DNA from: an uncultured Thermoanaerobaculia bacterium
GTDB taxonomy: Bacteria > Acidobacteriota > Thermoanaerobaculia > Thermoanaerobaculales > Sulfomarinibacteraceae
Length of the DNA: 64,000 nt
NCBI GenBank assembly: GCA_964440565.1
Contig: CAYTTB010000003.1
Span: 70,353 to 134,352, forward strand
Direction of reading: 5' to 3'
In this document: positions 1-64,000 of the stretch, one piece after another
How the letters are laid out: each line of letters starts with the position of its first letter
How positions within the stretch are numbered: position 1 is the first letter of the stretch
Program-made: the position numbers and the translations under genes
The notes under the pieces: generated by a model
What the model was told of the DNA's origin: nothing
Databases searched by the model: none
What the model saw: only the letters and a program-made list of their open reading frames with translations

Positions 1-380
1 CTGCCGCTGCCGGTCGTCCTGCCGGCGTCACGCCGCCGCCCCGGAGATGACCTTCCCGGAGCCCGGTGCGGCGCGAGGCACGTGCGCGCTTGGACCGTGG
101 CGGCGGCGGCCGGGCGAGAGCTCGTGCCCGCCTGGCCGGGCGGGGCGGGGCGTCCCGACGAGCGAGACGGAAGCGAGGCCGCGGTCGAGACCGCGTCCGG
201 GACCGAAGCCGCACCCAGGTCCGGTGGCGTCTGCCGCTGTCGCTGCCGCGGAATCCGTTCCTCTCCCCGCTGCCGATCGCGCCTCCGCCGCGACCTCCGG
301 GGACGGTGCCACTCACCCGGCCGTTCACGCCGTCGCTTCGGGAGACGGGGTAACGGCCGCCGCCGCGACGGCGGAGGGAT

Positions 381-396
381 GTTACGGGAGAGTGAC
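381..396 (+). promoter_or_regulatory. Candidate enhancer (UAS) palindrome GTTAC-N6-GTGAC about 94 bp upstream of the dsr sigma-54 promoter
   Basis: The sequence is GTTACGGGAGAGTGAC. Its reverse complement, GTCAC-N6-GTAAC, has the same half-sites and spacing as the repeat at 14321-14336. A degenerate copy (CTCACCCGGCCGTTCAC) lies at 312-328. Confidence 0.4.
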
Positions 397-480
397 ATTC
401 CTGACTCCAGCCGGACCGGGGCCGGGGCTGGATCCTGCTGACGGCGCGAGGGTTCACTGCAGGCCGGGGCCGGACCTCGC

Positions 481-496
481 TGGCACACGCGTTGCA
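481..496 (+). promoter_or_regulatory. Sigma-54 (RpoN) -24/-12 promoter of the dsr operon
   Basis: TGGCAC-ACGCG-TTGCA is an exact match to the TGGCAC-N5-TTGCW consensus. It lies just upstream of the first operon gene. Confidence 0.7.
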
Positions 497-518
497 CCTC
501 GCGGCCGCGGGGAGGCAG

Positions 519-1082
519 GTGAGCGCGAGGGATCTGCTGAGACGGCACCGAGAGGCGGTCCGGGACCGGTGGCTGGAGCTCATCCGCTCCACCTACCCGG
601 AGGACACGGCGCGGTTCCTCCGGACGGAGCGCGATCCGTTCGCCAACCCGGTGGGGGCGGCGCTCGAGCGGGGTACGGCCGGCGTGCTCGAGGCCATCGT
701 CGCCGGCGAGCCCGAGGCGCTGGAGGGGTCGCTCGATGCGCTACTCAGGATCCGCTCGGTGCAGGACCTCTCGCCGGCGGAGGCGGTGCGGGCGGTGGCG
801 CTGCTCGAGACGGCGGCGTGGGACGTGTTCGGCGAGGAGCTCGAGCGGCTCGGGGTGGCGGCGGCGCGAGATCTCCACCGCGTGCTGGATGGGGTGCTGC
901 TGGTGGCGTTCGAGGTGTACGCGCGGTGCCGCGAGCGGCTCCACGAGGTGCGTCTCCGCGAGGCGCTGCGGCGCCGGGCGGTGGAGCTGCGCCGGGCGGC
1001 GCGGGCCCGGTCGCGGGAGGAGACGGTGGCCGCCGGGGGCGGCCGCGGCGGTGAGGTCGGGAAAGGAGGCGGCTTCCGATGA
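519..1082 (+). CDS. RsbRD-N-terminal-domain-like small cytoplasmic protein, first gene of the dsr operon
   Basis: Frame of ORF 492..1082. The TTG at 492 lies inside the -12 box, so GTG 519 after GGGGAGG (509-515) is preferred. The FANPVG and IRSVQDLSPAEAV motifs resemble the RsbRD_N family. The stop overlaps the dsrM ATG (ATGA). Confidence 0.55.
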   Translation: MSARDLLRRHREAVRDRWLELIRSTYPEDTARFLRTERDPFANPVGAALERGTAGVLEAIVAGEPEALEGSLDALLRIRSVQDLSPAEAVRAVALLETAAWDVFGEELERLGVAAARDLHRVLDGVLLVAFEVYARCRERLHEVRLREALRRRAVELRRAARARSREETVAAGGGRGGEVGKGGGFR

Positions 1083-2071
1083 AGGCGTTGGTGGCCCTTG
1101 GGATCGTGGCCGCCCTGGCCGCGGGGCTGTGGCTCGCGGCCGGGGTCGCGGCGCTCCGCCCGGTGCTGGCGGTGGGGCTGCCGTACCTGGCCATGGCGGT
1201 CTTTCTCGTGGGCATGGTGGCGCGGGTGGTCCGGTGGGGGCGCTCCCCGGTCCCGTTCCGCATCCCCACCGTGGCGGGGCAGCAGCGCTCGCTGCCGTTC
1301 CTGCGCCATGACCCGCTGGACAGCCCGTACACCGGGTGGCAGGCGGCGGCGAGGGTGGCGCTGGAGGCGCTGCTGTTCCGCTCCCTGTTCCGGAACACGA
1401 GGGCCGCCTTCACCCGCGACCGGCGCCTGGTGGACCTGCCGAGCAAGTGGCTGTGGCTCGGGGCGCTGGCGTTCCACTGGTCGTTCCTGGTGGTGCTCAT
1501 CCGCCACCTCCGCTTCTTCATGGAGCCGGTCCCGCGGGCGGTGCTCCTGCTCGAGCGGCTGGACGGCCTGTTCCAGGTGGCGGTGCCCGCCCTTCTCGTC
1601 ACGGACGTGGTGATCGCTGCGGCGTTGCTGTACCTGCTGGGGCGCCGGCTCCTCGACGCCCGCCTCCGGTACATCTCGCTTCCCGCCGATTACGTCCCGC
1701 TGTTCCTCCTCCTGGGGATCGTGGGCAGCGGGATCCTCATGCGCTACGTGGACAAGGTGGACCTGGTCGCGGTCAAGGAACTGGCGCTGGGTCTGGTCAC
1801 GCTGAGCCCGGTGGTTCCGGAGGGTCTCGGGGTGCCGTTCGTGGTCCACCTGGGTCTGGTCTCGGCGCTGTTCCTCTACTTCCCGTTCTCGAAGCTGGTC
1901 CACATGGGCGGGGTGTTCCTGAGCCCCACCCGCAACCTGGCCAACGACAGCAGGGCTCGCCGCCACGTCAACCCGTGGAACCGGCCGGTGGAGGTCCACA
2001 CCTACGAGCAGTGGGAGGAGGAGTTCCGCGACAAGCTCCGGGCGGCGGGCCTGCCGGTGGAGGGGGAGTGA
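1079..2071 (+). CDS. dsrM: DsrM, NarI-like membrane di-heme b subunit of the DsrMKJOP complex
   Basis: 330 aa and polytopic, with the FPFSKLVHMGG motif. AAGGAGG lies 10 nt upstream of the ATG. Followed by dsrKJOP. Confidence 0.9.
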   Translation: MKALVALGIVAALAAGLWLAAGVAALRPVLAVGLPYLAMAVFLVGMVARVVRWGRSPVPFRIPTVAGQQRSLPFLRHDPLDSPYTGWQAAARVALEALLFRSLFRNTRAAFTRDRRLVDLPSKWLWLGALAFHWSFLVVLIRHLRFFMEPVPRAVLLLERLDGLFQVAVPALLVTDVVIAAALLYLLGRRLLDARLRYISLPADYVPLFLLLGIVGSGILMRYVDKVDLVAVKELALGLVTLSPVVPEGLGVPFVVHLGLVSALFLYFPFSKLVHMGGVFLSPTRNLANDSRARRHVNPWNRPVEVHTYEQWEEEFRDKLRAAGLPVEGE

Positions 2072-3678
2072 TGGCTGCGAAGACACCGGACGAGCTGCTC
2101 CAGATCGAGCTGGCGCCGCCGGCCGAGGACTGGATGGACCCGCACCTCGACTTCGAGGCCCGGCGCGGCACCTGGTCGTACCCCGGCGCGCCGAAGAACC
2201 TCGAGTACATGGGGTTCCCCAACCCGCGCGAGTGGTCCCCCACGGACGAGGACTGGAAGCTCCCCCCGGACTGGAGGGAGATCGTCCACCGGGGGTTCCT
2301 CGACCTGCTCCGGCGGTTCCGGTCGCTCCGGGTGTTCATGGACTGCTGCGTGCGGTGCGGGGCGTGCGCCGACAAGTGCCACTTCTTCCTGGGCTCGGGC
2401 GATCCCAAGAACATGCCCGTGCTGCGCGCCGAGCTGCTCAGGTCGGTCTACCGGAGGGACTTCACCACCGCGGGGAAGATCCTCGGGCGGCTCGCGGGTG
2501 CGCGCGAGCTCACCGTGGACGTGATCAAGGAGTGGTTCTACTACTTCTACCAGTGCACCGAGTGCCGCCGCTGCTCGGTGTTCTGCCCGTACGGGATCGA
2601 CACCGCCGAGATCACGATGATGGCCCGGGAGCTGCTCAACCTCCTGGGCATCAACATCAACTGGGTGGTGGAGCCGGTCGCCAACTGCCACCGCACCGGC
2701 AACCACCTGGGAATCCAGCCGCACACCTTCAAGGACAACATCGAGTTCCTCTGCGAGGAGCTCGAGGACGTCACCGGCATCCACATCGAGCCGCCCATCA
2801 ACAAGAAGGGGGCGGAGGTCCTGTTCGTGGTGCCGTCCGCCGACTACTTCGCCGACCCCGGCATCTACACCTTCATGGGGTACCTGCTGCTGTTCGAGCA
2901 CATCGGCCTCGACTACACCCTCTCCGCCTACGCCTCCGAGGGCGGGAACTTCGGCCTGTTCCTCTCCCACGACACCATGAAGCGGCTCAACTACAAGATC
3001 TACGCGGAGGCCAGGCGGCTGGGCGTCAAGTGGATCCTCGGCGGCGAGTGTGGCCACATGTGGCGCGTGATCCACCAGTACATGGACACCATGAACGGCC
3101 CCGCCGACTTCCTCGAGGTCCCGCGGTCCCCCGTGACCGGCACCGTGTTCGAGCACGCGGCGTCCACCCGGATGGTCCACATCTGCGAGTTCACCGCCGA
3201 CCTGATCCGCCACGGCAAGCTCCGGCTCGACCCGTCGCGCAACGATCACCTCAGGGTCACCTTCCACGACTCGTGCAACCCGTCGCGCGCCATGGGGCTG
3301 CTCGAGGAGCCGCGGTACGTGCTGCGGCACGTGGTGAACCACTTCCACGAGATGCCGGAGGGGACGATCCGGGAGAACACGTTCTGCTGCGGCTCCGGCG
3401 CCGGCCTCGGCAACGACGAGAACATGGAGATGCGGATGCGGGGCGGGTTCCCGCGCGCCAACGCGGTGCGCCACGTTCACGAGAGGCACGGCGTCAACCT
3501 GCTCGCCTGCATCTGCGCCATCGACCGGGCGGTGCTGCCGACCCTCATGGAGTTCTGGGTCCCCGAGGTGAAGGTCTCCGGAGTGCACGAGCTGGTCGGC
3601 AACGCGCTGGTGATGGACGGCGAGAAGGAGCGGACCACCGATCTGCGCGGGGAGCCGCTCCCCGGAAGGGAGGGCTGA
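2071..3678 (+). CDS. dsrK: DsrK, HdrD-like Fe-S/CCG-domain catalytic subunit
   Basis: Internal ATG of ORF 1336..3678, at the dsrM stop. Carries CCVRCGACADKCHFF and CTECRRCSVFCPYGID ferredoxin motifs. CCG-type halves are ECGHMW..HDSCNPSR and FCCGSGAG..CICAIDR. Confidence 0.92.
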   Translation: MAAKTPDELLQIELAPPAEDWMDPHLDFEARRGTWSYPGAPKNLEYMGFPNPREWSPTDEDWKLPPDWREIVHRGFLDLLRRFRSLRVFMDCCVRCGACADKCHFFLGSGDPKNMPVLRAELLRSVYRRDFTTAGKILGRLAGARELTVDVIKEWFYYFYQCTECRRCSVFCPYGIDTAEITMMARELLNLLGININWVVEPVANCHRTGNHLGIQPHTFKDNIEFLCEELEDVTGIHIEPPINKKGAEVLFVVPSADYFADPGIYTFMGYLLLFEHIGLDYTLSAYASEGGNFGLFLSHDTMKRLNYKIYAEARRLGVKWILGGECGHMWRVIHQYMDTMNGPADFLEVPRSPVTGTVFEHAASTRMVHICEFTADLIRHGKLRLDPSRNDHLRVTFHDSCNPSRAMGLLEEPRYVLRHVVNHFHEMPEGTIRENTFCCGSGAGLGNDENMEMRMRGGFPRANAVRHVHERHGVNLLACICAIDRAVLPTLMEFWVPEVKVSGVHELVGNALVMDGEKERTTDLRGEPLPGREG

Positions 3679-4064
3679 TGTACGACGCGGGCAAGATCGT
3701 CCCGGGGATCGTGATCTTCCTGCTGCTCGCCACCCTGCCGGTGTGGTGGAGCCTGGCCTCGGGCCAGGAGGTGCGCGCGCCCCGTCTCGAGCTGCCGGAG
3801 GGGCAGCCGGGGTGCGTGGAGCCGGCCGCGCGGATGCGCGCGGTGCACATGGAGCTGCTCGACACCTGGCGGGACCAGGTCGTGCGGTCCGGCGACCGGA
3901 CCTTCGTCACCTGGGACGGCCGGCGGTACGAGAAGAGCCTCACGGGGACGTGCCTCGGCTGCCACGACGACACGACGACGTTCTGCGACCGCTGCCACGA
4001 CTACGTGGCGGTCTCCCCCTACTGCTGGCAGTGTCACGTGGCTCGGAAGGGGGGTGGGCGATGA
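3678..4064 (+). CDS. dsrJ: DsrJ, periplasmic tri-heme cytochrome c
   Basis: 128 aa with an N-terminal TM/signal and three CxxCH motifs (CLGCH, CDRCH, CWQCH). The ATG overlaps the dsrK stop. Confidence 0.85.
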   Translation: MYDAGKIVPGIVIFLLLATLPVWWSLASGQEVRAPRLELPEGQPGCVEPAARMRAVHMELLDTWRDQVVRSGDRTFVTWDGRRYEKSLTGTCLGCHDDTTTFCDRCHDYVAVSPYCWQCHVARKGGGR

Positions 4065-4822
4065 GCTGCGACCGCAGGGGATTCCTCAGGCTCGCGGGGC
4101 TCGCGGCGCTGGCGGCCGCGGGGCGGCCGGCACGGGCGCGGGCGCAGGGGCCGCTGATCCCGGTGGAGGCACCGCTTCGGGGGACGCGGTGGGCGATGGT
4201 GGTGGACCTCGCCGTCTGCCGGGCGCACCCCGACTGCAGGCGGTGCATCGAGGCCTGCGACCGGACGCACAACATCCCCCACCTCGACGACCGCAGGCAC
4301 GAGATCAAGTGGATCTGGAAGGAGCCGTTCGAGCACGCGTTCCGCGACCAGGAGTTCGGCTACGTCCGTGCCGAGCTGCGCGAGGGCCCGGTGCCGCTGC
4401 TCTGCAACCACTGCGACAACCCGCCGTGCGTGCGGGTGTGCCCGACCCGGGCCACCTGGCGGCGCACGGACGGGATCGTGATGATGGACTGGCACCGGTG
4501 CATCGGCTGCCGCTACTGCGTCGCCGCCTGCCCGTACGGGTCGCGCAGTTTCAACTGGGTGGATCCCCGCCCGCACATCCCCGAGGTGAACCGCTCGTAC
4601 CCGACGCGGACCCGGGGCGTGGTGGAGAAGTGCACGTTCTGCGAGGAGCGGCTGGCGCACGGGAAGCTCCCCGCCTGCGTCGAGGCGTGCCCGTACGGCG
4701 CGCTGGTGTTCGGAGACATGGGCGATCCGGACTCGCGGGTGCGGCGGCTGCTGGCGGAGCGGTTCGCGATCCGGCGCAGGCCCTCGCTCGGGACGCAGCC
4801 GCAGGTCTACTACCTGGTGTGA
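4061..4822 (+). CDS. dsrO: DsrO, Tat-exported ferredoxin-like Fe-S subunit
   Basis: Twin-arginine signal DRRGFLRLAG and multiple CxxCxxCxxxCP clusters (CNHCDNPPCVRVCP, CIGCRYCVAACP, CTFCEERL). The ATG overlaps the dsrJ stop. Confidence 0.9.
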   Translation: MSCDRRGFLRLAGLAALAAAGRPARARAQGPLIPVEAPLRGTRWAMVVDLAVCRAHPDCRRCIEACDRTHNIPHLDDRRHEIKWIWKEPFEHAFRDQEFGYVRAELREGPVPLLCNHCDNPPCVRVCPTRATWRRTDGIVMMDWHRCIGCRYCVAACPYGSRSFNWVDPRPHIPEVNRSYPTRTRGVVEKCTFCEERLAHGKLPACVEACPYGALVFGDMGDPDSRVRRLLAERFAIRRRPSLGTQPQVYYLV

Positions 4823-4823
4823 G

Positions 4824-5987
4824 GTGACCATGCTGGAGAAGGCGCTTTCCGGTGACCGGCGGTACTGGGGGTGGGTGGCGCTGCTGGGCGCGATCGTCCT
4901 GGTCGGCTTCCTCAACTACCTCCGCCAGCTGGAGGTGGGCCTTGGCATCACCGGGATGTCCAGGGACGTCACCTGGGGGTTCTACATCGCGCAGTTCACC
5001 TTCCTGGTGGGCGTGGCGGCGTCGGCCGTCATGGTGGTGCTCCCGTACTACCTCCACAGCTTCAAGGTGTTCGCCAGGATCACGATCCTCGGCGAGTTCC
5101 TGGCGGTGGCGGCGGTGACCATGTGCCTGCTGTTCATCGTCGTGGACCTCGGCCAGCCCGGGCGGATGTTCAACATCGTGCTCCACCCGACGCCGCACTC
5201 GATCCTGTTCTGGGACATGATCGTCCTCAACGGGTACCTGCTCCTCAACGTGGTGATCACCCGGGTCACGCTGCTCGCCGAGCGGAAGGGGGAGCCGCCG
5301 CCGCGGTGGATCAAGCCGGTGATCTACCTCTCCATCCCGTGGGCGATCAGCATTCACACCGTGACCGCGTTCATCTACTCCGGACTCGCGGCGCGGCCGT
5401 TCTGGCTGACGGCGATCCTGGCTCCCCGCTTCCTGGCCTCGGCGTTCGCGTCCGGCCCGGCGCTGCTCGTCCTGCTCTGCCTGATACTGCGCCGGTTCTC
5501 CTCCTGGGATCCCGGGCTCGAGGCGATCGGGAAGCTGGCGGTGATCGTCACCTACGCCATGGCCATCAACGTGTTCTTCGTCCTCGTCGAGCTCTTCACC
5601 GCGCTCTACTCCGACATCCCGGAGCACGTGGTCCACTTCCGCTACCTGTACCTCGGGCTCGACGGCCACTCCCGGCTCGTGCCGTGGATGTGGGCCTCCG
5701 CGGTGCTCTCGGTGGTCTCGCTGGTCCTGCTCCTCGTCCCGGCGGCCCGTCGGCGGCCGGGCACGCTGGCCATCGCCTGCGCGGCCGTGTTCGTGGCCAT
5801 CTGGATCGACAAGGGGCTGGGGATGGTGGTGACGGGCTTCATTCCCAACCCGCTGGGCGAGATCACCGAGTACTGGCCCACGCTCCCCGAGGCGCTCATC
5901 GCGCTGGGCGTCTACGGCGTCGGGGCGCTCATGACCACGGTCTTCTACAGGATCGCGCTCGCGGTACGCCGGGAGGCGGAGGGGTGA
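4824..5987 (+). CDS. dsrP: DsrP, NrfD/PsrC-like integral membrane quinone-interacting subunit
   Basis: 387 aa with about 10 TM helices. Starts 2 nt after the dsrO stop; GTG 4824 or ATG 4830. Confidence 0.88.
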   Translation: MTMLEKALSGDRRYWGWVALLGAIVLVGFLNYLRQLEVGLGITGMSRDVTWGFYIAQFTFLVGVAASAVMVVLPYYLHSFKVFARITILGEFLAVAAVTMCLLFIVVDLGQPGRMFNIVLHPTPHSILFWDMIVLNGYLLLNVVITRVTLLAERKGEPPPRWIKPVIYLSIPWAISIHTVTAFIYSGLAARPFWLTAILAPRFLASAFASGPALLVLLCLILRRFSSWDPGLEAIGKLAVIVTYAMAINVFFVLVELFTALYSDIPEHVVHFRYLYLGLDGHSRLVPWMWASAVLSVVSLVLLLVPAARRRPGTLAIACAAVFVAIWIDKGLGMVVTGFIPNPLGEITEYWPTLPEALIALGVYGVGALMTTVFYRIALAVRREAEG

Positions 5988-5988
5988 G

Positions 5989-7653
5989 ATGAGCGCGCCA
6001 CCCCGCCGGGTGGTGGTGGTGGGGGCCTCGGCGGCGGGGCTCCGGTGCGCGGCCCGCCTGAAGCGGCTCCTCCCGGACTGCCGCGTCACGGTGGTGGAGG
6101 AGCGGGCGGCGTTCTCGTACGCGGCCTGCGGGCTGCCGTACGTGCTCTCGGGCGACATCGCCGAGCTCGACGACCTCCGGCGGACGGCCTACGGGGCGAT
6201 CCGCGACCGGCGGTACTTCGAGGCGGTGAAGGGGATCGAGCTCCTGGAGGGCCACCGGGCGGTGGCCGTGGATCCGGATCGCCGGCTCGTGACCGTGGAG
6301 GGCCCCTCGGGGCCACACGAGCTCGGCTGGGACGATCTGGTCCTCGCCACCGGCGCCCGGGGGCGCCGGCTCCCGGGCCAGCCGGAGCACCCGCGGGTGC
6401 GCACCTTCCACACCTGGGACGACGTGGCCCCCCTGAAGCGAGCCCTGGCGCGGGGCGAGCTCGAGCGGGTGGCGGTGGTGGGCGCGGGGATGGTGGGGGT
6501 GGAGCTCGCGGAGGCGTTCCGCTCGCTGTGGGGCGCGGAGGTCACGGTCCTGGAGGCCGCGCCGCACCCGCTCCCGGCGGTGCTGGACCCGGAGCCCGCG
6601 GCGCTGGTCGCGGCGGAGCTCGAGCGCCAGGGGGTGGACCTGCGGTGCGGGGCCCCGGTCGGGGCCGTCGTGCCGGACGGGGAGGCGGTGGCCGTGCGGG
6701 TCGGCGGCGAGGAGCTCCGGGTGGACGCGGTGGTGGTGGCGGTGGGCGTGGAGCCGCGGGGGGAGCTCGCGCGGGCCGCGGGGGTCGAGCTCGGGGCCAC
6801 CGGGGCGATCCGGGTGGACGGGCGGCTGGCCACCTCCGTGCCCCACGTCTGGGCGGCGGGGGACTGCGTGGAGGTGACGCACGCCGTCACGGGCGAGCGG
6901 GTGCACCTGCCGCTCGGGTCGCTGGCCAACCGCCAGGGGCGCGTCCTGGCCAACGTGCTCGCGGGCCGCGACGACCGGTTCGGGCCGGTGGCCGGGACGG
7001 TGGCGGTGAAGGCGTTCGACCTGGTGGCGGCGGCGACGGGGTGCTCGCTCGAGGCCGCACGGGCCCGCGGGCTGGCGGCGCGGGCGATATGGGTGACCAC
7101 CGACGACCGCGCCCACTACTGGCCGGAGGCGGAGCGCCTGTACCTCGAGGCGGTGGTGGAGGAGGGGAGCGGACGGCTGCTGGGGGTGCAGGCGGTGGGA
7201 CGCGATCGTGCGGCGGCCGCGGTGGATCTGGCCGCCCAGGTGATCCTGGCCGGGGGGACGGCGGACGACCTGCTGCGGATCGAGCACGGCTACGCGCCGC
7301 CGGTGGCGCCGGCGCTCAGCCCGCTGCACGTGCTGGCCGCCGCCGCGGCCAACGCGGTGGAGGGGGTGCGCCCGCTGCCGCCGCGCTCCACCCCCGGCGA
7401 GAGGGCCGTCCTCGACGTCCGCCTCCCGGAGGAGCGGGAGGCCCGGCCGTGGCCCGGGAGGTCGCGTCACGTGCCGCTCGAGGAGCTGCGGTCGCGGCTC
7501 GGGGAGGTGGCCGCCGGCGGGCCGTGGCTGGTGGTGTGCGAGCGGGGCGCCAGGTCCGCGGAGGCGGTCAGGCTCCTCTCCGCGACGGGGGTGGACGCGG
7601 TGTACCTCGGCGGCGGGATGCTCTGGCGGCACGCGGCGGGAGGCGGGCCGTGA
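5989..7653 (+). CDS. CoA-disulfide reductase-family flavoprotein with C-terminal rhodanese domain (persulfide/polysulfide reductase-like)
   Basis: VVVVGASAAG FAD fold, redox Cys in SYAACGLPY, a second dinucleotide fold VAVVGAGMVG, and C-terminal rhodanese loop CERGARS. Confidence 0.85.
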   Translation: MSAPPRRVVVVGASAAGLRCAARLKRLLPDCRVTVVEERAAFSYAACGLPYVLSGDIAELDDLRRTAYGAIRDRRYFEAVKGIELLEGHRAVAVDPDRRLVTVEGPSGPHELGWDDLVLATGARGRRLPGQPEHPRVRTFHTWDDVAPLKRALARGELERVAVVGAGMVGVELAEAFRSLWGAEVTVLEAAPHPLPAVLDPEPAALVAAELERQGVDLRCGAPVGAVVPDGEAVAVRVGGEELRVDAVVVAVGVEPRGELARAAGVELGATGAIRVDGRLATSVPHVWAAGDCVEVTHAVTGERVHLPLGSLANRQGRVLANVLAGRDDRFGPVAGTVAVKAFDLVAAATGCSLEAARARGLAARAIWVTTDDRAHYWPEAERLYLEAVVEEGSGRLLGVQAVGRDRAAAAVDLAAQVILAGGTADDLLRIEHGYAPPVAPALSPLHVLAAAAANAVEGVRPLPPRSTPGERAVLDVRLPEEREARPWPGRSRHVPLEELRSRLGEVAAGGPWLVVCERGARSAEAVRLLSATGVDAVYLGGGMLWRHAAGGGP

Positions 7654-8705
7654 GCTCCCCCGGGGTGGTCATGGTGGGAGTCCACCACCGGGCGGCGGAG
7701 CCCGGCGCCGTGGAGCGTGCCCACCGGGCGGCCGGGGGCGCGGGCCTCGGCCCCGTCCTCGCGGCCGGCGCCGCGGGCGCGGTGGCGGTGGTGACCTGCC
7801 ACCGGGTGGAGCTGTACCTGGAGGGCTGCCCGGCGGTGCGCGCCCCGGAGCTGCTCCGGGCGTGGGGCGGGGCCGCGGCGGGCCGCCTGGTGGACGCGGG
7901 GGAGGTGGTGGTGCTGGCGGGCGAGGCCGCCGGACGGCACCTGCTGCGGGTCGCGGCCGGCCTCGAGGCGGCGGTGCTGGGCGACGACCAGGTGCTGGGC
8001 CAGGTCCGGGAGGCGTACGCCGCGGCGTGCCGCGCCCGCGCGGCAGGGCCGCTCGTGCACCGGCTGTTCCACGCCGCGTTCCGGGCCGGCAAGCGGGTGC
8101 GGTCCGAGACCGGCCTGGGCCGCGGCGGCCGCTCCCTGGCGGGGGTGGCGGCGGCGGAGATCGGGCGCCGCCTGGGGGGGCTGCGGGGGCGGTCGGTGCT
8201 GGTGCTCGGAGCGGGCGAGATGGCCTCGCTGACCGCGCGCCGCCTGGCGCGGCGCGGCGTCGGGCGGATCGTGGTGAGCAACCGCACGTCGGAGCGGGCC
8301 CGAGCGCTGGCCGCACGGGTGGGCGGCGAGGCGGTGCCCTGGTCGTGGCGGGTGGCGGCGCTTTCCGCGGCGGACGCGGTGGTGGTGGGCACCGCGGCGC
8401 GCGGGCCGGTGCTCGCCGCGGCGGAGCTCGCGGCCGCCGCCCGCCGGCGGGGCCGGCTGGTCGCCGTGGACCTCTCCATGCCGCGCAACCTGGAGCGGCC
8501 CGCCGGCCAGGTGCCCGGGCTCGAGGTGCTGGACCTCGAGGCGCTGGCCGGCTGTCTGGATGGGGAGCGGCGGCGCCGGGAGGGCGAGGTGCGGCGGGCG
8601 GAGCGGATCGTGGAGGAGGAGCTGAGCGCCTGGCTCGCGTGGGTCTCGGAGCGGGCGGCGCGGGAGGGCGGGGAACGGGGACGGCGCGGGCTGGCGGCGG
8701 GCTGA
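7650..8705 (+). CDS. hemA: Glutamyl-tRNA reductase
   Basis: Tail of ORF 6045..8705. Has the active-site motif TCHRVELY (TCNRxE family signature) and NADPH fold VLVLGAGEMA. GTG 7650 overlaps the previous stop; ATG 7671 is an alternative start. Confidence 0.8.
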   Translation: MSSPGVVMVGVHHRAAEPGAVERAHRAAGGAGLGPVLAAGAAGAVAVVTCHRVELYLEGCPAVRAPELLRAWGGAAAGRLVDAGEVVVLAGEAAGRHLLRVAAGLEAAVLGDDQVLGQVREAYAAACRARAAGPLVHRLFHAAFRAGKRVRSETGLGRGGRSLAGVAAAEIGRRLGGLRGRSVLVLGAGEMASLTARRLARRGVGRIVVSNRTSERARALAARVGGEAVPWSWRVAALSAADAVVVGTAARGPVLAAAELAAAARRRGRLVAVDLSMPRNLERPAGQVPGLEVLDLEALAGCLDGERRRREGEVRRAERIVEEELSAWLAWVSERAAREGGERGRRGLAAG

Positions 8706-8748
8706 GGACGGCGTCGCGGGACGGCGCGCGACGAGAGGGGGGGAGGAC

Positions 8749-10536
8749 ATGTTCCCGGTGATGCTCGACATCCGCGGGCGGCGGTGCCTGGTGGTGGGTG
8801 GCGGCGGGGTGGCGCTGCGGAAGGTGGAGGGGCTGCTCGCCGAGGGCGGGGAGGTCACGGTGGTGGCGCCCGAGGTGGTGGATCCCATCGTCCGGCTCGC
8901 CGGGGCGGGGGCGCTTCGGCTCGAGCGGCGCCCCTACCGCGACGGGGAGGCGGAGGGATACGCCCTGGTCTTCGCCGCCACGGACGACCGCGAGGTGAAC
9001 CGGCGGGTGTTCGAGGACGCCGAGCGGGCGGGAGTCTGGGTCAACGTGGCCGACGACCCCGAGCTGTGCACGTTCCACCTCCCGGCGACGATCCGCCGGG
9101 GGAGACTGCGGATCGCCCTCGCTTCCGGGGGCGAGGCCCCGTTCGTGGTCCGCCGGCTCCGGCAGGCGCTGGAACGGCGCCTGGGCCAGGAGTGGGGCGA
9201 GTGGCTCGAGGCGGCGGCGCGGTTCCGCGAGCGGGTGCGCGCGGAGGTGGCGGACCGGAGGCTCCGCGAGCGCCTCTACGACCGGTTCTTCCGGAGCTCG
9301 GTGGACACCCGGCAGCTCTCGGTGCGCGTGCCCACGGAGCGCGAGGTGGCCGCCTGGCTGGAGGAGGGCGGTGCGGAGCCTCCCGCGCACCGCGGGAGCG
9401 TGGGCGGCGGGAGGCCGGAGCGGCGGGCGGGCCTGGTGTCGCTGGTGGGGGCGGGGCCCGGGGAGCCCGGCCTCCTCACCCTCCGGGGCCACCGGCGGCT
9501 GATGGCCGCGGACGCGGTGGTGTACGACCGCCTGGCCGCCCCGGCGCTGCCGCCCGAGCTCCCGGCGCGGGTGGAGCTGCACTGCGTGGGGAAGACCGCC
9601 GGGCACCACCCGGTGCCGCAGGAGGAGATCACCGCGCTCCTCGTGCGGCTGGCGCGCGAGGGCAAGCGGGTGGTGCGGCTGAAGGGTGGCGACCCGTACG
9701 TCTTCGGGCGCGGCGGCGAGGAGGCCGAGGCGCTCCGGGCGGCGGGCGTCCCGGTGGAGGTGATCCCGGGGGTGACGGCCGGGCTGGCGGCGCCGGCGTG
9801 GGCCGGGATCCCGGTCACCCACCGCCGGGAGGCGGTCCGGGTCACGCTGGTCACCGCGCACGAGTGCATCAAGAGCGCTGGCCCTCAGGTGCGATGGGAC
9901 CTGCTCGCCCGGGACCCGCACGCCACGCTCGTGGGCTACATGGGCGTGACCTCGCTGCCCACGGTGGTCGAGCGGCTCCTCGCGGCGGGGATGGATCCGG
10001 CCACGCCGGCGGCCGTCGTGCAGCGGGGAACCACCAGCGGGCAGCGCACCGTGCGGGCGTCCCTGGCCGAGCTGCCGCGGGCCGCGCGGGAGGCCCGGAT
10101 CCGGCCTCCGGCGGTGTTCGTGATCGGTCCCACCGTGCGCCACGCGGAGCGGCTAGACTGGGTGGGGCGGCTGCCCCTGGTCGGACGGCGGGTGGCGGTG
10201 GCACCGGAGGCGTGGGGGCTGGCGGAGGCGCTGGAGCTCGCCGGCGCGGAGGTGGTCCGGGTGCCGGTGCCGCTCACGCCGGCGGCGCGGGTGGCGCTCG
10301 GGGCGCTGCCGCTCACGGACTGCGTCGTCGGGTCGAGCGCCGAGGTGGAGGCGCTGGACGGCGAGCGGGGCGGCCCGGGGTGGGAGGGACGGGTGGGCGC
10401 GTGGTGTCTGGGTCGTGCCGCGGCGGAGAGGGCGCGGGCCCTGGGGTGGGAGACGGTGGTGGAGCTCGGGAGGGACGACGGCGATGAGGCGGCGGTGGTG
10501 GCCGCGATGGCGGGTGAGCTGGCAGCGGTGGGCTAG
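8749..10536 (+). CDS. cysG: Siroheme synthase (precorrin-2 dehydrogenase/ferrochelatase plus uroporphyrinogen-III C-methyltransferase) with an extra C-terminal HemD-like segment
   Basis: N-terminal CLVVGGGGVALRK Rossmann fold, SUMT core LVGAGPGEPGLLTLRG..VVRLKGGDP, then about 130 further residues. RBS GGGGGAGG. Confidence 0.85.
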   Translation: MFPVMLDIRGRRCLVVGGGGVALRKVEGLLAEGGEVTVVAPEVVDPIVRLAGAGALRLERRPYRDGEAEGYALVFAATDDREVNRRVFEDAERAGVWVNVADDPELCTFHLPATIRRGRLRIALASGGEAPFVVRRLRQALERRLGQEWGEWLEAAARFRERVRAEVADRRLRERLYDRFFRSSVDTRQLSVRVPTEREVAAWLEEGGAEPPAHRGSVGGGRPERRAGLVSLVGAGPGEPGLLTLRGHRRLMAADAVVYDRLAAPALPPELPARVELHCVGKTAGHHPVPQEEITALLVRLAREGKRVVRLKGGDPYVFGRGGEEAEALRAAGVPVEVIPGVTAGLAAPAWAGIPVTHRREAVRVTLVTAHECIKSAGPQVRWDLLARDPHATLVGYMGVTSLPTVVERLLAAGMDPATPAAVVQRGTTSGQRTVRASLAELPRAAREARIRPPAVFVIGPTVRHAERLDWVGRLPLVGRRVAVAPEAWGLAEALELAGAEVVRVPVPLTPAARVALGALPLTDCVVGSSAEVEALDGERGGPGWEGRVGAWCLGRAAAERARALGWETVVELGRDDGDEAAVVAAMAGELAAVG

Positions 10537-11413
10537 CCTGGGGGCGGTGCTGGCGGCCGCCGCCCTCGCCTCCGCCGGTGAGCCCCCGGGCGAGATCCAG
10601 CGGCTGGGCGTGGTGGGGTTCTACAACCCGCGGCTCATGGTGCTCAAGTACCAGCCGCTGGCCGACTACCTCTCGGACACGACGCCGTGGCGGTGGGAGC
10701 TCGACATCTCCACCGACTACCTCAGCGTCGAGGACGGGCTGTGCGGGGGGCGTCTGGCGCTGGCCTACCTGGGTCCGTTCACCTACACGAGGACGCACGA
10801 GCGGTGCGGCGCCGAGCCGGTGGTGCGCCTCGACACGGCCGGCCGGCCCACCTACCGGAGCCTGATCCTGGTGCGGCACGACAGCGACATCCGGCGGCTC
10901 GCCGACCTCGCGGGGAAGGTGTTCGCGTTCGGCTCGCCGCTGTCCACCTCCTCGCACCTGGTCCCCCGGGCCATGCTGCTCGAGGCCGGGCTCGAGCCGG
11001 GCCGCGACCTCCGGTGCCGGTACTACGGGCACCACGACCGGGCGGCCCGGGCGGTGGTGCTGCGCGAGGCGGCCGCCTGCGGCGTCCGCGACCTGGTGGG
11101 CGAGCGGTTCGTGGGGCGCGGCCTCAGGGTGCTGGCCGCCTCGCGGCCGCTGCCCAACTTCCCGCTCGTGGCCGGGCCGGGCACCGGCCCCGAGGTTCGC
11201 CGGGAGGTGATCCGGGCGCTGGTGGACCTGCCGGAGCGTGATCCCGGTCTGCGTGCCCGGATCGCGCGCTGGGACGAGGAGCTCGCGGCGGGGTTCGCGC
11301 GGTGCTCCGCCGCGGACTACGCCCCGATCCGCGCGCTGATACTCCGGGTGTTCGGCCCGCGCGGTCTCACCGCGGGACCGGCGGAGCTGCGGTGCGGGCC
11401 GGTGAGCCGATGA
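10484..11413 (+). CDS. PhnD-like periplasmic substrate-binding protein (sensor-associated)
   Basis: Signal peptide, then the GFYNP..YQPLADYL..AYLGPFTY..LILVR..GKVFAFGSPLSTSSHLVPR pattern typical of phosphonate-type binding proteins. The stop overlaps the kinase ATG. Confidence 0.7.
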   Translation: MRRRWWPRWRVSWQRWASLGAVLAAAALASAGEPPGEIQRLGVVGFYNPRLMVLKYQPLADYLSDTTPWRWELDISTDYLSVEDGLCGGRLALAYLGPFTYTRTHERCGAEPVVRLDTAGRPTYRSLILVRHDSDIRRLADLAGKVFAFGSPLSTSSHLVPRAMLLEAGLEPGRDLRCRYYGHHDRAARAVVLREAAACGVRDLVGERFVGRGLRVLAASRPLPNFPLVAGPGTGPEVRREVIRALVDLPERDPGLRARIARWDEELAAGFARCSAADYAPIRALILRVFGPRGLTAGPAELRCGPVSR

Positions 11414-12881
11414 GACTCCGGCTCGGCCTCCGCACCAAGTTCTTCCTCTACTCGAACACCCTCATCGTGGTGACGATGACCCTGGTGGCGCTGCTCGGCG
11501 TGGCGCACGAGCGGCGGGCGCGGTACGACGAGGTGAGGCGGCGGGCGCTGAGCATCACCGAGGCGCTCGCGATCCCCATCACCGACGCGCTGCTCTACGA
11601 GGAGCTCGATCTCGTCGCCGAGAGCGGGCTCATCGACAGCTACCTCGAGGAGGTGGTGAGCCGGAACCGTGACCTGGTGCTGTACGTGGTGGTGACGGAC
11701 CGGAGAGGCCGCATCACCCACTCCACCCGGTGGGACTGGCTGGGGGAGCGGTTCGCCCGCGCGCTGGGGCGCGAGGCGGTGGGAGCCCCGCCGGTGGTGG
11801 AGACGTTCGAGGTGGACGGGGTGGAGACGCTCGAGGTGCGCACGACGCTCAACATCTCCACCCGCTACTGGGGCTGCCTGGCGGCGGGGTTCTCGCTCGA
11901 GGGTGTCCGCGAGCGCGTGGCGCTGCTCGCCAGGCGAGCGGCGACGGTGGCGTTCCTCCTCATGCTGGCGAACTCGCTCCTCACCGCGATCTACGTGGAG
12001 TCGCTGATCCGTCCGATCTTCGAACTCAACGAGCGGATGAAGCGGGCGGGCAGGGGCGATCTCTCGGTCCGGGCCGACGAGCGGCGGGGAGACGAGGTGG
12101 GCGAGCTCGCCCGGGCGTTCAACCGGATGATGGACGAGCTGGAGGCGGCCCGGGATCGGGAGGAGGTGCGGAAGGCCCAGCTCGCGCACACCGAGAAGAT
12201 GGTGGCGGTGGGGACGCTGGCCGCCGGCGTCGCGCACGAGGTCAGCAACCCGCTCGCCGGGATCCTGGCGTGCCTCGAGAACCTCCGGCGTGACCCCGAC
12301 GACGTCGAGATGCGCGAGCGCTACCTGGAGCTGATCCGCGAGGGACTCGAGCGCATCGAGCGCACCGTGCGCAATCTGCTCGACTTCTCGAGGCCGCGGG
12401 AGATGCAGCTCGAGCCCACGTCCGTCAATCACGCGCTCCAGCACGTGGCGGAGCTCGTGGAGTACCAGCTGCGCAAGGCGGGGATCGAGCTCGAGTGGGA
12501 CCTGGATCCCGAGGATCCGGTGGTGATGGCGGACCACTTCCAGATGGAGCAGCTGTTCCTCAACCTGGTGCTCAACGCGATCCAGGCGATGCCGGAGGGC
12601 GGGACGCTCACGCTCCGCACCCGGGCGGCACGGGGGCGGGTGGTCGCGGAGGTGGCCGACACCGGGTGCGGGATCGCGCCCGGGAACCTCGGCCGGATCT
12701 TCGATCCGTTCTTCACCACCCGGGAGGTGGGCGAGGGGACTGGCCTCGGCCTGGCCGTGAGCGATACCATCGTGCGGGCGCACGGCGGGTCCATCGAGGT
12801 GGAGAGCGCCGTGGGCCGCGGCTCGACGTTCCGGGTCGTCCTGCCCTCGAGGCGGGGCCCGCGCGGGGGGGAGGAACCGAC

Positions 12882-12885
<4 letters not shown>
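11410..12885 (+). CDS. Membrane sensor histidine kinase (two TM helices, periplasmic domain, HAMP, HisKA, HATPase)
   Basis: H-box VAHEVSNPLAGI, N box LNLVLNAIQA, G boxes DTGCGI and GTGLGLAV. Overlaps both neighbours via ATGA. Confidence 0.85.
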
Positions 12886-14270
<1,385 letters not shown>

Positions 14271-14280
14271 GCGCGGGGAC

Positions 14281-14336
14281 GTCACCCGCGCGTGACGCGC
14301 GGCCGGGACCGCCGTTCCGGGTCACCCGCGCGTAAC
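14281..14336 (+). promoter_or_regulatory. Two copies, 40 bp apart, of a 16-bp palindromic box (candidate activator binding sites)
   Basis: GTCACCCGCGCGTGAC at 14281-14296 and GTCACCCGCGCGTAAC at 14321-14336. They share a 13-nt exact core. The proximal copy is centred about 92 bp upstream of the -24 GG. Confidence 0.45.
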
Positions 14337-14418
14337 CTCGGCGCCCCGCCCGGCCGTCGCCGCGCCGTGCATCTCCCGCGACAGCGAGGGTTGCGGCTCG
14401 CCGCGGCAGCGGCCGAGG

Positions 14419-14434
14419 TGGCATGCCGCTTGCT
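14419..14434 (+). promoter_or_regulatory. Sigma-54 -24/-12 promoter
   Basis: TGGCAT-GCCGC-TTGCT has the exact GG-N10-GC spacing of the RpoN consensus. Confidence 0.7.
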
Positions 14435-14445
14435 CGTCCCCTGAC

Positions 14446-14586
14446 AGCCCCCGGTACCGGGGGCGTGGGAGAGGATCACGGAGCCCCCCCAACGGGGCCC
14501 GGGCCCGGGCGGCGCGGGTCCCGCTTCATCCCACTCCTCTCCACAACCCCTTCCCGGGGTGGCCGCGCGAAAGCGCGGCTCTTTTT
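14446..14586 (+). ncRNA. Candidate sigma-54-dependent small RNA (about 140 nt) or attenuated leader
   Basis: Bounded by the promoter at 14419-14434 and the intrinsic terminator at 14561-14586. Has a 5' perfect 16-nt palindrome CCCCCGGTACCGGGGG (14448-14463). The C/U-rich stretch TCCTCTCC (14535-14542) is complementary to GGGAGAGGA (14467-14475) and to SD sequences. No convincing ORF. Confidence 0.45.
14561..14586 (+). terminator. Rho-independent terminator
   Basis: GCCGCGC-GAAA-GCGCGGC, a 7-bp GC stem with a GAAA loop, followed by TCTTTTT. This is one of the very few T-runs in the window. Confidence 0.65.
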
Positions 14587-14736
14587 CGGCGCCCCCGCTC
14601 TTGCCGCCACGGTGGGTGGGGGGAGAAGGCGGCGCGCGGCTCGCTGCGGCTGGATCCCCGCATGGCGGGGGGCCGCCGCCGACGGCCGGGACGGGCGCGG
14701 CGCCGGGATCCCTTCGCCCCCCCGGACCGGCGGGGC

Positions 14737-14752
14737 TGGCACGGGCGCTGCA
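14737..14752 (+). promoter_or_regulatory. Sigma-54-like promoter for the downstream secreted-protein gene
   Basis: TGGCAC-GGGCG-CTGCA. The -24 box is perfect and the -12 keeps TGC. It lies about 46 bp upstream of ATG 14798. Confidence 0.5.
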
Positions 14753-14797
14753 TTGATGGCGGTGCGGGGGTACACTCGTCCCCCGGGGAGGTGCGGC

Positions 14798-15382
14798 ATG
14801 AGGCGTGCGGGGCTCGTGGCGGTGCTGGCGGTGACGGTGGGGCTGGCCGTGCCGGCGGCGGCCGGCGAGGACGCGGCGCGGGCGGCGGTGCGGGAGCGGC
14901 TCGCGGACATGCTGGCGGGGGAGAACCTCGACAAGGTCGAGTTCCGCGCGCTGGACTTCGACCAGGCGATGCGGTGGATCTACCTCGCGGTGGACACCTA
15001 CCTCGACCGGGCGGCGGCCCGCCTGGGGGGAGACGAGGCCGCGGGAGAGTACGGGGCGGAGATCCTCGCGGGTCTCGAGGACCACACGGTGCGGTACGCC
15101 GACGAGCAGGGGCTCGAGGTGGTGGGAGAGCAGGTGCTGCGGGTGGAGAGTGACGAGCAGGCCCGGCAGCTGGGGGAGCTGCTGTACCGGGTGGCGGAGC
15201 TCCTCCGCGAGGCCCACGTGGGCCGCGGCGTGGCGCTCCGGAGCGCGGCGCGGAAGGTGTTCGAGACGATGGCCCCCGTCGCCGGCAACCGGCAGTCCCT
15301 GGTCACCCAGTACGTGGTGCGGATGCGCTCCCTCACCCCGGAGGAGCGGCGCGACATGGTTCGCTGGTTGCAGGGGGGGTGA
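14798..15382 (+). CDS. Hypothetical secreted protein
   Basis: Internal ATG of ORF 14423..15382 after GGGGAGG. Signal peptide MRRAGLVAVLAVTVGLAVPAAAG. No family recognised. Confidence 0.55.
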   Translation: MRRAGLVAVLAVTVGLAVPAAAGEDAARAAVRERLADMLAGENLDKVEFRALDFDQAMRWIYLAVDTYLDRAAARLGGDEAAGEYGAEILAGLEDHTVRYADEQGLEVVGEQVLRVESDEQARQLGELLYRVAELLREAHVGRGVALRSAARKVFETMAPVAGNRQSLVTQYVVRMRSLTPEERRDMVRWLQGG

Positions 15383-15400
15383 CGGCCCGGCGGGTCGCCC

Positions 15401-16090
15401 TCACCGCTCGCGGTACCAGCGGGTGCCGTCGTCCCACACGATCACGGCGAACCCCTGCTCGAGCCGCCCCTTGCAGCACCCCGGGGCGAACCCGCCGATG
15501 AGCGTGTCGGGGCCCGTGAGCCGCCCGGCGACCTCGCGGTCGGGGAGCACGAAGGTGAGTCGCGCCCCTTCCTGGCGGATCTCGAGCGGGCCGCTCGGCG
15601 TGCGCCACACGCCGCGGAGGTCCGGCCGGCCCTCCAGCAGGGGTGCCGCCGTCACGGCGGTGGGCCGCGGTGGGGGCGTCGGGGCCGGCGCGGGCGGGGG
15701 CGCCGTGGGCGCCGGGGCGCCCTCGCCGGCGGGCGCGGCCGAGGCCGCCGCCACGGCGAACCACGGGCGCGGCGCGCCGCCGCCCGCGGGGACGTAGCTT
15801 CCGGCCATCGTGGGCACCTCGGCCCCCGGGGTCGCGACCCACCCTTCCCACAGCTCGACCCCGTCCGGGGCCGAGCGCCGGAGGACGATCCGGCGGCCCG
15901 CGAGCCGGCCCTCGACGGGCCGGCCGAGCAGCGTCCCGGAGAGCTCGCCGCCGCGCCTCACGGCGAGGCGGAGGAGCCCGGCGGTGCCGTCCGCGTTGAC
16001 CTGCCACACCTGTGTCGCGGCGCGCTCCTGGGCGCCGGCCGCCGCCGCCACCGCCAGCGCCACCGCCAGCACGAGCCCTGGGTTCCGCAT
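15401..16090 (-). CDS. Hypothetical secreted two-domain protein with a Pro/Ala-rich linker
   Basis: Signal peptide MRNPGLVLAVALAVAAAAGAQ. Lies 85 bp downstream of the porin gene on the same strand. Confidence 0.55.
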   Translation of the reverse strand: MRNPGLVLAVALAVAAAAGAQERAATQVWQVNADGTAGLLRLAVRRGGELSGTLLGRPVEGRLAGRRIVLRRSAPDGVELWEGWVATPGAEVPTMAGSYVPAGGGAPRPWFAVAAASAAPAGEGAPAPTAPPPAPAPTPPPRPTAVTAAPLLEGRPDLRGVWRTPSGPLEIRQEGARLTFVLPDREVAGRLTGPDTLIGGFAPGCCKGRLEQGFAVIVWDDGTRWYRER

Positions 16091-16175
16091 CGTCGGCCTC
16101 CGCGGAAAGTGTAGCGAAGAGAGGAGGGCCCCGGGGGTGCCGCCCCGGGGCCCGGGCGCGTCGTGCCGGCTCAGC

Positions 16176-17336
16176 TCAGAACTTGTACTGCCACTGCAGC
16201 ACCCAGCCGTCGTCCCTGTACCCCCACTTGCCGGTCCAGGCGTCGGTGTCGCCGCTGGCCAGGATGTAGTTGAACACGATCTTGTGCCGCTGGAAATCAC
16301 GTGCCTTGTACCTGATGGGGGACAGGTACCAGTTGAAGCCGATGTAGGTGTTGCCGAGATCCGAGGAGCCGGAGGCGGGGTTGTCGGCGGAGGCCTGGTA
16401 GTGCTTGACCATCGCCTCGACGTTGCGTGCCACCATGTAGCCGAACATCACGGACCAGGTGTCCTGGTCGAAATCCTTCACACCGAGAACGTTGTGACCG
16501 CTGACGTACTCGAAGGCGGCCTCCCACGTGGGGTGGCTGGTGAGCACGCCCAGGTCCCACACCGAGTAGTCCTCGGTCCGGGGACCACCGGCCTGCTCGG
16601 AGACGCCGTAGGAGGCCTCGAGGTGAAGGGGACGCCCGTAGTCGTAATGGACCCGGACCGCATAGGCGAGGGCGTCGCCCAGCAGGGACTTGTCCCACTT
16701 CACCGCGGCGGAGCGGCCGGCCGGGTTGAAGACGCCGATGTCGTAGCCGAAGCCGTACCCGCGGCGCTCGTGCCCCATCTCCAGCCCGTTGGTCTTCATC
16801 TTCCTGTCCGCGGGCTGGCCGATGAGCCGCCCCGACAGCATCAGGCCGAAGTCGCGCTCGAAGACCAGCCCCTTGTCGAGCTTGTTGCGCTCCACGATGT
16901 CCAGGTTCCAGCCGGGGTTGGTGAAGCTCATCCCGATGGGGGTCTTGATCATGCCCAGCCGGATGAAGGCGGCGTTGGACCACCGGTACGCCACGAAGGC
17001 GTCCTTGATCATCTTCGGCAGGCCACCCTCGTCCTTGCTGTGCGACTGGTTGAAGTCGAGGAACAGCTTCCCCGCGATGGGGCCGTGGAAGTAGTTGAAG
17101 CCGATCCGGATGCGCTGGGCCTTGAAGAACAGGCCGCCCTCGGCCGACTGGCCGTCCCCGCCGCGCATCTCGAACTGGGAGAAGCCGTAGATCTTGACCT
17201 TGATCTCCTTGTCCCCGATCTTGTCCTTGAGCGTGATCTTGGCGCTCGCGGTGGCGGGCGCGAGGACGATCGCGACGATCGCCAGACCCGTCACCGCCAG
17301 TGCCGCCAGCGTGTTCCGTGTGCCCTCTGGTCGCAT
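16176..17336 (-). CDS. Outer-membrane beta-barrel porin
   Basis: Signal peptide ending ATASA, alternating beta-strand pattern rich in Y/F/G/N, C-terminal OMP signature QWQYKF. RBS GGGGAGG. Confidence 0.75.
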   Translation of the reverse strand: MRPEGTRNTLAALAVTGLAIVAIVLAPATASAKITLKDKIGDKEIKVKIYGFSQFEMRGGDGQSAEGGLFFKAQRIRIGFNYFHGPIAGKLFLDFNQSHSKDEGGLPKMIKDAFVAYRWSNAAFIRLGMIKTPIGMSFTNPGWNLDIVERNKLDKGLVFERDFGLMLSGRLIGQPADRKMKTNGLEMGHERRGYGFGYDIGVFNPAGRSAAVKWDKSLLGDALAYAVRVHYDYGRPLHLEASYGVSEQAGGPRTEDYSVWDLGVLTSHPTWEAAFEYVSGHNVLGVKDFDQDTWSVMFGYMVARNVEAMVKHYQASADNPASGSSDLGNTYIGFNWYLSPIRYKARDFQRHKIVFNYILASGDTDAWTGKWGYRDDGWVLQWQYKF

Positions 17337-17403
17337 CTCAACCTCCCCGTGAAGTTCCACCGTTCGGGGGACCGGCGCTCCGCTCCCCTCTCGCCGTGAT
17401 CGA

Positions 17404-17418
17404 GCAAGGAGTGTGCCA
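17404..17418 (-). promoter_or_regulatory. Sigma-54 -24/-12 promoter of the porin gene
   Basis: The plus strand reads GCAA-GGAGT-GTGCCA, giving TGGCAC-ACTCC-TTGC on the minus strand. It is about 68 nt upstream of the porin start. Confidence 0.7.
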
Positions 17419-17575
17419 GCCGTGAATCGGTTCACAAGCGCACGGACGGGGGCTGGAACCTCTGCAGGGCCACGGGATGCATCGCCCGCGAGGAGGCCCG
17501 GGGGCGGCGGGGTTACCCGGGCGTTACCGGCGGGATGTGAATGTCGTGTAACGCGGTCGCGGCGTCACGGGTGCT

Positions 17576-17902
17576 TCACGCGGCGGTGGCGGCGTCCACG
17601 TCGTCGTAGATCGCGAACAGCCGGTGGAGCCGGGTGAGCTCCACGATGGAGCGAACGGCGGGGGTGAGCCCGGCGAGGCGTACGTCCCCGCCGCGGGCCC
17701 TGGCCGCCTTGAGGGCCGCGACCAGCGCGCTCAGGCCGGAGGAGTCGATGAAGGAAAGGGGCGAGAGATCGAGCACCAGCCGGTGCCGGCCCGACTCCAC
17801 GAGCTCGCGGAGGAACGCCTTCGCGGCCTCGGCCGTCCTCGCGTCCAGCTCCGGTCCGATGGTGACCACCGTGTAGGGGCCGCGATCCTCGGTCGGGTAC
17901 AT
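17576..17902 (-). CDS. STAS-domain anti-sigma-factor antagonist (SpoIIAA-like)
   Basis: Contains LDLSPLSFIDSSGLSALV with the conserved phospho-Ser context. RBS GGAGGAG. Confidence 0.85.
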   Translation of the reverse strand: MYPTEDRGPYTVVTIGPELDARTAEAAKAFLRELVESGRHRLVLDLSPLSFIDSSGLSALVAALKAARARGGDVRLAGLTPAVRSIVELTRLHRLFAIYDDVDAATAA

Positions 17903-17936
17903 GGGCTCCTCCGACGGCCGTGGGACGGCCACCGCT

Positions 17937-17942
17937 ATTCTA
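17937..17942 (-). promoter_or_regulatory. Candidate -10 hexamer TAGAAT for the STAS gene
   Basis: ATTCTA on the plus strand. It is an isolated AT-rich hexamer about 35 nt upstream of the start. Confidence 0.35.
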
Positions 17943-17958
17943 CAGGTCGGGGGTGAGG

Positions 17959-19818
17959 ATGGCGTACCGACGTGCGGTGGGTGCGGACGCATTCCGGGGG
18001 TTGCTCCACCGGCTGGAGCCCGATTACCGCGACCCGCCGCCCCCCGTCGAACCCGAGGTGGGCGAGCGGATCCGGCGGCGGCTCGCGGTGCTGTACGGGC
18101 AGCGGCGGGCGGATCCGGTGGCGCGCGAGGTGGAGCGCCTGATCCGGGTCCACCGTGCCTACCAGACCCGGGAGATCGTGGAGCTCGAGGCGCGCTTCGA
18201 TCCCTCCGAGCGGTTCACCGAGCGGGACGTGGTGCTCATCACCTACGGCGACCTGATCGTGGAGGACGGGAAGCGGCCGCTCGAGGCGCTGGCCGACTTC
18301 GTCACCACCTTCTTCCGGGGACTGGTGACCACCCTTCACATCCTGCCGTTCTACCCGTACTCGTCGGATCGCGGGTTCTCGGTGATCTCGTACGAGGAGG
18401 TGGACCCGAGGCTCGGGTCGTGGGAGGAGATCGAGGAGCTGGAGGCCGAGTTCAAGCTGATGCTGGATGGCGTGTTCAACCACGTCTCGGCCAGGAGCTA
18501 CTGGTTCCAGCAGTTCCTGAACGGAGATCCCGAGTACCGGGACTGGTTCATCACCTTCACCACCCGCGACGCCGTGCCCGAGAGCTACCTCAAGCTCCTC
18601 ATGCGTCCGCGCACGACGCCGGTGCTCAGCCGCGTCCATACCATCGACGGCCCGCGCTGGGTGTGGACCACCTTCTCGGCCGACCAGGTGGACCTCAACT
18701 TCCGCAACCCCAGGGTCCTGCTCAAGGTGCTGGAGATCCTGCTCTACTACGTCCGCCGGGGCGCCGACCTGATCCGCCTCGATGCGGTGACCTACCTGTG
18801 GCACGAGCTGGGGACGAGCTGCGCCCACCTGCGCCAGACCCACGAGATCGTGAAGCTCTTCCGCGACGTGCTGAACGCCGCGGCGCCGCACGTGGGCCTG
18901 ATCACGGAGACCAACGCGCCCCACCGGGACAACGTGGCCTACTTCGGCGACGGCACCGACGAGGCGCAGATGGTCTACAACTTCGCGCTCCCGCCCCTGG
19001 TCCTCCACACGCTCCAGACCGGCGACGCCACGGCCCTCGCCCGCTGGGCCGCGCAGCTCGAGCCGCCCGGGGAGACCACGGCCTTCTTCAACTTCCTCGA
19101 CTCCCACGACGGCATCGGCCTCCTGGGCGCCCGCGGCATCCTGGACGACGGGGAGATCCGGGCGATGTGCGGGCGGGTGGAGGCGGGCGGCGGCCTCGTC
19201 TCCTACCGCGACGCCGGCGGACGCCCCGAGCCGTACGAGCTCAACGTCACCTGGTTCTCCGCGCTGAACCCGGAGGGGTGCGACGATCCGGTCGAGGTGC
19301 AGGTGGACCGCTTCCTCGCCTCGCGCGCCATCGCGCTGGCGCTGCAGGGTGTACCCGGCATCTACCTGCCGGGCCTCTTCGGCACCAGGAACGACCTGGA
19401 GGCGGTCTGCCGGGAGGGCTCCCGGCGCGCCATCAACCGCCCCGCGCTGGATGCCCGGCGTCTCGAGGCCGCCTTCGCCGACCCGGGCTCGGTGCACTCG
19501 CGGATCGCGCACGGGTACCTGCACCTCCTGGCGCTGCGGACGCGTGAGGCCGCGTTCCACCCCGCGGCCCCGCAGCGGGTGCTTCGCGAGCTGGCCCCGG
19601 AGGTGTTCGGGCTCGTCCGGACGGCGCGCGACGGAGGCTCGCGGGTGATCGCCCTGGTGAACGTGACGCCGCGGGAGGTCGCGGTGCGGCTCGACGCCGC
19701 CCGGGTGGGTGGGCTGGGGGAGCGCGTGCGCGACCTCGTCTCGGGGGGCGAGCACCGCCCGCGCGAGGGCCGCCTGGAGCTCCGCCTCGGCCCGTACCGG
19801 GTCGCCTGGCTCCGGTAG
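17959..19818 (+). CDS. GH13 sucrose-phosphorylase-family sugar phosphorylase
   Basis: Contains ILPFYPYSSDRGFSV, DGVFNHVS, nucleophile region DLIRLDAVTYLW, acid/base ITETN and FLDSHDGIG. Confidence 0.85.
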   Translation: MAYRRAVGADAFRGLLHRLEPDYRDPPPPVEPEVGERIRRRLAVLYGQRRADPVAREVERLIRVHRAYQTREIVELEARFDPSERFTERDVVLITYGDLIVEDGKRPLEALADFVTTFFRGLVTTLHILPFYPYSSDRGFSVISYEEVDPRLGSWEEIEELEAEFKLMLDGVFNHVSARSYWFQQFLNGDPEYRDWFITFTTRDAVPESYLKLLMRPRTTPVLSRVHTIDGPRWVWTTFSADQVDLNFRNPRVLLKVLEILLYYVRRGADLIRLDAVTYLWHELGTSCAHLRQTHEIVKLFRDVLNAAAPHVGLITETNAPHRDNVAYFGDGTDEAQMVYNFALPPLVLHTLQTGDATALARWAAQLEPPGETTAFFNFLDSHDGIGLLGARGILDDGEIRAMCGRVEAGGGLVSYRDAGGRPEPYELNVTWFSALNPEGCDDPVEVQVDRFLASRAIALALQGVPGIYLPGLFGTRNDLEAVCREGSRRAINRPALDARRLEAAFADPGSVHSRIAHGYLHLLALRTREAAFHPAAPQRVLRELAPEVFGLVRTARDGGSRVIALVNVTPREVAVRLDAARVGGLGERVRDLVSGGEHRPREGRLELRLGPYRVAWLR

Positions 19819-19828
19819 GATCGGCCGC

Positions 19829-20569
19829 ATGTGGGCCGCACCGCTCGCCTTCCTGCTCATCTCCGGGGTGTTCTCCATGCTCGGGATGGGCGGCTCGCAG
19901 CTGTACATCCCCATCCTCTACTGGCTGGGGATGGGTTTCGTGCACGAGGCGATCCCGCTCGGCCTCCTGCTCAACACGCTGACCACCGCGTCCGCCTCGG
20001 TGACCTACCTGCGGCGGGGGATGGTCCGGATGGGGCTCGCGCTGCCCTTCGCCGTCACGATGGTGGTCGCCGCGCCGGTCGGAGCGGCGCTGACGCTGGA
20101 GGCCCCGGTGCGGACGGTGGTGGCGGCGTTCGCGCTGGTGACCCTGACCGGGGCGGTGATCGTGCTGACCGGCTGGCGGCCGCGGCGGAAGGTGGAGGGA
20201 CGGCTCGCGGAAGTGACTCTGGGCGTGGTCGTGGGGACGGGCCTCGGGCTGCTCACGGGGTTCACGGGCCGGGGGGGCGGGGCGCTGGTGGTGCCGGTGC
20301 TGCTGCTCGCCGGGTGCGACCCGCGGTGCGCCGCCGCCACCTCGGCCGTGATCGTCGCGCTCTCCTCGGCGTCGGCGCTGGCGGGGCACCTCCCCGCGGC
20401 GCGGTTCCATCCCGCCCTCACCGTGGCCTGCGTCGCCGCGGTGCTGCTGGGCTCGCAGCTCGGGTCACGTGCGATGGCGCGCCGGGTCAGCCGGGGCTCG
20501 CTGCGGTGGGGGTTCGGCCTGCTGCTGGTCGGGGTCTCGGCGGTCCTGCTCGTCCAGGCGCTCGGCTGA
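19829..20569 (+). CDS. TauE/SafE-family sulfite/anion exporter
   Basis: 246 aa with about 8 TM helices and duplicated G-rich motifs (GMGGSQLYIP, GRGGGALVVP). Confidence 0.8.
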   Translation: MWAAPLAFLLISGVFSMLGMGGSQLYIPILYWLGMGFVHEAIPLGLLLNTLTTASASVTYLRRGMVRMGLALPFAVTMVVAAPVGAALTLEAPVRTVVAAFALVTLTGAVIVLTGWRPRRKVEGRLAEVTLGVVVGTGLGLLTGFTGRGGGALVVPVLLLAGCDPRCAAATSAVIVALSSASALAGHLPAARFHPALTVACVAAVLLGSQLGSRAMARRVSRGSLRWGFGLLLVGVSAVLLVQALG

Positions 20570-20923
20570 TCACCGCCGTTCGGGCTGGTAGCGGATGATC
20601 TCCGCCCGCTCGAGCGTGATGAGCCCGCCGCAGTTGGCCTCGTCGAGCAGGGCCTCGACCCTGGCCACGAAGGGCCGGATGCGCTCCTCGCTCTCCACCA
20701 CCTCGATCACCACCGGGAGATCCTCGGAGAGGCGGAGCAGGCGGGTGGTGTGCACCACGGAGTCGGCGCCGTACCCCTCGATGCCGCGCAGCACCGTGGC
20801 GCCGGCGAGCCCCATCTCGCGGGCGAGGTAGACGATCCGCTCGTACAGCGGCGTGCCGCCCACGCGATCGCCCTCGCCGATGAAGATGCGGACCAGCTGA
20901 CCCTCGCCGTGGATCCGTGTCAT
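20570..20923 (-). CDS. DUF190 (PII-like) protein commonly paired with CrcB
   Basis: 117 aa: LVRIFIGEGDR..PLYERIV..AREMGLAGATVLRGIEGYG. Lies 8 nt downstream of crcB. Confidence 0.8.
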   Translation of the reverse strand: MTRIHGEGQLVRIFIGEGDRVGGTPLYERIVYLAREMGLAGATVLRGIEGYGADSVVHTTRLLRLSEDLPVVIEVVESEERIRPFVARVEALLDEANCGGLITLERAEIIRYQPERR

Positions 20924-20931
20924 CGCCCCTC

Positions 20932-21315
20932 CTACGCCACCCGTCCGAGCCTGAGGCCGAGCCAGCACGCCGCGAGGCCGAGTGCGAGGCTCGCCGCCAC
21001 GTTCACGGCGGCGACGCGCAGGTCGCCGAGCCGGGCCGCCTGCACGGTCTCGTAGCTGAACGTCGAGAAGGTGGTGAACGCTCCCAGCACCCCGACGGTG
21101 AGCGCGGCGCGCGCGTCGGGTCCCAGCGCGAGGCGGCCGGCGGTGGTGGCACCCATGACGAAGCCGAGCGCCAGCGAGCCGAGCGCGTTCACCGCCAGGG
21201 TACCGTACGGGAACGGGCCCTCCCGCGCGAGGTGCGCCACCCACCCGGAGAGGGCGTACCGGGCCACCGCGCCCGCCGCCCCGCCCACGGCCACCGCGAG
21301 CAGGCGCACGGTCAC
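20932..21315 (-). CDS. crcB: Fluoride ion channel CrcB/Fluc
   Basis: 127 aa with GGAAGAVARY, FPYGTLAVNALGS and GAFTTFSTFSYE. The GTG start overlaps the upstream stop (GTGA). Confidence 0.88.
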   Translation of the reverse strand: MTVRLLAVAVGGAAGAVARYALSGWVAHLAREGPFPYGTLAVNALGSLALGFVMGATTAGRLALGPDARAALTVGVLGAFTTFSTFSYETVQAARLGDLRVAAVNVAASLALGLAACWLGLRLGRVA

Positions 21316-22397
21316 CTCACCCGGTAACCGACGCTCAGGTGGAGCGCCACGTCGGTGGAGTTGTCGAACTGCACCACGTTCTCGATGAACGCCGCGGTGA
21401 GCGTGGTTCGCTCCCCGAGGGGAACGCGGGCCCCCACCAGGAGCAGGTAGGCCGGGTCCGAGAGATCCGAGCGGGTCGAGTCGCGGAACACCGAGGTGGC
21501 CCACGTGGCCTGCGCGATCCAGTTGACGCGATGGCGGGGGCTCCACAGCTCGTACCCCGCGACCAGTGTCCACAGGTCGTCCACCGAGAAGCCGGGGAGG
21601 TTCTCCACCCCGCCCAGGGCCGTGTAGGCGAGGTTCACGTGGAGCGCGCCGGGACCGAGGTCACGGCTCGCGTACGCCGCGAGCTGCCCGTCCCAGCCCC
21701 CGGAGCCGCCGAAGTGCTCCTGGCTGCCGGTGGGCGCCTTCACCGCCGCCGAGACCGCGCCCAGCCAGCCGTGCCACGGCCTGTGGGCGCGCCACTTCAG
21801 CTGGACGGTGGTGTCGCCGATGACGTTGTTGGCGGGGGCGCCGTCCCGGAAGAACGTGTGGTCACCGAACCGCATGAAGACCTGGAAGTTGTTCTGCGGG
21901 AAGCGCTCGCGGTCGGCGTTGCCGAGCCCCAGCGACCCGTGGAACGACTCGATGGTGCCGTCGGCGAAGCCGCCGCCGCGCGACTGCGCGGAGAGCTCCA
22001 CCGCGAGCTCGAGGGTGTCGGTGATCCCGTACCGGGCCCTCAGGCTCCAGCGCAGGATCTCGCCGTCGAAGAAGTAGAGGTCGCGATCGGAGTAGAGCTC
22101 CACGAGCCGTGCGAGCTCGTCCGGCGTCAGCCCCCTGCGACCGGGGGCGCGCTCGGCGCGGACCCAGTCGTGGATCTCCGGTGACATGATGAACGTGTTG
22201 GACCAGCTGGCGGAGAGCTCGAGGCCGAGGCCGCCGTCGGGGAGGGTCGTGGCGCCCTCGGGGGTGAGGGCGAGGAACAGCTGGTCGAACGGGAGCTGGT
22301 TGCGTACCGCGACCAGGCCCAGCTGCTGGGCACCGCCGGGGGCGGCCGCCAGCGCCGCGACGAGGACCAGGACGGGGAGACCGCGTCTGAGCCTCAC
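21312..22397 (-). CDS. Putative outer-membrane protein (DUF3187-like)
   Basis: Signal peptide ending GGAQQ and a beta-rich sequence. The family assignment is from memory only. Confidence 0.6.
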   Translation of the reverse strand: MRLRRGLPVLVLVAALAAAPGGAQQLGLVAVRNQLPFDQLFLALTPEGATTLPDGGLGLELSASWSNTFIMSPEIHDWVRAERAPGRRGLTPDELARLVELYSDRDLYFFDGEILRWSLRARYGITDTLELAVELSAQSRGGGFADGTIESFHGSLGLGNADRERFPQNNFQVFMRFGDHTFFRDGAPANNVIGDTTVQLKWRAHRPWHGWLGAVSAAVKAPTGSQEHFGGSGGWDGQLAAYASRDLGPGALHVNLAYTALGGVENLPGFSVDDLWTLVAGYELWSPRHRVNWIAQATWATSVFRDSTRSDLSDPAYLLLVGARVPLGERTTLTAAFIENVVQFDNSTDVALHLSVGYRVR

Positions 22398-22419
22398 GCG
22401 GGGAGGGTACCACGTCGGG

Positions 22420-23745
22420 TCAGCGCCGGCCGGCGCGTCCGCGCCACCAGGTGCGGAGGTTGTGAAGCGGTGGGGCGTCCGCCAGCGACCACAGCGCCTC
22501 GGGGTGGCGGTCCACGTCGTGCACCGCCGGCCATCCGCCCGGGTCGTACGGCTCCACCAGGCGCCCGGCGGCGTTCACCGCGAGACCGGCGAGAAGCAGC
22601 GCGAGGGCGGTGGCGCGGGCGCGGCGCCAGGTGGCGTGTCCGGTCCGGCGGGCACGCTCGAGGCCCAGCGCGGCGAGGAGGGCGAGATGGGGGGTGGCGT
22701 CCGCGAGGTACCTGGGGCCGTACCCCCACCCCCCCCACCACTCGCGGTACCAGCACGCGGCGAGGAGGGCGAGCAGGGGCGTCGCCCACGAGATCCTGGC
22801 GAGGGCCGTGGCCGGCGGCGGGCCCGCCCGGCGCGGCGCGGCGAGGACGGCGAGCGCCGCGGCCGGGAAGTACACGAGGAGGCCGGCCCCGGGCGAGACC
22901 AGCAGGCCCGCCGCCGCCGCCAGCGGGTCGGGGGCCGCGATCCCGCCCGGCCCGAGGCGGCCCAGCGCGAGCAGCAGCTGACCGAACCGCCACGGCGCCC
23001 CGAAGTGCAGCCAGGTGTACGCCCCCAGGGCCCCGGCGCCGCCGGCGGCCGGGAGGACGAAGGCGAGGAGGCCGCGCCGCCCGCTGGCAGCCGCCCACAC
23101 CGCCCACGGCAGGGCGTAGGCCGCCGCCGTGGGCCGGACCAGGACGGCGAGCCCGGCCAGCGCCCCCAGCGCCGTCCAGCGGCCGGGCCGCGGCCGGCCC
23201 CTGGCGGCGAGCGCCAGCATCGCGGCGCCCACGGCGGCGAGCGCCGTCTGCTGCCACGGCTCGCGGGAGAGGAGCCCGAGGGCCGGCGAGGCCACCGCGA
23301 GGGCGGCCGCCGCGAGCGCCGCCGGCGCCCGGCCGGCGAGGCGCCGGGCGGCGAGCCACAGCCACCCCACCGCCAGGCCCATGGCAGCGGCCGCGGCCAG
23401 GTGGGCGAGGCCCGTGCCGTACACCCACCGTGGTGGCGCTCCCGCCGCCAGCGCCGCCGCGGCCGGCGGCGCCAGGAGGAGGGCCACGCCGGGCGCGTAC
23501 GGCGCGACCCAACCGCCCAGGCGCGAGGGGAGCAGGTACACCCGGGTGGGGAGGCCGCGAGCGGCGAACCGCGGCACCACCCCGTCCAGCAGACCCGCCG
23601 AGCCCTCGAGCAGCGACTCGGTGGTCATCAGGTGGGCGACGTTGTCGCTGGAGAGCATCCGCACGGGCAGGAGCGCGTAGAGGAGCGTCGCCGCCAGGGC
23701 GACCGCGGCGGCCGTGCGGCGGTGCGGACGGTCCGCGTCAGCCAT
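22420..23745 (-). CDS. Polytopic membrane protein, possibly a GT-C/ArnT-like glycosyltransferase
   Basis: 441 aa with more than 10 hydrophobic helices and a YREWWGGWGYGPRY loop. The start overlaps the kinase stop by 8 nt. Confidence 0.5.
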   Translation of the reverse strand: MADADRPHRRTAAAVALAATLLYALLPVRMLSSDNVAHLMTTESLLEGSAGLLDGVVPRFAARGLPTRVYLLPSRLGGWVAPYAPGVALLLAPPAAAALAAGAPPRWVYGTGLAHLAAAAAMGLAVGWLWLAARRLAGRAPAALAAAALAVASPALGLLSREPWQQTALAAVGAAMLALAARGRPRPGRWTALGALAGLAVLVRPTAAAYALPWAVWAAASGRRGLLAFVLPAAGGAGALGAYTWLHFGAPWRFGQLLLALGRLGPGGIAAPDPLAAAAGLLVSPGAGLLVYFPAAALAVLAAPRRAGPPPATALARISWATPLLALLAACWYREWWGGWGYGPRYLADATPHLALLAALGLERARRTGHATWRRARATALALLLAGLAVNAAGRLVEPYDPGGWPAVHDVDRHPEALWSLADAPPLHNLRTWWRGRAGRR

Positions 23746-26700
23746 GTGTCGCGGCCGCCGTCCGCGCCAGGCGGGCGAGGAGGGCGAGCCCCCGCCGCCC
23801 GGCCTCTCGCGCCACCCGCTCGAGCTCCGCCGCGCGGCGGGGGGACGGCTCGAGGCGGGCGAGCTCCAGGCGCGCCTCCAGCTCCCGGCGTACCATCCCC
23901 CGTCCCGCCGCGCGCCGCGCCACGCCCCGGAGCCGCTCGCGGGCGTTCGCCTCGCCCCGTGCCGCGGCCACCCGTGCCGCCGCCAGCTCCACGAAGGAGG
24001 CCGTGCGCCACCCGCTACCCTCGGCGAGCGAGACGGCCTCCGCGGCGCGTCGCCCCGCCGCGCCGAGGTCCCCGAGCGCCGCCGCGGCCTCGGCGGCGAT
24101 GGCGAGGGCGCGGGCCCGGCCCTCCCGTCCCGCGGCGCCGAGCCCCTTCCAGCGTTCCTCGGCGCGCCCGGCCAGCGCCAGCGCGCCGGACGCGTCCCCC
24201 CGGGCCAGCCGCACCTCGGCGCGGGCCGTCTCCACCTCCGCGAGGAGCCTGGGGTCCCCGCCGGGGCGGTGCCCGCCGCGACCCTCGAGCCGGGAGGCCA
24301 CCTCGTCCAGCCGGGCCTCGGCCTCGCCGAGGCGGTCGGCGAGACGCAGCGCGTCGGCCTGGACGAGGAGCGCCTGGATCGCGGTGGCGCCGCGCCCGAT
24401 CCGGTCGGCGAGCCGCGCGGCCCGGGTCGCGAGCTCGAGCGCCTCGGCCGGGTCGCCCTGGTCGAGGCGCACCAGGGCCAGGTTGTTCAGCACCACCGCC
24501 TCGGCGACCCGCTGCTGGATCTCCCGCGCCGTCTCGAGCGCGCGGCGGTAGGCGCGCTCCGCGGCCGCGAGGTCGCCCAGCTGCAGCGAGACGTTGCCGA
24601 GGTTGGCCAGCGCACCGATCAGGCGCAGGCGATCCCCGGCGCGCTCCGCGGCGTCGCGCACCTGCTCGAGAAGCGTGCGTGCCGCCGGGAGGTCGCCGCG
24701 CGACTGCGCCGCCACCGCCAGCACGGTGAGGGCGTCCCCGACGAGCCCCACGTGGCCCGCCGCCTCGGCGGTGGCCCGGGCGGCGCGGGCGGCGGCCTCC
24801 GCCTCGTCCAGCCGGGCGAGGCGCAGCAGGGCGCGTGCCGCCTCGAGCCGCGCCTGTGCCACCACCAGCCGCTGCGACAGCTCCTCGGCCCGGCGCTCGG
24901 CCCGCCGCGCCGCCTCGAGCTGGCGCTCGGGCTCGGAGCGGACCGCGGCGGCCCGGGCCTCGAGGAGGTCGAGGCGCGGGTCGCGGCCCGCGGGCGCCGG
25001 CAGGCGGCGCAGCTCGGCCACCGTCGCCAGGGCCTCGTCCGGACGCCCCGCACGGACCTGGGCGTTGGCGAGGGCGAGGCCGTGGGCGAGCTCGTCGGGG
25101 TACAGCGTCCGGAGGGCGGCGTAGATCTTCGCGGCCGCCGTCCAGTCGTGGGTCGCCTCGCGGTGGCGGGCCTGGATGAGGAGCCTCTGCTCGCGGGGCA
25201 GGCTCGCGGCGAGCTGCTCGGCCCGCTTCGCCTCCTCGCGGGCCCGCGTCTCGTACCCGAGCTGGCTCCACGCGGTGGAGAGGGCCACGTGGACCAGCGG
25301 GCTCGAGGGGGCGAGCTCGGCGGCGCGCCGCAGCGCGTCCAGCGCCGCCACCGCGTCGAACCGGCGCAGGGCCTCGAGCCCCTCGGCGTACAGCCGTGCC
25401 GCCTGCGGGGAGGTGGGGAACGACGCCCGCAGCGTCGGCGCGGCCTCCCCGCCGGCCACGCCCAGCCGCGCCCGCAGCGTCGCGCCCGCCGCGGCCACGA
25501 GCTCGAGCAGCGCGCCCTCGCGGCCGCGCTCGGTGCACGAGGCCACGATCTCGCCGGTGCGCGCGTCCTGGACCACCGCGTCCACCCGGAGCTCGCCCTC
25601 GGGGGCGGCGGCGGGCCGCACGTACAGGTAGCTGCCGCTCACCACCAGGTCCGCCCCGAGACGGTGACGGATCCGGGCCAGCGTCTCCTCCCCGAGCGGT
25701 CCTCCGGCGGGCAGGCCGAGGTCGGCCCGGGCCCTGGCCACCCTGTCCCCGGGTACGGTGCGGAGGCGCCCGCTGCTTCCGAGCTCCATCGCCACCGTCT
25801 CCGCGAGGGCGGTGGAGAGCCAGGCGGCGTCCGGGTTGCCGGAGAGGTTGCGGAAGCCGAGCACGGCGACGGCCGGGCGCCCCCCGGTCCGGGCGTGGAC
25901 ACGGCCCCGGTGCCCGGGCAGGATCTCCAGGAGCGCCACCCCGGCGACCAGGACGGCGGCGGCGGCCCCCGCGGCCACCGTCCGCCAGGGGAACCGGCGT
26001 GGGGCAGCCACGGGCCCGCCGGCGCCGAGGGCGGCGGCCACCTCCGCGGCGTCGCGGTAGCGGGCGCGCGGATTCCGGGCGAGGCAGCGCAGGATGACCC
26101 GCTCCAGCTCGGGCGGCACCTCGGGGGCGACGGTGCGGGGCGGGCGGGGCATCTCGCGCAGCCGCTTCACGGCGATGGAGAGCGGCGAGTCGCCGGTGAA
26201 CGGACGCTCGCCGGTGACCATCTCGTAGAGCACCACGCCGAGGGCGTAGACGTCGGTGGCGGGAGCGATCCGCTCGCCCGCGACCTGCTCCGGGGCCATG
26301 TAGTCGGGCGTGCCCACCACCACGCCCTCGACGGTGAGCGACGCCTCGGTGGAGGCGCCGCTCTGGAGGCGGGCGAGGCCGAAGTCGGTGACCACCACCC
26401 GCTCCCCACCCGCCTCGGGCACCAGCATGACGTTGGACGGTTTCAGATCCCGGTGCACCACCCCGATCCTGTGGGCGGCGGCGAGGCCCAGGGCGGCCTC
26501 CCCCGCGATCCGCGCGGCCTCCGCCGGCTCGAGGCGGCCCTCGCGGGCGAGACGCTCGGCGAGGGTCTCGCCCTCGAGCAGCTCCATCGAGAGGAACAGG
26601 AGCTCGCGCTGCGGTCCGCCGTCCCGCTCGGGGTCGTGGCGGAACAGGTCGTAGATCCGGCAGACGTTGCGATGGGTGACGCGGCGGGCGAGCTGGATCT

Positions 26701-26974
26701 CGCGCGTGAACCGGCGCACCGAATCCTCGCGCCGCGCGAGCTCCGGCCGGAGCGTCTTGAGCGCCACCCGCTCGCCGAGGACGGTGTCCTCCGCCTCGTA
26801 CACCTCGCCCATCCCACCCGCCGCGATGAAGCGGACGATCCGGAAGCGGCGGGCGAGGAGCTCGCCCTCCTCGAGGCGCGGGGCCTGGGGACGCTCGAGA
26901 CGGGAGGTGGGGAGGTCCTCCCGCGCCGGGCCCTCCGCGGGCGGAGCGTCGCGGTCTCCGTCCCCGGGGCTCAA
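23738..26974 (-). CDS. Hanks-type Ser/Thr protein kinase with TM helix, periplasmic-type sensor region and long TPR array
   Basis: GGMGEVY, VALKTL, HRDLKPSNVML, DFGLARL and PDYMAPEQ. Then a TM helix (AAAAVLVAGVALL), VAVLGFRNLSG, and about 600 aa of TPR-like repeats. Confidence 0.9.
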   Translation of the reverse strand: MSPGDGDRDAPPAEGPAREDLPTSRLERPQAPRLEEGELLARRFRIVRFIAAGGMGEVYEAEDTVLGERVALKTLRPELARREDSVRRFTREIQLARRVTHRNVCRIYDLFRHDPERDGGPQRELLFLSMELLEGETLAERLAREGRLEPAEAARIAGEAALGLAAAHRIGVVHRDLKPSNVMLVPEAGGERVVVTDFGLARLQSGASTEASLTVEGVVVGTPDYMAPEQVAGERIAPATDVYALGVVLYEMVTGERPFTGDSPLSIAVKRLREMPRPPRTVAPEVPPELERVILRCLARNPRARYRDAAEVAAALGAGGPVAAPRRFPWRTVAAGAAAAVLVAGVALLEILPGHRGRVHARTGGRPAVAVLGFRNLSGNPDAAWLSTALAETVAMELGSSGRLRTVPGDRVARARADLGLPAGGPLGEETLARIRHRLGADLVVSGSYLYVRPAAAPEGELRVDAVVQDARTGEIVASCTERGREGALLELVAAAGATLRARLGVAGGEAAPTLRASFPTSPQAARLYAEGLEALRRFDAVAALDALRRAAELAPSSPLVHVALSTAWSQLGYETRAREEAKRAEQLAASLPREQRLLIQARHREATHDWTAAAKIYAALRTLYPDELAHGLALANAQVRAGRPDEALATVAELRRLPAPAGRDPRLDLLEARAAAVRSEPERQLEAARRAERRAEELSQRLVVAQARLEAARALLRLARLDEAEAAARAARATAEAAGHVGLVGDALTVLAVAAQSRGDLPAARTLLEQVRDAAERAGDRLRLIGALANLGNVSLQLGDLAAAERAYRRALETAREIQQRVAEAVVLNNLALVRLDQGDPAEALELATRAARLADRIGRGATAIQALLVQADALRLADRLGEAEARLDEVASRLEGRGGHRPGGDPRLLAEVETARAEVRLARGDASGALALAGRAEERWKGLGAAGREGRARALAIAAEAAAALGDLGAAGRRAAEAVSLAEGSGWRTASFVELAAARVAAARGEANARERLRGVARRAAGRGMVRRELEARLELARLEPSPRRAAELERVAREAGRRGLALLARLARTAAATHG

Positions 26975-26975
26975 C

Positions 26976-28439
26976 TCAGCGCGCCTCCGCCACCGGGACC
27001 GGGAGGACGAACGCGGCGTCCTCCGTGGTGCCGTCCACCACGGAAAGGCCGGCGTGGACCGCGCCGGAGCGCACGGCGAGCAGCAGGTAGGCGTGATCCA
27101 CGTCCCCGCCGGCGAGGCTGCGGCCGATCCGGTTGATCTGCGCGAGGCCCAGCGGGGGCACGGTCACCGGGATCGGCCCGTGGCGCACGCCGTCCTGGAC
27201 CAGGTACACCGCGACCTCGCTGGGGAGCGGCACCGCGCCCGCGAGGAACAGGTTGGACCGGTAGCGGCCGTCGTCGCGGACGCCGGAAAGCACCCAGCGG
27301 GTGTAGGCGGTGAGCGCCTGGAACGAGGGGAGGCCCGGCACCGTGATCCCGAACCGTCCCTGGTGGGTCACCGCCTCGTTGCGGCTCAGCACCGTGAGGT
27401 TCCACATGGGGAACCCGGCGAGGTGCAGCACCCCCTTGGTGTTGTCCGTGATCCCGAACTCGGTGGCCAGCACGTCGTCCACGTGCCAGGTCTGCCCGGG
27501 CATCACCGTGAACGGGACCTGCGCGGCGGCCGGCAGGCCGCCCCGCTCCGGGACGTACACCAGGACCCCGCTCACGGGGAGGCCGTACGGGTTGGTGATG
27601 GTGAGATCGGACACGAAGGGGACGCCGCTCGCGCCCACCACGTGGCTGACGATGGGCACGGTGAACCGGATGCCGGGGTCGTCGGCGCTCTCGGCCCGGG
27701 CCACGGTCACGCCGCGCCGGTTCTCGTTCAGCGGGACCACCACCACCCGGTCCCCGGGCAGCGCGTACCTCACGCGGCCGGTCCGGGGCACGCGCAACGT
27801 GATCCGGCCGTCCTCACTGCCGTCCTCGTCGTTGGCCCCGCCGTCGTCCGCCTTCAGCATCGCCGGGTCCTTCCCGGGCGCACCGTAGAGCAGCAGCACC
27901 TTGAGCGGCGGGGCGGAGCCGGAGGCGGCGGCGGCGCCGGACCTGGCGACGGCGAACGTCTCGGATCCGGGAGACAGGCCGAAGATGATGAGCGGCTCGG
28001 GCGGGATGTCCTGCGTGTGCATCGTGCCGGCGCCCGTGGGCGGCCGGCCGGCGGTGGCCACCTCGCCGGTGAGCGCGTCCACCACCGCGACCACGCTGCC
28101 GTCGCGGACCGCGTTCTGCAGCTGGATCTCGAAGTCCGCCTCCCGCGAGGTGCCCCAGCCCCATTCCGCCTTGTAGATCGGCTCCCCCCCCGCGCCCTGC
28201 TGGTCGCTCGGGAACTGGTGGATGTACCAGTAGACCCCCTCGTCCTCCGGCGTGGCCCCCTCGGTGGCGGTGGGCGAGGTGTCGGTGGGCACCGGGGGCT
28301 GGGGCACCGTGAGCCCGGTGACCGTGACCACGGGGGCGTCGGTCTCCGGGAGCGTGACCTCCACGCCCGCGGCCGGTGCCACGAGGGCCAGGGCCACGGC
28401 CGCGGTGGCGATGACCGGAGCGAGCGGCTGGCTGCGCAT
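26976..28439 (-). CDS. Hypothetical secreted protein (487 aa)
   Basis: Internal ATG of ORF 26976..30104 after GGGAGG. Signal peptide MRSQPLAPVIATAAVALALVAPAAG. The stop lies 1 nt before the kinase start. Confidence 0.6.
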   Translation of the reverse strand: MRSQPLAPVIATAAVALALVAPAAGVEVTLPETDAPVVTVTGLTVPQPPVPTDTSPTATEGATPEDEGVYWYIHQFPSDQQGAGGEPIYKAEWGWGTSREADFEIQLQNAVRDGSVVAVVDALTGEVATAGRPPTGAGTMHTQDIPPEPLIIFGLSPGSETFAVARSGAAAASGSAPPLKVLLLYGAPGKDPAMLKADDGGANDEDGSEDGRITLRVPRTGRVRYALPGDRVVVVPLNENRRGVTVARAESADDPGIRFTVPIVSHVVGASGVPFVSDLTITNPYGLPVSGVLVYVPERGGLPAAAQVPFTVMPGQTWHVDDVLATEFGITDNTKGVLHLAGFPMWNLTVLSRNEAVTHQGRFGITVPGLPSFQALTAYTRWVLSGVRDDGRYRSNLFLAGAVPLPSEVAVYLVQDGVRHGPIPVTVPPLGLAQINRIGRSLAGGDVDHAYLLLAVRSGAVHAGLSVVDGTTEDAAFVLPVPVAEAR

Positions 28440-28812
28440 ACGACCTCCCTGCCCGGTGGGCGATCCCTCCCCACGATTGTACCGCTCACCGGCTCTCGCG
28501 CGCGGGGGCGGCGGACGCAGGGGGCGCCGGGGAGCCCGGGGTCCGCGGGGCCGGGGCGGCCCGCCACGGGTCTCCCCATCCTCCGGATCGAGGTGGTGTC
28601 CGGACCGGGCCAGGAGCCGCCCCCTCCGCCCCGATCCGCGTCGCCATCGCGCGGCTTCGCGAGAGCCGGATCCCGGACGCCGCGAGCTGGGGACGGTCCC
28701 CACTCGCGAGATGGTGGCAGTGTTCGTCTCGGGGCGTGGGGTCGCGCCCGGGATCTCGGCTGCGGTCCTCGGCCGCGGCCCGCGGTCACGGGGGCGGAGG
28801 GGCGTCGCGCCG

Positions 28813-28818
28813 TATACT
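28813..28818 (+). promoter_or_regulatory. Candidate -10 hexamer TATACT upstream of moeA
   Basis: GCCGTATACT. The same decamer recurs at 39472-39481. Confidence 0.3.
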
Positions 28819-28862
28819 CGGTGCGCGGACGCCACGCGCCGGGGCGCCGGCGGCGGGAAGGG

Positions 28863-30068
28863 ATGGCCATGGGCGGAGCGATGCCGGATCTCGAGGAGGC
28901 GAGGGCACGGCTCGGGGCGGCGGCACGGCCGCTGCCCCCGGTCGAGGTGGGGGTGCGGGAGGCGCTCGGCCTGCGTCTGGCGGCGGACGTCAGCGCGACG
29001 CTGAGCCTCCCGCCCGCGGACGTGTCGGCCATGGACGGGTACGCGGCGCGGGCCGCGGAGCTGGCCACGGGAGCGCCGCTGCCCGTGGCGTTCGAGGTGG
29101 CGGCGGGGCAGGTCCCGGGACCGCTCCCCGCGGGGCATGCGGCGCGGATCTTCACCGGCGCACCGCTGCCCGTGGGTGCCGACGTGGTGGTGCAGCAGGA
29201 GCTGGCCGAGCGCCTCCCCGACGGGCGCGTCCGGCTCGAGCCGCTCCCCGCGGGGAGCAACGTCCGCCGCCGGGGCGAGGTGGTGGCCGAGGGGGACCGG
29301 GTCGCGGCTGCCGGCGGGGTGGTCACCGCGCAGCGCCTCGCCCTCCTGGTGGCGGCCGGGGTGGACCGGGTGACGGTGTACCCCCGCCCGCGCCTCGCCG
29401 TCGTGGGGACCGGGAGCGAGCTGGCGGCGCCGGACGAGCGTCCGGGGCCCGGCCGGATCCGGGACTCGAACGGCCCGCTGCTCGACGCGCTGGCGCGGAC
29501 CGCGGGGCTCGCGCCGCCACGGATCGCGCGGGCGCCCGACCGGCTGGAGGAGCTCGTGGCGGCGCTCGAGAGGGCGCTGGCCGCGGCGGAGGTGGTGCTC
29601 ACCACCGGCGGCGTGTCGGTGGGCGACCACGACCTGGTCCCGGAGGCGGCGCGGCGTCTGGGCGCGGAGGTGCTGTTCCACCGCGTGGCCCAGAAGCCCG
29701 GCAAGCCGATCCTCGCGGCCCGGGCGGGTGAGCGGTGGCTGGTGGGGCTGCCCGGCAACCCGCTCGCGGTGCTGGTGGGGTGGCGGCTGTACGTCCTGCC
29801 CCTCGTCATGGCCCTCGCGGGCGACGTGGAGGCGTTCCGCGAGGAGCCGCTGGGTGCCCGCCTCGCGGCGCCCGCAGCCAACCGCGGTGCGCGGACGGTG
29901 CTGCGCCCGGCCCGTCTGGAGTGGAGCGGCGGCGCCTGGGTCGCCACGGTGCTGCCGTGGAAGGGCTCTCACGACCTGGCGGCGGGCGGCGCGGCGGACG
30001 CCCTGGTGCGGCTCGAGCCGGGCGCGGAGCTTCCCGCCGGAGCCGAGGTGAGGTGCTACCCGCTGTAG
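28863..30068 (+). CDS. moeA: Molybdopterin molybdenumtransferase
   Basis: Contains SAMDGYA, GAPLP.GADVVV, IRDSNGP, TTGGVSVGDHD and GLPGNPLA. The start is uncertain among ATGs at 28863, 28869 and 28881. Confidence 0.88.
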   Translation: MAMGGAMPDLEEARARLGAAARPLPPVEVGVREALGLRLAADVSATLSLPPADVSAMDGYAARAAELATGAPLPVAFEVAAGQVPGPLPAGHAARIFTGAPLPVGADVVVQQELAERLPDGRVRLEPLPAGSNVRRRGEVVAEGDRVAAAGGVVTAQRLALLVAAGVDRVTVYPRPRLAVVGTGSELAAPDERPGPGRIRDSNGPLLDALARTAGLAPPRIARAPDRLEELVAALERALAAAEVVLTTGGVSVGDHDLVPEAARRLGAEVLFHRVAQKPGKPILAARAGERWLVGLPGNPLAVLVGWRLYVLPLVMALAGDVEAFREEPLGARLAAPAANRGARTVLRPARLEWSGGAWVATVLPWKGSHDLAAGGAADALVRLEPGAELPAGAEVRCYPL

Positions 30069-30161
30069 GTGCCGTGCGAGGTCCGTATCCTGGCGGGGGC
30101 GCACCGCCGACGGCGCCTGCCGCCGGCGGGTGCCGGTTCCGCCACCGCTGTCGGGGTCGGG

Positions 30162-30167
30162 TAGAAT
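30162..30167 (+). promoter_or_regulatory. Candidate -10 hexamer TAGAAT upstream of the moaA leader
   Basis: The context is GGGTAGAATGGAGG. The predicted start about 7 nt downstream coincides with the 5' arm of the proposed riboswitch P1. Confidence 0.4.
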
Positions 30168-30169
30168 GG

Positions 30170-30305
30170 AGGTGTCTCCGACCCGCCGGGCCTACGGGCG
30201 GGTGCCTACGGCACGGCGGGCGGTGGGCGGGGCCGGTACGGCCCCGGGGCCCCGAGGGTCGTTCCGGAAACGGGACGGCCTCCCGGCTCGGAAAGGAGAC
30301 GAGCG
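30170..30305 (+). ncRNA. Candidate molybdenum-cofactor (Moco) riboswitch in the moaA leader
   Basis: The closing helix pairs GUCUCC (30174-30179) with GGAGAC (30295-30300). Internal hairpins are ACCCGCC..GGCGGGU, GGGGCCG-GUA-CGGCCCC and CGUUCCG-GAAA-CGGGACG. The 3' block GCCUCCCGGCUCGGAAAGGAGAC resembles the conserved Moco-motif core as I remember it. Confidence 0.5.
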
Positions 30306-30364
30306 TGGCCAGGTCGGATCGGCGGGGAGAGCGCTGGCGGCCGGGACGGCGGGGGCGCTGAGCG

Positions 30365-31321
30365 GTGGGCGCGCCCGCGAGGTGGCCGCACGTGCTGCGG
30401 CTGTCGGTCACGGATCGGTGCGATCTGCGCTGCAGGTACTGCATGCCCGCGGGGGGCGTGCGGCTCGAGCCGCGGCGGGCGCTCCCGTCGCTCGAGGAGC
30501 TCGAGGCGGTGGTGCGGTGGCTGGCGGCGGAGCTGCCCATCGCGCGGATCAAGCTCACCGGCGGCGAGCCGCTGGTGCGGCGGGGGGTGGTGGGCCTCGT
30601 GGAACGGCTTCGGCGCGTGCCCGGCGTGGAGGAGCTCTCCATGACCACCAACGGCACCCACCTGGCTGGGCTGGCGGGCCCGCTCGCGGCGGCGGGGCTC
30701 GACCGGGTGAGCGTGTCGCTGGACACGCTCGACCCGGGACGGTTCCGCGAGCTGACGCGGGGCGGCGACCTCCGGCGCACGCTGGCCGGGATCGAGGCGG
30801 CGCTGGCGGCCGGGCTCGTGCCGCTCAAGCTCAACGCGGTGCTGCTCGCCTCGTGGTGGCGCGAGGACGTCCCCCGGCTCCTCGATCTCGCCGCGGACCT
30901 CGGCGTGGAGGTCCGGTTCATCGAGCTGATGCGGACCGGCACCGAGGCGAGCTGGGCCGCCTCGGAGCTGGTCCCGGCGGCGCGGGTGCGGACCTGGCTC
31001 GAGGAGCGGGCCGGGGTGGAGCCGCTTCCGGACGGGGGCGGGACCGCGCGGCGGACGCGGGTGCACTGGCGGGGCCGCGAGCTCGCCGTGGGGTGGATCA
31101 CGCCGCAGTCGCACCCGTTCTGCTCGGGGTGCGTGCGCCTCAGGCTGGACGCCAGGGGGCGGCTGCGGCGGTGCCTGATGGACCCGGAGACCCTCGACCT
31201 TCGCGAGGCGCTGGCGCGGGGGAAGGCCGCGGCACGTGAGGCGCTCGCGGCCTACCTGGGCGGCAAGCGGCCGCCCGCGGCGATGGTCTCGGAGCTGCCC
31301 ATGGTCTCGGTGGGGGGGTGA
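30365..31321 (+). CDS. moaA: GTP 3',8-cyclase (radical SAM)
   Basis: Contains LRLSVTDRCDLRCRYCMP, KLTGGEPL, the MTTNG motif and a C-terminal CSGCVRLRL cluster. GTG start. Confidence 0.9.
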   Translation: MGAPARWPHVLRLSVTDRCDLRCRYCMPAGGVRLEPRRALPSLEELEAVVRWLAAELPIARIKLTGGEPLVRRGVVGLVERLRRVPGVEELSMTTNGTHLAGLAGPLAAAGLDRVSVSLDTLDPGRFRELTRGGDLRRTLAGIEAALAAGLVPLKLNAVLLASWWREDVPRLLDLAADLGVEVRFIELMRTGTEASWAASELVPAARVRTWLEERAGVEPLPDGGGTARRTRVHWRGRELAVGWITPQSHPFCSGCVRLRLDARGRLRRCLMDPETLDLREALARGKAAAREALAAYLGGKRPPAAMVSELPMVSVGG

Positions 31322-31322
31322 G

Positions 31323-31811
31323 ATGACGGAGCTTTCCCATCTCGACGGCGACGGGGCGGTGCGGATGGTGGACGTGTCGGGCAAGCCCGCCACCGTGCGG
31401 CGGGCGGTGGCCGAGGCCTGGTTCGTGGCCGGGCGCGAGGTGATGGCGGCGGTGGGCGACGGTGTGGGGCCCAAGGGGAACCTCTACGAGGCCGCCCGCA
31501 TCGCCGGGATCCAGGCGGCGAAGAGGACGTGGGAGCTGATCCCGCTCTGCCACCCGCTGCCGCTGGACCACGTCCGGGTGGACTTCGAGCCGGGCGAGGA
31601 CCGGGTGCGGGTGGTGGCGGAGGCGGCCACGCGCGCCCCCACCGGTGTGGAGATGGAGGCGCTCGCCGCGGCGGCGGTGGCGGCGCTCACGCTCTACGAC
31701 ATGACCAAGGCGATCTCCAGGGGGATGCGCGTGGAGGGGGTGCGGCTGCTGGAGAAGAGCGGCGGGTCGAGCGGCGACTGGACGGCGGAGGAGGCCGGCG
31801 ATGGGCGGTGA
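31323..31811 (+). CDS. moaC: Cyclic pyranopterin monophosphate synthase
   Basis: Contains MVDVSGK, IAGIQAAKRTWELIPLCHPL, GVEMEAL and LYDMTKA. Confidence 0.9.
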   Translation: MTELSHLDGDGAVRMVDVSGKPATVRRAVAEAWFVAGREVMAAVGDGVGPKGNLYEAARIAGIQAAKRTWELIPLCHPLPLDHVRVDFEPGEDRVRVVAEAATRAPTGVEMEALAAAAVAALTLYDMTKAISRGMRVEGVRLLEKSGGSSGDWTAEEAGDGR

Positions 31812-32805
31812 GGGGACGCTGCTGGCGGTGTGCGTCTCGGCCCGCAAGGGGACGGTGAAGCGGGCGGTGGAACGGGCCCGGCTCCTGCCCGAGCACGGGA
31901 TCGAGGGGGACGCCCACGCCGGGCCGTGGCACCGGCAGGTGTCGCTGCTGGACATCGGCGACATCGCCGCCATGCGGGCGCAGGGGCTGGAGCTCGAGTG
32001 GGGCGCCTTCGGGGAGAACCTGGTCGTGGAGGGCGTGGATCTCTCGCGGATCGGGATCGGCACCCGCCTCGAGGTCGGCGCCGCCGAGCTCGAGGTGACC
32101 CAGATCGGCAAGGAGTGCCACACCCGCTGCGCCATCTACCACCGCACCGGCGACTGCATCATGCCGCGGGCGGGGGTGTTCGCGCGGGTGGTCAGGGGCG
32201 GCGAGGTGGCGCCGGGGGAGGCGGTGCGGGTGGTGCGGGCCGTGCCGCGGGAGGCGATCCAGGTGGCGGTGCTCACGGTCTCCGACAGCCGCGCCGCCGG
32301 GCTCGCCGAGGACACCGCGGGTCCGGCGGTGGCCCGCCTCCTCGCGGAGCGGCTCGGGGCGCACGTGGCGTGGTACGGGATCGAGCCCGACGACCGCGAG
32401 CGCCTCGAGGCCAGGCTCCGGGACCTCGTGGGCCGCGGTCTCGACCTGGTCCTCACCGCGGGGGGGACGGGGTTCGGGCCGCGCGACGTGACCCCCGAGG
32501 CGACCCGGGCGGTGATGGAGCGGGAGGCGCCCGGCCTCGCCGAGGCGATGCGTGCGGCCTCGCGCGAGGCGACCCCGCACGCCGTGCTCCAGCGGGGGGT
32601 GGCGGGGATCGCGCGCCGCACCCTGATCGTCAACCTCCCGGGGAGCGAGCGCGCGGCGCGCGAGAACCTGGAGGCGATCCTGCCGGCGCTGCCGCACGCG
32701 GTCGGGCTCTTGCGCGGCCACACCGCCCACGCCGGTGACCCGCGGGTCCGGGGCGGCGCGGGGGAACTGCCGGTGGTGGGCGGCGCCTTCGGGGGAGGGC
32801 GATGA
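31801..32805 (+). CDS. MOSC-domain / MogA-MoaB-type molybdopterin adenylyltransferase fusion
   Basis: The N-terminal half is MOSC-like (GIEGDAHAG..QVSLL..GENLVVEG). The C-terminal half is LTVSDS..VLTAGGTGFGPRDVTPEAT..NLPGS. Overlaps moaC by 11 nt. Confidence 0.8.
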   Translation: MGGEGTLLAVCVSARKGTVKRAVERARLLPEHGIEGDAHAGPWHRQVSLLDIGDIAAMRAQGLELEWGAFGENLVVEGVDLSRIGIGTRLEVGAAELEVTQIGKECHTRCAIYHRTGDCIMPRAGVFARVVRGGEVAPGEAVRVVRAVPREAIQVAVLTVSDSRAAGLAEDTAGPAVARLLAERLGAHVAWYGIEPDDRERLEARLRDLVGRGLDLVLTAGGTGFGPRDVTPEATRAVMEREAPGLAEAMRAASREATPHAVLQRGVAGIARRTLIVNLPGSERAARENLEAILPALPHAVGLLRGHTAHAGDPRVRGGAGELPVVGGAFGGGR

Positions 32806-33599
32806 TCCGGCGGGCGGCGCTGCTCGCGGTGCTGGCGGCGTCCGGGGTCGCGGGGGCGGCGCCGCCGCCGGAGCTGCTGCTGCTGGTGGGCTCCGCGTCG
32901 CGGCCGGTGCTGGAGGCGGCCCGCCCGCGCATCGAGGCCGACCTCGGCGTGCGCCTGGCGGTGTCGTACGGGAGCTCGGGTGCGCTGCTCTCCCAGCTCG
33001 AGCTGGCCCGCCGGGGCGACGTCTACCTCCCCGGCAGCCACGACTACCTGGAGCGGGCGGTGGCTCGCGGCCTGGTGGACCCGGCGACCCGGGTGGACCT
33101 CGCCTACCTGATTCCGGCCCTGGTGGTGCGGCGCGGCAACCCCAGGGGGGTGCATGCCGTGGCCGACCTCGCCCGCCCCGGGGTCCGCGCCGCCATCGCC
33201 GAGCCCCGCACGGTGTGCGCCGGCCTCTACGCCCGGGAGATCCTGGAGCGCGCGGGGATCGCGGCCCGGGTGCTGCCACGGCTGGGGCGCGCGCGGTCGT
33301 GCGCGGCGCTCGCCGGGATGCTGGCGGTGGGATCGGTGGACGCGGTCCTGGGGTGGCGGGTGTTCGCGCGCTGGTACCCGGACCGGCTCGAGGTGGTTCC
33401 GCTGCCGCCGCGGCTGGTACGGCGCGTGGCCACGGTGCCGGGCGCGGTGACCTCGGTGGCGCGCCGCCCGGAGGCCGCGCGGCGGGTGCTCGCCTGGCTG
33501 GCCGGGCCGCGGGGGCGGGCGATCTGGCGCGCGCACGGCTACCTCGTGGACCGCGCCGCGGTCGCCGCGTTCGCCCCCGGCGCCCGCATCGGGGGCTGA
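32802..33599 (+). CDS. Molybdate/tungstate-type ABC periplasmic binding protein
   Basis: Signal peptide and YGSSGALLSQL..GDVYLPGS. Overlaps neighbours via ATGA/TGATG. The oxyanion specificity cannot be resolved by eye. Confidence 0.75.
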   Translation: MIRRAALLAVLAASGVAGAAPPPELLLLVGSASRPVLEAARPRIEADLGVRLAVSYGSSGALLSQLELARRGDVYLPGSHDYLERAVARGLVDPATRVDLAYLIPALVVRRGNPRGVHAVADLARPGVRAAIAEPRTVCAGLYAREILERAGIAARVLPRLGRARSCAALAGMLAVGSVDAVLGWRVFARWYPDRLEVVPLPPRLVRRVATVPGAVTSVARRPEAARRVLAWLAGPRGRAIWRAHGYLVDRAAVAAFAPGARIGG

Positions 33600-34375
33600 T
33601 GGGCCGCGGTGACGGGGGTGCGGGGCGGCTGGCGGCGACCACGGTCGCGGTGCTCGTGGGCTACCTCGCGCTGCTGCTCGGCGCGCTGGCGCGGCTCGCG
33701 GCCACGGGCCCGGGAGGGGGCGGCGGCACGCCGCTGCCGGCGCTCCTCGCGGTGAGCCTGGGCGCGGCGCTGCTCGCCACCGCGGCGGCGCTGGTGCTGG
33801 GAGTCCCCGCGGCGTTGTGGCTCGCGCGGGCGCGGCCGGGGGTGCGGCGGGCGCTCTCCACGGTGCTCGACGTCCCCACGATGCTCTCGCCGGTGGCGGT
33901 GGGCACCGCGGTGCTGCTGCTCCTGCGCGAGCCGCCGGGTGCATGGGCGGACCGCGCGCTGGGGATCGTGTTCGGGTTCCCCGGCGTGGTGCTGGCGCAG
34001 TTCACGGTGGTGGTGGCGCTGGTGGTGCGGGCGGCGGAGGCGGCGTTCGCGCGGGTGGACCCGGGGCTCGAGCGGCTCGCGGCGCTTCACGGCGCCTCCC
34101 GCGCCCGCGTGCTCCGCGACGTCACCCTGCCAATGGCCGCCCCCGGCCTGCTCGCCGCGGCGGTGCTCGCCTTCGCCCGGGCGCTGGGCGAGTTCGGGGC
34201 CACGGTGACGGTGGCGGGCACCGTGCCGGGCCGCACGGAGACGCTGGCCTCGGGCATCTTCCTCGCCATCGAGTCGGGCGATCTCGCCCGGGCGGCCACG
34301 CTCTCGCTCGCCCTGGTCGCGGTGGCGGCGGTGGCGCTGGTGGCGATGCGTCTGGTGGCGGGGAGGCGGGCGTGA
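33599..34375 (+). CDS. Molybdate-type ABC transporter permease
   Basis: 258 aa with about 5-6 TM helices and an EAA-like loop AAEAAFARVDPGLERLAALHGAS. Confidence 0.8.
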   Translation: MGRGDGGAGRLAATTVAVLVGYLALLLGALARLAATGPGGGGGTPLPALLAVSLGAALLATAAALVLGVPAALWLARARPGVRRALSTVLDVPTMLSPVAVGTAVLLLLREPPGAWADRALGIVFGFPGVVLAQFTVVVALVVRAAEAAFARVDPGLERLAALHGASRARVLRDVTLPMAAPGLLAAAVLAFARALGEFGATVTVAGTVPGRTETLASGIFLAIESGDLARAATLSLALVAVAAVALVAMRLVAGRRA

Positions 34376-35478
34376 CCGCGGTGTGCGCCGCGCGGCGGCT
34401 CGAGGTGGTGCGGGGCGGCTTCCGGCTGGGACCGCTCGATCTCGAGGTGGAGGAGGGGGAGTACCTGGTGCTCGTGGGTCCCTCCGGGGCCGGCAAGACG
34501 GTGCTGCTGGAGACCCTGATCGGGTGGCACCGGCCGGCGGCGGGCCGGGCGCTGCTCGACGGTCGCGACGTGGCCCGGGTGCCCCCCGGGGATCGCCGCG
34601 TCGCCTACGTGCCGCAGGAGCTGGGGCTGCTCCCCCACCGCTCGGTGCTCCAGAACCTGCGCTGGGGGCTCGCCTGCAGGGGCGAGACGCCGGACCCCGG
34701 GCTCGAGGCGGAACTGGTGGCGGTGCTGCGGCTGCAGCCGCTGCTCGAGCGTCCCACCCCCGAGACCCTGTCGCGGGGGGAGCGGCAGCGGGTGGCGCTG
34801 GGGAGGGCGCTCCTCACCCGCCCGCGGCTGCTGGTCCTGGACGAGCCGTGCGCCGCCCTCGACCCCCACCTCAGGCGCTCGTTCCAGCTGCTGCTCAGGA
34901 GCCTGCACCGCCGGCATCGGACCACCGTGCTGCACGTGACCCACGATCGCGAGGAGGCGTTCCTGCTCGGCGACCGGGTGGGGGTGCTGCTCGACGGGCG
35001 TCTGCGCCAGCTCGACACGCCCCGCGGCCTCTACGACCGGCCCGCCGACCGCGACGTGGCCCGCTTCCTCGCGCCGGAGAACCTGTGGCCGGCGCGGGTC
35101 ACGGCGGCCGCGGGCCGTGCCGTCACCGCCCGGCTGGAGGGATGCCCGCTCGAGCTCCTCGTGGAGCGTGGCGATGGCTGGGCTCCCGGGCGGCGGGCGC
35201 TCCTCGGCATCCGCCCCGAGGAGGTGATGGTCCTGCACCCGGGCCGCCCGCTGCGGCCGCAGGTGCGCGCGAACGTGGTCCGCGGCGAGGTGGAGGAGCT
35301 TCTGCTCCTCGACGGGCGGGTGGAGGCGCGGGTCGCGGTGGAGGGAGGTCCCGAGGTCACCACCCGCCTGCCCGTGTGCGCCGCGGACGACCTGGGGCTC
35401 ACGGAGGGGATGGCGGTGCGGGTGAGCCTCAAGCCCCGCTCCCTCTACCTCCTCGACCTGCCGGAGGACGGGGCGTGA
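34372..35478 (+). CDS. Molybdate-type ABC transporter ATPase with C-terminal TOBE-like domain
   Basis: Walker A GPSGAGKT, signature LSRGERQRVAL, Walker B LLVLDEP. The GTG overlaps the previous stop. Confidence 0.85.
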   Translation: MTAVCAARRLEVVRGGFRLGPLDLEVEEGEYLVLVGPSGAGKTVLLETLIGWHRPAAGRALLDGRDVARVPPGDRRVAYVPQELGLLPHRSVLQNLRWGLACRGETPDPGLEAELVAVLRLQPLLERPTPETLSRGERQRVALGRALLTRPRLLVLDEPCAALDPHLRRSFQLLLRSLHRRHRTTVLHVTHDREEAFLLGDRVGVLLDGRLRQLDTPRGLYDRPADRDVARFLAPENLWPARVTAAAGRAVTARLEGCPLELLVERGDGWAPGRRALLGIRPEEVMVLHPGRPLRPQVRANVVRGEVEELLLLDGRVEARVAVEGGPEVTTRLPVCAADDLGLTEGMAVRVSLKPRSLYLLDLPEDGA

Positions 35479-36536
35479 CGCTGCCCGCCTGGCTCGAGCG
35501 GGAGCCGGTGGTGGCGGTGTGCGGCCGCTCCGGATCGGGCAAGACCACGCTGCTGGAGCGGGTGATCCCGCGCCTCGCCGCGGAGGGGCTCTCGGTGGGG
35601 GCGGTGAAGCACGACGCCCACGGGTTCGAGATCGACCGCCCGGGCAAGGACTCCGATCGCCTCTTCCGCGCCGGGGCGGAGGTGGTGCTGCGCGGGCCGG
35701 AGGAGGTGGCGGTCCGCTCCCGCCCGGAGGCGCACACCGCTCTCGAGGCGGTGCTGGCCGCGCTCCTCGCCCGGCACGACCTGGTCCTGGTGGAGGGGCA
35801 CTCGGCGACGCCGCTGCCCAAGGTGTGGCTCGCGGGCCCGGGGGGGGACGGTCCACCGCCCGGGACCGCCGCGGTGGCGGCGGTGCTGGCGTGGGACGGG
35901 GAGCGCGAGTCGGCGCTGCTCGCGGTGGTCCGCGAGCGGCTCGCGGCGGCGTGGCGGGAGCGCCCGCTCCTCGGCGGCCTCCTCGTGGGTGGTGCGAGCC
36001 GCCGCATGGGGCGTCCCAAGCAGCTGCTGGAGCTCGGTGGCAGGACGCTGGCCGAGACCGCCGCCGGCGCGCTCGCCCCGCACGTGGAGCGGGTGGTGCT
36101 CCTGGGCGGGGGGACGGTCCCCGCGGCCCTCGAGCGGTGTCAGCGGCTCCCGGACCCGCCGGGCCTGGCGGGCCCGCTGGCCGGCATCCTGGCCGCGCTG
36201 CGGTGGGCGCCGCGGGCGGCGTGGGCGATCGCCGCCTGCGACCTGCCCGCCGTCGGCCCGGAGGCGGTGGCGTGGCTGGTGGGACAGCGGCGGCCGGGGA
36301 GGAGGGCGGTGCTGCCACGGCTCCCGGCGGGGCGGGTGGAGCCGCTGCTCGCGGTGTACGAGCCGCACGCGGCCGCGGTCCTGGAGGCGCTGGCGGCGCG
36401 GGGCCGACTCGCGCCGCGGGAGCTGGCGGGAGCGCCCGGGGTGGCGACCCCCGAGCCGCCGCCGGAGCTGGCGGGCGCCTGGGCGGACGTGGACACCCCG
36501 GGAGACCTTCACCGGCTCGGTCCGAGGGGACGGTAG
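35475..36536 (+). CDS. MobB-MobA fusion (molybdopterin-guanine dinucleotide biosynthesis)
   Basis: N-terminal MobB (VCGRSGSGKTTLLE..VKHDAHGFEID) and C-terminal MobA (LLVGGASRRMGRPKQLL..ACDLP). Confidence 0.85.
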   Translation: MTLPAWLEREPVVAVCGRSGSGKTTLLERVIPRLAAEGLSVGAVKHDAHGFEIDRPGKDSDRLFRAGAEVVLRGPEEVAVRSRPEAHTALEAVLAALLARHDLVLVEGHSATPLPKVWLAGPGGDGPPPGTAAVAAVLAWDGERESALLAVVRERLAAAWRERPLLGGLLVGGASRRMGRPKQLLELGGRTLAETAAGALAPHVERVVLLGGGTVPAALERCQRLPDPPGLAGPLAGILAALRWAPRAAWAIAACDLPAVGPEAVAWLVGQRRPGRRAVLPRLPAGRVEPLLAVYEPHAAAVLEALAARGRLAPRELAGAPGVATPEPPPELAGAWADVDTPGDLHRLGPRGR

Positions 36537-36539
36537 AAT
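36534..36539 (+). promoter_or_regulatory. Candidate -10 hexamer TAGAAT for the downstream OMP gene
   Basis: The context is CGGTAGAATGCC, overlapping the mobBA stop codon. Confidence 0.35.
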
Positions 36540-36585
36540 GCCCTCCAACGACCCACCGGGGAGGACCCGGGGAGAGGAGGCGACG

Positions 36586-37383
36586 GTGCGAGCGCAGGGC
36601 TCTACGCTGGGAGGATGGCTTCGTGCGTTCGGGATCGCGGCGGCGCTGGCGGTGGCCGCGTCCGCCTCGGCGCAGACCACGGTGGCGCTCGACGAGGTGT
36701 GGGCGAGGCTGCCGCCGCGGCTCGGAGTCTCGCTGACGATCTACAACCAGAACCAGCCGTACGACATCCGGCGCCTCGAGCTGAGCCTGCCCGGGATCGA
36801 CCTCGGCCAGGTCCGCGGGCTGGCCATCGACAACGACACCACCACCGTCCACGCGATGGTGGACTACTGGGTGCTGCCGTTCCTCGACGTCTTCGCGCTC
36901 GCGGGGACGGTGGATGGCACCACGACGGTGCGCCTGTCCCGCCTCGACCTCGGGCTTCCCATCCCGCTCGAGGACCTGCGCATCGACTACGACGGGACGG
37001 TGTGGGGCGGCGGGCTCACCGCCGCCTACGGCGGCGAGCGGGCGTTCGGCTCGCTCACCTGGGAGTACACCTCCACCGACCTCGACGACGGCAGCTCGAG
37101 CGAGATCGAGGCGTGGGTGGCCACGGCCAAGCTCGGCGTCCACGTCGAGGGTGGGGCGGTCTGGACGGGGCTCATGTACCAGAGCACCGACGAGCGTCAC
37201 GCCGGGCGGTACGCGCTGCCGTTCTTCGGCGAGTTCGACTACCGCGTGGAGTTCGAGCAGCGGCAGGGATGGAACCTGGTCCTCGGGGCCGAGGTGGGCG
37301 TCGCCGACCACTGGACGGTGACCTTCGAGGGTGGCGCCGGCGACCGCCGGTCGGCGATGATGACCCTCGGCTACCGGTTCTGA
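36586..37383 (+). CDS. Outer-membrane beta-barrel protein
   Basis: GTG after the strong RBS GGAGAGGAGG. Signal peptide ending ASASAQT and C-terminal LGYRF. Confidence 0.6.
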   Translation: MRAQGSTLGGWLRAFGIAAALAVAASASAQTTVALDEVWARLPPRLGVSLTIYNQNQPYDIRRLELSLPGIDLGQVRGLAIDNDTTTVHAMVDYWVLPFLDVFALAGTVDGTTTVRLSRLDLGLPIPLEDLRIDYDGTVWGGGLTAAYGGERAFGSLTWEYTSTDLDDGSSSEIEAWVATAKLGVHVEGGAVWTGLMYQSTDERHAGRYALPFFGEFDYRVEFEQRQGWNLVLGAEVGVADHWTVTFEGGAGDRRSAMMTLGYRF

Positions 37384-37390
37384 GCGCGCC

Positions 37391-38863
37391 GTGCGCGCCG
37401 CGGCCGTCGCCCTGCTGGCGCTCGCGGCCGCCCTCCCCGCGGCGGCGCTGGAGACCGACCAGTACGCGGCGTGGGGCCGCCCCCTGGAGGACGCCGCCGC
37501 CGCGGTGGACGCCTGGTTCACCCGTGAGCTCGACCGGACCCTCGCCGGCCACGGCGAGGGGAGCTGCTGGGACGTGACCCGGGCGTACCAGGCGCGCCTG
37601 CGGTTCGCCGTGATCTTCCACCCCCCCGAGGTGTGGGCGGGGACGTCGGGGATGGTGGACCGCTACCCCGCCACGGACGCGGAGTGGGACGCCTTCGCGG
37701 CCGTGAACCTGTACGCCGACCGCAACCCGCTCGACGTCTCGCTGTGGATGCCCATCTCGCCCACCATCGAGGTGGGCGGGGTGCGCCTCGGCACCGACAA
37801 GCTGGCCCACTTCGTCTCGCTGGGGTGGCACTCGTACCGGAAGTACCGCCGCCTGGTGGCGCGGGGGGTGCCGCCGGCCGAGGCCGAACGGCGCCTCGTC
37901 CGGTGGGCGCTGGTCGGGGAGAAGGACCTCCTGCTGGGGTACCGGACTTCCGGGGTGCTCTCGCTCTCCGACCTCGAGGCGGACGTGCGCGGCCTCGAGT
38001 TCTACCGCGACCTGTGCGGCGGGCCGGACCCGGTGCTGGAACGCCGCGGGGGGCGCTGGGTCCGGCGGCGACCGGTGCGGATCGAGCGGTACGTGACGCC
38101 GGAGTGGGACGAGTCGTACGAGCCGCAGATCCTGCGCCCCGGGAAGTGGCGCCGGGTGCGGCGGGCGCTCCTGCGGCGGTGCGCCCAGCTCGAGGGCGCG
38201 TGGGTGCGTCGCCTGTGGAGGGCCTACGCCGCGCGCGACGGCCTCACCGTCGCCGAGTCGGTGGTGCTGGAGCTGGCCGCGGAGGGCCGGCTCCCCGATC
38301 CCGGGGCGTACGAGATCGAGGCGGTGTGTGGGCTGCCGCCGCGCCCCCTCGATCTCGGCGGCGGCCCCGGCCCGGCCCCGGACGTTCCGGAGGCCGCCAT
38401 CGCCCGCGAGCTGGCCGCCCTCGCGGGCGAGACCCCGCCCCCACGGCGGCCGGTGGCGCTCCACCAGCTCGGCTGGTCGCGGCCGCTGGGGGCCTCGGTG
38501 GGAGCCGGCGCGCTGTGGGCCCGCGTGCCGCGGGCTGGCTGCCGGGAGATGTGCGATCTCCGTGGGCCGTTCCTGGAGGCGGTGGCGGGCGCCGGCGGCG
38601 CGGAGGTGGGCGCGGGGTGGGCGCAGCTCATCGGCTCGCTGCGCGGCCGCCGGCTCGAGCACGCCTACCTCGCGGTGGGGGGACGGGTGGGGCTGCTGCG
38701 CACCTGGGGCGCCCCCGTGGGCGCGGCGTCCGGCGTGACCCACGCCACCGCGGTGCTCGAGTTCTCGGTGGCGCGCGTGAACCTCGAGCTGGGGACGCTG
38801 TGGCCGCTCGAGGGGCCGGATCGCTCGCCCGCCGTGCGCTGGGCGGTGGGGTTCGGGTTCTGA
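37391..38863 (+). CDS. Hypothetical secreted protein (490 aa)
   Basis: Signal peptide MRAAAVALLALAAALPAAALE and C-terminal GFGF. No family recognised. Confidence 0.55.
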   Translation: MRAAAVALLALAAALPAAALETDQYAAWGRPLEDAAAAVDAWFTRELDRTLAGHGEGSCWDVTRAYQARLRFAVIFHPPEVWAGTSGMVDRYPATDAEWDAFAAVNLYADRNPLDVSLWMPISPTIEVGGVRLGTDKLAHFVSLGWHSYRKYRRLVARGVPPAEAERRLVRWALVGEKDLLLGYRTSGVLSLSDLEADVRGLEFYRDLCGGPDPVLERRGGRWVRRRPVRIERYVTPEWDESYEPQILRPGKWRRVRRALLRRCAQLEGAWVRRLWRAYAARDGLTVAESVVLELAAEGRLPDPGAYEIEAVCGLPPRPLDLGGGPGPAPDVPEAAIARELAALAGETPPPRRPVALHQLGWSRPLGASVGAGALWARVPRAGCREMCDLRGPFLEAVAGAGGAEVGAGWAQLIGSLRGRRLEHAYLAVGGRVGLLRTWGAPVGAASGVTHATAVLEFSVARVNLELGTLWPLEGPDRSPAVRWAVGFGF

Positions 38864-38989
38864 CCGGACGGCGCCTCGCGCGGCGCGCTTCCACGACGGG
38901 GACGGGGATCGGCCGCTGCGGCTTCCCTCGCCGCCGTGGCCCCGCGGGCGGGCTCGGATCGCGCGCCGCGCCGGCCGGTGACGCCGCCG

Positions 38990-39376
38990 TCACTCGCCGC
39001 GTAGGCGGCGGGCGGTCTCCTCGAGACGGGCCTGGGCGTCCCGGTCCACCGGCGGGAACGGGAAGTCCTCGAGCGCGTTGGTGGGCAGCAGGTGGATGTG
39101 CACGTGCGGCACCTCGTACCCCACGACCACGGAGATCACCCGGGCGCAGCCGGTCCGCCGCTGGAGCAGGTGGGCCACGGTGCGCGCGGCGCGCCACAGG
39201 TCGAGGTAGGCGTCCTCCGGCATGGAGAACAGCTCCTCGTACGGCGCCTTGGGGATCACGAGGGTGTGGCCCTCGATCCGGGGGTTGATGTCGAGGAACG
39301 CCAGGTGCCGCTCGTCCTCCCACACCTTGTGGCAGGGGATCTCGCCAGCCACGATCCGCTCGAAGATGGTCGGCAT
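38990..39376 (-). CDS. HIT-family nucleotide hydrolase/transferase
   Basis: Contains IFERIVAGEIPCHKVWED and the histidine triad HVHIHLLP. Confidence 0.9.
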   Translation of the reverse strand: MPTIFERIVAGEIPCHKVWEDERHLAFLDINPRIEGHTLVIPKAPYEELFSMPEDAYLDLWRAARTVAHLLQRRTGCARVISVVVGYEVPHVHIHLLPTNALEDFPFPPVDRDAQARLEETARRLRGE

Positions 39377-39475
39377 GCTCCACCTCCCGGGGCCGTGGTC
39401 ACGGCCGCTCCGCCCCAGGATACCCGCACCGGCGGCGGCCGCGCCGGGAGCCGGCCCGTGCGGCGGGAGCGGCCG

Positions 39476-39481
39476 TATACT
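39476..39481 (+). promoter_or_regulatory. Candidate -10 hexamer TATACT, 7 nt before ATG 39489 (leaderless mRNA?)
   Basis: The context is GCCGTATACTGGCCCCCATG. There is no SD between the hexamer and the ATG. Confidence 0.35.
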
Positions 39482-39488
39482 GGCCCCC

Positions 39489-40370
39489 ATGCGGGGACGC
39501 CTCGCCGCCGTGGTTCGCCTGCTCAGGCCCGAGCAGTGGCTCAAGAACGGGTTCGTGCTGGCGCCGGTGGTGTTCGCCGGCCGCGTGCTGGAACCCGCGG
39601 CCTGGGCCCGGGCGGTGCCGGCGGCGGCGGCGTTCTGCCTCGCCGCATCGGCCACCTACGTGGTCAACGACATCCTCGACCGGGAGAGCGACCGCAGCCA
39701 CCCCGACAAGCGCACCCGGCCGCTGGCGGCGGGCGAGGTGGGGGTGGGGACGGCGGGGGCGCTGGCGGCGGCGCTGGCCGTGGGGGGCGTGGCTCTCGGT
39801 GTGGCGCTCGGGCCCGGCTTCCTGGCGCTGCTGGCCGCGTACCTGGGCCTCACGCTGGTGTACTCGCTCGGGCTCAAGCGGGCGGTGTTCCTGGACGTGC
39901 TGGTGGTGGCGGCGGGGTTCGTGCTCAGGGTGACGGCGGGCGCGGTGGCGGTGGGGGTGCCCGTGTCGCGGTGGCTGGTGGTGTGCACGTACCTGCTGGC
40001 GCTCTACCTCGCGCTGGGCAAGCGCCGGGCGGAGCTGGTGCTGCTGGGCAAGGGGGCGGGGGACCACCGCCCGGTCCTGGGGCGGTACACGCTGGCGCTC
40101 CTCGACCAGGCCATCGCGGTGGTGCTCGGCGCCACGGTGGTCGCGTACACGCTGTACGCGGTGGCGCCGGAGACGGTGGCCAGGGTGGGGTCGGAGGGGC
40201 TGCTGGTGACGGTGCCGGTGGTGATGTACGGCCTGTTCCGGTACCTCTACCTGCTCCACCGGCACGAGCTGGGCGGCAGCCCGGCCCGGACGCTGCTCGC
40301 GGACCGGCCGCTGCTGCTCACCGTGGGGCTGTGGCTCGTGGTGGCGGCGGTGGTGATCACCCTCGGATGA
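39489..40370 (+). CDS. UbiA-family prenyltransferase, decaprenyl-phosphate phosphoribosyltransferase-like
   Basis: Contains RPEQWLKNGFVLAPVVFA, NDILDRESDRSHPDKRTRPLAAG and about 8 TM helices. Confidence 0.8.
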   Translation: MRGRLAAVVRLLRPEQWLKNGFVLAPVVFAGRVLEPAAWARAVPAAAAFCLAASATYVVNDILDRESDRSHPDKRTRPLAAGEVGVGTAGALAAALAVGGVALGVALGPGFLALLAAYLGLTLVYSLGLKRAVFLDVLVVAAGFVLRVTAGAVAVGVPVSRWLVVCTYLLALYLALGKRRAELVLLGKGAGDHRPVLGRYTLALLDQAIAVVLGATVVAYTLYAVAPETVARVGSEGLLVTVPVVMYGLFRYLYLLHRHELGGSPARTLLADRPLLLTVGLWLVVAAVVITLG

Positions 40371-41727
40371 GCCTCGCGGCCGCGCCGCGCGCGGCGCGGA
40401 TGCAGTCGTTGACCGAGACCCCCCGGTACGACGAGCCGGTGAGGACGATCCCGGCGGACGCCGCGGCGCGCTCCGCCGCCGCGACCCGCTCCAGATGCCC
40501 CAGCGTGTACTGGGCGATCCCGCGCGGGTGCCGCACGATCCAGGAGCGGTCGGGGTCGGGATCGGCCCCGAGCAGGCGCGCGAGCGCCTCCCGCGTCCGG
40601 GCCAGCAGCGCCCCGTCGTCGAGCTCCACCGCGGCCGGATCGCGCGCCCCGCCGAGCATGGTCCGCAGCAGCAGCCACCCCTCCGGGGCCTGGCCCGGGA
40701 AGATCGAGTGGCAGAAGAGCGTTCCCAGCACCCCGAGCCGTTCCCGGCCCGGCACCAGCACCCCGAACCCCCCGACCGGTGCGCCGAAGGCGTCGGCCCG
40801 GCGGTAGGCGGTCAGCACCACCGCGATGGGAGCGGTGGCGATGCCGGCCAGCGGCGTCACCGCCTCCGGGGCGAGGCGCTCGAGGAGCCGCGACGCCTCG
40901 GCCGCGGGGGTCGCCACCACCAGCCGCCGGGCCACGATCGCGCCGTCGTCGAGCTCGATCCCGAAGCCTCCTCCGGAGCGAGTCAGACCGCGAACCGGCG
41001 CCCGCAGCCGGAGGCGGCCGCCGAGGCGCGCCGCGAGCGCGGCGGGGAGGGCGCCCATGCCGCGGTCGAAGGTGGTCAGCGTTCCGGCGGGGCCGGCCGG
41101 CCCGCCCGTTCCGGTCCCGGAGCGGGCCGCGCCGCGCCGGCGGGCCAGGAGCGCCCGCACCAGGGAGCCGTGCTCGCGCTCCATCGCCGCCATCCGCGGG
41201 AAGGTGGCGGCGAGCGAGAGTCGCGCCGGGTCGCCCGCGAAGACGCCGGTCACCATGGCGTCCACCAGCACCTCCGCCGCCCCCCGGCCGATGCGCCGGG
41301 CCGCGAAGTCCAGCACCGACTCGTCGCCCTCCGGCGGGCCGGGCGCGAACGGCTCCAGCAGCACCCGCAGGCGGGCGCCGAGCGGGAGCACGTCCGAGGC
41401 GAGGAAGGCGCCGGGCGAGAGCGGAACCCGCCGCGGGCGGCCGTCGCGCACGATGAACCGGTCGGCGGCGGCGTCGCCGGCGCGGACGAGACGGTCGCCG
41501 AGCCCGGCCAGGCGCGCGAGCTCCAGGGTGTCCGGGGCGCTGTCCAGGAACCCCTGCGGACCCCACTCGAGGCAGCACCCGTCCTCCCAGCGGGTGGCCA
41601 CCTTGCCTCCCGGCCGCTCGTCCGCCTCGAGGACCACGAGGTCCCCGATCCCGTGGTCGTGCTCGAGCCAGGCCGCCGCCGCGAGCCCGGCGATCCCTCC
41701 CCCGACGATGGCGACGTCCACGTCCAT
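40357..41727 (-). CDS. hemY: Protoporphyrinogen/coproporphyrinogen oxidase (FAD, HemY type)
   Basis: Contains VAIVGGGIAGLAAA, RPGGKV and C-terminal GSSYRGVSVNDCI. Confidence 0.8.
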   Translation of the reverse strand: MDVDVAIVGGGIAGLAAAAWLEHDHGIGDLVVLEADERPGGKVATRWEDGCCLEWGPQGFLDSAPDTLELARLAGLGDRLVRAGDAAADRFIVRDGRPRRVPLSPGAFLASDVLPLGARLRVLLEPFAPGPPEGDESVLDFAARRIGRGAAEVLVDAMVTGVFAGDPARLSLAATFPRMAAMEREHGSLVRALLARRRGAARSGTGTGGPAGPAGTLTTFDRGMGALPAALAARLGGRLRLRAPVRGLTRSGGGFGIELDDGAIVARRLVVATPAAEASRLLERLAPEAVTPLAGIATAPIAVVLTAYRRADAFGAPVGGFGVLVPGRERLGVLGTLFCHSIFPGQAPEGWLLLRTMLGGARDPAAVELDDGALLARTREALARLLGADPDPDRSWIVRHPRGIAQYTLGHLERVAAAERAAASAGIVLTGSSYRGVSVNDCIRAARGAAARLIRG

Positions 41728-41784
41728 CCGCGCCCCCGGCCCGGAGCGTAGCAGGTCCGCGCCGGGGCGGCGGAGGCGCGGGGC

Positions 41785-43140
41785 CTACGGGCGGCGGATC
41801 CCGTACTTCGAGAGCTTGGCGTACAGGGTGGTGCGCGAGATCCCCAGCACCCGGGCCGCCCGGCGGAGGTTGCCGCCGGTGGCGGCCACCACCCGCTCGA
41901 TGTGCTCGCGTTCCACCTCGTGGAGCGGGCGCAGGGCGCTCCCGTCGCCGGCGGGGAGTGGCTCGAGCTCGGGCGGCAGGTGGTGGGGCTGGATCACCCC
42001 CTCGCGGGCGAGGATCACCGCCCGCTCCACCACGTTGCGGAGCTCGCGGATGTTCCCCGGCCAGGCGTAGGCGAGGAGCGCCTCCTCGGCGGTCGGGGTG
42101 AACCCCTCCACGGAGGTGCCCATGGCGCGGTTGAGCTGGCCGAGGAAGTGGTGGGCGAGCTCGAGGATGTCGCCCCTGCGCTCCCGGAGCGGGGGCAGCT
42201 CGATGGAGAAGACGTTGAGCCGGTAGTACAGGTCGCGCCGGAACTTCCCCTCGGCGACCCTGGCCTTGAGGTCGCGGTTGGTGGCCACCACCAGGCGGAC
42301 GTCCACGTGGATGTCCCGGACCCCGCCGACGCGGCGGAACCGCCTGTCCTCCAGCGCCTTGAGCAGCTTGCTCTGGACCTCGGGGGGCATCTCCCCGATC
42401 TCGTCGAGGAACACCGTGCCGCCGTGGGCCACCTCGAGCAGGCCCGGCTTGGCGCGCCGCGCGTCGGTGAAGGCGCCCGCCTCGTGCCCGAACAGCTCCG
42501 ACTCCAGCAGCTGCGGCGCCAGGCCGGCGCAGTTGAGGTCCAGGAACGGGCCCTGCGCCCGCCGGCTCAGGCGGTGGATCTCCTCCGCCGCGAGCCCCTT
42601 GCCGGTTCCCGACTCGCCCAGCAGCAGCACCGTGGCGTCGGTGTCGGCCACCTGGGCGATGAGCCTCCGCACCTGCTCCATCGCCCGGGAGGAGCCGATC
42701 ATCCTCGCCCCGAGCCGCTCCTCCACCCGGGCCGCGAGCGCCCGGTGGTGGCGCATCCGCCGGCGCTCGGCGAGCGTGCGCGAGAGCACCGCGTCGAGGG
42801 TCCCGGTGCCCACCGGCTTGACCAGGAAGTTGTCGGCGCCGAGGCGCATCGCCTCCACCACCACCTCGATGTCGGAGCGCCCGGTGAGGACCACGATCCC
42901 CACCAGCTCGTTGAGGCGCCTGAGGTGCGGGATCAGCTCGAGCCCCTCCACGTCCGGCAGCCCGAGGTCGAGCAGCACCACCTCCGGGTCGAACCCCTCC
43001 GCCACGGTGAGCGCCGAGGCGCCGTCGGCCGCGGTGGCCACGACCCAGCGGGTGGGGTCCAGCGCCGCCGGTACCGCCTCCCGCAGGCCGGGATCGTCGT
43101 CCACCAGCAGCACCCTGCCCGGGATCCGTCCGCCCGCCAT
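41785..43140 (-). CDS. NtrC-family sigma-54-dependent response regulator (no adjacent kinase)
   Basis: Contains VLLVDDDP..LLDLGLPD, GESGTGKG, GAFTDA, FRRDLYYRLN, WPGNIRELRN and an HTH ARVLGISRTTLYAKL. Confidence 0.92.
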   Translation of the reverse strand: MAGGRIPGRVLLVDDDPGLREAVPAALDPTRWVVATAADGASALTVAEGFDPEVVLLDLGLPDVEGLELIPHLRRLNELVGIVVLTGRSDIEVVVEAMRLGADNFLVKPVGTGTLDAVLSRTLAERRRMRHHRALAARVEERLGARMIGSSRAMEQVRRLIAQVADTDATVLLLGESGTGKGLAAEEIHRLSRRAQGPFLDLNCAGLAPQLLESELFGHEAGAFTDARRAKPGLLEVAHGGTVFLDEIGEMPPEVQSKLLKALEDRRFRRVGGVRDIHVDVRLVVATNRDLKARVAEGKFRRDLYYRLNVFSIELPPLRERRGDILELAHHFLGQLNRAMGTSVEGFTPTAEEALLAYAWPGNIRELRNVVERAVILAREGVIQPHHLPPELEPLPAGDGSALRPLHEVEREHIERVVAATGGNLRRAARVLGISRTTLYAKLSKYGIRRP

Positions 43141-43194
43141 GGTGCCAGTATAGGGCGCTCCCGGCGGACGCCCGCCGGCCGGGAGCCGCCGCCC

Positions 43195-44142
43195 TCACTC
43201 CGCGGCGGCCAGGGCGCGCTGGAGGCCGTCCCCCGCCACCGCGAGGAGGACGACGGTGCAGGCGATGGCGAGCCCCGGGAGTGCGGCCAGCCACCACCCC
43301 TCGAGCAGCACCCCGCGGCCCTCGGCCACCATCGCCCCCCAGGACGGGGTGGGGGGCTGCACCCCGAGGCCGAGGAACGACAGCGTCGCCTCCGCGATGA
43401 CGAGGTCCCCGAGCCGGAGCGCTGCCTCCTGGGAGGCGGGTCCGGCGACGTTGGGAACGAGGTGCAGCGCCCACCGCAGCCACCACGGCGAGCCCTCCGC
43501 CCGGGACGCCAGGACGAAGGGGCGCTCGCGCACGCTGAGCGCCTGGCCGCGCACGAGGCGGGCGAGGCCCATCCACGAGGTGGCACCGAGGATCGCCACC
43601 AGGGCACCCGTGCCCGGCCGGAACACGGCGGCGAGGAGGATCAGCAGGAACAGGGCGGGGAACGCCATCCAGGCGTCCACCACCCGCATCGCCGCCGCAT
43701 CCAGCCAGCGGGGCCCGGAGGCCGCGGCGAGCCCCACGCCCAGCCCCAGCGCCAGCGCCACCACGAGGCTCGAGGCGGCCACCGCCAGCGACACCCTCCC
43801 CCCCGCGAGGAGCCGGTGGAGGACGTCCCGCCCCAGCGTGTCCGCCCCCAGCCAGAAGCGGTGCCGCCGCACCGCCACCACGTCCACGGCCGGGATCGTC
43901 TCGGCGCGGGTGGCCCGTGGGACCAGCCACCCCGTGGCGGTGCGGTGGGCTCCGGCGGCCACCACCGTCCGCCCGTCGGAGAGCTCGAGGACGAGCGCGA
44001 CGGTGCCGGGAGGCAGGAGGGCGGCGTGGGCGGGGTCGGCCGGCGGCGCGGGCGGCAGCAGCCACGGCCCGGCCACGCACGCCGCCACCACGAGGGCCAG
44101 TCCGCCGAGGCCGACCCGGAGCTCGGCCCGGCCTCGCCTCAC
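43195..44142 (-). CDS. Peptide/nickel-type ABC transporter permease (DppC/OppC-like)
   Basis: Contains GADTLGRDVLHRLL and an EAA-like loop. The GTG overlaps the upstream stop (GTGA). Confidence 0.85.
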   Translation of the reverse strand: MRRGRAELRVGLGGLALVVAACVAGPWLLPPAPPADPAHAALLPPGTVALVLELSDGRTVVAAGAHRTATGWLVPRATRAETIPAVDVVAVRRHRFWLGADTLGRDVLHRLLAGGRVSLAVAASSLVVALALGLGVGLAAASGPRWLDAAAMRVVDAWMAFPALFLLILLAAVFRPGTGALVAILGATSWMGLARLVRGQALSVRERPFVLASRAEGSPWWLRWALHLVPNVAGPASQEAALRLGDLVIAEATLSFLGLGVQPPTPSWGAMVAEGRGVLLEGWWLAALPGLAIACTVVLLAVAGDGLQRALAAAE

Positions 44143-45104
44143 ACCGCCTCCCGGACCCGGGGGTCCACCAGGGCGTACAGGAGATCGGCCACCAGCGTCC
44201 CCACCATCACCGCGCCCGCGGCGAGCAGCGTGGCCGCGAGGGTGAGGGGCACGTCGCGGGCCGTCGCGGCGCGCCACACCAGCTGGCCCATCCCGGGCCA
44301 CGAGAACACCACCTCCACCACCAGCGAGCCCGAGACCAGCGCTGGCAGCCCGAGCCCGAGGAGCGTCACCACCGGCAGCAGGGCCGGCCGGAGCGCGTGC
44401 ACCAGCAGCAGGCGCACCGGCGGCACGCCGCGCGCCCGCGCCGCCAGGAGGAACCGCGCCGACCGCACCTCGAGCAGCGCCGCCCGCAGGTAGCGGCCGG
44501 TGGCGGCGGCGCCGGCGAGCCCGAGGGAGAGTGCGGGCAGCGCGAGGTGGCGGATGAGGTCGAGGAGCCTCGCCGCCGCCGGCAGCGTCTGGGCCCCCAC
44601 CGAGTGCATGTGCGACGGCGGGAACCACCCCAGCGTCACGGAGAACACCAGCAGCGCCATCACCGCCAGCCAGAACGGCGGGAGGCCGTAGAGCCCGAGC
44701 GCCAGGAGCGAGGCGACGCGGTCCACCCACCCCCCGGGCCGCCACGCCGCGAGCAGCGCCAGCGCGAGGCCGCCGGCGAGGTCGAGCAGGAGGGCGGTCC
44801 CGGCGAGCAGCGCCGTGGGGGGCAGGGCCTCGCCGAGCACCTCGGCCACGGGACGCCGGTAGAGGAAGGAGATCCCGAGGTCGCCGCGGGCCAGCCCCGC
44901 GAGCCACCTCAGGTAGCGGACATGCGCCGGCCGGTCGAGCCCGAACCGGTGGCGGATCACCTCCCGCGCCTCGGGGCCCAGCGCCGGGTCGTCGAGGAGA
45001 CGGTCCACGGAGCCCGGCGCCGCCTCCAGGACCACGAAGGTGGCGGTGACCACCAGCCACGCCACCACCACCAGCGTCAGCAGCCGGCGGACCACGGCGC
45101 GCAC
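44139..45104 (-). CDS. Peptide/nickel-type ABC transporter permease (DppB/OppB-like)
   Basis: Contains MRAVVRRLLTLVVVAWLVVTATFVVL..LGLDRP and 6 TM helices. Confidence 0.88.
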   Translation of the reverse strand: MRAVVRRLLTLVVVAWLVVTATFVVLEAAPGSVDRLLDDPALGPEAREVIRHRFGLDRPAHVRYLRWLAGLARGDLGISFLYRRPVAEVLGEALPPTALLAGTALLLDLAGGLALALLAAWRPGGWVDRVASLLALGLYGLPPFWLAVMALLVFSVTLGWFPPSHMHSVGAQTLPAAARLLDLIRHLALPALSLGLAGAAATGRYLRAALLEVRSARFLLAARARGVPPVRLLLVHALRPALLPVVTLLGLGLPALVSGSLVVEVVFSWPGMGQLVWRAATARDVPLTLAATLLAAGAVMVGTLVADLLYALVDPRVREAV

Positions 45105-45108
45105 GGGC

Positions 45109-46692
45109 TCACTCCTCCTTCACCCGCCACTCCTCGATGGTGAAGTAGGGCGAGGCGTCGTTGATCACCACCCCCTCCAGGCGCCGGGCGACGCCGGCGA
45201 GCCGCTCCCCCTCGTACAGGAAGGTGTACGGCTGGTCGCGGTGGACGAGCTCCTGGATCCGGTCGAGGAGCGGCTTCTGGGCGGCGAAGTCCGGAGCCCG
45301 CTCCACCGCCTCGAGGAGGCGGTCCACCTCGGGGTCGGCGTAGCCGATCCAGTTGTAGGTGGGCTCGCCCGGCGCTGCGGAGTGCCACACCGGCGCGAGG
45401 TCGATCTGCGTCCCCTCCCGCCATGCCGACACGTACGCGTCGAACTCGCCCCGCTCCAGCCGCTGGAGCATCACGCCCCACTCGAGGAATCGCGGCTCGA
45501 CGCGCACGCCCACGCGTCGGAGGCCCTCCTGGACCAGGAGACAGATCCGCTGGCGGGTGTCGTTGCCCGCGTTGGTGAGCAGCTCGAAGGCGAGGGGCGT
45601 TCCGCCGCGGTCCAGCGTGCCGTCGCCGTCGCTGTCCGCGTAGCCGGCCGCGGCGAGCAGCCGCCGCGCCGCGGCCGGATCGTACGGGAGCGGCTCCAGG
45701 GAGCGGTCGAACGCCCACATCGTGGAGAGCACGGGCCCCACGCCGACCCTGCCGTGCCCCTCGAGCACCGTGTCCACGATGGCCCGGCGGTCGATGGCCA
45801 GGGTCATGGCGCGGCGCACCGCGGGGTCGTCGAACGGCGGCCGGCGGCAGTTCCAGCCGATGTAGGTGTAGGAGCGGTCGGGGAACGCCACCAGGCGCAC
45901 CCTTGGGCTCGCCGCCACCCGCCTCGCGGCGGAGGGCGGGACGCCCGCGAGGATGTCGATGCCGCCGGCGAGCAGCTGGGTGACGAGGTTGGTCTGGTCG
46001 GGCACGATCCGCCACACCACCCGGCGGAGCCTGGGCCGGCCGGGCCGGAAGTAGCGGGGGTTGCGCTCGAGCACGATCTCCTGCTGCGGGCGGTGGGCGG
46101 CGAGCACGAAGGGGCCGGCGGAGAGCGCCCGGTCCGCCCAGTCCTCCTCCTCCCACCGCTCGAACGGGATCTTCCCGAACGCGTGTGCGGGCAGGATCGG
46201 ACCGTCGTTCGCGTCCATGAGCTGGTACGGGTACCGGCGGTCGAACCGGAACCGGACGGTGCGCGCGTCCACCGCCTCCACCGCGACGATGTGGCGCTTG
46301 ATCTCGACCCCCGGCCAGCCGATGACCTCGGAGGTCTGCACCTTCCACGTGAACACCACGTCGTCCGCGGTGACGGGCACGCCGTCGCTCCACACCGCCC
46401 GCGGGTCGAGGTGGAACGTGACCGCGAGGCCGTCCTCCGATCGCTCCCACCGCTCGGCCAGCCACGGCGCGAAGGAGGGCGGGTGCTCGCGGTAGTCCGG
46501 CTGCTCCACCATCAGGGTGGGGTAGAGCAGGGTGAGCAGGTCCTCGGCGAAGGAGGAGTCCGCGAGGTAGGGGTTCCAGTTCTCGATGTCGGCGAGCTTG
46601 CCCACCACCGCGGTGTCCGCGGGCGGTCCCGCCGGGCCGCCGCCGCAGGCGGCGAGCGCGAGCGCCAGGACGAGTCCGAGCCACCGTCGCAT
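45109..46692 (-). CDS. Family-5 (peptide/nickel) ABC substrate-binding lipoprotein
   Basis: Lipobox LALAAC. Contains WSDGVPVTADDVVFTW, YIGWN and the typical length (527 aa). Confidence 0.88.
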   Translation of the reverse strand: MRRWLGLVLALALAACGGGPAGPPADTAVVGKLADIENWNPYLADSSFAEDLLTLLYPTLMVEQPDYREHPPSFAPWLAERWERSEDGLAVTFHLDPRAVWSDGVPVTADDVVFTWKVQTSEVIGWPGVEIKRHIVAVEAVDARTVRFRFDRRYPYQLMDANDGPILPAHAFGKIPFERWEEEDWADRALSAGPFVLAAHRPQQEIVLERNPRYFRPGRPRLRRVVWRIVPDQTNLVTQLLAGGIDILAGVPPSAARRVAASPRVRLVAFPDRSYTYIGWNCRRPPFDDPAVRRAMTLAIDRRAIVDTVLEGHGRVGVGPVLSTMWAFDRSLEPLPYDPAAARRLLAAAGYADSDGDGTLDRGGTPLAFELLTNAGNDTRQRICLLVQEGLRRVGVRVEPRFLEWGVMLQRLERGEFDAYVSAWREGTQIDLAPVWHSAAPGEPTYNWIGYADPEVDRLLEAVERAPDFAAQKPLLDRIQELVHRDQPYTFLYEGERLAGVARRLEGVVINDASPYFTIEEWRVKEE

Positions 46693-46746
46693 GGGGCCTC
46701 CGGCACCATCGTACCCGCTCCCGCCGTCGGTGCTACGCTGCCGTCC

Positions 46747-47766
46747 GTGAGCTCCCCGGATACGAGGACGGCGCGGACGGTGCTGGCCGTGGACGCGGGC
46801 GGGACCACGACCCGGATGGCGCTGGTGCGGTGGGACGCCGGCGGGCCGGAGCTCGTGGCGGAGCGCCGCGAGTCCAGCCAGCGCTGGCCCGGCCTGGAGC
46901 CCCTGCTGCGGTGGTACCTCGAGGGGGCGCCCGCCCGCCCCGCCGCGGCCGGGGTCGCGGTGGCGGGGCCGGTGCGCGACGGCGCGTGCCGCGCCACCAA
47001 CCTCCCCTGGCTGGTGGAGACGGTGGCGCTGGAGCGGGCGCTGGGGTGCCCGGTGACGCTCGTCAACGACCTCGAGGCGCTGGCGTGGGCGCTCCCCTGG
47101 CTGCCGGGCGAGGCGTTCGCGACCGTGTTCCCGGGCGCACCCGGCGCGGCCGGGAACCTCGCCGTGGTGGGGGTGGGGACGGGCCTCGGGGTCGCGGGGC
47201 TCGTGTGGGACGGGGCACGGCATCTCCCATTCGCCACCGAGGCCGGCCACGCCGGCTTCGCCCCCGCCGACGAGGCCGAGTGGGGACTCGTGCGCGAGCT
47301 CTCCGCGCGGTACGGTCGCGCCAGCCGGGAGCGGGTGGTCTCGGGGCCGGGTCTGGTGGAGCTCGCCCGCCTCGAGGCGCGGCGCACCGGGGCGCGCCCG
47401 GGATGGCTCGGGGACGGCGATCCGGCGGCGGTGAGCCGGGCCGCGGCGGCGGCCGACCCGGTGGCGGTGGCGGCGGTGGGGCGGTTCGTCCGCGCCCTCG
47501 GCCGCGTGGCGGGCGACGTGGCGCTCGAGCTCGGAGCCGCTGGGGGCGTGGTGCTCGCGGGAGGGGTCGCCCTGCGCCTGCGGCGGTGGCTCGAGGGTCC
47601 GGCGTTCCGCGAGGCGTTCCTCGCCAAGGGCCGGATGCGGCCGCTCATGGAGCGGGTTCCGGTCCGGCTGCTGCTCGAGGAACGGGCGGGGCTCCTCGGT
47701 GCCGCCCGGCGGGCGGTGGCGGGGCCCCCACCCATCGGCGGGGGCGATCCGCCCAGCGGGCGGTGA
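46747..47766 (+). CDS. glk: Glucokinase
   Basis: Contains LAVDAGGTTTRMAL, NLPW, VNDLEA, GTGLG, EAGHAGFAP and VLAGGVA. GTG start. Confidence 0.82.
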   Translation: MSSPDTRTARTVLAVDAGGTTTRMALVRWDAGGPELVAERRESSQRWPGLEPLLRWYLEGAPARPAAAGVAVAGPVRDGACRATNLPWLVETVALERALGCPVTLVNDLEALAWALPWLPGEAFATVFPGAPGAAGNLAVVGVGTGLGVAGLVWDGARHLPFATEAGHAGFAPADEAEWGLVRELSARYGRASRERVVSGPGLVELARLEARRTGARPGWLGDGDPAAVSRAAAAADPVAVAAVGRFVRALGRVAGDVALELGAAGGVVLAGGVALRLRRWLEGPAFREAFLAKGRMRPLMERVPVRLLLEERAGLLGAARRAVAGPPPIGGGDPPSGR

Positions 47767-47799
47767 GGCGCGATCGCGGCCCCTCCTCCGGCACGGTAT

Positions 47800-47805
47800 T
47801 AGAAT
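47800..47805 (+). promoter_or_regulatory. Candidate -10 hexamer TAGAAT upstream of the REC-HD-GYP gene
   Basis: The context is GGTATTAGAATGAGG, 17 nt before ATG 47822, with GGAG in between. Confidence 0.35.
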
Positions 47806-47821
47806 GAGGCCAGGAGCCGCC

Positions 47822-49345
47822 ATGGACCGCATCCTCGTGGTGGAGGACTCGCCCACGGCACGCGCGGGGCTCGTGCGTGCGCTCGAGCGGGCGGGGTTCG
47901 CGGTGGAGACGGCGGCCACGCTTGCGGAGGGACGGGCGGCGCTGACCCGCGAGCCCTACCCCGACCTGCTCCTGCTCGACCTCGGCCTGCCGGACGGTGA
48001 CGGGGCCGAGCTGTGCCGGGAGGCGCGGTCCCTGGACGAGACCGCGCGCATCCCGGTGCTCGTGCTCACCGCCGCGTCGGAGGACGAGGTCCGCCTGCGG
48101 CTGCTGGAGATCGGCGCCGACGAGTTCCTGGTGAAGCCGGTGGACGAAGGGGAGCTCCTCGCGCGGGTGCGCACCCTGCTGCGGGCGAAGCACCTGTCGG
48201 ATCGCCTCCTGGTGTCGTACCTGGAGATGGACCGCCTGGGCCAGCTCGCCGAGAGCTTCCTCGGGCGGCCGGTGAGCGAGTGGAGCCGCGCGGAGGTGGC
48301 GGACGCCCTGGCCAGCCACCTGCTCGGGGCGGGGTCCGACCGCAGCCTGAGGCCGCGGGCGGTGTGCGCCCTGATGCGGACGGCCGCCGGGTGGCTGGGG
48401 GCGGCCTGGTGGTGGGAGGACGGGGAGTTCCACGGCCGGCCGGTGTCCTCCGCGCCGCCCGGCCGGCTGGAGGAGGAGCTGGAGCGGTACCACCGGGGCG
48501 GGGGCAGGTACCTCGGGAACGAGCCCGTCCCCCGCGAGCTGCTGCGGGCCCTGGGCCTGCCGCCCCACCTCGAGCTTGGGAACCTCGCCGGGGTCCGCTG
48601 GGGGGACAACCTGGTGGTGGCGGCGGGCTACCCGTGGGAGGTGGGCAGCTACGAGCTGCCACTGCTGCGCGCGCTGCACCGGCACTGGAACGTCTTCGAC
48701 CGCCTGAGGCGGGAGGCGCGCGAGGTGGAGCGCGCCTTCTTCCACACCATGGAGGCACTGGCGGTGGCCGCCGAGTTCTACGACGGCGGCACCGAGCTGC
48801 ACATTCGCCGGGTGGCGGAACTCAGCGCACGGCTGGCCCGGTACGCTGGGCGGAGCGATCACGAGGTGCGGTGGCTCCGCCACTCGGCCAAGGTCCACGA
48901 CGTGGGCAAGATCACCATCCCCATCGAGCTGCTGGCCAAGCGTGACCGGCTGACGCGCGAGGAGCGGCGGTGGCTCGAGTGCCACACCGTCAACGGCGAG
49001 CGCCTGCTGCGCGGGGCGGGCCACCTGGAGATGGCGCGGCGGATCGCGCGTCACCACCACGAGTGCTGGGACGGGTCGGGCTATCCGGACGGTCTCTCGG
49101 GCCCCCAGATCCCATGGGAGGCGCGGATCGTCAAGCTCGTGGACGTGTACGACGCGCTGCGCTCGCGGCGGCCGTACAAGGAGGCGCTGGATCACGCGGC
49201 CGCGCTCGAGCTGATGCGGCGCGGCGACGAGCGGATCCGGCCGGAGCACTTCGACCCCGACCTCCTGGCCCTGTTCCTGCACCACGGCCAGGACCTGGGC
49301 GGGCTGTACGACGCCCTGGCGGAGGGGGTGCCCGCGCACGGGTAG
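47822..49345 (+). CDS. Response regulator with HD-GYP c-di-GMP phosphodiesterase domain and a central unknown domain
   Basis: REC ILVVEDSP..LLLDLGLPDGDG..LVKP. HD-GYP HDVGKITIP..HHHECWDGSGYPDGL. Confidence 0.88.
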   Translation: MDRILVVEDSPTARAGLVRALERAGFAVETAATLAEGRAALTREPYPDLLLLDLGLPDGDGAELCREARSLDETARIPVLVLTAASEDEVRLRLLEIGADEFLVKPVDEGELLARVRTLLRAKHLSDRLLVSYLEMDRLGQLAESFLGRPVSEWSRAEVADALASHLLGAGSDRSLRPRAVCALMRTAAGWLGAAWWWEDGEFHGRPVSSAPPGRLEEELERYHRGGGRYLGNEPVPRELLRALGLPPHLELGNLAGVRWGDNLVVAAGYPWEVGSYELPLLRALHRHWNVFDRLRREAREVERAFFHTMEALAVAAEFYDGGTELHIRRVAELSARLARYAGRSDHEVRWLRHSAKVHDVGKITIPIELLAKRDRLTREERRWLECHTVNGERLLRGAGHLEMARRIARHHHECWDGSGYPDGLSGPQIPWEARIVKLVDVYDALRSRRPYKEALDHAAALELMRRGDERIRPEHFDPDLLALFLHHGQDLGGLYDALAEGVPAHG

Positions 49346-49382
49346 CCTGTCCCCTCCGGCGAAGGGAGGCCCGGGGGCGGGG

Positions 49383-51824
49383 ATGCGTTACCATCCGCGG
49401 GTGCGGTGGCTCCGGTTCGGCGCGCTCCTCCTCGTCGCCGCGGCGACGGCCGGCTGCGGCCGGCGTGCGCCCGAGGTGCGGGGCGTGGTCCTCATCAGCC
49501 TCGACACCACCCGCGCCGACCACCTGAGCTGCTACGGGTTCCCGCACGCCACCACCCCCCACGTGGACCTGCTCGCCGCCCGGGGCGTGCGGTTCGAGCA
49601 CGTGGTCTCGCCCGTGCCCATCACCCTGCCGGCGCACGCCTCGATGCTCACGGGGCTCGAGCCGCCCGAGCACGGCGTCCACGACAACATGAACTACCGC
49701 CTGGGCGACGGCGTCACCACGCTGGCCGAGCGCCTCCGCGACGCCGGGTTCGCCACCGGGGGGTTCGTGAGCGCCTTCGTCCTCGAGCGCCGGTTCGGCC
49801 TCGCCCAGGGGTTCGGGACCTACGACGACCGGTTCGAGGGATCGGGGCGCCGGACCGACTTCGGGGTGGAGCGGCCCGGGGCCGAGACCGCGCGCCGCGC
49901 CGTGGCGTGGCTGAAGGCCCATGCCGGCGGGAGGTTCTTCCTGTTCGTGCACCTGTACGAGCCGCACGAGCCGTACGAGCCGCCCGAGCCGTTCTCCTCG
50001 CGTTTCGCCGACGATCCGTACTCGGGCGAGATCGCGGCCGCGGACGAGGCGGCGGGCCGCGTCCTCGCCGCCCTGGACGAGCTCGGCCTCACCGAGCGCA
50101 CGCTGGTGATGGTGGTGGGCGACCACGGCGAGATGCTGGGGGAGCACGGCGAGCGGACCCACACCTACTTCCTCTACCAGGGAGCGGTGGAGGTGCCGTG
50201 GGTGGTGGCCGGCCCGGGGATCCCGGGGCCGCGCACGGTGACGGAACGGGTGGGGCTCGTGGACCTGGTCCCCACCGTGTGCGGGCTCCTGGGCCTCGAG
50301 CCTCCCCCGGGCGTGGCGGGTCGCGACCTCTCGCGGTGGCTGCGGGGACGGGCGCCGGCCGCGCCCGGGCCTCGGGCCTACTACCTGGAGAGCGTCACCC
50401 CCACCCGGTACGGCGCCAACCCGCTGCTGGGGATCGTGGATGGGCGCTGGAAGTACCTCAGGACCACGCGCCCGGAGCTCTACGATCTGACCGCGGACCC
50501 CGGCGAGACCCGGAACCTGTTCGACCCGCGGCGGCCGGAGGTGCGCCGGCTGCAGCGGGAGCTCGCGGCGCGGCTCGGACGGCGGGGGGCGAGCGGGCAC
50601 GCGGCGAGCGATCGCGAGGCGGTGGCCAAGCTGCGCTCGCTCGGGTACCTCGGGGGCGGCGTCCGGGACGACCTCCGCGTCGAGCCGGGCCGGGCCGACC
50701 CCAAGGACCTGATCGGCCTCCACGTGGACCACCAGCGGGCGATCCGGCTGATCTCGGCGGGCGAGCTCGACGAGGCGGAGCGGCTATGCCGGCGGATCCT
50801 GGACGGGCATCCGGGCTTCTGGGAGGCGGCGACGAACCTGGCCCGCATCGCGCTGGCGCGCGAGGACTGGGAGGAGGCGGTGCGCCGGTACCGGAGGGCG
50901 CTTGAGCTCAAGCCGGACCAGTACCACGCGCTGTTCGACCTCGGCGTGGCGCTCACCCACCTGGGGCGGCGGGACGAGGCGGTGGCGGCGTTCCGGCGCG
51001 CGGTCCCGCTGGATCCGGAGCCGCCCAAGGCGCTCTTCAACCTCGGGGTGGCGCTGCTCGACGCCGGCCGTCCCGGCGAGGCAGCGGAGGCGCTCCGGCG
51101 CGCCCTCGAGGTGGCACCGGACGATCCGCGTGTGGTCCACCGGCTGGCCGAGGCGCTCACCGGGGCCGGCCGCGCGGGGGAGGCGGAGCGGCTCCTCGCG
51201 ACGGCGGCCGCACGCCATCCCCGCGATGCACGGCTGCTGTTCGACCTCGCGCAGGTCCGGCTTCGCCTCGGCGACGACGACGGCGCGGTGACGGCGCTGC
51301 GGGAGATGCTGGCCACGGCGCCGGAGGATGCGAGGCTGCGGCGGCGGGCGAGCGGGCTTCTGGCGGCCCAGGGGCGGGGCGACCTGCTCGGCCGGGTGCT
51401 GCCGGGTGGGGAGCCCGGCGGCGCCCCCCGCGGGGTCGGGCCCTCGACGGAGCACGCGGTGGCGCTGGCCCAGCGGGGGCGGCTCGACGAGGCGGAGGCG
51501 GAGATCCGGAAGGTGCTCGAGGCGGATCCCGACGACGCCGGCGCCTGGCTCGACCTCGGCATGATCGCCATCCAGCGGCGGGGCGTGCCCGACGGGGTGC
51601 GCGAGGCGTTGCCGGCGTTCGAGCGGGCGGTGCGGCTTCGGCCGGACCTCGCCGAGGCGCGGTACAACCTGGGGGTGGCGTACGCCACCCTCGGCCGCCC
51701 GGACGACGCCCGGCGGGAGCTCGAGGCGGCTCGGGAGCTCGCGCGCCGGCAGGGGAAGGCCGGCCTGGAGCACCGGATCGAGAGCGCACTGACCGGGCTG
51801 GGCGGCGCCGTCTCCGGTGGCTGA
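49383..51824 (+). CDS. Sulfatase-like (alkaline-phosphatase superfamily) lipoprotein with C-terminal TPR array
   Basis: Lipobox ATAGC. Contains SLDTTRADH, VPITLPAHASMLTG and DHGEMLGEHG, followed by about 350 aa of TPR. Confidence 0.85.
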   Translation: MRYHPRVRWLRFGALLLVAAATAGCGRRAPEVRGVVLISLDTTRADHLSCYGFPHATTPHVDLLAARGVRFEHVVSPVPITLPAHASMLTGLEPPEHGVHDNMNYRLGDGVTTLAERLRDAGFATGGFVSAFVLERRFGLAQGFGTYDDRFEGSGRRTDFGVERPGAETARRAVAWLKAHAGGRFFLFVHLYEPHEPYEPPEPFSSRFADDPYSGEIAAADEAAGRVLAALDELGLTERTLVMVVGDHGEMLGEHGERTHTYFLYQGAVEVPWVVAGPGIPGPRTVTERVGLVDLVPTVCGLLGLEPPPGVAGRDLSRWLRGRAPAAPGPRAYYLESVTPTRYGANPLLGIVDGRWKYLRTTRPELYDLTADPGETRNLFDPRRPEVRRLQRELAARLGRRGASGHAASDREAVAKLRSLGYLGGGVRDDLRVEPGRADPKDLIGLHVDHQRAIRLISAGELDEAERLCRRILDGHPGFWEAATNLARIALAREDWEEAVRRYRRALELKPDQYHALFDLGVALTHLGRRDEAVAAFRRAVPLDPEPPKALFNLGVALLDAGRPGEAAEALRRALEVAPDDPRVVHRLAEALTGAGRAGEAERLLATAAARHPRDARLLFDLAQVRLRLGDDDGAVTALREMLATAPEDARLRRRASGLLAAQGRGDLLGRVLPGGEPGGAPRGVGPSTEHAVALAQRGRLDEAEAEIRKVLEADPDDAGAWLDLGMIAIQRRGVPDGVREALPAFERAVRLRPDLAEARYNLGVAYATLGRPDDARRELEAARELARRQGKAGLEHRIESALTGLGGAVSGG

Positions 51825-51843
51825 GCGCCACGGGCCGGCGCCT

Positions 51844-51970
51844 GCGGTGCCGGTGCCGGCCTCACGGCTTCGGGGCCGCGGTAGGAGCCGTGGGCATGGG
51901 ACCCCTCGGGGCCGCGCCCCTCGGGGTGGCGTTCGGCCACGGCACCGGCGGTGCCGGTGCCGGCCTCACG
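51844..51970. repeat. 23-nt exact direct repeat (about 30 nt allowing 2 mismatches), copies 104 bp apart in a convergent intergenic region
   Basis: GCGGTGCCGGTGCCGGCCTCACG occurs at 51844-51866 and 51948-51970. The second copy contains the elbB stop codon. Confidence 0.6.
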
Positions 51971-52625
51971 CCATCTCGAGCAGCGCGCGCACGGTCTTCT
52001 CGATCCCCTCGGCGGCCTCGGAGATGCGCTGCGCCAGCATGTACGCCGGGGTGGTGACGAGCTTGCGCTCCCGGTCCACCACGAACTCCGTCACCGGGCA
52101 GGCGAGGTGGTGCGCGCCCATCCGCTCCAGCGCTCCGGCGGTGTCCGCGTCGGTGCCGATGGTGAGCTCGGGCGCCTCCTCGCCGAGGACGCGGGCGAGG
52201 ATCGCCGGGGCGATGCACACCGCCGCCACCGGCTTGCCCTGGGCGTGGACCTCGCGCACCAGGCGGGCCACCTCGGGGTGGACCGAGCAGTCCGGCCCGG
52301 CCACCGCGAAGTCGCTGAGGTTCTTGGCAGCCCCGAACCCGCCCGGGATGATGAGCGCGTCGAGCTCATCCGCCGTGACCTCGGCGATGTCGCGGATGTC
52401 GCCGCGGGCGATGCGCGCGGACTCCACCAGCACGTTGCGGGTCTCGCCCTCGGCCACCTCGCCGGTGAGGTGGTTCACCACGTGCATCTGGGGGATGTCC
52501 GGCGCGCACAGGACCATCTCGGCTCCGGCCCGGTCCAGGGCGAGCATGGTGATCACCGCCTCGTGGATCTCGGAACCGTCGTACACCCCGCAGCCGGAGA
52601 GGATCACGCCGACCTTCTTCGCCAT
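51966..52625 (-). CDS. elbB: ElbB-type DJ-1/PfpI-family protein (glyoxalase III-like)
   Basis: Contains KKVGVILSGCGVYDGSEIHE, IIPGGFGAAKNL and AAVCIAP. Confidence 0.85.
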   Translation of the reverse strand: MAKKVGVILSGCGVYDGSEIHEAVITMLALDRAGAEMVLCAPDIPQMHVVNHLTGEVAEGETRNVLVESARIARGDIRDIAEVTADELDALIIPGGFGAAKNLSDFAVAGPDCSVHPEVARLVREVHAQGKPVAAVCIAPAILARVLGEEAPELTIGTDADTAGALERMGAHHLACPVTEFVVDRERKLVTTPAYMLAQRISEAAEGIEKTVRALLEMA

Positions 52626-52882
52626 CGTCCACCTCCTTGCTGGGCTCGCCGCTGGCGCGGCAGCCCCATTCTACGGCGCCCCTGCCGGCGGTGGCCCGGG
52701 CTGCCGGGGCCCGGGGACGTGCCGCGGCTCCGGTCCCGGGGGAGCGGACGCCGCTCTGCCAGGCGGCGCCTGACGGATCGGGAGGTGGCGGCGCGCGATG
52801 CCCGGCCGCACGGCGTCTCGCCTCCCCGGCGTCCCGATCACCGCGGAAATCACGGGGTCCGCCGGGTGCGAGGTGGCGGGGG

Positions 52883-54247
52883 TCATCCCCGGCCGTCCCC
52901 CGCGGGCAGCTCGATGCACACCTCGAGGCCACCGGCCGGCCGGTTGGCGGCGCGCACCGAGCCACCGTGGGCGCGCACCGCGGCCGCGGCGATGGCGAGA
53001 CCGAGGCCAGTTCCGCCGGGGCCGCGCCCCCGGTGGGCCTCCACCCGGAAGAACGGCCGGAACAGGTCCTCCAGGTGCTCCTCGGGGACGCCGGGGCCAC
53101 GGTCGGCCACGGTGACCACGGCCCGGCCTTCCGCCGCGCGGAGGCGCACCTCGACGGTGGTGCCGGGGGCGGTGTGGGCCACGGCGTTGCGGACCACGTT
53201 CTCCACCGCCGCGTGGAGCAGCCGGGGGTCGCCGGTGACGGTCACCGGCTCGAGGTGGGGCTCGAGACCCACGTCGCGGCCGGCGGCCTCGTACCGGGCG
53301 TCCTCCACCACCCCCTCCATCAGGTGGTGGAGCGCCACCGGCTCGCGCTGGAGCCCCCCGGCCCCGGCCTCGAGGCGCGAGAGGGTGAGCAGCTGCCCGA
53401 CGAGACCGTCGAGCCGTCCGGCCTCGAGGGCGATGCGGTCGAGGGCCGCGTCGCGCTCCGCGGGGTCGTCGGTCCGGGCGAGCTCGAGCGCGACGCCGAG
53501 CCGTGCCAGCGGCGACCGCAGCTCGTGCGAGACATCGCGGAGCAGGCGGCGCTGGGCCTCGAGAAGGCGCTCCAGACGTCCGGCCATGGCGTCGAAGTCG
53601 CGGGCGAGCTGCCCGAACTCGTCCCGCCGGCGGGTCAGCGGCTCGCCCACGCGGGCCGCGAGGTCGCCCGCGGCGAGACGTCGCGTGGCGGCGGAGAGCG
53701 GGCGCAGGGGTGCGGTGAGGCGCCGCGCCAGCACCGCAGCGATGAGGCCGAGGGCCACGAGCGCGAGTGCCAGGCGGGGGAGCAGGACGCGCGGCTCGAG
53801 CAGGTCGAGCGCGCCCGGCGGGCGCCGGACGGCCACCACCCCGACGAGGAGCCGTCCCCACGGATCGGTGGTGGCCAGGGCCGCGAGGTGGAGCGCGCCG
53901 GAACGGGCGGTCAGCACCTCGCCGGGGGAGGCGGCCGCCTCGCGCGCCAGTTCCGAGGCGGCGCGGGGGAGCCGGGGGCCGGCCAGCACCCGGCCGTCCG
54001 GGGTCGCGATCCATCCCGCGAGGCCGTGGCGCCGGCGCGGGCAGGGTGGCGGCCGGAGCTCCCCGCGCTCGATGCGGGCGGCCAGCAGCCGGACACGATG
54101 CCGCACCACCGCGGCGGCCCGGCGCTCCCAGCGGAGGACCCCGGGGCGGGTTCGGGTGAGCAGCGGCGAGGTGGCCACCAGCACCACCGCCACCGCGGCG
54201 GTCACCGCCCACAGCCAGAGGAAGATCCTGAGCGCGAGCCGGTTCAC
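52883..54247 (-). CDS. CpxA/BaeS-like envelope sensor histidine kinase
   Basis: Two TM helices, a HAMP domain, H-box DVSHELRSPL, and NAVAHT, DRGPGV and GTGLGLAI. Confidence 0.88.
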   Translation of the reverse strand: MNRLALRIFLWLWAVTAAVAVVLVATSPLLTRTRPGVLRWERRAAAVVRHRVRLLAARIERGELRPPPCPRRRHGLAGWIATPDGRVLAGPRLPRAASELAREAAASPGEVLTARSGALHLAALATTDPWGRLLVGVVAVRRPPGALDLLEPRVLLPRLALALVALGLIAAVLARRLTAPLRPLSAATRRLAAGDLAARVGEPLTRRRDEFGQLARDFDAMAGRLERLLEAQRRLLRDVSHELRSPLARLGVALELARTDDPAERDAALDRIALEAGRLDGLVGQLLTLSRLEAGAGGLQREPVALHHLMEGVVEDARYEAAGRDVGLEPHLEPVTVTGDPRLLHAAVENVVRNAVAHTAPGTTVEVRLRAAEGRAVVTVADRGPGVPEEHLEDLFRPFFRVEAHRGRGPGGTGLGLAIAAAAVRAHGGSVRAANRPAGGLEVCIELPAGDGRG

Positions 54248-54936
54248 CGGGCGCTCCCCGCCGGCCGGACGTACAGGTAGCCGACGCCCCGCACCGTCTT
54301 GATCCGCTCGCGGCCGTCGGGCAGGGGTCCGAGCTTGCGCCGCAACGCCGAGACGTGCACGTCGAGGCTGCGGTCGAAGGGCGACGGGCGTCGGCCCAGC
54401 ACCTCCCGGTACAGCGCCTCTCGGGTGACCACCGTGCCCGCGCGGCGCAGCAGCGCCTCGAGGAGGGAGAACTCGGCCCCGGTGAGCCGCACGGGCTCGC
54501 CCCCGCGGCGCACCTCGCGCGCACCGGGATCGAGCTCGAGGTCGCCGAGCGCGAGGAGCCCACCCGGGGCCCGCGGCTCGAGCCTGCGGAGGATCGCGCG
54601 GATCCGGGCCACGAGCTCCCGGGGGTTGAACGGCTTGGGCAGGTAGTCGTCGGCCCCCAGCTCCAGCCCCACGATCCGGTCCACGTCCTCGCCGCGCGCC
54701 GTGAGCATGATCACGGGGACGTCGGAGCGCGCCCGGAGGCGCCGGAGGACCTCGAACCCGTCCATCCCCGGCAGCATCACGTCCAGGACGACGAGGTCGG
54801 CGGCGCCGGAGACGGCGAGCCGGAGGCCCTCGGGTCCGTCGTGCGCGGCCGTCACCTCGAACCCCTCCCGCCCGAGCTGGCGGGCGAGCAGGTCGCCGAG
54901 CTCCGCGTCGTCGTCCACGATGAGGATCCTCGTCAC
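54244..54936 (-). CDS. OmpR/CpxR-family response regulator
   Basis: Contains ILIVDDD..VLDVMLPGMDG..LPKPF and the winged helix LTGAEFSLLEAL..VHVSALRRKL..GVGY. GTG 54936 is preferred over GTG 54984. Confidence 0.88.
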   Translation of the reverse strand: MTRILIVDDDAELGDLLARQLGREGFEVTAAHDGPEGLRLAVSGAADLVVLDVMLPGMDGFEVLRRLRARSDVPVIMLTARGEDVDRIVGLELGADDYLPKPFNPRELVARIRAILRRLEPRAPGGLLALGDLELDPGAREVRRGGEPVRLTGAEFSLLEALLRRAGTVVTREALYREVLGRRPSPFDRSLDVHVSALRRKLGPLPDGRERIKTVRGVGYLYVRPAGSAR

Positions 54937-54977
54937 GGCGTCCCCATTCTCGGGGGACCCGACCGCCGGACGCAACC

Positions 54978-55035
54978 TCTTCACGTTTCTTCAGGTTGCC
55001 TGCGGTCTTCTCGAGGTGTGCCTGTCATCTCTTCA
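54978..55035. promoter_or_regulatory. TCTTCA direct repeats in the divergent cpxR-like/cpxP-like control region
   Basis: TCTTCA at 54978, 54988 and 55030, plus TCTTCT at 55006. The first two are 10 bp apart, as expected for OmpR-family tandem sites. Confidence 0.3.
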
Positions 55036-55109
55036 CCCATCCCCGTCGTACAACGGGCGACGCGAGGGGGAACACCCCGAGCGGAACGGACGACCGAGGG
55101 AGGTGAACC

Positions 55110-55634
55110 ATGAGGCGAGGGACGACCACCACCGTGATGGCGGGAGCGCTGGCGGCGGCCATGGCCGCGGGGACGGCGCTCGCGGGGCCGGGCGGACCCG
55201 GCCGGCACGGGATGCACGGCCGGCGCGGGCCGCTCGTGGGTCTGCTGCGGGCGGTGCACCGGCTGGACCTCACCGAGGCGCAGCGGGAGAAAATCCGCGC
55301 CATCCTCGACGCGATCCGGCCGAAGCTCGAGACCGAGCGCCAGGCCCTGCGCGAGCTGCGCCGGCGCGCGATGGCCTCCGATCCGGCGAGCTTCGACGAG
55401 GCCGCGGTGCGGGCGCTGGCGCGCGAGCGCGCCAGGCACCGGGAGGAGATCGCGGTGACCGTCGCCAGGGCACGGGCCGACATCTTCCAGGTGCTCACGC
55501 CGGAGCAGCGGGAACGGCTCGAGGCGTGGCGGGCAGCCCGCGCCGAGCGGCGCCGGCGGATGCGCCAGTGCATGGAGGAGCTGGGGCCGCCCCCGTGGGC
55601 CGCGGACCCCGGGCCGGCGCCCGAGGCGCCGTGA
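55110..55634 (+). CDS. CpxP/Spy-family periplasmic protein
   Basis: Signal peptide, two LTxxQ motifs (LDLTEAQREKI, LTPEQRERL), helical and R/E-rich. Divergent from the RR/HK pair. Confidence 0.7.
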   Translation: MRRGTTTTVMAGALAAAMAAGTALAGPGGPGRHGMHGRRGPLVGLLRAVHRLDLTEAQREKIRAILDAIRPKLETERQALRELRRRAMASDPASFDEAAVRALARERARHREEIAVTVARARADIFQVLTPEQRERLEAWRAARAERRRRMRQCMEELGPPPWAADPGPAPEAP

Positions 55635-55650
55635 GCGGGGCCTTCCGTCG

Positions 55651-57069
55651 CTAGCCGCTCGCGCCCCGGCCCCCGCGCCGGGGCGTTCTGTTCGGGATCC
55701 GGGCGGTGACCGTGGTGCCGGCTCCGGGGGCGGTCACGATCTCGAGCGATCCGCCGTGGGCCTCGGCGATCCGGTGGGCGATGTACAGGCCGAGGCCGGT
55801 TCCGGCGCTGCCCTTCCCGGAGAAGAACGGGGTGGTGGCGGCGGCGGCCGTGGCCTCGTCCATGCCGGGCCCCGTGTCGCGGACCGCGAAGGCGACGCCG
55901 TCCTCCTCCGAACGGACGGTGACCACCACCTCGCCGCCCGCGTCGGCGACGGCGTCGAGGGCGTTCTCGAGCAGGTTGGCGAGCAGCGACTCGAGGGCGC
56001 GCGGGTCGGCCTCGAGGGCGACGGCGCCGGGATCCACCTCGAGGCGCAGGGAAACCCCGGCCTCCTCCGCGCGGTGCCGGAACCGGCGCACCGCCTCCTC
56101 GACGAGGCGGGCCGGGGAGAGGAGCCGGCGGTGCGGTTCCCGGTCCTTGGCGTGGTACAGGATGTCCAGCACCAGGGTGCGGATCCGGTCCACGTTGCGC
56201 CGCACCATCGCCCACCCCTCCTGGACGCGCCCGTCGTCGCCGCGCTCGAGACCGGTGCTCACGAGGTAGATGCCCCCGTCGAGCCCCGTCAGCACGCCCT
56301 TGACGTCATGGGCGATGCGGCCAACCAGCATGCCCAGCTCCTCCAGGCGGCCCTGCGCCTGGCGCAGCTCGGTGATGTCGGTGGACATCTCGATGACGCG
56401 TTCGGGAAGCTCCCCGGGACCGGGGAGAGGGGCGACGGTGACGAGCACCCGGCGGGGCTCGCCCGAGGCGGTCACCACGGTCTCCTCCGAGGTGTGCGGG
56501 AGGCCGTCGGCGAGGGTGGCGGCCACGGGGCAATCGAGGCATGGCTCGGTGCGCCGCTTGTACCACTCCCAGCAGCGGAGGCCGGGACGCTCCTCGGGCG
56601 CCCCGAACGTCTCGCGGGCGAGCCGGTTGGCGCGCAGGACGCGGAGGGCACGGTCCTGGACCGAGATGAAGCACGGGGCCTCCTCGAACAGCGCCTCGCA
56701 GGCGGCCTCGTCCCGGGAGACGGCGGCCCCCCTCACCTCCGTCAGGAGCACGCCCGCGGTGCGCCCGTCCTGGATCACGGGCCGCGCCTCCACCGCCACC
56801 GGGGCCGCCCTGCCGGGCAGCGGCTCGGTCCCCCGCACGGCGCGGCCCGTGGCCAGCGCGTCGCGGGCCGGGCACGCGGGACAGGGTTCCGCGCTGCCCC
56901 GGAGGTAGCGGTGGCACGGCACGCCGGCGGCAGGCCCCGCCGCCGCCTCGGTGGCGGGGTCCGCGGCCAGGACGCGGCGCTCGGGGTCGAGGAGGACGGC
57001 CGCCCGGCCGAGGGCGGCGAGCAGCGCCGCCGCCCCGATGGCGGGCGGCCGTCCCGGGGTGCCGGCCAT
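55651..57069 (-). CDS. Soluble histidine kinase with two Cys-rich PAS-like domains
   Basis: No TM helix. C-X10-C-X2-C-P occurs twice (CHRYLRGSAEPCPACP, CWEWYKRRTEPCLDCP). H-box RIAHDVKGVL, plus ENALDA, DTGPGM and GTGLGL. Confidence 0.85.
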   Translation of the reverse strand: MAGTPGRPPAIGAAALLAALGRAAVLLDPERRVLAADPATEAAAGPAAGVPCHRYLRGSAEPCPACPARDALATGRAVRGTEPLPGRAAPVAVEARPVIQDGRTAGVLLTEVRGAAVSRDEAACEALFEEAPCFISVQDRALRVLRANRLARETFGAPEERPGLRCWEWYKRRTEPCLDCPVAATLADGLPHTSEETVVTASGEPRRVLVTVAPLPGPGELPERVIEMSTDITELRQAQGRLEELGMLVGRIAHDVKGVLTGLDGGIYLVSTGLERGDDGRVQEGWAMVRRNVDRIRTLVLDILYHAKDREPHRRLLSPARLVEEAVRRFRHRAEEAGVSLRLEVDPGAVALEADPRALESLLANLLENALDAVADAGGEVVVTVRSEEDGVAFAVRDTGPGMDEATAAAATTPFFSGKGSAGTGLGLYIAHRIAEAHGGSLEIVTAPGAGTTVTARIPNRTPRRGGRGASG

Positions 57070-57072
57070 GGG

Positions 57073-58830
57073 CTAGCCCGCGGACACCGCGCTCTCCGGT
57101 GCCCTGGCCCGGTGGGCGGTCTCCAGGATTCGCCGCACGGTGAGCAGGAGCAGCTCGTGATGGATGGGCTTCTGAAGGTACCCCTCCGGGGCCGGGACCC
57201 GCCGCTGGTACATCAGGGTGCGGAAGTCCACCGCTCCGGTCACCACCACGACGGGGATCGAGGCGGTGGCGGCGTCCTCGCGGAGCCGCGCGAACAGGTC
57301 GGCGCCCGACCGGCCGGGCAGCGCGATGTCGAGGGTGATGAGGTCGGGCCGCTCGCGCCGTGCCAGGGCCAGCGCCTGGGCGGCGCTGCGCGCGGTGAGC
57401 GTACGCAGCCCGTGGTCCTCGAGCACCGTGGTGAGGTACGTGAGCGTGTCGCGGTCGTCCTCGACCACCAGGACCCGCCGGCCGCGGCACGCGGCGGGGA
57501 TGAGCTCCTGCGGTGCGACCTTGGACACGGGCAGGACCGTGGCGTCGGCGACGTACTCGCACACGTTGCGGACGGGGATGTTGATGTCGTAGTGCTTGAT
57601 GAGGTCGCCCAGCCCGTCCACGCAGTTGTGGCAGGCGGTGGCGACGGAGCGCGCGCCGGTGGCACGGATCTGGTCGGCCTTGACGCGGGCCACCTGCAGC
57701 CGGCGCTGGGCGTACTCCGACATGGACATGGCGCCGCCGCCGCCGGTGCAGCAGTAGTTCTCCTGACGGTTCGGGTGCATCTCGCGGAAGTCGAGGCAGG
57801 CGCGCTTGAGGAGGAACCGCGGCTCCTCGGTGATGCCGGCGGAGCGGGCCAGGTTGCACGGGTCGTGGTAGGTGACCGGCTCGGGGTTGGCGGTGGGGTC
57901 GAGGGTGATCCGGCCCTCGGTGACGTAGCGAACCATGGTCTCGAGGAAGCTCTCGATGGGGAACGGGAGGTCAACCTTGGCCCAGTTGGGGGCCTCCCAC
58001 TTGGTCGCGCGGAAGCCGTGGCCGCACTCCGAGATCACGACGCGCCGGACCCCGAGCTTCGCCGCCTGATCGTAGGCCAGCTTCCCCATGTGCGCCCCGA
58101 GGCGGTCGTCGCCCGAGAACAGGCCGAAGTTGGTGTTGTCCCAACCCACCGAGGGCATGGTCCAGTTCTCCCCGGCGGCGTGGAAGATCTTGGCCGCGGC
58201 CAGCAGCGACATGGGCGCGTACTTCACCTCGCGCGGGTTCACCAGGTACAGGACGTCGGCGCCCTCCCTGTCGATGGGGATGGCGGCCTCCGGGTCGCCG
58301 GTCTCGGCACGCAGCTCGTCCTGGAGCCACTCCAGGGTCTCCAGGTAGTCCTCCTGCGACACCCCCATCTGGTTGCCGGTCTCCCACTGGTCCCTGGCCA
58401 CGGCCTTGATCCCCTCCGGCGCGAACCCCTGCTCGAAGAGGGCGCCGCGGGCGAGGCGCATCACCAGCGCCGTGTCCACGCCGAAGGGGCAGGCCACCGT
58501 GCACCGGCGGCACATGGTGCAGGAGCCGTACACCACGTCCTGGAGGCGAGCGAGGTCGTCGTCGGTGGCGAGCGTGGCGCCGCCGACCCACCCCGGCGCC
58601 ACGCGTCCCAGCCAGTCCACGTGGTACTTGAAGATCTTGCGGACCTGGTCGGTCTTGGCGGCGGGGGTCATGGCGGGGTCGCCCGTGGCCAGGTAGTAGT
58701 GGCACGAGTCGTTGCACAGCCCGCAGTGGACGCAGGCGGCGAGCGAGAGAAGCGCCTGGCGGTTGATCCGGCTCGTGAAGGTCTTCACGACCGCCTCGGC
58801 GCGTGGGCTCGGTGTGGTTCGGTTCGCCAT
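57073..58830 (-). CDS. DsrK/HdrD/HmcF-like Fe-S CCG-domain oxidoreductase fused to a C-terminal receiver domain
   Basis: Contains CVHCGLCNDSCHYY, CTMCRRCTVACPFGVD, ECGHGF..HDPCNLAR and NYCCTGGGG..ACHNCVDG. The REC domain follows: VLVVEDD, ITLDIALPG, VVVVTG, LQKP. Confidence 0.88.
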   Translation of the reverse strand: MANRTTPSPRAEAVVKTFTSRINRQALLSLAACVHCGLCNDSCHYYLATGDPAMTPAAKTDQVRKIFKYHVDWLGRVAPGWVGGATLATDDDLARLQDVVYGSCTMCRRCTVACPFGVDTALVMRLARGALFEQGFAPEGIKAVARDQWETGNQMGVSQEDYLETLEWLQDELRAETGDPEAAIPIDREGADVLYLVNPREVKYAPMSLLAAAKIFHAAGENWTMPSVGWDNTNFGLFSGDDRLGAHMGKLAYDQAAKLGVRRVVISECGHGFRATKWEAPNWAKVDLPFPIESFLETMVRYVTEGRITLDPTANPEPVTYHDPCNLARSAGITEEPRFLLKRACLDFREMHPNRQENYCCTGGGGAMSMSEYAQRRLQVARVKADQIRATGARSVATACHNCVDGLGDLIKHYDINIPVRNVCEYVADATVLPVSKVAPQELIPAACRGRRVLVVEDDRDTLTYLTTVLEDHGLRTLTARSAAQALALARRERPDLITLDIALPGRSGADLFARLREDAATASIPVVVVTGAVDFRTLMYQRRVPAPEGYLQKPIHHELLLLTVRRILETAHRARAPESAVSAG

Positions 58831-58846
58831 GGTGTCCTCCCGGGGA

Positions 58847-59521
58847 TCAGGCGGCGTGACGCGGGACCGCCTTGGGCGGGTACACGCCGCGGTGGCCGAA
58901 GTGCTTGCCGATGTAGAAGCGGATGAACGGCCAGTAGATGTAATGAGAGATCTTGGAGAACGGGACGTACACGAGGAAGAACGCGGTGAGCGCGAAGAAC
59001 GCCACGATGGCCGGCTCGCTGGTCTGAGGAGCGGCGGCGATACCCGCCGCGAGCCACGCTGCCAGCATCGCGAGCGAGAAGTAGTCGTCGGGGGTCGAGA
59101 TGCGCCGCATCTCGGGCCGCACGATCCGCCGCACGAGGCGCACGAGCGCCGCGGCGAGCCCGAGAGCGAACACCGCCCGGAGGACCGCCACCGCCGCCGG
59201 CGAGGCGATGGCGTGCGGCCAGTAGGGCATGATGAAGGTCACCGCGATGGCGACGGCCACGGCCAGGTGGAACACCGCGAACTCCACCCACCGGAACCAG
59301 TGGACCCTGGTGCTCGGCAGCTCCCACGGCATGGCCAGGGTGGCGTACGCGTACCGGATCGCCGCGCCGTGGTCGCCGCGGGGCGGGGTGCGCTCCGCCG
59401 CGGCCGGACGCCGGAGGATCCAGCGGATCTTGAGAGCGTACACCGTGGCCATGAACGCCAGCGCGACGAGCTGGACCTCGTCCATGAGCACCTCGGTGAA
59501 CGGTGAGACGTGGATCGGCAT
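58847..59521 (-). CDS. NarI/DsrM/HmcE-like membrane cytochrome b subunit
   Basis: 224 aa with about 5 TM helices, conserved His in the helices, and VPFSKISHYIYWPF (compare DsrM FPFSKLVHMGG). Confidence 0.75.
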   Translation of the reverse strand: MPIHVSPFTEVLMDEVQLVALAFMATVYALKIRWILRRPAAAERTPPRGDHGAAIRYAYATLAMPWELPSTRVHWFRWVEFAVFHLAVAVAIAVTFIMPYWPHAIASPAAVAVLRAVFALGLAAALVRLVRRIVRPEMRRISTPDDYFSLAMLAAWLAAGIAAAPQTSEPAIVAFFALTAFFLVYVPFSKISHYIYWPFIRFYIGKHFGHRGVYPPKAVPRHAA

Positions 59522-59546
59522 CGAAGCTCCTCCCTTCGTCGGGCGT

Positions 59547-60026
59547 TCAGAGGGGGCCTCCCGGAGGGCTGACCACCGGCAGGCCGAGCCGCGCCACCTC
59601 CGCGGTGGTGCGGCGGATCCAGGCCGGATCCAGCAGATCGGCCAGGGTGAACCCGTGCAGCACCTCGGCGATCCGCCGGTCGATGAGGGCGTACACCAGC
59701 CGGCACTCGCAGTACGGCGACCTGAGGCAGGCGTCGGGGGTCTCGATGCAGTCCACCAGCGAGATGGGCCCGCTGGCTGCCTCGATGATCTCGCCGAGGG
59801 TGATCGCTCCCGGGTCGCGGGTGAGGCGGAAGCCGCCGCCCCGGCCCTGCACGCCGCGCAGCAGCCGCGCGTTGCGCAGTGCCAGCGCGAGCTGCTCCAG
59901 GTAGCCGCGGGAGATGTCGGTGCGGGCGGCCACGTCGCGCAGCGGGACCGGGCGGCCGTCGCGGCCGTTCTTGGCGATGTCCAGCATCATCCGGAGGGCG
60001 TAGCGGGCGCGGGTGTTGAGCCTCAC
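59547..60026 (-). CDS. Rrf2-family transcriptional regulator with Cys cluster
   Basis: Contains MRLNTRARYALRMMLDIA, the wHTH ISRGYLEQLALALR and VDCIETPDACLRSPYCEC. GTG start. Confidence 0.9.
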   Translation of the reverse strand: MRLNTRARYALRMMLDIAKNGRDGRPVPLRDVAARTDISRGYLEQLALALRNARLLRGVQGRGGGFRLTRDPGAITLGEIIEAASGPISLVDCIETPDACLRSPYCECRLVYALIDRRIAEVLHGFTLADLLDPAWIRRTTAEVARLGLPVVSPPGGPL

Positions 60027-60032
60027 GGCCCG

Positions 60033-60095
60033 AATATGCCGCCGGAAATATTAGTTGTCAAGTAGGAATACTCAGTTTATATCGATTCTCGATTC
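60033..60095. promoter_or_regulatory. AT-rich divergent control region with inverted and tandem repeats (probable Rrf2 operator and promoters)
   Basis: AATAT-N10-ATATT at 60033-60052, the imperfect palindrome ATATTAGTTG..CAGTTTATAT, and the tandem TCGATTC TCGATTC at 60082-60095. This is the most AT-rich stretch in the window. Confidence 0.4.
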
Positions 60096-60187
60096 CAGGG
60101 AACCACCGAGCTTGCGCGTTCCCCCCTCGGGCGCTAGATTGGGGAAAACAGCGGGGCGAGCGGGGGGGCGCCCGGCGAGGAGGCGCC

Positions 60188-60583
60188 ATGGCGCGACGGA
60201 TCGCGGTGGTGGTGGACGACGAGCCGGACGAGGCGACCTACCTGGCGACGGTGCTGCGCGATCACGGCTGGCGGGTCGAGGTGGCCCACGACGCCGCGGC
60301 GGGGCTCGAGGCGATCCGGAAGCTCCGGCCGGGCGTGGTGCTCCTCGACGTGATGATGCCGGACCGGGGCGGGTTGTCGGCGCTGGCCGAGATCCGCCGC
60401 GATCCGGGGCTCGCCGGTACCCGGGTCGTGCTGGTCACCGGGATCCAGGAGGGGCTGACGGCCGACTTCGGCGGGTTCCTGGAGCGCTTCCGGCGGCTGG
60501 GGCCGGACGGCTACCTGGAGAAGCCCGTCGCGCCGGAGGAGCTGCTCGAGGCGGTGGAGGGGGAGCCCGCCCCGGCGCGGTAG
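60188..60583 (+). CDS. Single-domain CheY-like response regulator
   Basis: Contains AVVVDDEPDE, VLLDVMMPD, VLVTG and LEKP. Confidence 0.88.
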   Translation: MARRIAVVVDDEPDEATYLATVLRDHGWRVEVAHDAAAGLEAIRKLRPGVVLLDVMMPDRGGLSALAEIRRDPGLAGTRVVLVTGIQEGLTADFGGFLERFRRLGPDGYLEKPVAPEELLEAVEGEPAPAR

Positions 60584-60612
60584 GCCCGCGCCGGGGCGCG
60601 GCCGCGCGTGGT

Positions 60613-61071
60613 TCAGGGCCGGAACCGGTTCTCCACCAGCGGCGCCGCGTCCGTCTGGGGGACGTGGCAGGAGACGCAGAGGTAGCGGCGGCCGTCGAGC
60701 GCGCCGTCCGCGAGGTGGCTGGCCGGGATCGCCGGGGCGCCCGCGTCGGCGGCGTTCTCGGCCACGTGGCAGCCCGTGCAGGCGTTCTCCTCGCGGGTGA
60801 TGGGCAGCATCCCGTCCACCGAGTGGGGGACGACCGGCGGCGCCTCCGGGTGGGCGGCGGGGCGCGGGGTGGCCTCGCCGGGCTCGGCGCTCACGGGGTG
60901 GGCCGGGACCACGCCCGGTGAGACGAGGACGTCCGCCGACCGCAGGCCGATCCGGGAGTCGGGGATCGGGGCGGGGCGGGGCGCGGCGGCGGGGGGCGCC
61001 GCCGGGGGCGGCGCGGCGGTGCAGGCGGCCAGGACCAGCAGGGCGGCGGTGGCGAGCGCGGCGCGGCTCAT
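60613..61071 (-). CDS. napB: NapB-like di-heme cytochrome c, predicted lipoprotein
   Basis: Two CxxCH motifs (CTGCH, CVSCH), lipobox LLVLAAC and a Pro/Ala-rich linker. The ATG overlaps the napA stop (ATGA). Confidence 0.8.
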
Positions 61072-63815
61072 GCGGCACCTCCCTCGGCGGCGCGGTCCGG
61101 GACCACCCGGACGGCGCACTTCTTGAAGTCGGTCTCCTTGGAGATGGGGCAGGTGGCGTCCAGCGTCACCTTGTTGATGATGACGTTCTCGTCGAACCAG
61201 GGGACGAAGACGAGCCCGCGCGGCACGCGGTTGCGGCCGCCGGTGCGGATCACGGCCCGGACCCTCCCGCGGCGGGACTCGACCCAGGCCGGGTCGCCGT
61301 CGGCCAGCCCCCGCGCCCGGGCGTCCTCGGGGTGCATCCAGATCACCGCGTGCGGGAACGCCGCGTTGAGCTCCGGCACCCGCCGGGTCATGGTGCCGGT
61401 GTGCCAGTGCTCCAGCACCCTGCCGGTGCACAGCCACAGGTCGTAGCGATCGTCCGGACTCTCCGCCGGGGCGGCGTACGGGCGGAAGAAGATCTTGGCC
61501 TTGCCCGCCACCGACACCTTCTCGGGCCCCGAGGGGCCGGCGAGGGTGCCGCGCGGGACCCTCTTGAGGGCGGGGCCGTAGAACTCGAACCCCTTGCCCT
61601 TGCCGACGTACGGGTCGTACGCCTCGTTGAACCGCCAGCGGGTCTCCGTGCCGTTCACCACCGGCCAGCGGAGCCCCCGGACGTCGTCGCGGTAGTAGGT
61701 GTCGAAGGGCGCCAGGTCGTGCCCGTGGCCGAGCCCGAACCTCCGGTACTCCTCGAACAGCGCCTTCTCCGGGAACCAGTCGATCCCGGCGGCCTCCACG
61801 GTGGCGTTGCGGCGGCCCCTGGCCACCGGGTCAGGCCACCGGTGCGAGCGCGCCTCGGGGGTGGCGAAGAGGACGTCGTACAGGGTGTCGTCGGGCGAGT
61901 ACCCCATCCGGCGCGCCGCCTCCAGCACGTCGGGCAGCCCTCCCTCGAGGCCCGGCACGCGCTGGGCGCCCCACACCTCGCGGAGCCGGAACCGCTTGGC
62001 GAACTCCATGATCTGCCACAGGTCGGTCCGCGCCTCGCCGGGCGGGTCGATCACCTGCCGCCACGCCTGGGTGCGGCGCTCGGTGTTCCCGTAGAGTCCC
62101 CACTTCTCGAAGTGCATCGCCGAGGGGAGGATCAGATCGGCCACCTTGCACGAGAAGGTGGGGTACACGTCGGAGACCACGATGAACACGTCGCGCTCGC
62201 GCGCCGCCCTGAGCCAGTGGTTGGCGTTGGCGGTGGACTGGAACGGGTTGGTGACCTGGACCCAGAGCCAGCGGATCGTCCCGTCCTCGATGTCGCGCAT
62301 CATCTTGGTGATGTGGCTGCCCACCTTGGGGTTGAGGGTCCCCGAGGGGAGCCGCCAGATCTCCTCCGCCCGCCGCCGGTGCTCGGGGTTGGCCACCACC
62401 ATGTCCGCCGGCAGCCGGTGGGCGAAGGTTCCCACCTCGCGCGCGGTGCCGCACGCCGAGGGCTGGCCGGTGAGCGAGAACGCGCTGCAGCCGGGACGCG
62501 CGTACTTGCCCGTGAGCAGGTGGACCATGTACGCCTGCTCGTTGACCCAGGTGCCGCGGGTGTGCTGGTTGAACCCCATGGTCCAGAACGAGACGATCTT
62601 CCGCTTCGGGTCGGCGTACAGGTCGGCGAGGGTCTCGAGCTTCTTCCGGAACCGCTCGAGCGGCTCGTCGGGGTCGCCCTTGGCCAGCCGTGAGACGAAC
62701 TCCAACGTGTACGGCTCGAGCGCCCGCTTCAGGTCCTCGAGCTCGATGAGCCAGTGGGCGCCGGCCTTCCCCCGGTGGCGCTGCTCCACGACGTGGGCGG
62801 CGTCGGGGTCGAGCCCCTGGGCGATGGCCTCCTCCCGGGTCAGACGGACGCGGCGCTCGCGCTCGAGCGTGTCCCGCTCCTCGGGGAACGCCCTGGAGGC
62901 ATCGGCCCGCATCCCGTACCCGATGTCCGTGGGCCCCGTGGCGAGGACGCAGTGGCGGCGGACGAACTCCCAGTCCACCGCGTCGCGGGCGATGATCTCG
63001 CGAGCGATGTAGTTCCAGATGGCGAGGTCGGTCTGGGGCCGGATCACGAGCTCGAGATCGGCGCCGTCCGAGGTGCGGTTGGAGTAGGTGGTGAGGTTCA
63101 CCACCCGCACATGGGGGTTGGCCAGCCGGTGAGCCACGACCCGTGACCACAGCATCGGGTGCATCTCGGCCATGTTGGAGCCCCAGGTGACGATGGCGTC
63201 GGTGAGCTCGATGTCGTCGTAGCACCCGGCGGGCTCGTCGATGCCGAACACCTGGATGAACGCCGCCACCGCCGAGGCCATGCAGTGGCGGGCGTTGGGA
63301 TCGATGTTGTTGGAGCGCCATCCGGCCTTGACCAGCTTCACCGCGGCGTATCCCTCCGGGATGGTGTACTGGCCCGAGCCCATGATCGCGACACCGGTGG
63401 GCCCCAGCTCGCGGTAGACGCGCTTGAACTGGCACTCCATCTCGTCGAAGGCGCGCTCCCAGGAGACCGGGGTGAACTCGCCCTCGGGGTGGTAGCGTCC
63501 GTCCTTCATCCGGAGCAGCGGCCGGGTCAGCCGGTCGGCACCGTAATGGATCTCGGGGTTGGCGTACCCCTTCACGCAGAGCAGCCCGCGGTTGACGGGG
63601 CTCTCGGGATCGCCCTTCACCGCCACCACCCGCCCGTCGCGGACCGCGACCTGGATCCCGCAGCCCACCCCGCAGAAGCGGCACACACCCTTCTCCCAGC
63701 TCGCCCCCGCCGCGGGATCCTCGGCCCGGACGGGGAGCGGGATCCTCACCGCGGCGGCGGTGGCGGCGGCCACGCCGCCCACGATCACCTCGCGCCGTGA
63801 CAGTCCGTCTCGCAT
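61068..63815 (-). CDS. napA: Periplasmic nitrate reductase catalytic subunit
   Basis: Tat signal SRREVIVGG and the 4Fe-4S motif CRFCGVGCG. Also [15 protein letters not shown] and a Mo-bisMGD enzyme layout. RBS AAGGAGGG. Confidence 0.93.
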
Positions 63816-64000
63816 CGGCCCTCCTTCTCGAGCGCGGGCCGCCGGGGGAGCCGCGGCTCGCGCAGGTGGTACACGAGGTCGGCGACGAGGACCCCCGGAA
63901 GCCGCTGCATCGCGCGGAGGCCCTCCATCTGTGCGCGCGTGTCGGCGGCCTCCTGCGTCACCATGAGACGCCCGGTGGGCGGGTCCACGGCGTGGACCGT
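63785..64000 (-). CDS. napD: NapD chaperone (5' end outside the window)
   Basis: [36 protein letters not shown] is colinear with the E. coli NapD segment GQLIVVVEAED...GVLAVSLVYH. The frame stays open to the window edge. It overlaps the napA start. Confidence 0.7.

What the first reader, a model, noticed from the sequence alone, without database searches (positions are those of the whole stretch)
300..521. dsrMKJOP operon driven by a consensus sigma-54 promoter that shares an upstream palindrome with the sRNA locus
TGGCAC-ACGCG-TTGCA at 481-496 is a perfect RpoN promoter. It lies only about 23 nt before the first operon gene (GTG 519), so the TTG start proposed by the ORF track sits inside the -12 box.

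About 94 bp upstream, GTTAC-N6-GTGAC (381-396) is the reverse complement of the GTCAC-N6-GTAAC box. That box lies about 92 bp upstream of the sigma-54 promoter at 14419. The half-sites, spacing and distance are the same in both places. A degenerate third copy sharing TCACCCG is at 312-328.

This links the DsrMKJOP respiratory complex to an enhancer-binding protein. The most plausible candidate is the one encoded 12 kb downstream at 12882..14270. Sigma-54/EBP control of dsrMKJOP is not something I know to be established.
Basis: partly seen in the sequence, partly recalled or inferred. Interest (0 to 1): 0.6.

Follow-up and report, generated by a model that had tools for sequence, protein, structure and literature searches.

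The report
Sigma-54 switch on sulfite-reduction genes
The sulfur-respiration (dsr) genes of this uncultured, probably acidobacterial bacterium sit behind activator-dependent sigma-54 promoters that share one conserved upstream palindrome. The likely activator is encoded at the end of the same cluster, together with a periplasmic oxyanion sensor built like the known arsenite sensor AioXSR. I found no published report of this way of controlling dsr genes.

Summary
- TGGCACACGCGTTGCA (481-496) is a full-consensus sigma-54 promoter 23 nt before the GTG start (519) of dsrT, the gene preceding dsrMKJOP.
- GTTACgggagaGTGAC (381-396) starts 100 bp upstream of it.

The same arrangement recurs in this genome. 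A GTNAC-N6-GTNAC box lies 90-144 bp upstream of a sigma-54-like promoter at seven promoters, all within 32 kb. They serve:
- a rhodanese gene
- dsrM2K2
- yeiH
- dsrAB (identical 18-nt promoter core)
- dsrT-MKJOP
- the small RNA
- a porin

About 0.26 such pairings are expected by chance.

Across relatives of the same order:
- The box is GTTAC-N6-GTAAC.
- It sits about 98 or about 110 bp upstream of the promoter, roughly one helical turn apart.
- It precedes dsrT in 16 of 30 loci and dsrA in at least 31 of 35 genomes.
- It is essentially absent outside the order.

The NtrC-type activator at 12882-14270 has orthologs in all 36 relatives that carry dsrT. They always lie 9-13 kb downstream on the same strand.

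The box fits the published AioR site (GTTNC-N6-GNAAC), and the binding protein-kinase-activator trio is built like AioXSR.

No transcript or binding data could be obtained. The "third copy" at 312-328 is not supported.

Verdict: a new member of a known regulatory kind.

The parts
381..396 (.). Upstream activator site (UAS) GTTACgggagaGTGAC of the dsrT promoter. It starts 100 bp upstream of the TGG.
   Evidence: Orthologous GTTAC-N6-G[T/A]AAC boxes lie 97-110 bp upstream in 15 related dsrT loci. The nearly identical extended box ATGTTAC-N6-GTAACATTCC occurs in L031.
481..496 (+). Sigma-54 (-24/-12) promoter TGGCACACGCGTTGCA. The predicted transcription start is near 506-508.
   Evidence: An identical 18-nt core lies before dsrA at C3:62782. 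TGGCAY-N5-TTGCA is conserved before dsrT in 17 of 30 loci. rpoN is present in the genome. The start site is inferred, not mapped.
519..1082 (+). dsrT, an RsbRD_N-domain protein and the first gene of the operon. It starts at GTG 519 behind GGAGG (511-515).
   Evidence: Pfam PF14361, E = 1.1e-14. N-terminus aligns with orthologs. Position directly before dsrM matches the literature description of dsrT (PMC10504309).
1079..2071 (+). dsrM
   Evidence: NCBIfam NF038037 DsrM, 475 bits, above its cut-off.
2071..5987 (+). dsrK, dsrJ, dsrO and dsrP. The internal gene borders are approximate.
   Evidence: DsrK NF045796, 736 bits. Fer4 domains for DsrO and NrfD for DsrP (4824-5987). dsrJ is inferred from the gap only.
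5989..10536 (+). Three further genes without gaps: a CoA-disulfide-reductase-like flavoprotein (5989-7653), an unassigned ORF (about 7669-8761) and a CysG-type siroheme synthase (8749-10536).
   Evidence: No terminator-like site on the + strand between 481 and 14561.
10484..11413 (+). Secreted PhnD/PtxB-family solute-binding protein with no transporter partner. It is the likely ligand sensor (the 'X' of an XSR trio).
   Evidence: PF12974, E = 2e-54. Signal peptide MRRRWW...AALASA. Best solved-structure matches are PtxB 1e-30, ArrX 9e-16 and AioX 1e-9.
11410..12885 (+). Sensor histidine kinase with a periplasmic Cache-like loop, HAMP, HisKA and HATPase domains.
12882..14270 (+). NtrC-type sigma-54 activator (REC-AAA+-HTH_8). 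It is the candidate binder of the GTTAC-N6-GTAAC boxes.
   Evidence: It carries D56, GESGTGK, GAFTGA and a C-terminal helix-turn-helix. Orthologs (68-86% identity, against 49% or less for paralogs) occur in 36 of 36 relatives with dsrT and in 1 of 24 without. They always lie 9-13 kb downstream of dsrT on the same strand.
14281..14336 (.). Tandem UAS pair, GTCACCCGCGCGTGAC (14281-14296) and GTCACCCGCGCGTAAC (14321-14336). They are 40 bp apart and begin 11 nt after the activator's stop codon.
14419..14434 (+). Sigma-54 promoter TGGCATGCCGCTTGCT of the small-RNA gene.
   Evidence: The same box-plus-promoter element lies directly after the activator gene in relatives (G008:C40:70179 and G017:C16:9997; L114).
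14561..14590 (+). Intrinsic terminator ending the small RNA. It probably also stops read-through from the long operon.
   Evidence: It is the only + strand terminator-like site in 1-18000.
17512..17527 (.). UAS GTTACCCGGGCGTTAC of the porin promoter, 109 bp upstream.
17403..17418 (-). Sigma-54 promoter TGGCACACTCCTTGCT.
16176..17336 (-). Porin_4-family outer-membrane protein. ATG 17336 lies 67 nt after the promoter.
   Evidence: PF13609, E = 2.7e-8. Start codon and ribosome-binding site read.

Best explanation
The element at 381-496 is an enhancer-dependent sigma-54 promoter that drives dsrT-dsrMKJOP. With high likelihood the transcript continues through the whole 13.8-kb gene string to the sensor genes.

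**Proposed mechanism**
1. A secreted PhnD/PtxB-type binding protein (10484-11413) binds a periplasmic oxyanion and signals to the membrane kinase (11410-12885).
2. The kinase phosphorylates the NtrC-type activator (12882-14270) on D56.
3. The activator assembles on GTTAC-N6-GTAAC-type boxes that lie about 98 or about 110 bp upstream of the -24 element.
4. By DNA looping and ATP hydrolysis it opens the closed sigma-54 holoenzyme complex.

**Regulon**
The same boxes and promoters precede six further transcription units in a 32-kb island:
- a secreted rhodanese plus a DedA-family protein
- dsrM2K2
- a YeiH-family transporter
- dsrAB-dsrL-dsrN...dsrC
- a small RNA
- a porin

The whole sulfite-reduction pathway would therefore be switched on as one regulon. 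Because the sensor genes sit at the end of the dsrT operon, the circuit would also feed back positively on itself.

**Shown here**
- the motifs and their non-random pairing
- their conservation and helical phasing across an order of bacteria
- presence of rpoN
- the activator's functional motifs
- the activator's strict co-occurrence and synteny with dsr genes

**Inferred**
- use of the promoter in vivo
- which protein binds the box
- operon continuity
- the ligand
For: **Motifs**
- The motifs are at the stated coordinates.
- The genome holds only 18 exact TGGCAC-N5-TTGC sites. Two with the identical 18-nt core CTGGCACACGCGTTGCAC precede dsrA and dsrT.

**Pairing in this genome**
- Nine of 23 GTNAC-N6-GTNAC sites pair with 7 sigma-54-like promoters at 90-144 bp. 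All lie in C3:56.5-87.9 kb. Expected 0.26, P about 1e-8.
- Each paired promoter is followed within 40-250 nt by a ribosome-binding site and a gene start. The genes are sulfur-metabolism genes, a porin, or the small RNA.

**Machinery**
- rpoN is present, and the genome has 18 activators of this class.
- The activator has D56, Walker A, GAFTGA and an HTH_8 domain.

**Relatives**
- Seventeen of 30 dsrT loci carry TGGCAY-N5-TTGCA 40-80 nt before dsrT. Sixteen of them have GTTAC-N6-G[T/A]AAC at 97-110 bp.
- The composite pattern gives 84 hits in 40 of 61 relatives, against 1 hit for the backwards control.
  - 57 of the 84 are the perfect palindrome, although the pattern left positions 3 and 14 free.
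  - Distances cluster at 96-101 and 108-111 bp.
- At class level the composite occurs in 36 of 49 genomes of the own order and in 3 of 152 elsewhere.
  - 35 of the 36 dsrA-positive genomes of the order have it.
  - It lies within 2 kb upstream of dsrA in at least 31 of 35.

**Link to the activator**
- Activator orthologs occur in 36 of 36 relatives with dsrT and in 1 of 24 without. They always lie 9-13 kb downstream on the same strand.
- The strongest, tandem boxes lie directly after the activator gene.
- Published AioR sites are GTTNC-N6-GNAAC or GT[CT]CG-N6-CG[GA]AC, upstream of sigma-54 promoters (PMC3673622). A footprinted site is given in PMC5335332.
- AioXSR is the same trio of binding protein, kinase and sigma-54 activator (PMC5908839).
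Against: - There is no transcript, start-site or binding evidence.
- The phyletic link between the activator and dsr is not independent of synteny, because the genes travel as one cluster. It shows association, not binding.
- This genome's boxes deviate from the family consensus (GTGAC/GTCAC halves). As a loose pattern, the palindrome occurs at random frequency genome-wide (23 observed against 19.6 expected).
- The leader from the predicted start (about 507) to GTG 519 would be only about 12 nt, the shortest among the relatives.
- In 13 of 30 relatives dsrT has no promoter of its own and follows dsrC directly. The internal promoter is therefore dispensable, and read-through from the dsrA promoter may also reach dsrT here.
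- By sequence the binding protein is closer to the phosphite transporter protein PtxB than to AioX or ArrX. Membership of the sensing subfamily is therefore unproven.
Confidence: 0.75

Rival explanations
1. The promoters and boxes are functional, but a different protein binds the box. This could be another of the 17 remaining activators or a non-activator regulator. The clustered activator would then control only the small RNA next to it.
For: - No binding data exist.
- The genome has 18 sigma-54 activators.
- G058 and G060 have real-looking composites but no detected ortholog of the activator.
- A note on another acidobacterial genome (e1-4976852) proposed a different, iron-sulfur-sensing activator for dsr there.
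Against: - The boxes next to the activator gene and those at the dsr promoters are the same motif at the same distance.
- I saw no other activator of this class in conserved synteny with the dsr cluster. This rests on limited checks: the paralog positions listed, compared in detail for one relative only. I did not search for orthologs of the second activator in the window.
- G058 and G060 are fragmented genomes (92% complete in 410 contigs and 82% complete). They belong to genera in which other members do have the ortholog.
- The box fits the published site of AioR-type activators, which belong to the same kind of trio.
Confidence: 0.12
2. The system works as described, but the signal is not a sulfur oxyanion. 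The binding protein would sense phosphite, phosphonate or an arsenic oxyanion, or it would be part of a transporter, and dsr control would be secondary.
For: The best solved-structure matches are PtxB (phosphite, 1e-30) and phosphonate-binding proteins, then ArrX and AioX. NCBIfam places the protein in the phosphate/phosphite/phosphonate binding-protein subfamily.
Against: - No permease or ATPase gene is adjacent. The neighbours are the kinase and the activator, with overlapping stop and start codons.
- The trio is conserved at the end of the dsr cluster in all 36 dsrT-bearing relatives.
- Every target identified is a sulfur-metabolism gene, a porin or the small RNA.
- Identity to PtxB is only about 33%.
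Confidence: 0.15
3. The motif pair at 381-496 is a chance match. dsrT-MKJOP is transcribed only by read-through from upstream or from an unrecognised housekeeping promoter.
For: - Within the window alone the promoter pattern is not enriched (4 observed against 2.2 expected).
- In 13 of 30 relatives dsrT has no promoter of its own.
Against: - The promoter core is an 18-nt match to the one before dsrA.
- Co-occurrence statistics argue against chance.
- Promoter, box and spacing are all conserved across genera whose DsrT proteins are only 35-46% identical.
- The backwards control gave 1 hit against 84.
Confidence: 0.03

Closest known systems
AioX-AioS-AioR three-component system controlling the sigma-54 promoter of the arsenite oxidase genes aioBA, and its relatives ArxXSR and ArrXSR. 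Sources: PMC5908839, PMC3673622, PMC5335332.
   Same: - The parts list is the same: a secreted PhnD-like binding protein without a transporter, a membrane histidine kinase, and an NtrC-type sigma-54 activator.
- The trio sits next to the respiratory enzyme genes it controls.
- The activator site is a 16-bp palindrome in the same frame. Published sites are GTTNC-N6-GNAAC in Burkholderiales and GT[CT]CG-N6-CG[GA]AC in Rhizobiales. The site here is GTTAC-N6-GTAAC.
- The site lies upstream of a -24/-12 promoter.
   Different: - The targets are dsr (sulfite-reduction) genes, sulfur-transfer and transport genes, a porin and a small RNA, not a molybdenum arsenic enzyme.
- There are at least 7 promoters instead of one or two.
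- The host is an acidobacterial lineage rather than Proteobacteria.
- The binding protein is closer in sequence to PtxB than to AioX or ArrX. Its ligand is unknown and is probably not arsenic.
Classical NtrB/NtrC-type control of sigma-54 promoters, such as glnAp2, ZraSR and AtoSC (established knowledge).
   Same: - The activator has REC, AAA+ and HTH_8 domains with a GAFTGA motif.
- Palindromic sites lie about 100 bp upstream.
- Some promoters have tandem sites.
- The spacing depends on the face of the helix.
   Different: - A third, periplasmic binding-protein component is present.
- The target pathway differs.
- The best NCBIfam matches (AtoC, NtrC, ZraR) are all below their cut-offs, so this is not an ortholog of any named activator.
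Regulation of dsrAB and dsrMKJOP in Desulfovibrio. These genes fall in the predicted Rex regulon (PMC4045070). The sigma-54 regulome of D. vulgaris is described in PMC4641369.
   Same: The target genes are the same: dsrAB, dsrC and dsrMKJOP.
   Different: - In Desulfovibrio these genes are assigned to the redox repressor Rex. They are not mentioned in the sigma-54 regulome paper.
- A Desulfobacteraceae dsrT locus examined here has no sigma-54 promoter. By eye it carries TTGACA/TATAAT-like housekeeping-promoter hexamers instead.
- The scheme found here is activator-dependent and lineage-specific.
TtrSR (tetrathionate) and TorTSR (TMAO) electron-acceptor sensors (established knowledge; NF040750 gave a weak hit).
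   Same: A periplasmic binding module senses a respiratory substrate and switches on the matching reductase genes.
   Different: - TtrS carries the PhnD-like domain fused to the kinase, and TtrR is not a sigma-54 activator.
- TorT belongs to a different binding-protein family.

Membership tests
Sigma-54 (RpoN)-dependent promoter | GG and GC dinucleotides exactly ten bases apart within TGGCAC-N5-TTGCW. | tested here: met
   TGGCACACGCGTTGCA at 481-496 matches 11 of 11 consensus positions.
Sigma-54 (RpoN)-dependent promoter | The genome encodes RpoN. | tested here: met
   PF04552 scores 227 bits at C26:14452-14928.
Sigma-54 (RpoN)-dependent promoter | A cognate activator with an AAA+ domain and GAFTGA loop, and an upstream activator site about 80-150 bp away. 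| tested here: met
   GAFTGA and GESGTGK are present. The box lies 100 bp upstream. Conserved phasing at about 98 and about 110 bp.
Sigma-54 (RpoN)-dependent promoter | A transcription start 11-13 nt downstream of the -12 GC, and dependence on rpoN. | not testable with these tools
The organism is uncultured.
AioXSR-type three-component (XSR) sensor | A secreted PhnD-fold binding protein encoded with a kinase and a sigma-54 activator, with no ABC permease or ATPase. | tested here: met
   PF12974 plus a signal peptide. The neighbours are cysG upstream, then the kinase and activator with overlapping stop and start codons.
AioXSR-type three-component (XSR) sensor | The activator site is a 16-bp GTT..N..AAC palindrome upstream of a sigma-54 promoter. 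| tested here: met
   The consensus GTTAC-N6-GTAAC (57 of 84 sites) fits GTTNC-N6-GNAAC of PMC3673622. It also fits the half-sites of the degenerate motif in PMC5335332, though not that motif's central positions (for example the fixed A at position 9).
AioXSR-type three-component (XSR) sensor | The binding protein belongs to the AioX/ArxX/ArrX subfamily rather than to the transporter PhnD/PtxB proteins. | tested here: inconclusive
   Solved-structure search gives PtxB 1e-30, ArrX 9e-16 and AioX 1e-9. No tree was built because reference sequences could not be fetched.
AioXSR-type three-component (XSR) sensor | The ligand is an arsenic oxyanion and the target is an arsenic-respiratory enzyme. 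| tested here: not met
   No ligand test was possible. All identified targets are dsr or sulfur genes, a porin and a small RNA. This is therefore filed as 'works like', not as an Aio/Arx/Arr system.
dsrT-dsrMKJOP gene cluster | An RsbRD_N-type DsrT directly before DsrM, followed by DsrK, J, O and P. | tested here: met
   PF14361. DsrM NF038037 and DsrK NF045796 score above their cut-offs. Fer4 and NrfD domains for DsrO and DsrP. DsrJ is inferred from the gap only.

The most novel reading that the evidence does not exclude
The PtxB-like periplasmic protein may be a dedicated sulfite sensor, or a sensor of a closely related sulfur oxyanion. Sulfite is a pyramidal XO3 species like arsenite, and it is close in shape to the phosphite bound by PtxB.

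If so, this trio would be the first described three-component system that senses the substrate of dissimilatory sulfite reduction and switches the pathway on. Through sigma-54 it would control the enzyme (dsrAB), its membrane complex (dsrMKJOP and dsrM2K2), sulfur-transfer and transport proteins, an outer-membrane porin for substrate entry, and a small RNA for post-transcriptional tuning.

It would also mean that the AioX-type sensor family is not restricted to arsenic oxyanions.
Probability: 0.35. Interest if true: 0.75.

Novelty: new member of a known kind. Interest (0 to 1): 0.6.

Why it matters
How uncultured acidobacterial dsr-carrying bacteria decide when to run dissimilatory sulfur metabolism is unknown. 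It is not even settled in which direction they run it. The papers on acidobacterial dsr clusters that I read describe gene content but not regulation (PMC6018796, PMC10504309).

The result has four practical uses:
- It gives a defined activator site, a defined activator and a soluble periplasmic sensor protein. The ligand question can therefore be tested in vitro without cultivating the organism.
- It gives a sequence signature: GTTAC-N6-GTAAC about 98 or 110 bp upstream of TGGCAY-N5-TTGC. This delimits the regulon in metagenomes and flags accessory genes that belong functionally to the pathway (YeiH transporter, secreted rhodanese, porin, small RNA, possibly aprBA).
- It shows that the same pathway is wired differently in different lineages. 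In Desulfovibrio it is assigned to Rex, and here to a sigma-54 activator.
- It widens the AioXSR-type sensor architecture beyond arsenic metabolism.

Tried and rejected
2. The search for related loci with DsrT found only one distant Desulfobacteraceae locus. I used the genome search on relatives instead.
3. Loci from the genome search are not turned to the strand of the match. My first alignment therefore showed the reverse complement of dsrM for 17 loci. I redid these on the minus strand.
4. tblastn of the activator against plasmids gave about 44-47% identity to any NtrC-type protein. The best-E hit, from Bosea sp. AS-1, is not next to aio genes. Full-length similarity therefore cannot place the protein with AioR.
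5. I tried to fetch an aio-bearing plasmid by an accession recalled from memory (JF809815). It is not in the collection, so no direct AioR or AioX sequence comparison was made.
6. The 'third copy' at 312-328 is rejected. It misses 3 of 8 fixed positions. At 69 bp from the main box it does not match the second-box spacings seen at other regulon promoters (34-40 bp in this genome, about 93-103 bp in two relatives).
7. Enrichment of the palindrome alone is rejected as an argument. The loose pattern is at random frequency genome-wide (23 against 19.6). Only its location and its pairing with promoters are significant.
8. The Rfam scan found no known RNA family at the small-RNA locus. The only hit in the window is a Moco riboswitch elsewhere.
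Full report
**1. What is at 300-521**

- TGGCAC-ACGCG-TTGCA occupies 481-496 and matches all eleven specified positions of the sigma-54 consensus TGGCAC-N5-TTGCA.
- The TTG at 492 that an ORF list offers as a start is the TTG of the -12 element, so it cannot begin a protein made from this promoter.
- The next in-frame start is GTG 519. It is preceded by GGAGG at 511-515 and lines up with the N-termini of orthologous proteins.
- With a start site 11-13 nt after the GC at 494-495, the leader would be about 12 nt. This is inferred, not mapped.
- GTTAC-GGGAGA-GTGAC lies at 381-396, 100 bp (start to start) upstream of the TGG.
- At the small-RNA locus, GTCAC-CCGCGC-GTAAC (14321-14336) lies 98 bp upstream of TGGCAT-GCCGC-TTGCT (14419). 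A second, perfect palindrome, GTCACCCGCGCGTGAC, lies 40 bp further up at 14281-14296, eleven bases after the activator's stop codon.

**2. Genes**

The first gene (519-1082) has an RsbRD_N domain and sits directly before dsrM. That is the description of dsrT in the literature, where it is only speculated to be regulatory (PMC10504309).

The genes that follow are:
- dsrM (NF038037, above cut-off)
- dsrK (NF045796, above cut-off)
- dsrO and dsrP, by their Fer4 and NrfD domains, with the dsrJ position inferred from the gap only
- a CoA-disulfide-reductase-like flavoprotein
- an unassigned ORF
- a CysG-type siroheme synthase
- a secreted PhnD/PtxB-family binding protein
- a HAMP histidine kinase
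- an NtrC-type sigma-54 activator

Junctions are tight or overlapping. The only terminator-like site on the + strand between 481 and 18000 is the small-RNA terminator at 14561. One 13.8-kb operon ending in its own sensor genes is therefore likely, though inferred.

The activator has the phospho-acceptor D56, Walker A GESGTGK, the GAFTGA loop and a C-terminal helix-turn-helix. The genome encodes RpoN and 18 activators of this class.

**3.

The window is C3:70353-134352 of a genome of 3.46 Mb in 166 contigs, with 74% G+C.

Alone, neither motif is enriched. The window has 4 promoter-like matches against 2.2 expected. The genome has 23 GTNAC-N6-GTNAC sites against 19.6 expected from half-site frequency.

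Their arrangement is what stands out.
- Eleven of the 23 sites are on contig C3.
- Nine of them lie 90-144 bp upstream of seven sigma-54-like promoters, all between C3:56.5 and 87.9 kb.
- The chance expectation is 0.26 pairings (Poisson P about 1e-8) and 0.18 sites in that interval.
- Sites containing a GT[AT]AC half, which is rare in this GC-rich genome (380 copies), number 10 against 1.8 expected. Eight of them are in the island.

**4. The regulon in this genome**

The seven promoters are followed by ribosome-binding sites and starts of these units:

| Promoter | Position | Downstream unit |
|---|---|---|
| P1 | C3:56617 | secreted rhodanese and a DedA/VTT protein |
| P2 | C3:58681 | a dsrM/dsrK paralog pair |
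| P3 | C3:61440 | YeiH-family putative sulfate-exporter-type transporter |
| P4 | C3:62782 | dsrA, dsrB, a DsrL-like flavoprotein, dsrN, ... dsrC |
| P5 | window 481 | dsrT-MKJOP and onward |
| P6 | window 14419 | the small RNA |
| P7 | window 17418-17403, minus strand | a Porin_4 protein |

P4 and P5 share the identical 18-nt core CTGGCACACGCGTTGCAC while their flanks differ.

**5. Conservation**

No genome of the same genus is available. The DsrT proteins of the 36 relatives that have one (same family or order) are only 33-49% identical. Intergenic conservation at that distance is therefore informative.

After correcting strand orientation, the dsrT loci show the following:
- 17 of 30 carry TGGCAY-N5-TTGCA 40-80 nt before the gene.
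- 16 of those have GTTAC-N6-G[T/A]AAC starting 97-110 bp upstream of the TGG.
- One relative (L031) has ATGTTAC-TGATCA-GTAACATTCC where this genome has ATGTTAC-GGGAGA-GTGACATTCC.
- In the other 13 loci dsrT follows dsrC with a short spacer.

A composite pattern (GTNAC-N6-GWNAC, 74-98 nt, TGGYAY-N5-TTGC) gave 84 hits in 40 of 61 genomes, against a single hit for the pattern read backwards.
- Positions 3 and 14 were left free, yet 57 of the 84 sites are the perfect palindrome GTTAC-N6-GTAAC.
- Distances fall into two groups, 96-101 bp (24 sites) and 108-111 bp (48 sites). The groups are about one helical turn apart.
- That spacing is what face-of-helix-dependent looping between an activator and the sigma-54 holoenzyme predicts.

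At class level (201 genomes):
- The composite occurs in 36 of 49 genomes of the own order and in 3 of 152 outside it. Those three look like chance.
- dsrA occurs in 36 genomes of the order and in one outside it.
- 35 of the 36 dsrA-positive genomes of the order have the composite.
- It lies within 0.4 kb or about 1.8 kb upstream of dsrA in at least 31 of 35 relatives.
- Where dsrT lacks its own promoter, the composite before dsrA is 7.4-10 kb upstream of dsrT. There the whole cluster would be one sigma-54 unit.

A Desulfobacteraceae dsrT locus has no sigma-54 promoter. By eye it carries TTGACA/TATAAT-like housekeeping-promoter hexamers.

Named metagenome-assembled genomes with the closest binding-protein orthologs (60% identity) are Thermoanaerobaculia, in the Acidobacteriota. 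One of them has the composite right after its activator gene.

**6. Which activator**

Orthologs of the protein at 12882-14270 are sharply separated from paralogs: 68-86% identity against 49% or less. They occur in all 36 relatives that have dsrT and in only one of the 24 that lack it, a 79%-complete genome. They are always on the same strand, 9-13 kb downstream of dsrT.

In the checks I made, no other activator of this class is syntenic with the cluster. The tandem, best-matching boxes sit immediately after this gene.

This makes it the prime candidate. The caveat is that co-inheritance within one gene cluster shows association, not binding.

Two relatives (G058, G060) have real-looking composites without a detected ortholog. 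Both are fragmented assemblies.

**7. Comparison with known systems**

Notes from other agents on related genomes pointed to AioXSR. I checked this in the literature and against solved structures.
- AioX/AioS/AioR is a periplasmic PhnD-like binding protein, a kinase and a sigma-54 activator that switch on the arsenite oxidase genes (PMC5908839).
- Proposed AioR sites are GTTNC-N6-GNAAC in Burkholderiales and GT[CT]CG-N6-CG[GA]AC in Rhizobiales. Each is tied to a -24/-12 promoter (PMC3673622).
- A footprinted site is GTTCGGATTTCCGAAC (PMC5335332).
- GTTAC-N6-GTAAC is an instance of the Burkholderiales form.

The architecture and the DNA site therefore match. The targets do not.

The binding protein matches PtxB (1e-30) better than ArrX (9e-16) or AioX (1e-9). 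Membership of the sensing subfamily is therefore open, and the ligand is unknown.

In Desulfovibrio, dsrAB and dsrMKJOP are assigned to the Rex regulon (PMC4045070). The D. vulgaris sigma-54 regulome paper does not mention dsr. Searches combining sigma-54 or RpoN with dsr terms found no report of such control.

**8. Verdict**

This is a lineage-wide sigma-54 regulon for dissimilatory sulfite reduction, most likely run by an AioXSR-like three-component sensor. The mechanism is of a well-known kind, so I class it as a new member of a known kind. Its value lies in the new target pathway and in a directly testable sensor.

Still missing are a mapped transcription start, binding evidence and the ligand.

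Noticed in passing
G000 contig C15:30380-31000 (outside the window): A sigma-54-like element, CGGTACAAGACTTGCT (30692-30677, minus strand), lies upstream of aprB. Four GT[AT]AC half-sites lie within the 300 bp upstream of it, in a genome with only 0.11 such half-sites per kb. aprBA may therefore be a weaker member of the same regulon. No full palindrome is present.
   Followed up: partly
G000 contig C3:48188-48420 (22 kb upstream of the window): A full box, GTTACGCCTTCGTTAC (48378), lies about 20 nt before an ATG and 190 bp downstream of a sigma-54-like CGGCACGGCCGTTGCA. The order is the reverse of all other cases. It may be chance or a different regulatory use.
   Followed up: no
L001:10783 (C3:62782) versus window 480-497: The dsrA and dsrT promoters share an identical 18-nt core, including the 5-nt spacer ACGCG, while the flanks are unrelated. 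This could reflect selection for equal promoter strength or a local conversion. It is unexplained.
   Followed up: partly
84 composite sites in relatives: The box-to-promoter distance is bimodal, at 96-101 and 108-111 bp, with almost nothing in between. This suggests strict helical phasing.
   Followed up: yes
window 30164-30314 (+): Rfam finds a Moco (molybdenum cofactor) riboswitch, RF01055, at 52.8 bits. It is the only Rfam family above threshold in the window.
   Followed up: no
window about 42199-42702 (-) (C3:112551-113054): A second sigma-54 activator gene lies in the window. I did not analyse its targets or its orthologs.
   Followed up: no
G039:C4:1754-2911 and G182:C1:711397-712548: G039, of the same order, has a dsrA with an in-frame TGA and no dsrT, activator ortholog or composite. 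This may be a decaying cluster. G182 belongs to another family of the class. It has an intact dsrA but no composite, so it must regulate dsr differently.
   Followed up: no
window 17422-17435 and 17540-17560 (-): The porin promoter region carries extra GT[AT]AC half-sites (three of them between C3:87864 and C3:87900). A small palindrome, GTGAACCGATTCAC, lies directly upstream of the -24 element.
   Followed up: no
window 10484-10536: The start of the binding-protein gene (ATG 10484, with a signal peptide) overlaps the end of the cysG-type gene by about 50 nt. This fits translational coupling within one long operon.
   Followed up: partly

What the first reader, a model, noticed from the sequence alone, without database searches (positions are those of the whole stretch)
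14271..14797. Candidate sigma-54-dependent small RNA immediately downstream of the NtrC-type activator
The 527-bp gap after the activator gene contains a complete small transcription unit with no convincing ORF.
- Two copies of a 16-bp palindromic box lie exactly 40 bp apart: GTCACCCGCGCGTGAC at 14281 and GTCACCCGCGCGTAAC at 14321.
- A consensus sigma-54 promoter, TGGCAT-N5-TTGCT, lies at 14419-14434, about 92 bp from the proximal box.
- About 125 nt further on is a textbook intrinsic terminator: GCCGCGC-GAAA-GCGCGGC plus TCTTTTT, at 14561-14586. T-runs are almost absent elsewhere in this DNA.

The predicted RNA of about 140 nt starts with a perfect 16-nt palindrome. It also carries a C/U-rich TCCTCTCC element. 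That element can pair internally with GGGAGAGGA, or with Shine-Dalgarno sequences of the GGAGAGGAGG type used in this genome.

A second sigma-54-like promoter at 14737-14752 serves the next gene. The first transcript therefore looks autonomous rather than a simple 5' UTR. The layout recalls activator-adjacent sigma-54 sRNAs such as the LuxO/Qrr arrangement.
Basis: partly seen in the sequence, partly recalled or inferred. Interest (0 to 1): 0.7.

Follow-up and report, generated by a model that had tools for sequence, protein, structure and literature searches.

The report
New sigma-54-controlled small RNA gene
The gap after the NtrC-type activator gene holds a real, conserved small RNA gene with its own sigma-54 promoter, activator-binding boxes and terminator; it is an undescribed RNA family of a familiar kind, co-regulated with sulfur-respiration (dsrMKJOP) genes in uncultured, probably acidobacterial, bacteria.

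Summary
Comparative data show the unit is a gene. I found 10 distinct homologous loci from metagenomes and MAGs.

- **Shared parts.** All 10 carry a sigma-54 promoter (TGGCAY-N5-TTGCT; TGGAAC in L089). Most carry GTTAC-N6-GTNAC boxes centred near -117, and often near -160. All carry a C7-8 run, an invariant 15-nt AUCCCACUCCUCUCC, an 11-bp helix with compensatory changes, a short hairpin and an invariant terminator stem.
- **Orientation.** In three relatives the whole cassette lies on the opposite strand, divergent from the neighbouring 194-aa gene. It therefore cannot be only a 5' leader.
- **Coding and database checks.** No reading frame is conserved. No Rfam 15 family matches.
- **Regulon.** The same box plus sigma-54 promoter precedes an RsbRD_N-dsrMKJOP operon at window 381-496. 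A related GTTAC-N6-GTTAC box and sigma-54 promoter precede a porin operon at 17403-17527.

My verdict is a new member of a known kind: an activator-adjacent sigma-54 sRNA, like Qrr, Pxr, CrcZ and Dv_sRNA2.

Three things remain untested or unsupported. Expression and targets are untested. The internal pairing of the C/U box is not better than chance in relatives. In five relatives the RNA may also serve as the leader of the 194-aa gene.

The parts
14281..14296 (.). Distal activator (bEBP) box GTCAC-N6-GTGAC, centred about -156 from the predicted TSS
   Evidence: Sequence. The motif is enriched 3 vs 0.10 expected. Distal boxes lie at -150 to -162 in L086, L123, L125 and L127.
14321..14336 (.). 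Proximal activator box GTCAC-N6-GTAAC, centred about -116 from the predicted TSS
   Evidence: The proximal box is centred at -116 to -119 in 7 of 10 loci. In L083 and L086 it lies at -117.5 from the sRNA start. L083 and L094 share one box between the two divergent promoters.
14419..14434 (+). Sigma-54 promoter TGGCAT-N5-TTGCT (-24 GG / -12 GC)
   Evidence: All 10 homologs keep GG-N10-GC with TTGCT.
14445..14586 (+). Predicted small RNA, about 142 nt. The start is inferred as 12 nt after the -12 GC. This is the shortest of the 10 homologs (142-259 nt).
   Evidence: Covariance model R1 scores it 95 bits, E 1e-25, as a single copy in the window.
14447..14464 (+). 5' hairpin (GCCCCCGG-UA-CCGGGGGC)
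   Evidence: Homologs also begin with a hairpin, but of different sequence.
14484..14490 (+). Near-invariant C7 run (C7-8 in all homologs), predicted mostly unpaired here
   Evidence: Six of its positions are invariant columns in A2. P(unpaired) is 0.86 in the window RNA.
14493..14523 (+). Helix P2, 11 bp, the covariation-supported stem
   Evidence: 4 pairs have double changes, in 14 cells. 96.8% of cells are paired, against 34-50% when the partner is slid. 0/500 shuffles reach the covariation score.
14528..14542 (+). Nearly invariant C/U-rich box AUCCCACUCCUCUCC: 14 of 15 positions are identical in all 10 homologs and the first A is U in L127. It resembles an anti-Shine-Dalgarno sequence and is the candidate seed.
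   Evidence: Longest invariant block of the family. Unpaired in the core consensus fold.
14546..14560 (+). Hairpin P3 (A-CCCC-UUCCC-GGGG-U)
   Evidence: A 4-6 bp hairpin forms at this place in all 10 homologs. It comes in two sequence types, CCCC...GGGG and CUCCC...GGGAG.
14561..14586 (+). Intrinsic terminator: stem GCCGCGC/GCGCGGC, then a U tail
   Evidence: The 7-bp stem is invariant in all 10 homologs while its loop varies. It holds the only TTTTT in 64 kb.
14737..14752 (+). Second sigma-54-like promoter TGGCAC-N5-CTGCA, serving the 194-aa gene
   Evidence: Equivalent promoters occur in L083, L086 and L094, with a weak one in L128. None occurs in L089, L109, L123, L125 or L127.
14798..15382 (+). 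Gene for a 194-aa secreted, mostly helical protein of unknown family. It is the neighbour of the RNA in all 10 loci.
   Evidence: No Pfam or NCBIfam hit. Orthologs lie next to the RNA in every locus. Alignment A6.
12882..14270 (+). NtrC-type sigma-54 activator (receiver + AAA+ + HTH_8), the presumed binder of the boxes
   Evidence: Pfam. Orthologs of 74-83% identity are abundant in MAGs.
10484..12885 (+). PhnD-like periplasmic binding protein (10484-11413) and sCache/HAMP histidine kinase (11410-12885), the sensor half of the system
381..496 (+). Same-type box GTTACGGGAGAGTGAC (381-396, centred -118.5) plus sigma-54 promoter TGGCACACGCGTTGCA (481-496), in front of RsbRD_N-dsrMKJOP
   Evidence: DsrM, DsrK and DsrP score above the NCBIfam equivalog cut-offs. 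DsrJ carries three CXXCH motifs. RsbRD_N and a DsrO-like Fer4_11 protein.
17403..17527 (-). Sigma-54 promoter TGGCACACTCCTTGCT (17418-17403) with box GTTACCCGGGCGTTAC (17512-17527, centred -127.5), in front of a Porin_4 gene and a 229-aa gene
   Evidence: L083 has a sigma-54 match before its ortholog.

Best explanation
Window 14281-14586 is a self-contained gene for a small non-coding RNA of about 142 nt.

**Proposed mechanism**
1. The NtrC-type response regulator encoded just upstream is activated by its kinase and PhnD-like binding protein.
2. The regulator binds the two GTYAC-N6-GTRAC boxes at about -116 and -156.
3. It then opens a sigma-54 promoter, and transcription stops at a strong intrinsic terminator.
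4. The RNA belongs to one regulon with the adjacent 194-aa secreted protein, an RsbRD_N-dsrMKJOP operon and a porin operon.
5. It most likely acts in trans by base pairing. The candidate seeds are its nearly invariant, largely single-stranded C-rich segments: the C7-8 run and the anti-Shine-Dalgarno-like AUCCCACUCCUCUCC. They would pair with purine-rich ribosome-binding regions of target mRNAs.

**Shown versus inferred**
- Shown at sequence level: the conserved cassette, one covarying helix, the conserved box positions, the lack of a conserved ORF, and orientation-independence.
- Inferred only: transcription, dependence on RpoN and the regulator, the trans-acting mode, and the targets.
For: **Conservation of the cassette**
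- There are 10 distinct homologous loci.
- The covariance model gives 95-116 bits in each, and nothing in 80 paralogous NtrC loci or elsewhere in the window.
- A sigma-54 promoter is kept in 10/10.
- The proximal box is centred at -116 to -119 in 7/10, with distal boxes near -150 to -162.

**RNA-level signals**
- Helix P2 has 4 pairs with compensatory changes. 96.8% of cells are paired against 34-50% in slid controls, and 0/500 shuffles reach the score.
- A 15-nt C/U box (14 positions invariant) and a near-invariant C-run sit beside variable helices and loops.
- No reading frame is shared across the box, and L089 has no ORF over it.

**Independence from neighbouring genes**
- The cassette is on the opposite strand in L083, L086 and L094.
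- In L094 it is unlinked from any activator gene. The flanking genes there encode an MgsA-like ATPase and a TPR protein.

**Regulon and precedent**
- The box and the sigma-54 motif are both strongly enriched in the window. They co-occur in front of dsrMKJOP, and a related GTTAC-N6-GTTAC box sits before the porin operon's sigma-54 promoter.
- Activator-adjacent sigma-54 sRNAs are known: DVU0679/Dv_sRNA2 (PMC3333781) and pxrK-pxrR-pxr (PMC5684412).
Against: - There are no transcript data of any kind.
- Targets are unknown. The TIR of the 194-aa gene is the best of 43 crude TIRs in the window (-29.4 kcal/mol), but only at z = -1.85. The pairing is not kept in L109 or L128.
- In single-sequence folds the 3' half of the C/U box is often paired, which would limit its use as a seed. 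That pairing is not better than chance in 9 of 10 homologs.
- In L089, L109, L123, L125 and L127 no separate promoter lies between the terminator and the 194-aa gene. Part of the RNA's role there could be in cis.
- Relatives L087, L088, L132 and L133, with activators of 74-79% identity, lack the RNA beside the activator.
Confidence: 0.6

Rival explanations
1. The RNA is mainly a cis-acting leader or attenuator of the 194-aa gene. Transcription from the single sigma-54 promoter would either stop at the terminator or read through into the gene. The short RNA would then be a by-product, or have a dual function.
For: In five tandem loci (L089, L109, L123, L125, L127) only 56-115 nt separate the terminator from the gene, and no sigma-54 promoter lies between them. 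In L123, L125 and L127 the U tract is short and set 4 nt away from the stem. The RNA and the gene are neighbours in all 10 loci.
Against: In L083, L086 and L094 the cassette is on the opposite strand. It points away from the gene and has nothing downstream to control, yet it is fully conserved. The window and L128 have a separate promoter for the gene. The window terminator is the strongest in the region.
Confidence: 0.15
2. The RNA acts by binding or sequestering a protein, in the manner of CrcZ or RsmZ, or through a terminator-stem-binding protein, rather than by pairing with mRNAs.
For: The 7-bp terminator stem never varies in 10 homologs although its loop does, whereas helix P2 varies freely. 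That pattern suggests sequence-specific recognition. CrcZ is a CbrB/sigma-54-dependent protein sponge linked to its two-component system (PMC8871633). A conserved stem segment of Pxr SL3 controls its accumulation (PMC5684412).
Against: There is only one copy of each conserved motif, not the repeated motifs typical of sponges. The C/U box looks like an anti-Shine-Dalgarno sequence, as in base-pairing sRNAs of the cuckoo/NfeR1 type (PMC4615179, PMC10746234).
Confidence: 0.12
3. The interval encodes a small protein, and the RNA-level features are secondary.
For: High-GC sequence gives long open frames. Most homologs have an open frame running over the box.
Against: The frame across the invariant box differs among homologs (0, 1 or 2), and L089 has none. 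Start codons are not conserved. The P2 loop length varies by 1, 2 and 3 nt. Substitutions follow base pairing, not codon position.
Confidence: 0.02
4. The motifs are regulatory DNA or chance matches without a dedicated RNA product. For example, the boxes might serve only the 194-aa gene.
For: The boxes could also act on the 14737 promoter from -434 and -474. No expression data exist.
Against: The 117-nt core downstream of the promoter is conserved with covariation, and it ends in a conserved terminator in all loci. Motif counts are far above shuffles.
Confidence: 0.03

Closest known systems
Pxr sRNA of Myxococcus xanthus (pxrK-pxrR-pxr)
   Same: The layout is the same: histidine kinase gene, NtrC-like response regulator gene, then an sRNA gene with a predicted sigma-54 promoter and an upstream enhancer-binding region. 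It has several stem-loops, including a terminal stem with a conserved segment needed for accumulation (PMC5684412).
   Different: It comes from a different phylum (Myxococcota, Cystobacterineae). No sequence or structure match was found: no Rfam hit at E <= 10. Pxr controls fruiting-body development. Here the co-regulated genes are dsrMKJOP, a porin and a secreted 194-aa protein, and the cassette occurs in either orientation.
Dv_sRNA2 downstream of the sigma-54 response regulator DVU0679 (Desulfovibrio vulgaris), and the sigma-54 sRNAs of D. alaskensis G20
   Same: An sRNA gene directly downstream of its sigma-54-dependent response regulator, in an organism with dissimilatory sulfur metabolism. 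The regulator was shown to bind there, and the arrangement is conserved in relatives (PMC3333781, PMC4045070).
   Different: Homology was not tested, because I did not have the sequence. The phylum differs. The function of Dv_sRNA2 is also unknown.
Qrr sRNAs and LuxO (Vibrio)
   Same: An NtrC-type activator plus sigma-54 drives small, terminator-ended, base-pairing sRNAs. By my own recollection, qrr1 lies next to luxO and is divergent from it. For LuxO as the NtrC-type activator in the quorum-sensing circuit, see PMC4878744 and PMC11407668.
   Different: There is no homology. Qrr sRNAs are Hfq-dependent with a conserved 32-nt region and several paralogs. Here there is a single copy per locus and different conserved motifs.
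CrcZ and the CbrA-CbrB system (Pseudomonas)
   Same: An sRNA whose sigma-54-dependent transcription is controlled by a two-component system (PMC8871633). By my own recollection, crcZ lies directly downstream of cbrB.
   Different: CrcZ is about 400 nt, carries repeated A-rich motifs and sequesters Hfq/Crc. The RNA here has single C-rich motifs.
Cuckoo / CcsR / NfeR1 (alpha-r14) sRNAs with anti-Shine-Dalgarno CCUCCUCCC motifs
   Same: A conserved C/U-rich anti-SD-like motif serves as the pairing element against ribosome-binding sites. NfeR1 is wired to NtrBC (PMC4615179, PMC8034643, PMC10746234).
   Different: Those RNAs carry the motif two or three times, in hairpin loops. Here a related but different 15-mer occurs once, between helices, together with a C7-8 run. 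There is no Rfam match. The promoter type and the phylum also differ.

Membership tests
Activator-adjacent sigma-54 (bEBP)-dependent sRNA genes (the kind that includes Qrr, Pxr, CrcZ, Dv_sRNA2) | A -24 GG / -12 GC sigma-54 promoter directly upstream of the RNA | tested here: met
   TGGCAT-N5-TTGCT at 14419-14434. The pattern occurs 4 times vs 0.06 expected. GG-N10-GC with TTGCT is kept in 10/10 homologs.
Activator-adjacent sigma-54 (bEBP)-dependent sRNA genes (the kind that includes Qrr, Pxr, CrcZ, Dv_sRNA2) | Enhancer-like activator binding sites about 100-160 bp upstream | tested here: met
   Two boxes lie at -116 and -156. The motif occurs 3 times vs 0.10 expected. The positions are conserved in relatives. 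Actual binding by the regulator was not tested.
Activator-adjacent sigma-54 (bEBP)-dependent sRNA genes (the kind that includes Qrr, Pxr, CrcZ, Dv_sRNA2) | A non-coding, structured product ended by an intrinsic terminator | tested here: met
   Covarying helix P2. The terminator is conserved. No frame is conserved. All of this is sequence-level evidence only.
Activator-adjacent sigma-54 (bEBP)-dependent sRNA genes (the kind that includes Qrr, Pxr, CrcZ, Dv_sRNA2) | The transcript exists and depends on RpoN and the cognate activator | not testable with these tools
   No expression data were available. This needs a Northern blot or RNA-seq, plus mutants or a heterologous reporter.
Activator-adjacent sigma-54 (bEBP)-dependent sRNA genes (the kind that includes Qrr, Pxr, CrcZ, Dv_sRNA2) | Acts in trans on other genes | tested here: inconclusive
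   Orientation-independence and the unlinked L094 copy argue for a stand-alone gene. The target scans were not specific.
Any described RNA family (Rfam 15, including Qrr, 6C, the cuckoo-type families and the Acido motifs, if present there) | A match to the family covariance model | tested here: not met
   No hit reached the gathering score in the window region or in 9 homolog loci. In 14200-14900 the best E-value was 0.22, to an unrelated archaeal snoRNA. I did not verify which of the named families Rfam 15 holds.
Cuckoo / CcsR / NfeR1 anti-SD sRNAs | The CCUCCUCCC motif repeated in loops of two or more hairpins | tested here: not met
   There is one CUCCUCUCC-containing box per RNA. It lies between helices P2 and P3, not in a hairpin loop.
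Cis-regulatory leader (riboswitch or attenuator) of the downstream gene | Always upstream of the regulated gene, and on the same strand | tested here: not met
   It is on the opposite strand in L083, L086 and L094. The arrangement fits a leader in 5 other loci.
Small-protein gene | A conserved reading frame with a conserved start | tested here: not met
   Frames across the invariant box differ, and L089 has none. The indels are not multiples of three.

The most novel reading that the evidence does not exclude
The RNA is the post-transcriptional arm of a sigma-54 two-component regulon that switches on the DsrMKJOP sulfite-reduction complex in uncultured Acidobacteriota-like bacteria. On this reading it is an anti-Shine-Dalgarno-mimic riboregulator. 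It silences alternative respiratory or envelope genes, or feeds back on its own regulon. It has been evolutionarily rewired between three configurations: leader-plus-sRNA, tandem, and divergent with a shared enhancer. It would be the first riboregulator tied to dissimilatory sulfur metabolism in this phylum.
Probability: 0.2. Interest if true: 0.7.

Novelty: new member of a known kind. Interest (0 to 1): 0.55.

Why it matters
To my knowledge, no small RNA has been characterised functionally in Acidobacteriota-like bacteria. Regulation of their dissimilatory sulfur genes is also essentially unknown.

This locus offers a compact, testable circuit:
- a binding-protein/kinase/NtrC sensor;
- a defined DNA box, GTTAC-N6-GTNAC, at fixed distances from its promoters;
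- four sigma-54 promoters within 18 kb, serving dsrMKJOP, the RNA, a secreted protein and a porin;
- a conserved RNA with an obvious candidate seed.

The circuit could be rebuilt in E. coli without culturing the organism.

The three gene arrangements also give a natural series for asking how an sRNA gene and a leader interconvert. It is not a new principle. Sigma-54 sRNAs next to their activators are well known.

Tried and rejected
1. **Genome-collection scan with the activator protein.** None carries the RNA. That scan was wasted.
2. **Metagenome scan with the 19-mer CTTCATCCCACTCCTCTCC.** It gave 33 loci, of which only L094, L109 and L121 are true homologs. The rest are chance matches in unrelated, mostly coding, DNA.
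3. **Rfam.** Nothing relevant was found in the region or in the homolog loci.
4. **Internal pairing of the C/U box with a 5' purine box.** Single-sequence and alignment folds predict it. The complementarity is no better than in mononucleotide-shuffled 5' domains in 9 of 10 homologs (p 0.22-0.91). In the window p = 0.04. I do not count it as a conserved helix.
5. **Target prediction.**
   - A whole-window duplex scan is dominated by G-rich noise.
   - Among 43 crude translation-initiation regions, the 194-aa gene ranks first and the CoA-disulfide-reductase-like gene second, but at z of only about -1.8.
   - Across loci the 194-aa TIR ranks in the top 0.06-3% in eight loci, but only 19-23% in L109 and L128.
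   - This is what any strong SD would give, so the result is inconclusive.
6. **Inverted repeats flanking the cassette** (I1: 14341-14362 / 14677-14698). They do not bound the segment that would have to invert, because that segment must include the boxes. I treat them as chance in 80% G+C DNA.
7. **Function of the 194-aa protein.**
   - No Pfam, NCBIfam or PDB-sequence hit.
   - The word-index search found only 5 relatives.
   - The AlphaFold model from 5 sequences has pLDDT 46, so I ran no fold search.
8. **Organism names.** The cluster look-up gave none. The taxonomic placement rests only on MAG labels of close activator homologs.
Full report
**Observation**

- Two 16-bp boxes lie 40 bp apart: 14281-14296 (GTCACCCGCGCGTGAC) and 14321-14336 (GTCACCCGCGCGTAAC).
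- A sigma-54 promoter, TGGCAT-N5-TTGCT, lies at 14419-14434.
- A terminator, GGCCGCGC-GAAA-GCGCGGC plus CTTTTT, lies at 14561-14586.
- A second sigma-54-like promoter, TGGCAC-N5-CTGCA, lies at 14737-14752, before an ORF at 14798-15382.

Only the outer 5-mers of the boxes are truly palindromic.

The features exceed chance.
- The box pattern GTYAC-N6-GTRAC occurs 3 times in the 64-kb window against 0.10 expected.
- The sigma-54 pattern occurs 4 times against 0.06 expected.
- TTTTT occurs once on either strand of the window, and that is the terminator tail.
- The predicted 142-nt RNA (14445-14586) folds at -84.8 kcal/mol, with z = -3.25 against dinucleotide shuffles.

**Setting**

The gene order upstream is siroheme synthase (CysG), a PhnD-like periplasmic binding protein, an sCache/HAMP histidine kinase, and an NtrC-type activator at 12882-14270.

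The closest activator homologs (74-83% identity) come from MAGs. These are labelled mostly Acidobacteria, Thermoanaerobaculales or Holophagae, and once Gemmatimonadota. The window contig itself is in JGI metagenome 3300023442. This is not a myxobacterium, so the obvious candidate, Pxr, is an analogue at best.

**Relatives**

The genome-collection scan returned only distant paralogs. I therefore fetched contigs through exact activator orthologs, through orthologs of the 194-aa protein, and through a DNA 19-mer.

Ten distinct loci carry a homologous cassette: the window, L083, L086, L089, L094, L109, L123, L125, L127 and L128. All of them have:
- a sigma-54 promoter with GG-N10-GC and TTGCT (TGGAAC instead of TGGCAY in L089);
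- an RNA of 142-259 nt, of which the window's is the shortest;
- a C7-8 run;
- the 15-mer AUCCCACUCCUCUCC, with 14 positions invariant and the first A replaced by U in L127;
- helix P2 and a short hairpin P3;
- a terminator whose 7-bp stem (GCCGCGC/GCGCGGC) never varies, while its loop does.

A covariance model of the 117-nt core scores each locus at 95-116 bits. It finds nothing else in the window, in 80 paralogous NtrC loci, or in L087, L088, L132 and L133.

**It is an RNA, not a peptide or bare DNA motifs**

Helix P2 (window 14493-14523) has four pairs with compensatory double changes, seen in 14 cells. One pair shows five pair types.
- 96.8% of cells are paired, against 34-50% when the 3' partner is slid.
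- 0 of 500 column shuffles reach the covariation score.

Hairpin P3 exists in all homologs in two sequence versions, CCCC...GGGG and CUCCC...GGGAG.

No reading frame is shared across the invariant box. L089 has no ORF over it. The P2 loop varies in length by 1, 2 and 3 nt.

No Rfam 15 family matches the region or the homolog loci.

**It is autonomous**

In L083, L086 and L094 the entire promoter-RNA-terminator unit lies on the opposite strand relative to the flanking genes.
- It is divergent from the 194-aa gene.
- In L083 and L094 a single GTYAC-N6-GTRAC box lies between the two sigma-54 promoters at similar distances: -117.5/-107.5 in L083 and -96.5/-105.5 in L094.
- In L086 the box is at -117.5 from the RNA start but -162.5 from the 194-aa gene's start.

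A mere 5' leader would not survive inversion intact.

In L094 no activator, kinase or binding-protein gene lies within about 5 kb. The neighbours there are an MgsA-like ATPase and a TPR protein. The RNA plus the 194-aa gene therefore form the conserved unit, and it can sit away from the regulator.

**Complication**

In five of the seven tandem loci (L089, L109, L123, L125, L127) only 56-115 nt separate the terminator from the 194-aa gene, with no sigma-54 promoter between them.
- In these loci the gene is probably expressed by read-through.
- The RNA may then double as its leader.
- The window and L128 have a second promoter.

**Regulation**

The proximal box is centred at -116 to -119 from the predicted start in 7 of 10 loci. 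A second box lies about 40 bp further upstream in several of them.

Within the window, the same box (381-396) sits at -118.5 from another sigma-54 promoter (481-496). That promoter heads an operon encoding an RsbRD_N protein, DsrM, DsrK, DsrJ, a DsrO-like protein and DsrP.
- DsrM, DsrK and DsrP score above the NCBIfam equivalog cut-offs.
- DsrJ has three CXXCH motifs.

A fourth sigma-54 promoter (17418-17403, minus strand) has GTTACCCGGGCGTTAC at -127.5. It heads a Porin_4 gene and a 229-aa gene.

The simplest reading is one regulon of the adjacent activator, comprising dsrMKJOP, the RNA, the 194-aa protein and the porin operon. Binding itself is inferred.

**Mechanism**

The longest invariant stretches outside helices are the C-run and the C/U box. 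The C/U box resembles an anti-Shine-Dalgarno sequence.

The most likely mode is pairing with purine-rich ribosome-binding regions. This is how cuckoo/NfeR1-type sRNAs work (PMC4615179, PMC10746234).

I could not identify targets.
- The TIR of the 194-aa gene is the best of 43 crude TIRs in the window.
- Its margin is small (z = -1.85), and the pairing is not conserved in L109 or L128.

The complementarity is not better than chance in 9 of 10 homologs, so I do not treat it as a conserved helix.

The invariant terminator stem hints at a sequence-specific partner or a stability determinant, as reported for Pxr SL3 (PMC5684412).

**Comparison and verdict**

The layout matches known cases:
- pxrK-pxrR-pxr (PMC5684412);
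- DVU0679/Dv_sRNA2 in Desulfovibrio (PMC3333781);
- sigma-54 sRNAs in D. alaskensis G20 (PMC4045070);
- LuxO/Qrr (PMC4878744);
- CbrB/CrcZ (PMC8871633).

There is no detectable homology to any described family.

The locus is therefore a new member of a known kind. It is well supported as a gene by comparative evidence. Its expression, regulator dependence and targets remain untested.

Attempts to assign a function to the 194-aa protein failed.

Noticed in passing
window 381-7653: A sigma-54 promoter with the same activator box heads an operon. It encodes an RsbRD_N-domain protein (about 519-1082), dsrM (1079-2071), dsrK (2071-3678), dsrJ (about 3675-4064, three CXXCH motifs), a dsrO-like gene (about 4061-4822), dsrP (4824-5987) and a CoA-disulfide-reductase-like flavoprotein (5989-7653). 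Sigma-54/NtrC control of dsrMKJOP in an Acidobacteriota-like MAG is itself worth a look.
   Followed up: partly
window 30164-30314 (+): A molybdenum/tungsten cofactor (Moco) riboswitch, Rfam RF01055, scoring 52.8 bits against a gathering score of 36. An ORF follows from about 30362.
   Followed up: no
window 15401-17336 (-): A Porin_4-like 386-aa gene and a 229-aa secreted protein with a proline/alanine-rich linker. They sit behind their own sigma-54 promoter and are conserved next to the 194-aa gene in L083, L123, L125 and L128. The function is unknown.
   Followed up: partly
L089 4380-4760: Several copies of a repeat of about 120 nt (agggacctcgcgcccgggccgtaggcccggcgag...) fill the spacer between the activator gene and the RNA promoter. 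They look like a REP or miniature mobile element.
   Followed up: no
L087 4387-5235: In this relative (activator 76% identical) the 850-nt spacer after the activator has no RNA homolog. It is full of short GTGACCG / CCGTGACC repeats, and the next gene encodes an AAA_16/nSTAND-like ATPase.
   Followed up: no
L088 4557-5921 and L132 4931-6301: Relatives that lack the RNA have a phosphate-selective-porin-like gene (Porin_O_P) directly after the activator. L132 also has a SoxA/TsdA cytochrome gene upstream of cysG. Both fit an oxyanion or sulfur theme for this sensor system.
   Followed up: no
window 14341-14362 and 14677-14698: A 22-nt inverted repeat, 86% complementary, flanks the promoter-RNA-terminator segment but not the boxes. 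It is probably chance in 80% G+C DNA.
   Followed up: partly
L090, L095 and L114 (Ga0160428/Ga0160429 contigs): The exact 19-mer of the C/U box occurs in unrelated contigs and is followed there by two hairpins. It lies about 50 nt upstream of, and on the strand opposite to, the start codon of an ORF beginning MNIGSIKQNDGG (by my recollection a DUF736-like N-terminus; not tested). The weak partial CM hits (22 bits) are most likely chance.
   Followed up: partly
window 14561-14580 and all homolog loci: The terminator stem GCCGCGC/GCGCGGC is identical in all 10 homologs, although the loop and flanks vary and helix P2 covaries freely. This is an unusual constraint for a terminator.
   Followed up: partly

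What the first reader, a model, noticed from the sequence alone, without database searches (positions are those of the whole stretch)
55651..60583. DsrK/HdrD-like CCG oxidoreductase covalently fused to a complete receiver domain, in an rrf2 - cytochrome b - CCG::REC - Cys-rich PAS kinase operon
**The fusion.** The 585-aa product of 57073..58830 (-) has the full DsrK/HdrD layout.
- It has two ferredoxin-type motifs, CVHCGLCNDSCHYY and CTMCRRCTVACPFGVD.
- It has two CCG-type halves, ECGHGF..HDPCNLAR and NYCCTGGGG..ACHNCVDG. These are colinear with the bona fide DsrK at 2071..3678.
- It then runs without a stop into a CheY-like receiver of about 125 aa. The receiver keeps every catalytic residue: the VVEDD acidic pair, the phospho-acceptor Asp in ITLDIALPG, Thr in VVVVTG and Lys in LQKP.

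**The neighbours.**
- Upstream is a NarI/DsrM/HmcE-like cytochrome b.
- Upstream of that is an Rrf2 regulator with a C-x6-C-x5-C-x-C motif, as in Fe-S-binding Rrf2 proteins.
- Three nt downstream is a TM-less histidine kinase.
- A lone CheY is transcribed divergently.

**Interpretation.** In the Desulfovibrio vulgaris hmc operon, hmcE (cytochrome b) and hmcF (HdrD-like) are followed by separate rrf1 (response-regulator-like) and rrf2 genes. Here the receiver is part of the redox subunit itself. That suggests either phosphorylation-gated menaquinol:thiol/disulfide electron transfer, or a membrane redox module recruited as a signalling device. I know of no characterised CCG-domain enzyme controlled by an in-cis receiver.
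Basis: partly seen in the sequence, partly recalled or inferred. Interest (0 to 1): 0.8.

Follow-up and report, generated by a model that had tools for sequence, protein, structure and literature searches.

The report
Receiver-fused HmcF-like iron-sulfur reductase cassette
A membrane-linked iron-sulfur reductase of the type that feeds electrons to sulfite reduction carries a built-in two-component receiver switch and sits next to its own kinase; this gene cassette is real, occurs in hundreds of uncultured bacterial species, has apparently never been studied, and may show how bacteria switch a respiratory enzyme on and off by phosphorylation.

Summary
ORF 57073..58830(-) encodes two 4Fe-4S motifs, one complete CCG motif and a canonical receiver (REC) in one frame.

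It is not an assembly artefact. At least 585 species-level genomes from about 15 phyla encode full-length fused relatives at 51-77% identity.

The flanking genes are conserved:
- an HmcE/TmcC-like cytochrome b lies directly upstream in 78/78 loci;
- a soluble kinase with two PAS domains, each with a conserved Cys motif, lies directly downstream in 70/75;
- a free DVU0259-type receiver follows in 42/72;
- an Fe-S-type Rrf2 lies upstream in 31/75.

The cassette often sits among dsrAB, DsrMK-like, sat and aprAB genes. The closest non-REC relatives carry a DsrC-like domain where this family has REC.

Best reading (inferred): an HmcEF/DsrMK-like quinol-linked reductase acting on a DsrC-type partner, gated by phosphorylation of its own receiver. 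Main rival: the redox module is the sensory input of the two-component system.

I found no paper describing it. Databases have carried the architecture under generic names, so it is an uncharacterised variant of known parts, not a new kind.

The parts
59547..60026 (-). Rrf2-family transcription factor, first gene of the operon. It has a probable Fe-S-binding motif, C93-x6-C100-x5-C106-x-C108.
   Evidence: - Pfam Rrf2 scores 112 bits against a cut-off of 30.
- NCBIfam rrf2_super is above its cut-off; the CymR, IscR and NsrR equivalog models are below theirs.
- C93, C100 and C106 are invariant in 39 cassette-linked homologues.
- An Rrf2 gene lies upstream of the cassette in 31/75 related loci.
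58847..59521 (-). HmcE/TmcC-like membrane protein of the NarI superfamily, with five predicted transmembrane helices. It is a putative cytochrome b with only two invariant His (H85, H193).
   Evidence: - NCBIfam HmcE E 1.6e-11 and TmcC E 2.6e-11, both nearly full length but below cut-off.
- Pfam Nitrate_red_gam E 0.0016, below cut-off.
- hhalign to a DsrM-like family gives 97% probability and aligns H193 with an invariant DsrM His.
- Hydropathy predicts five hydrophobic helices.
- A homologue lies directly upstream of the fusion in 78/78 loci.
57073..58830 (-). HmcF/TmcB/DsrK-superfamily iron-sulfur (CCG) protein fused at its C-terminus to a receiver domain. This is the core of the finding.
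   Evidence: - Pfam finds Fer4_8, CCG and Response_reg.
- NCBIfam scores: HmcF 315, TmcB 313, DsrK 251 bits.
- More than 3000 database hits; nearly all of the top 120 are about 570-590 aa with the same three domains.
- AlphaFold2 model: mean pLDDT 86.6, pTM 0.73.
58477..58743 (-). Ferredoxin-like region (aa 30-118) with two CxxCxxCxxxC motifs: C33/36/39/43 and C104/107/110/114.
   Evidence: Pfam Fer4_8 covers this region. All eight Cys are invariant in 86 sequences.
57622..57876 (-). Complete CCG motif (aa 319-403): C325-x34-C360C361-x38-C400-x2-C403. This is the presumed site of the catalytic non-cubane [4Fe-4S] cluster.
   Evidence: - Pfam CCG scores 47 bits against a cut-off of 20.6.
- The five Cys are invariant.
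- Foldseek matches M. smegmatis EtfD (9ojn, E 1e-17) and HdrB chains (5odc_B, 7bkb_B).
57481..57540 (-). Variable linker (aa 431-450) between the CCG body and the receiver. There is no stop or frameshift.
   Evidence: - The reading frame is continuous.
- pLDDT is below 50 at residues 437-440.
- The junction is spanned by full-length homologues in at least 80 species-level genomes.
57136..57474 (-). Receiver (REC) domain, aa 453-565. It has the acidic pair E457/D458, the phospho-acceptor D501, T531, the aromatic switch Y551 and K554.
   Evidence: - Pfam Response_reg E 3.6e-19.
- The best NCBIfam match is the DVU0259/DivK family, 76.6 bits.
- Residue conservation is shown.
- The best PDB match is Caulobacter DivK (1m5t by sequence, E 1e-15; 1mav by fold, TM 0.89 normalised to the target).
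55651..57069 (-). Soluble histidine kinase with two PAS domains, a DHp domain with H254 and a HATPase_c domain. Each PAS domain carries the motif C-Y-x3-K-x-R-x3-C-x2-C-P plus an upstream Cys.
   Evidence: - Pfam finds PAS_4 twice and HATPase_c.
- In 66 cassette-linked kinases, C52, C63 and C66 are present in 98%, and C133, C166, C177, C180 and H254 in 100%.
- A homologue lies directly downstream of the fusion in 70/75 loci.
60188..60583 (+). Single-domain receiver ('lone CheY'), transcribed divergently. It is a paralogue of the fused receiver.
   Evidence: - Pfam Response_reg E 3.4e-20.
- 41% identity to the fused REC over 120 aa, the closest REC in the window.
- It shares the sequence DDxPD..TYL.TVL.DHG in the region after the acidic pair; I assign this to helix alpha-1 by analogy with other receivers.
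- A free REC follows the kinase in 42/72 related loci, and a divergent upstream REC occurs in 9/85.
60033..60061 (-). Sigma-70-like promoter match (TTGACA-17-CATATT) inside an AT-rich island, just upstream of rrf2.
   Evidence: It is the only promoter-like match in 55000..61200, where shuffled sequence gives 0.1 on average. The sequence was read. This is a consensus match only.

Best explanation
The four co-directional genes rrf2, cytochrome b, CCG::REC and kinase, together with the divergent free receiver, form one module: a two-component system whose output domain is a respiratory-type redox enzyme.

**The enzyme.** The small membrane protein (HmcE/TmcC-like) and the HmcF-like iron-sulfur protein form a DsrMK/HmcEF-type complex. 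It moves electrons between the menaquinone pool and a cytoplasmic thiol, disulfide or trisulfide substrate at the CCG cluster. The substrate is most likely a DsrC-family protein.

**The switch.** The soluble kinase senses a cytoplasmic redox or oxygen signal through two PAS domains, each with a conserved Cys motif and probably binding a metal or Fe-S cluster. It phosphorylates D501 of the receiver tethered to the enzyme, and also the paralogous free receiver. Phosphorylation changes how the receiver packs against the CCG body, and so opens or closes electron flow or substrate access.

**Extension to other complexes.** In many genomes the free receiver would act in the same way in trans on an adjacent DsrMK-like complex. 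Rrf2, where present, adds transcriptional control.

**Shown:** the domain anatomy, the intact catalytic and phosphorylation residues, the conserved gene order, the linkage to dissimilatory sulfur genes, and the sister family with a DsrC-like domain.

**Inferred:** the substrate, the direction of signal flow, and the gating itself.
For: 1. The effector domain of this response regulator is the oxidoreductase. Some loci with full 6-kb flanks (L022, L028) contain only cytochrome b, fusion and kinase. Those flanks hold no second receiver and no Rrf2, the only regulator types my query set could detect.
2. The Fe-S, CCG and REC functional residues are all under strong constraint. The family is tight: 51-77% identity across about 15 phyla, and a single full-length representative at 50% clustering. 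This suits an enzyme with a working switch.
3. The kinase carries its own conserved candidate sensor sites and an invariant H-box His, so a separate sensor input exists.
4. Gene order is fixed: cytochrome b in 78/78, kinase in 70/75, free REC in 42/72.
5. The fused and free receivers are paralogues. They share the conserved stretch after the acidic pair and the unusual region between the conserved Thr and Lys. This is consistent with one kinase serving both.
6. Link to dissimilatory sulfur metabolism. A dsr, apr or sat relative lies within 6 kb in 23/85 loci. These include bona fide dsrA/dsrAB (L003, L005, L024, L041), aprAB (L005, L085), and sat on the same strand upstream of the cytochrome b (L010, L030, L048, L072, L081). 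REC followed by DsrM-like and DsrK-like genes comes after the cassette in L032, L038, L048, L056, L063, L064 and L072.
7. The closest non-REC relatives (47% identity) carry a DsrC-like domain at the same C-terminal position, again with a NarI-like cytochrome b upstream.
8. From established knowledge, not tested here: DsrK reduces the DsrC trisulfide with electrons from DsrM, and HmcF and TmcB are its paralogues. In D. vulgaris the hmc operon ends with rrf1 (a receiver) and rrf2, and the tmc genes neighbour DVU0258-0260.
Against: - There is no biochemical evidence for phosphotransfer, for enzyme activity, or for any effect of one on the other.
- The tools gave no model coordinates or PAE. pTM 0.73 therefore says nothing about whether REC contacts the active site.
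- The cytochrome b keeps only two invariant His (H85, H193). If it has NarI-like topology, both lie on the cytoplasmic side, which supports one bis-His heme. That suits a non-energy-conserving 'sampling' device as well as it suits a respiratory enzyme.
- All HmcF, TmcB and DsrK equivalog cut-offs are missed, so the substrate may differ.
- The DsrC-like domains of the sister family lack the C-terminal Cys arm. They may be regulatory partners rather than substrates.
- Most loci (62/85) show no sulfur-metabolism gene within 6 kb.
Confidence: 0.45

Rival explanations
1. The redox module is the sensor, not the output. The cytochrome b and CCG protein sample the menaquinone pool, or a cytoplasmic thiol/trisulfide such as DsrC. 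They pass that state to the two-component system. They could do so by reducing or oxidising the conserved Cys sites of the kinase PAS domains, with the fused receiver docking the kinase onto the reductase. Alternatively, they could change the phosphorylation behaviour of the tethered receiver. The real outputs would then be the free receiver (acting like DivK by protein-protein contacts) and Rrf2.
For: - The cytochrome b has only two invariant His, which points to a single heme. The cassette has no periplasmic cytochrome c partner. Both features fit a non-energy-conserving sensor.
- The kinase PAS domains carry an invariant C...C-x2-C motif that could be a dithiol/disulfide substrate for a CCG-type disulfide reductase.
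- Genomes with the cassette often also encode a separate DsrMK-type complex, so the fused one may not be needed for catalysis.
- The receiver is most similar to DivK-type single-domain regulators, which act allosterically on kinases.
- Precedent from established knowledge: ArcB and RegB read the quinone pool through Cys chemistry.
Against: - Sensor inputs are normally fused to kinases, not to receivers.
- Minimal loci (L022, L028) show no second receiver or Rrf2 next to the three genes, so no output is visible there.
- The complete five-Cys CCG site and both ferredoxin clusters are as conserved as in true enzymes.
Confidence: 0.3
2. The module is a general redox or oxygen regulator, unrelated to sulfur metabolism specifically. 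It would tune anaerobic respiration more broadly, for example the adjacent NapAB nitrate reductase in this window. The CCG enzyme would act on some other disulfide or small molecule.
For: - NapB and NapA lie 30 nt beyond the lone receiver gene.
- 62/85 related loci show no dsr, apr or sat gene within 6 kb.
- The protein misses all the HmcF, TmcB and DsrK equivalog cut-offs.
- CCG proteins act on varied substrates (EtfD, LutA, GlpC and HdrB matches).
Against: - No NapA relative was found in any of the other loci, so the Nap adjacency is not conserved.
- Sulfur-gene adjacency (23/85 within 6 kb) is far above my rough expectation of 1-2% for a random gene. That expectation is an estimate, not a computation.
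- The sister family carries a DsrC-like domain.
- This window's organism has a full DsrMKJOP operon.
Confidence: 0.13
3. The receiver is only a phosphate sink or a structural appendage. Phosphorylation, if any, drains the kinase or scaffolds the complex, and does not alter the enzyme.
For: - Branched systems with several receivers per kinase are common (established knowledge). A second, free receiver is present in most loci.
- The linker is variable and predicted to be disordered.
Against: - A sink does not need covalent fusion to one particular enzyme, kept across about 15 phyla.
- The switch residues T531 and the aromatic at 551 are conserved as well as the phospho-acceptor site.
Confidence: 0.1
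4. The fusion is an assembly or annotation artefact: a missed stop codon or frameshift joining two genes.
For: None found.
Against: - The frame is continuous.
- An identical 585-aa protein occurs on an independent JGI contig (P0001).
- At least 80 species-level genomes and more than 100 metagenome clusters carry the same full-length architecture.
Confidence: 0.01

Closest known systems
HmcE/HmcF with Rrf1 and Rrf2 of the Desulfovibrio vulgaris hmc operon (established knowledge, plus NCBIfam models NF045711 and NF045716)
   Same: - The set of parts matches: an HmcE-like membrane protein, an HmcF-like Fe-S/CCG protein, a receiver-only protein and an Rrf2 regulator.
- HmcF and HmcE are the best-scoring NCBIfam models.
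   Different: - The receiver is covalently fused to the HmcF-like protein.
- HmcA-D (the 16-heme cytochrome c and its partners) are absent.
- A dedicated PAS kinase is part of the operon.
- Scores are far below the equivalog cut-offs (315 against 750; 44 against 275).
- The cytochrome b has only two invariant His.
TmcB/TmcC and the neighbouring DVU0258-DVU0260 two-component genes (NCBIfam NF045724, NF045723, NF045717)
   Same: - TmcB (313 bits) and TmcC score about as well as HmcF and HmcE.
- The fused receiver's best family model is the DVU0259/DivK family.
- The free receiver next to a DsrMK-like pair in a related locus scores 111 bits to the same model.
   Different: - All scores are below cut-off (76.6 against 160 for the receiver).
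- There is no TmcA cytochrome c3 and no TmcD.
- The parts are fused rather than neighbouring.
DsrMK of the DsrMKJOP complex (menaquinol-linked DsrC-trisulfide reductase)
   Same: - Same two-subunit logic and the same cluster motifs.
- 28% identity and colinear with this window's own DsrK.
- The cassette is often adjacent to DsrMK-like genes and to dsrAB.
   Different: - It is a distinct clade: 251 bits against the DsrK cut-off of 400.
- The membrane subunit is smaller (224 aa against 330 aa).
- It carries a receiver domain.
Sister family: HmcF-like CCG protein fused to a DsrC-like domain (P0122 and relatives, mostly Chloroflexota; uncharacterised)
   Same: - 47% identity over residues 18-435.
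- A NarI-like cytochrome b lies directly upstream.
- The extra domain is attached at the same C-terminal position.
   Different: - The appendage is DsrC-like (Pfam PF04358, 57.7 bits), not a receiver.
- No kinase is adjacent.
- The DsrC-like domain lacks the C-terminal Cys arm.
Response regulators with enzymatic or protein-binding outputs (CheB, PleD, RssB; DivK as a single-domain example)
   Same: - A canonical receiver controls a non-DNA-binding output.
- The receiver is closest in sequence and fold to DivK.
   Different: - The output here is a multi-cluster Fe-S oxidoreductase bound to a membrane cytochrome. I found no characterised example.
- The receiver is C-terminal to the effector, not N-terminal.
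Mycobacterial EtfD and methanogen HdrD/HdrB (solved CCG structures)
   Same: EtfD (9ojn) is the best structural match to the N-terminal 440 residues (E 1e-17). HdrB chains also match.
   Different: - In EtfD the cytochrome b is part of the same polypeptide, and there is no receiver.
- HdrB and HdrD have two complete CCG motifs. This protein has one.

Membership tests
DsrK/HmcF/TmcB superfamily (CCG-type Fe-S subunits of quinone-linked membrane complexes) | Two ferredoxin-type CxxCxxCxxxC motifs | tested here: met
   C33/36/39/43 and C104/107/110/114 are invariant in 86 sequences. Pfam Fer4_8 covers the region.
DsrK/HmcF/TmcB superfamily (CCG-type Fe-S subunits of quinone-linked membrane complexes) | One complete C-terminal CCG motif, Cx(n)CCGx(m)CxxC | tested here: met
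   The motif is C325-x34-C360C361-x38-C400-x2-C403, with all five Cys invariant. Pfam CCG scores 47 bits against a cut-off of 20.6.
DsrK/HmcF/TmcB superfamily (CCG-type Fe-S subunits of quinone-linked membrane complexes) | Adjacent gene for a NarI-type membrane partner | tested here: met
   An HmcE/TmcC-like gene lies 16 nt upstream. It is present in 78/78 related loci.
HmcF, TmcB or DsrK in the strict sense (NCBIfam equivalogs) | Score above the curated whole-protein cut-off | tested here: not met
   HmcF 315 against 750, TmcB 313 against 735, DsrK 251 against 400. The window's true DsrK scores 738.
HmcF, TmcB or DsrK in the strict sense (NCBIfam equivalogs) | Operon partners with periplasmic cytochrome c or Fe-S subunits (HmcA-D, TmcA/D, DsrJOP) | tested here: not met
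   None is present in the cassette here or in the related loci examined.
HmcF, TmcB or DsrK in the strict sense (NCBIfam equivalogs) | Reduction of a DsrC trisulfide or disulfide | not testable with these tools
   There is only indirect support: linkage to dsr genes and the sister family fused to a DsrC-like domain.
Response-regulator receiver domain (PF00072) | Profile match above the gathering score | tested here: met
   69.4 bits against 30.2, aligned to positions 1-110 of 111 in the model.
Response-regulator receiver domain (PF00072) | Acidic pair, phospho-acceptor Asp, Thr/Ser, aromatic switch and Lys | tested here: met
   The residues are E457/D458, D501, T531, Y551 and K554. Conservation is 1.00 for D458, 0.99 for D501, 0.84 for T531 and 0.99 for K554.
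Response-regulator receiver domain (PF00072) | A cognate histidine kinase, and phosphotransfer from it | tested here: inconclusive
   A kinase with invariant H254 lies 3 nt downstream, and one is present in 70/75 loci. Phosphotransfer itself cannot be tested with these tools.
DVU0259/DivK-family single-domain receivers (NF045717) | Score above the curated cut-off (160 bits), and a stand-alone domain | tested here: not met
   It is the best-matching model, but at 76.6 bits for the fused REC and 53 bits for the lone CheY. The fused REC is not stand-alone.
NarI/DsrM-type di-heme cytochrome b | Pfam Nitrate_red_gam above the gathering score | tested here: not met
   18.6 against 22.9 bits. Homology is still supported by the HmcE/TmcC hits and by hhalign at 97%.
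NarI/DsrM-type di-heme cytochrome b | Four conserved His ligands, two on each of two helices, for two b hemes | tested here: not met
   Only H85 and H193 are invariant in 81 sequences. There are five predicted transmembrane helices. At most one bis-His heme is supported.
Fe-S-cluster Rrf2 regulators (IscR/NsrR/RirA type) | Rrf2 fold plus three conserved C-terminal Cys | tested here: met
   Pfam Rrf2 scores 112 bits. C93, C100 and C106 are invariant in 39 homologues. All specific equivalog cut-offs are missed.

The most novel reading that the evidence does not exclude
Two-component phosphorylation may directly gate electron delivery to DsrC-type carriers. On this reading, DVU0259/Rrf1-type receivers are phospho-dependent regulators of DsrK/HmcF/TmcB-type CCG subunits. 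They act in cis in this fused family, and in trans at DsrMK-like, Hmc and Tmc complexes. If so, dissimilatory sulfite or sulfate reduction would be switched post-translationally at the membrane complex, in hundreds of lineages outside the classical sulfate reducers.
Probability: 0.3. Interest if true: 0.85.

Novelty: new variant of a known kind. Interest (0 to 1): 0.62.

Why it matters
**An old open question.** Receiver-only proteins sit next to the Hmc and Tmc complexes of sulfate reducers (Rrf1, DVU0259). Their job has been unclear since the hmc operon was sequenced. A covalent fusion of such a receiver to the HmcF-like subunit is a 'Rosetta stone'. It argues that the receiver's partner is the CCG subunit itself.

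**It makes the idea testable.** The fusion gives a defined protein, a defined phospho-acceptor (D501) and a defined kinase to work with.

**Why the answer would matter.** If phosphorylation gates the enzyme, this would be a clear case of a respiratory electron-transfer complex controlled directly by a two-component system rather than through transcription.

**Ecological reach.** The cassette occurs in at least 585 species-level genomes, and the best 80 matches are all MAGs. They include Acidobacteriota, Gemmatimonadota, Planctomycetota, Zixibacteria, Ignavibacteria and NC10. It is often placed among dsr, apr and sat genes. It could therefore help to explain how these poorly understood carriers of dsr genes switch sulfur respiration on and off, for instance in response to oxygen. 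It could also serve as a genomic marker.

Tried and rejected
- **Frameshift or missed stop at the junction:** rejected. The frame is continuous, and the fusion is conserved in more than 80 genomes and on an independent contig.
- **Functional link to the adjacent NapAB:** rejected as a conserved feature. NapA was a query in the neighbourhood scan and hit none of the other loci.
- **Filing the protein as HmcF, TmcB or DsrK:** rejected, because all equivalog cut-offs are missed.
- **Di-heme NarI-type assignment for the membrane subunit:** not supported. Only two His are invariant, and the Pfam hit is below threshold.
- **Operator-like inverted repeat in the rrf2/cheY intergenic region:** none found by the repeat tool. 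By eye there is only an imperfect AATAT...ATATT pair.
- **Domain orientation from AlphaFold2:** the tools return no coordinates or PAE, so the REC/CCG interface could not be examined.
- **Literature:** ten full-text searches found no description of a CCG or DsrK-type protein with a receiver domain.
- **Papers not held:** Mussmann et al. 2005 is probably the source of the 2005-era annotation CAJ31188.1; that attribution is from memory. It is not held, and neither is Galperin's 2006 response-regulator census.
- **Strict GC3-based gene caller for the whole window:** it dropped real genes such as DsrK, so I used all-ORF phmmer scans instead.

Full report

Yes. The ORF list gives exactly the five genes described:
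- kinase 55651..57069(-);
- fusion 57073..58830(-);
- membrane protein 58847..59521(-);
- Rrf2 59547..60026(-);
- a divergent single-domain receiver 60188..60583(+).

The four minus-strand genes are separated by 25, 16 and 3 nt. They follow the only sigma-70-like promoter match in the region (60061..60033), which lies in an AT-rich island in this roughly 75% G+C sequence.

Pfam places Fer4_8 (aa 30-118), CCG (aa 319-403) and Response_reg (aa 453-565, E 3.6e-19) on the 585-aa product. The protein is colinear with the window's own DsrK at 28% identity over 444 aa. That DsrK is a true DsrK: it scores 738 bits against a cut-off of 400 and sits in a full DsrMKJOP operon.

**2. Is the fusion an artefact?**

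No.
- A protein search returned more than 3000 hits. Nearly all of the top 120 are about 570-590 aa and carry Fer4, CCG and Response_reg together. One is an identical protein on an independent contig.
The best 80 all match the query from about residue 5 to about residue 575.
- These are all MAGs, from labels that span about 15 phyla. They include Thermodesulfobacteriota, NC10, Ignavibacteria and other Bacteroidota, Acidobacteriota, Zixibacteria, Gemmatimonadota, Planctomycetota, Myxococcota, Elusimicrobiota, Sumerlaeota, Spirochaetota and Fibrobacterota. One search adds Armatimonadota and Latescibacterota.
- Identity to the query stays at 51-77%.
- In a library clustered at 50% identity, the whole family collapses into one full-length representative (P0121) plus fragments.

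So this is a tight, strongly constrained family. It has probably spread horizontally, although that is an inference.

**3. Anatomy of the fused protein.**

In alignments of 13, 74 and 86 members:
- all eight Cys of the two ferredoxin motifs are invariant;
- so are C269, C325, C360, C361, C400 and C403.

The last five form one complete CCG motif, C325-x34-CC-x38-CxxC. The 'first half' keeps only C269. From memory, this matches what is described for DsrK-type proteins.

The receiver keeps the acidic pair (E457 in the window, D in relatives; D458 invariant), the phospho-acceptor D501 (0.99), T531 (0.84), an aromatic at position 551 and K554 (0.99).

AlphaFold2 with the 74-sequence alignment gives pLDDT 86.6 and pTM 0.73, with a disordered linker at residues 437-440. 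Foldseek matches the N-terminal body to M. smegmatis EtfD (E 1e-17) and to HdrB chains. It matches the C-terminal domain to DivK, with TM 0.89 on the target. DivK is also the best PDB hit by sequence. No coordinates were available, so I could not inspect the interface between the domains.

**4. Which known proteins is it closest to?**

NCBIfam ranks HmcF (315 bits) about equal with TmcB (313) and ahead of DsrK (251). For the receiver it ranks the DVU0259/DivK family first (76.6 bits). All are far below the curated cut-offs.

The membrane protein hits HmcE and TmcC over nearly their full length (E about 1e-11, also below cut-off). Its family aligns to a DsrM-like family at 97% probability, through the conserved PF(S/T)x(I/M)xH segment.

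The membrane protein has five predicted transmembrane helices but only two invariant His, H85 and H193. If the topology is NarI-like, both lie on the cytoplasmic side. That supports one bis-His heme, not the two of NarI. This is an inference from sequence.

**5. The neighbourhood is the most informative result.**

I called ORFs in 85 non-duplicate related loci and searched them with the window's proteins and with reference dsr, apr and sat proteins taken from two loci.

| Feature | Loci |
|---|---|
| Cytochrome b directly upstream of the fusion | 78/78 |
| PAS kinase directly downstream | 70/75 |
| Single-domain receiver right after the kinase | 42/72 |
| Rrf2 upstream | 31/75 |
| Divergent upstream receiver (the window's layout) | 9/85 |

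- The divergent-receiver layout is seen, for example, in the 77%-identical Acidobacteria locus L001/L002.
- Some loci with full flanks (L022, L028) show only the three core genes.

A dsr, apr or sat relative lies within 6 kb in 23/85 loci:
- bona fide dsrAB or dsrA in L003, L005, L024 and L041 (about 700-970 bits);
- aprAB in L005 and L085;
- sat upstream of the cytochrome b on the same strand in L010, L030, L048, L072 and L081.

In L005 the cassette sits inside a complete sulfate-reduction gene cluster. The order there is:
- dsrBA, on the opposite strand;
- DsrM-like, DsrK-like, REC;
- a MerR-like gene;
- cytochrome b, CCG::REC, kinase;
- an OmpR-type regulator;
- sat, aprB, aprA and a qmoA-like gene.

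In L003 the cassette is followed by dsrA, dsrB, a CbiA-family gene (dsrN-like), a pyridine-nucleotide oxidoreductase (dsrL-like) and dsrC.

In L032, L038, L048, L056, L063, L064 and L072 the order is cytochrome b, CCG::REC, kinase, REC, DsrM-like, DsrK-like. The DsrK-like proteins in these pairs score 312 bits to the DsrK model, below its cut-off of 400. Their neighbouring receiver scores 111 bits to the DVU0259 family.

NapA, which abuts the cassette in this window, was found in none of the other loci. That adjacency is incidental.

**6. The kinase and the receivers.**

In 66 cassette-linked kinases, both PAS domains carry the motif C-Y-x3-K-x-R-x3-C-x2-C-P.
- The three Cys of PAS1 are present in 98%, and those of PAS2 in 100%.
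- Each domain also has an upstream Cys. In PAS2 this is C133, invariant. The PAS1 equivalent is Cys in 70% of members but R22 in the window.
- The H-box His254 is invariant.

This is a candidate metal, Fe-S or dithiol sensor site. The comparison with NreB-type [4Fe-4S] PAS sensors is from memory and was not tested.

The fused receiver and the free receivers are paralogues. In the window they share 41% identity. They share the conserved stretch after the acidic pair, which I assign to helix alpha-1 by analogy, and an unusual segment between the conserved Thr and Lys. Both features are consistent with one kinase serving both. That is an inference from the known role of alpha-1 in kinase-receiver specificity.

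**7. A sister family gives a mechanistic hint.**

The closest relatives without a receiver (P0122 and about 80 database clusters, mostly Chloroflexota, 47% identity over residues 18-435) carry a DsrC-like domain. It scores 57.7 bits to Pfam PF04358 (cut-off 24.9). It is attached at the same C-terminal position where this family has REC.

These genes also have a NarI-like cytochrome b directly upstream. In one genome a free DsrC-like gene follows. The DsrC-like domains lack the C-terminal Cys arm, so they may be partners rather than substrates. They still tie this branch of the CCG superfamily to DsrC-type proteins. They also show that its C-terminus is a place where partner domains are attached.

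**8. How it most likely works.**

I favour this reading, at confidence 0.45. The module is a two-component system whose output is the enzyme. The kinase senses, D501 is phosphorylated, and the tethered receiver gates a DsrMK/HmcEF-like electron path between menaquinol and a DsrC-type substrate. The free receiver does the same in trans on neighbouring DsrMK-like complexes. Rrf2 adds transcriptional control.

The main rival, at 0.30, reverses the flow. The one-heme cytochrome b and the CCG protein would form a redox sensor that acts on the kinase, perhaps on its Cys sites. The free receiver and Rrf2 would be the outputs.

Lesser rivals are a regulator not specific to sulfur (0.13), a phosphate sink or scaffold (0.10), and an artefact (0.01).

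None of these can be separated without biochemistry. The decisive experiments are listed separately.

**9. Novelty.**

Ten full-text searches found no paper that describes a CCG or DsrK-type protein with a receiver.

The architecture is not new to databases, however. PGAP calls these proteins 'response regulator', and JGI calls them 'Fe-S oxidoreductase/CheY-like chemotaxis protein'. One older entry (CAJ31188.1 / UniRef100_Q3IBN9, from an uncultured organism) is named 'Reductase, iron-sulfur binding subunit containing response regulator receiver'. From memory, that accession belongs to the sulfate-reduction fosmids of Mussmann et al. 2005. The paper is not held, so I could not check whether it discusses the gene.

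I therefore rate the finding as a new, uncharacterised variant of known kinds. It combines a DsrMK/HmcEF-type module with a two-component system. Its value lies in its breadth, its conservation, its link to sulfur respiration and the testable hypothesis it offers.

Noticed in passing
P0122 and relatives; loci L088:5301-8057 and L089:5338-7689: A sister family, mostly in Chloroflexota/Dehalococcoidia, fuses the same HmcF-like CCG protein to a C-terminal DsrC-like domain that lacks the Cys arm. A NarI-like cytochrome b lies upstream, and in L088 a free DsrC-like gene lies downstream. One variant (P0315, 755 aa) also carries GAF domains. The family appears uncharacterised.
   Followed up: partly
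L005:3037-6023; L004:921-3862; also L032, L038, L048, L056, L063, L064, L072, L080: DsrM-like and DsrK-like pairs (DsrK model 312 bits, below its cut-off of 400) are repeatedly accompanied by a DVU0259-type single-domain receiver. They are often placed right after the cytochrome b - CCG::REC - kinase cassette. This looks like a split version of the same pairing of receiver and CCG protein.
   Followed up: partly
window 58847..59521: The cassette's cytochrome b family keeps only two invariant His (H85, H193), plus invariant M24, Y28, R128, R132, D145/D146 and K190. It may therefore bind one heme rather than the two of NarI or DsrM.
   Followed up: partly
window 55651..57069: The window's kinase departs from its family at three otherwise conserved positions. 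It has R22 where 70% of members have the upstream Cys of PAS1. It has V374 and G379 where 98% and 97% have Cys and His, in the ATPase domain.
   Followed up: no
window 1079..10536: A complete DsrMKJOP operon:
- DsrM 1079-2071 and DsrK 2071-3678;
- a 128-aa DsrJ called on the matching JGI contig;
- DsrO ending at 4822 and DsrP 4824-5987.

It is followed by a pyridine nucleotide-disulfide oxidoreductase (5989-7653), a glutamyl-tRNA reductase and a siroheme synthase (8749-10536). An RsbRD_N-domain gene precedes DsrM.
   Followed up: partly
window 60613..63815: NapB (the Pfam NapB match covers the C-terminal part of ORF 60613..61437; the true start is probably near 61078) and NapA (61068..63815) run convergently with the lone receiver gene. 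This adjacency is not conserved in related loci.
   Followed up: yes
window 52883..55634: A CpxP/Spy-like LTXXQ protein (55110..55634, +) lies next to an OmpR-type regulator (54244..54984, -) and a HAMP histidine kinase (52883..54247, -). This looks like a CpxRA/CpxP-type envelope-stress unit, separate from the cassette.
   Followed up: no
window 60033..60105: An AT-rich island in a roughly 75% G+C sequence holds the only sigma-70-like promoter match, and an imperfect AATAT-N10-ATATT pair that overlaps the -10 element. This could be an Rrf2 operator, but the repeat tool did not confirm it.
   Followed up: partly
P0126, P0143: Some relatives of 660-670 aa carry an N-terminal extension of about 250 aa joined to the CCG protein in one polypeptide. 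In P0143 it matches the NarI-like cytochrome b model (Nitrate_red_gam), the layout seen in mycobacterial EtfD. In P0126 the extension had no Pfam match.
   Followed up: no
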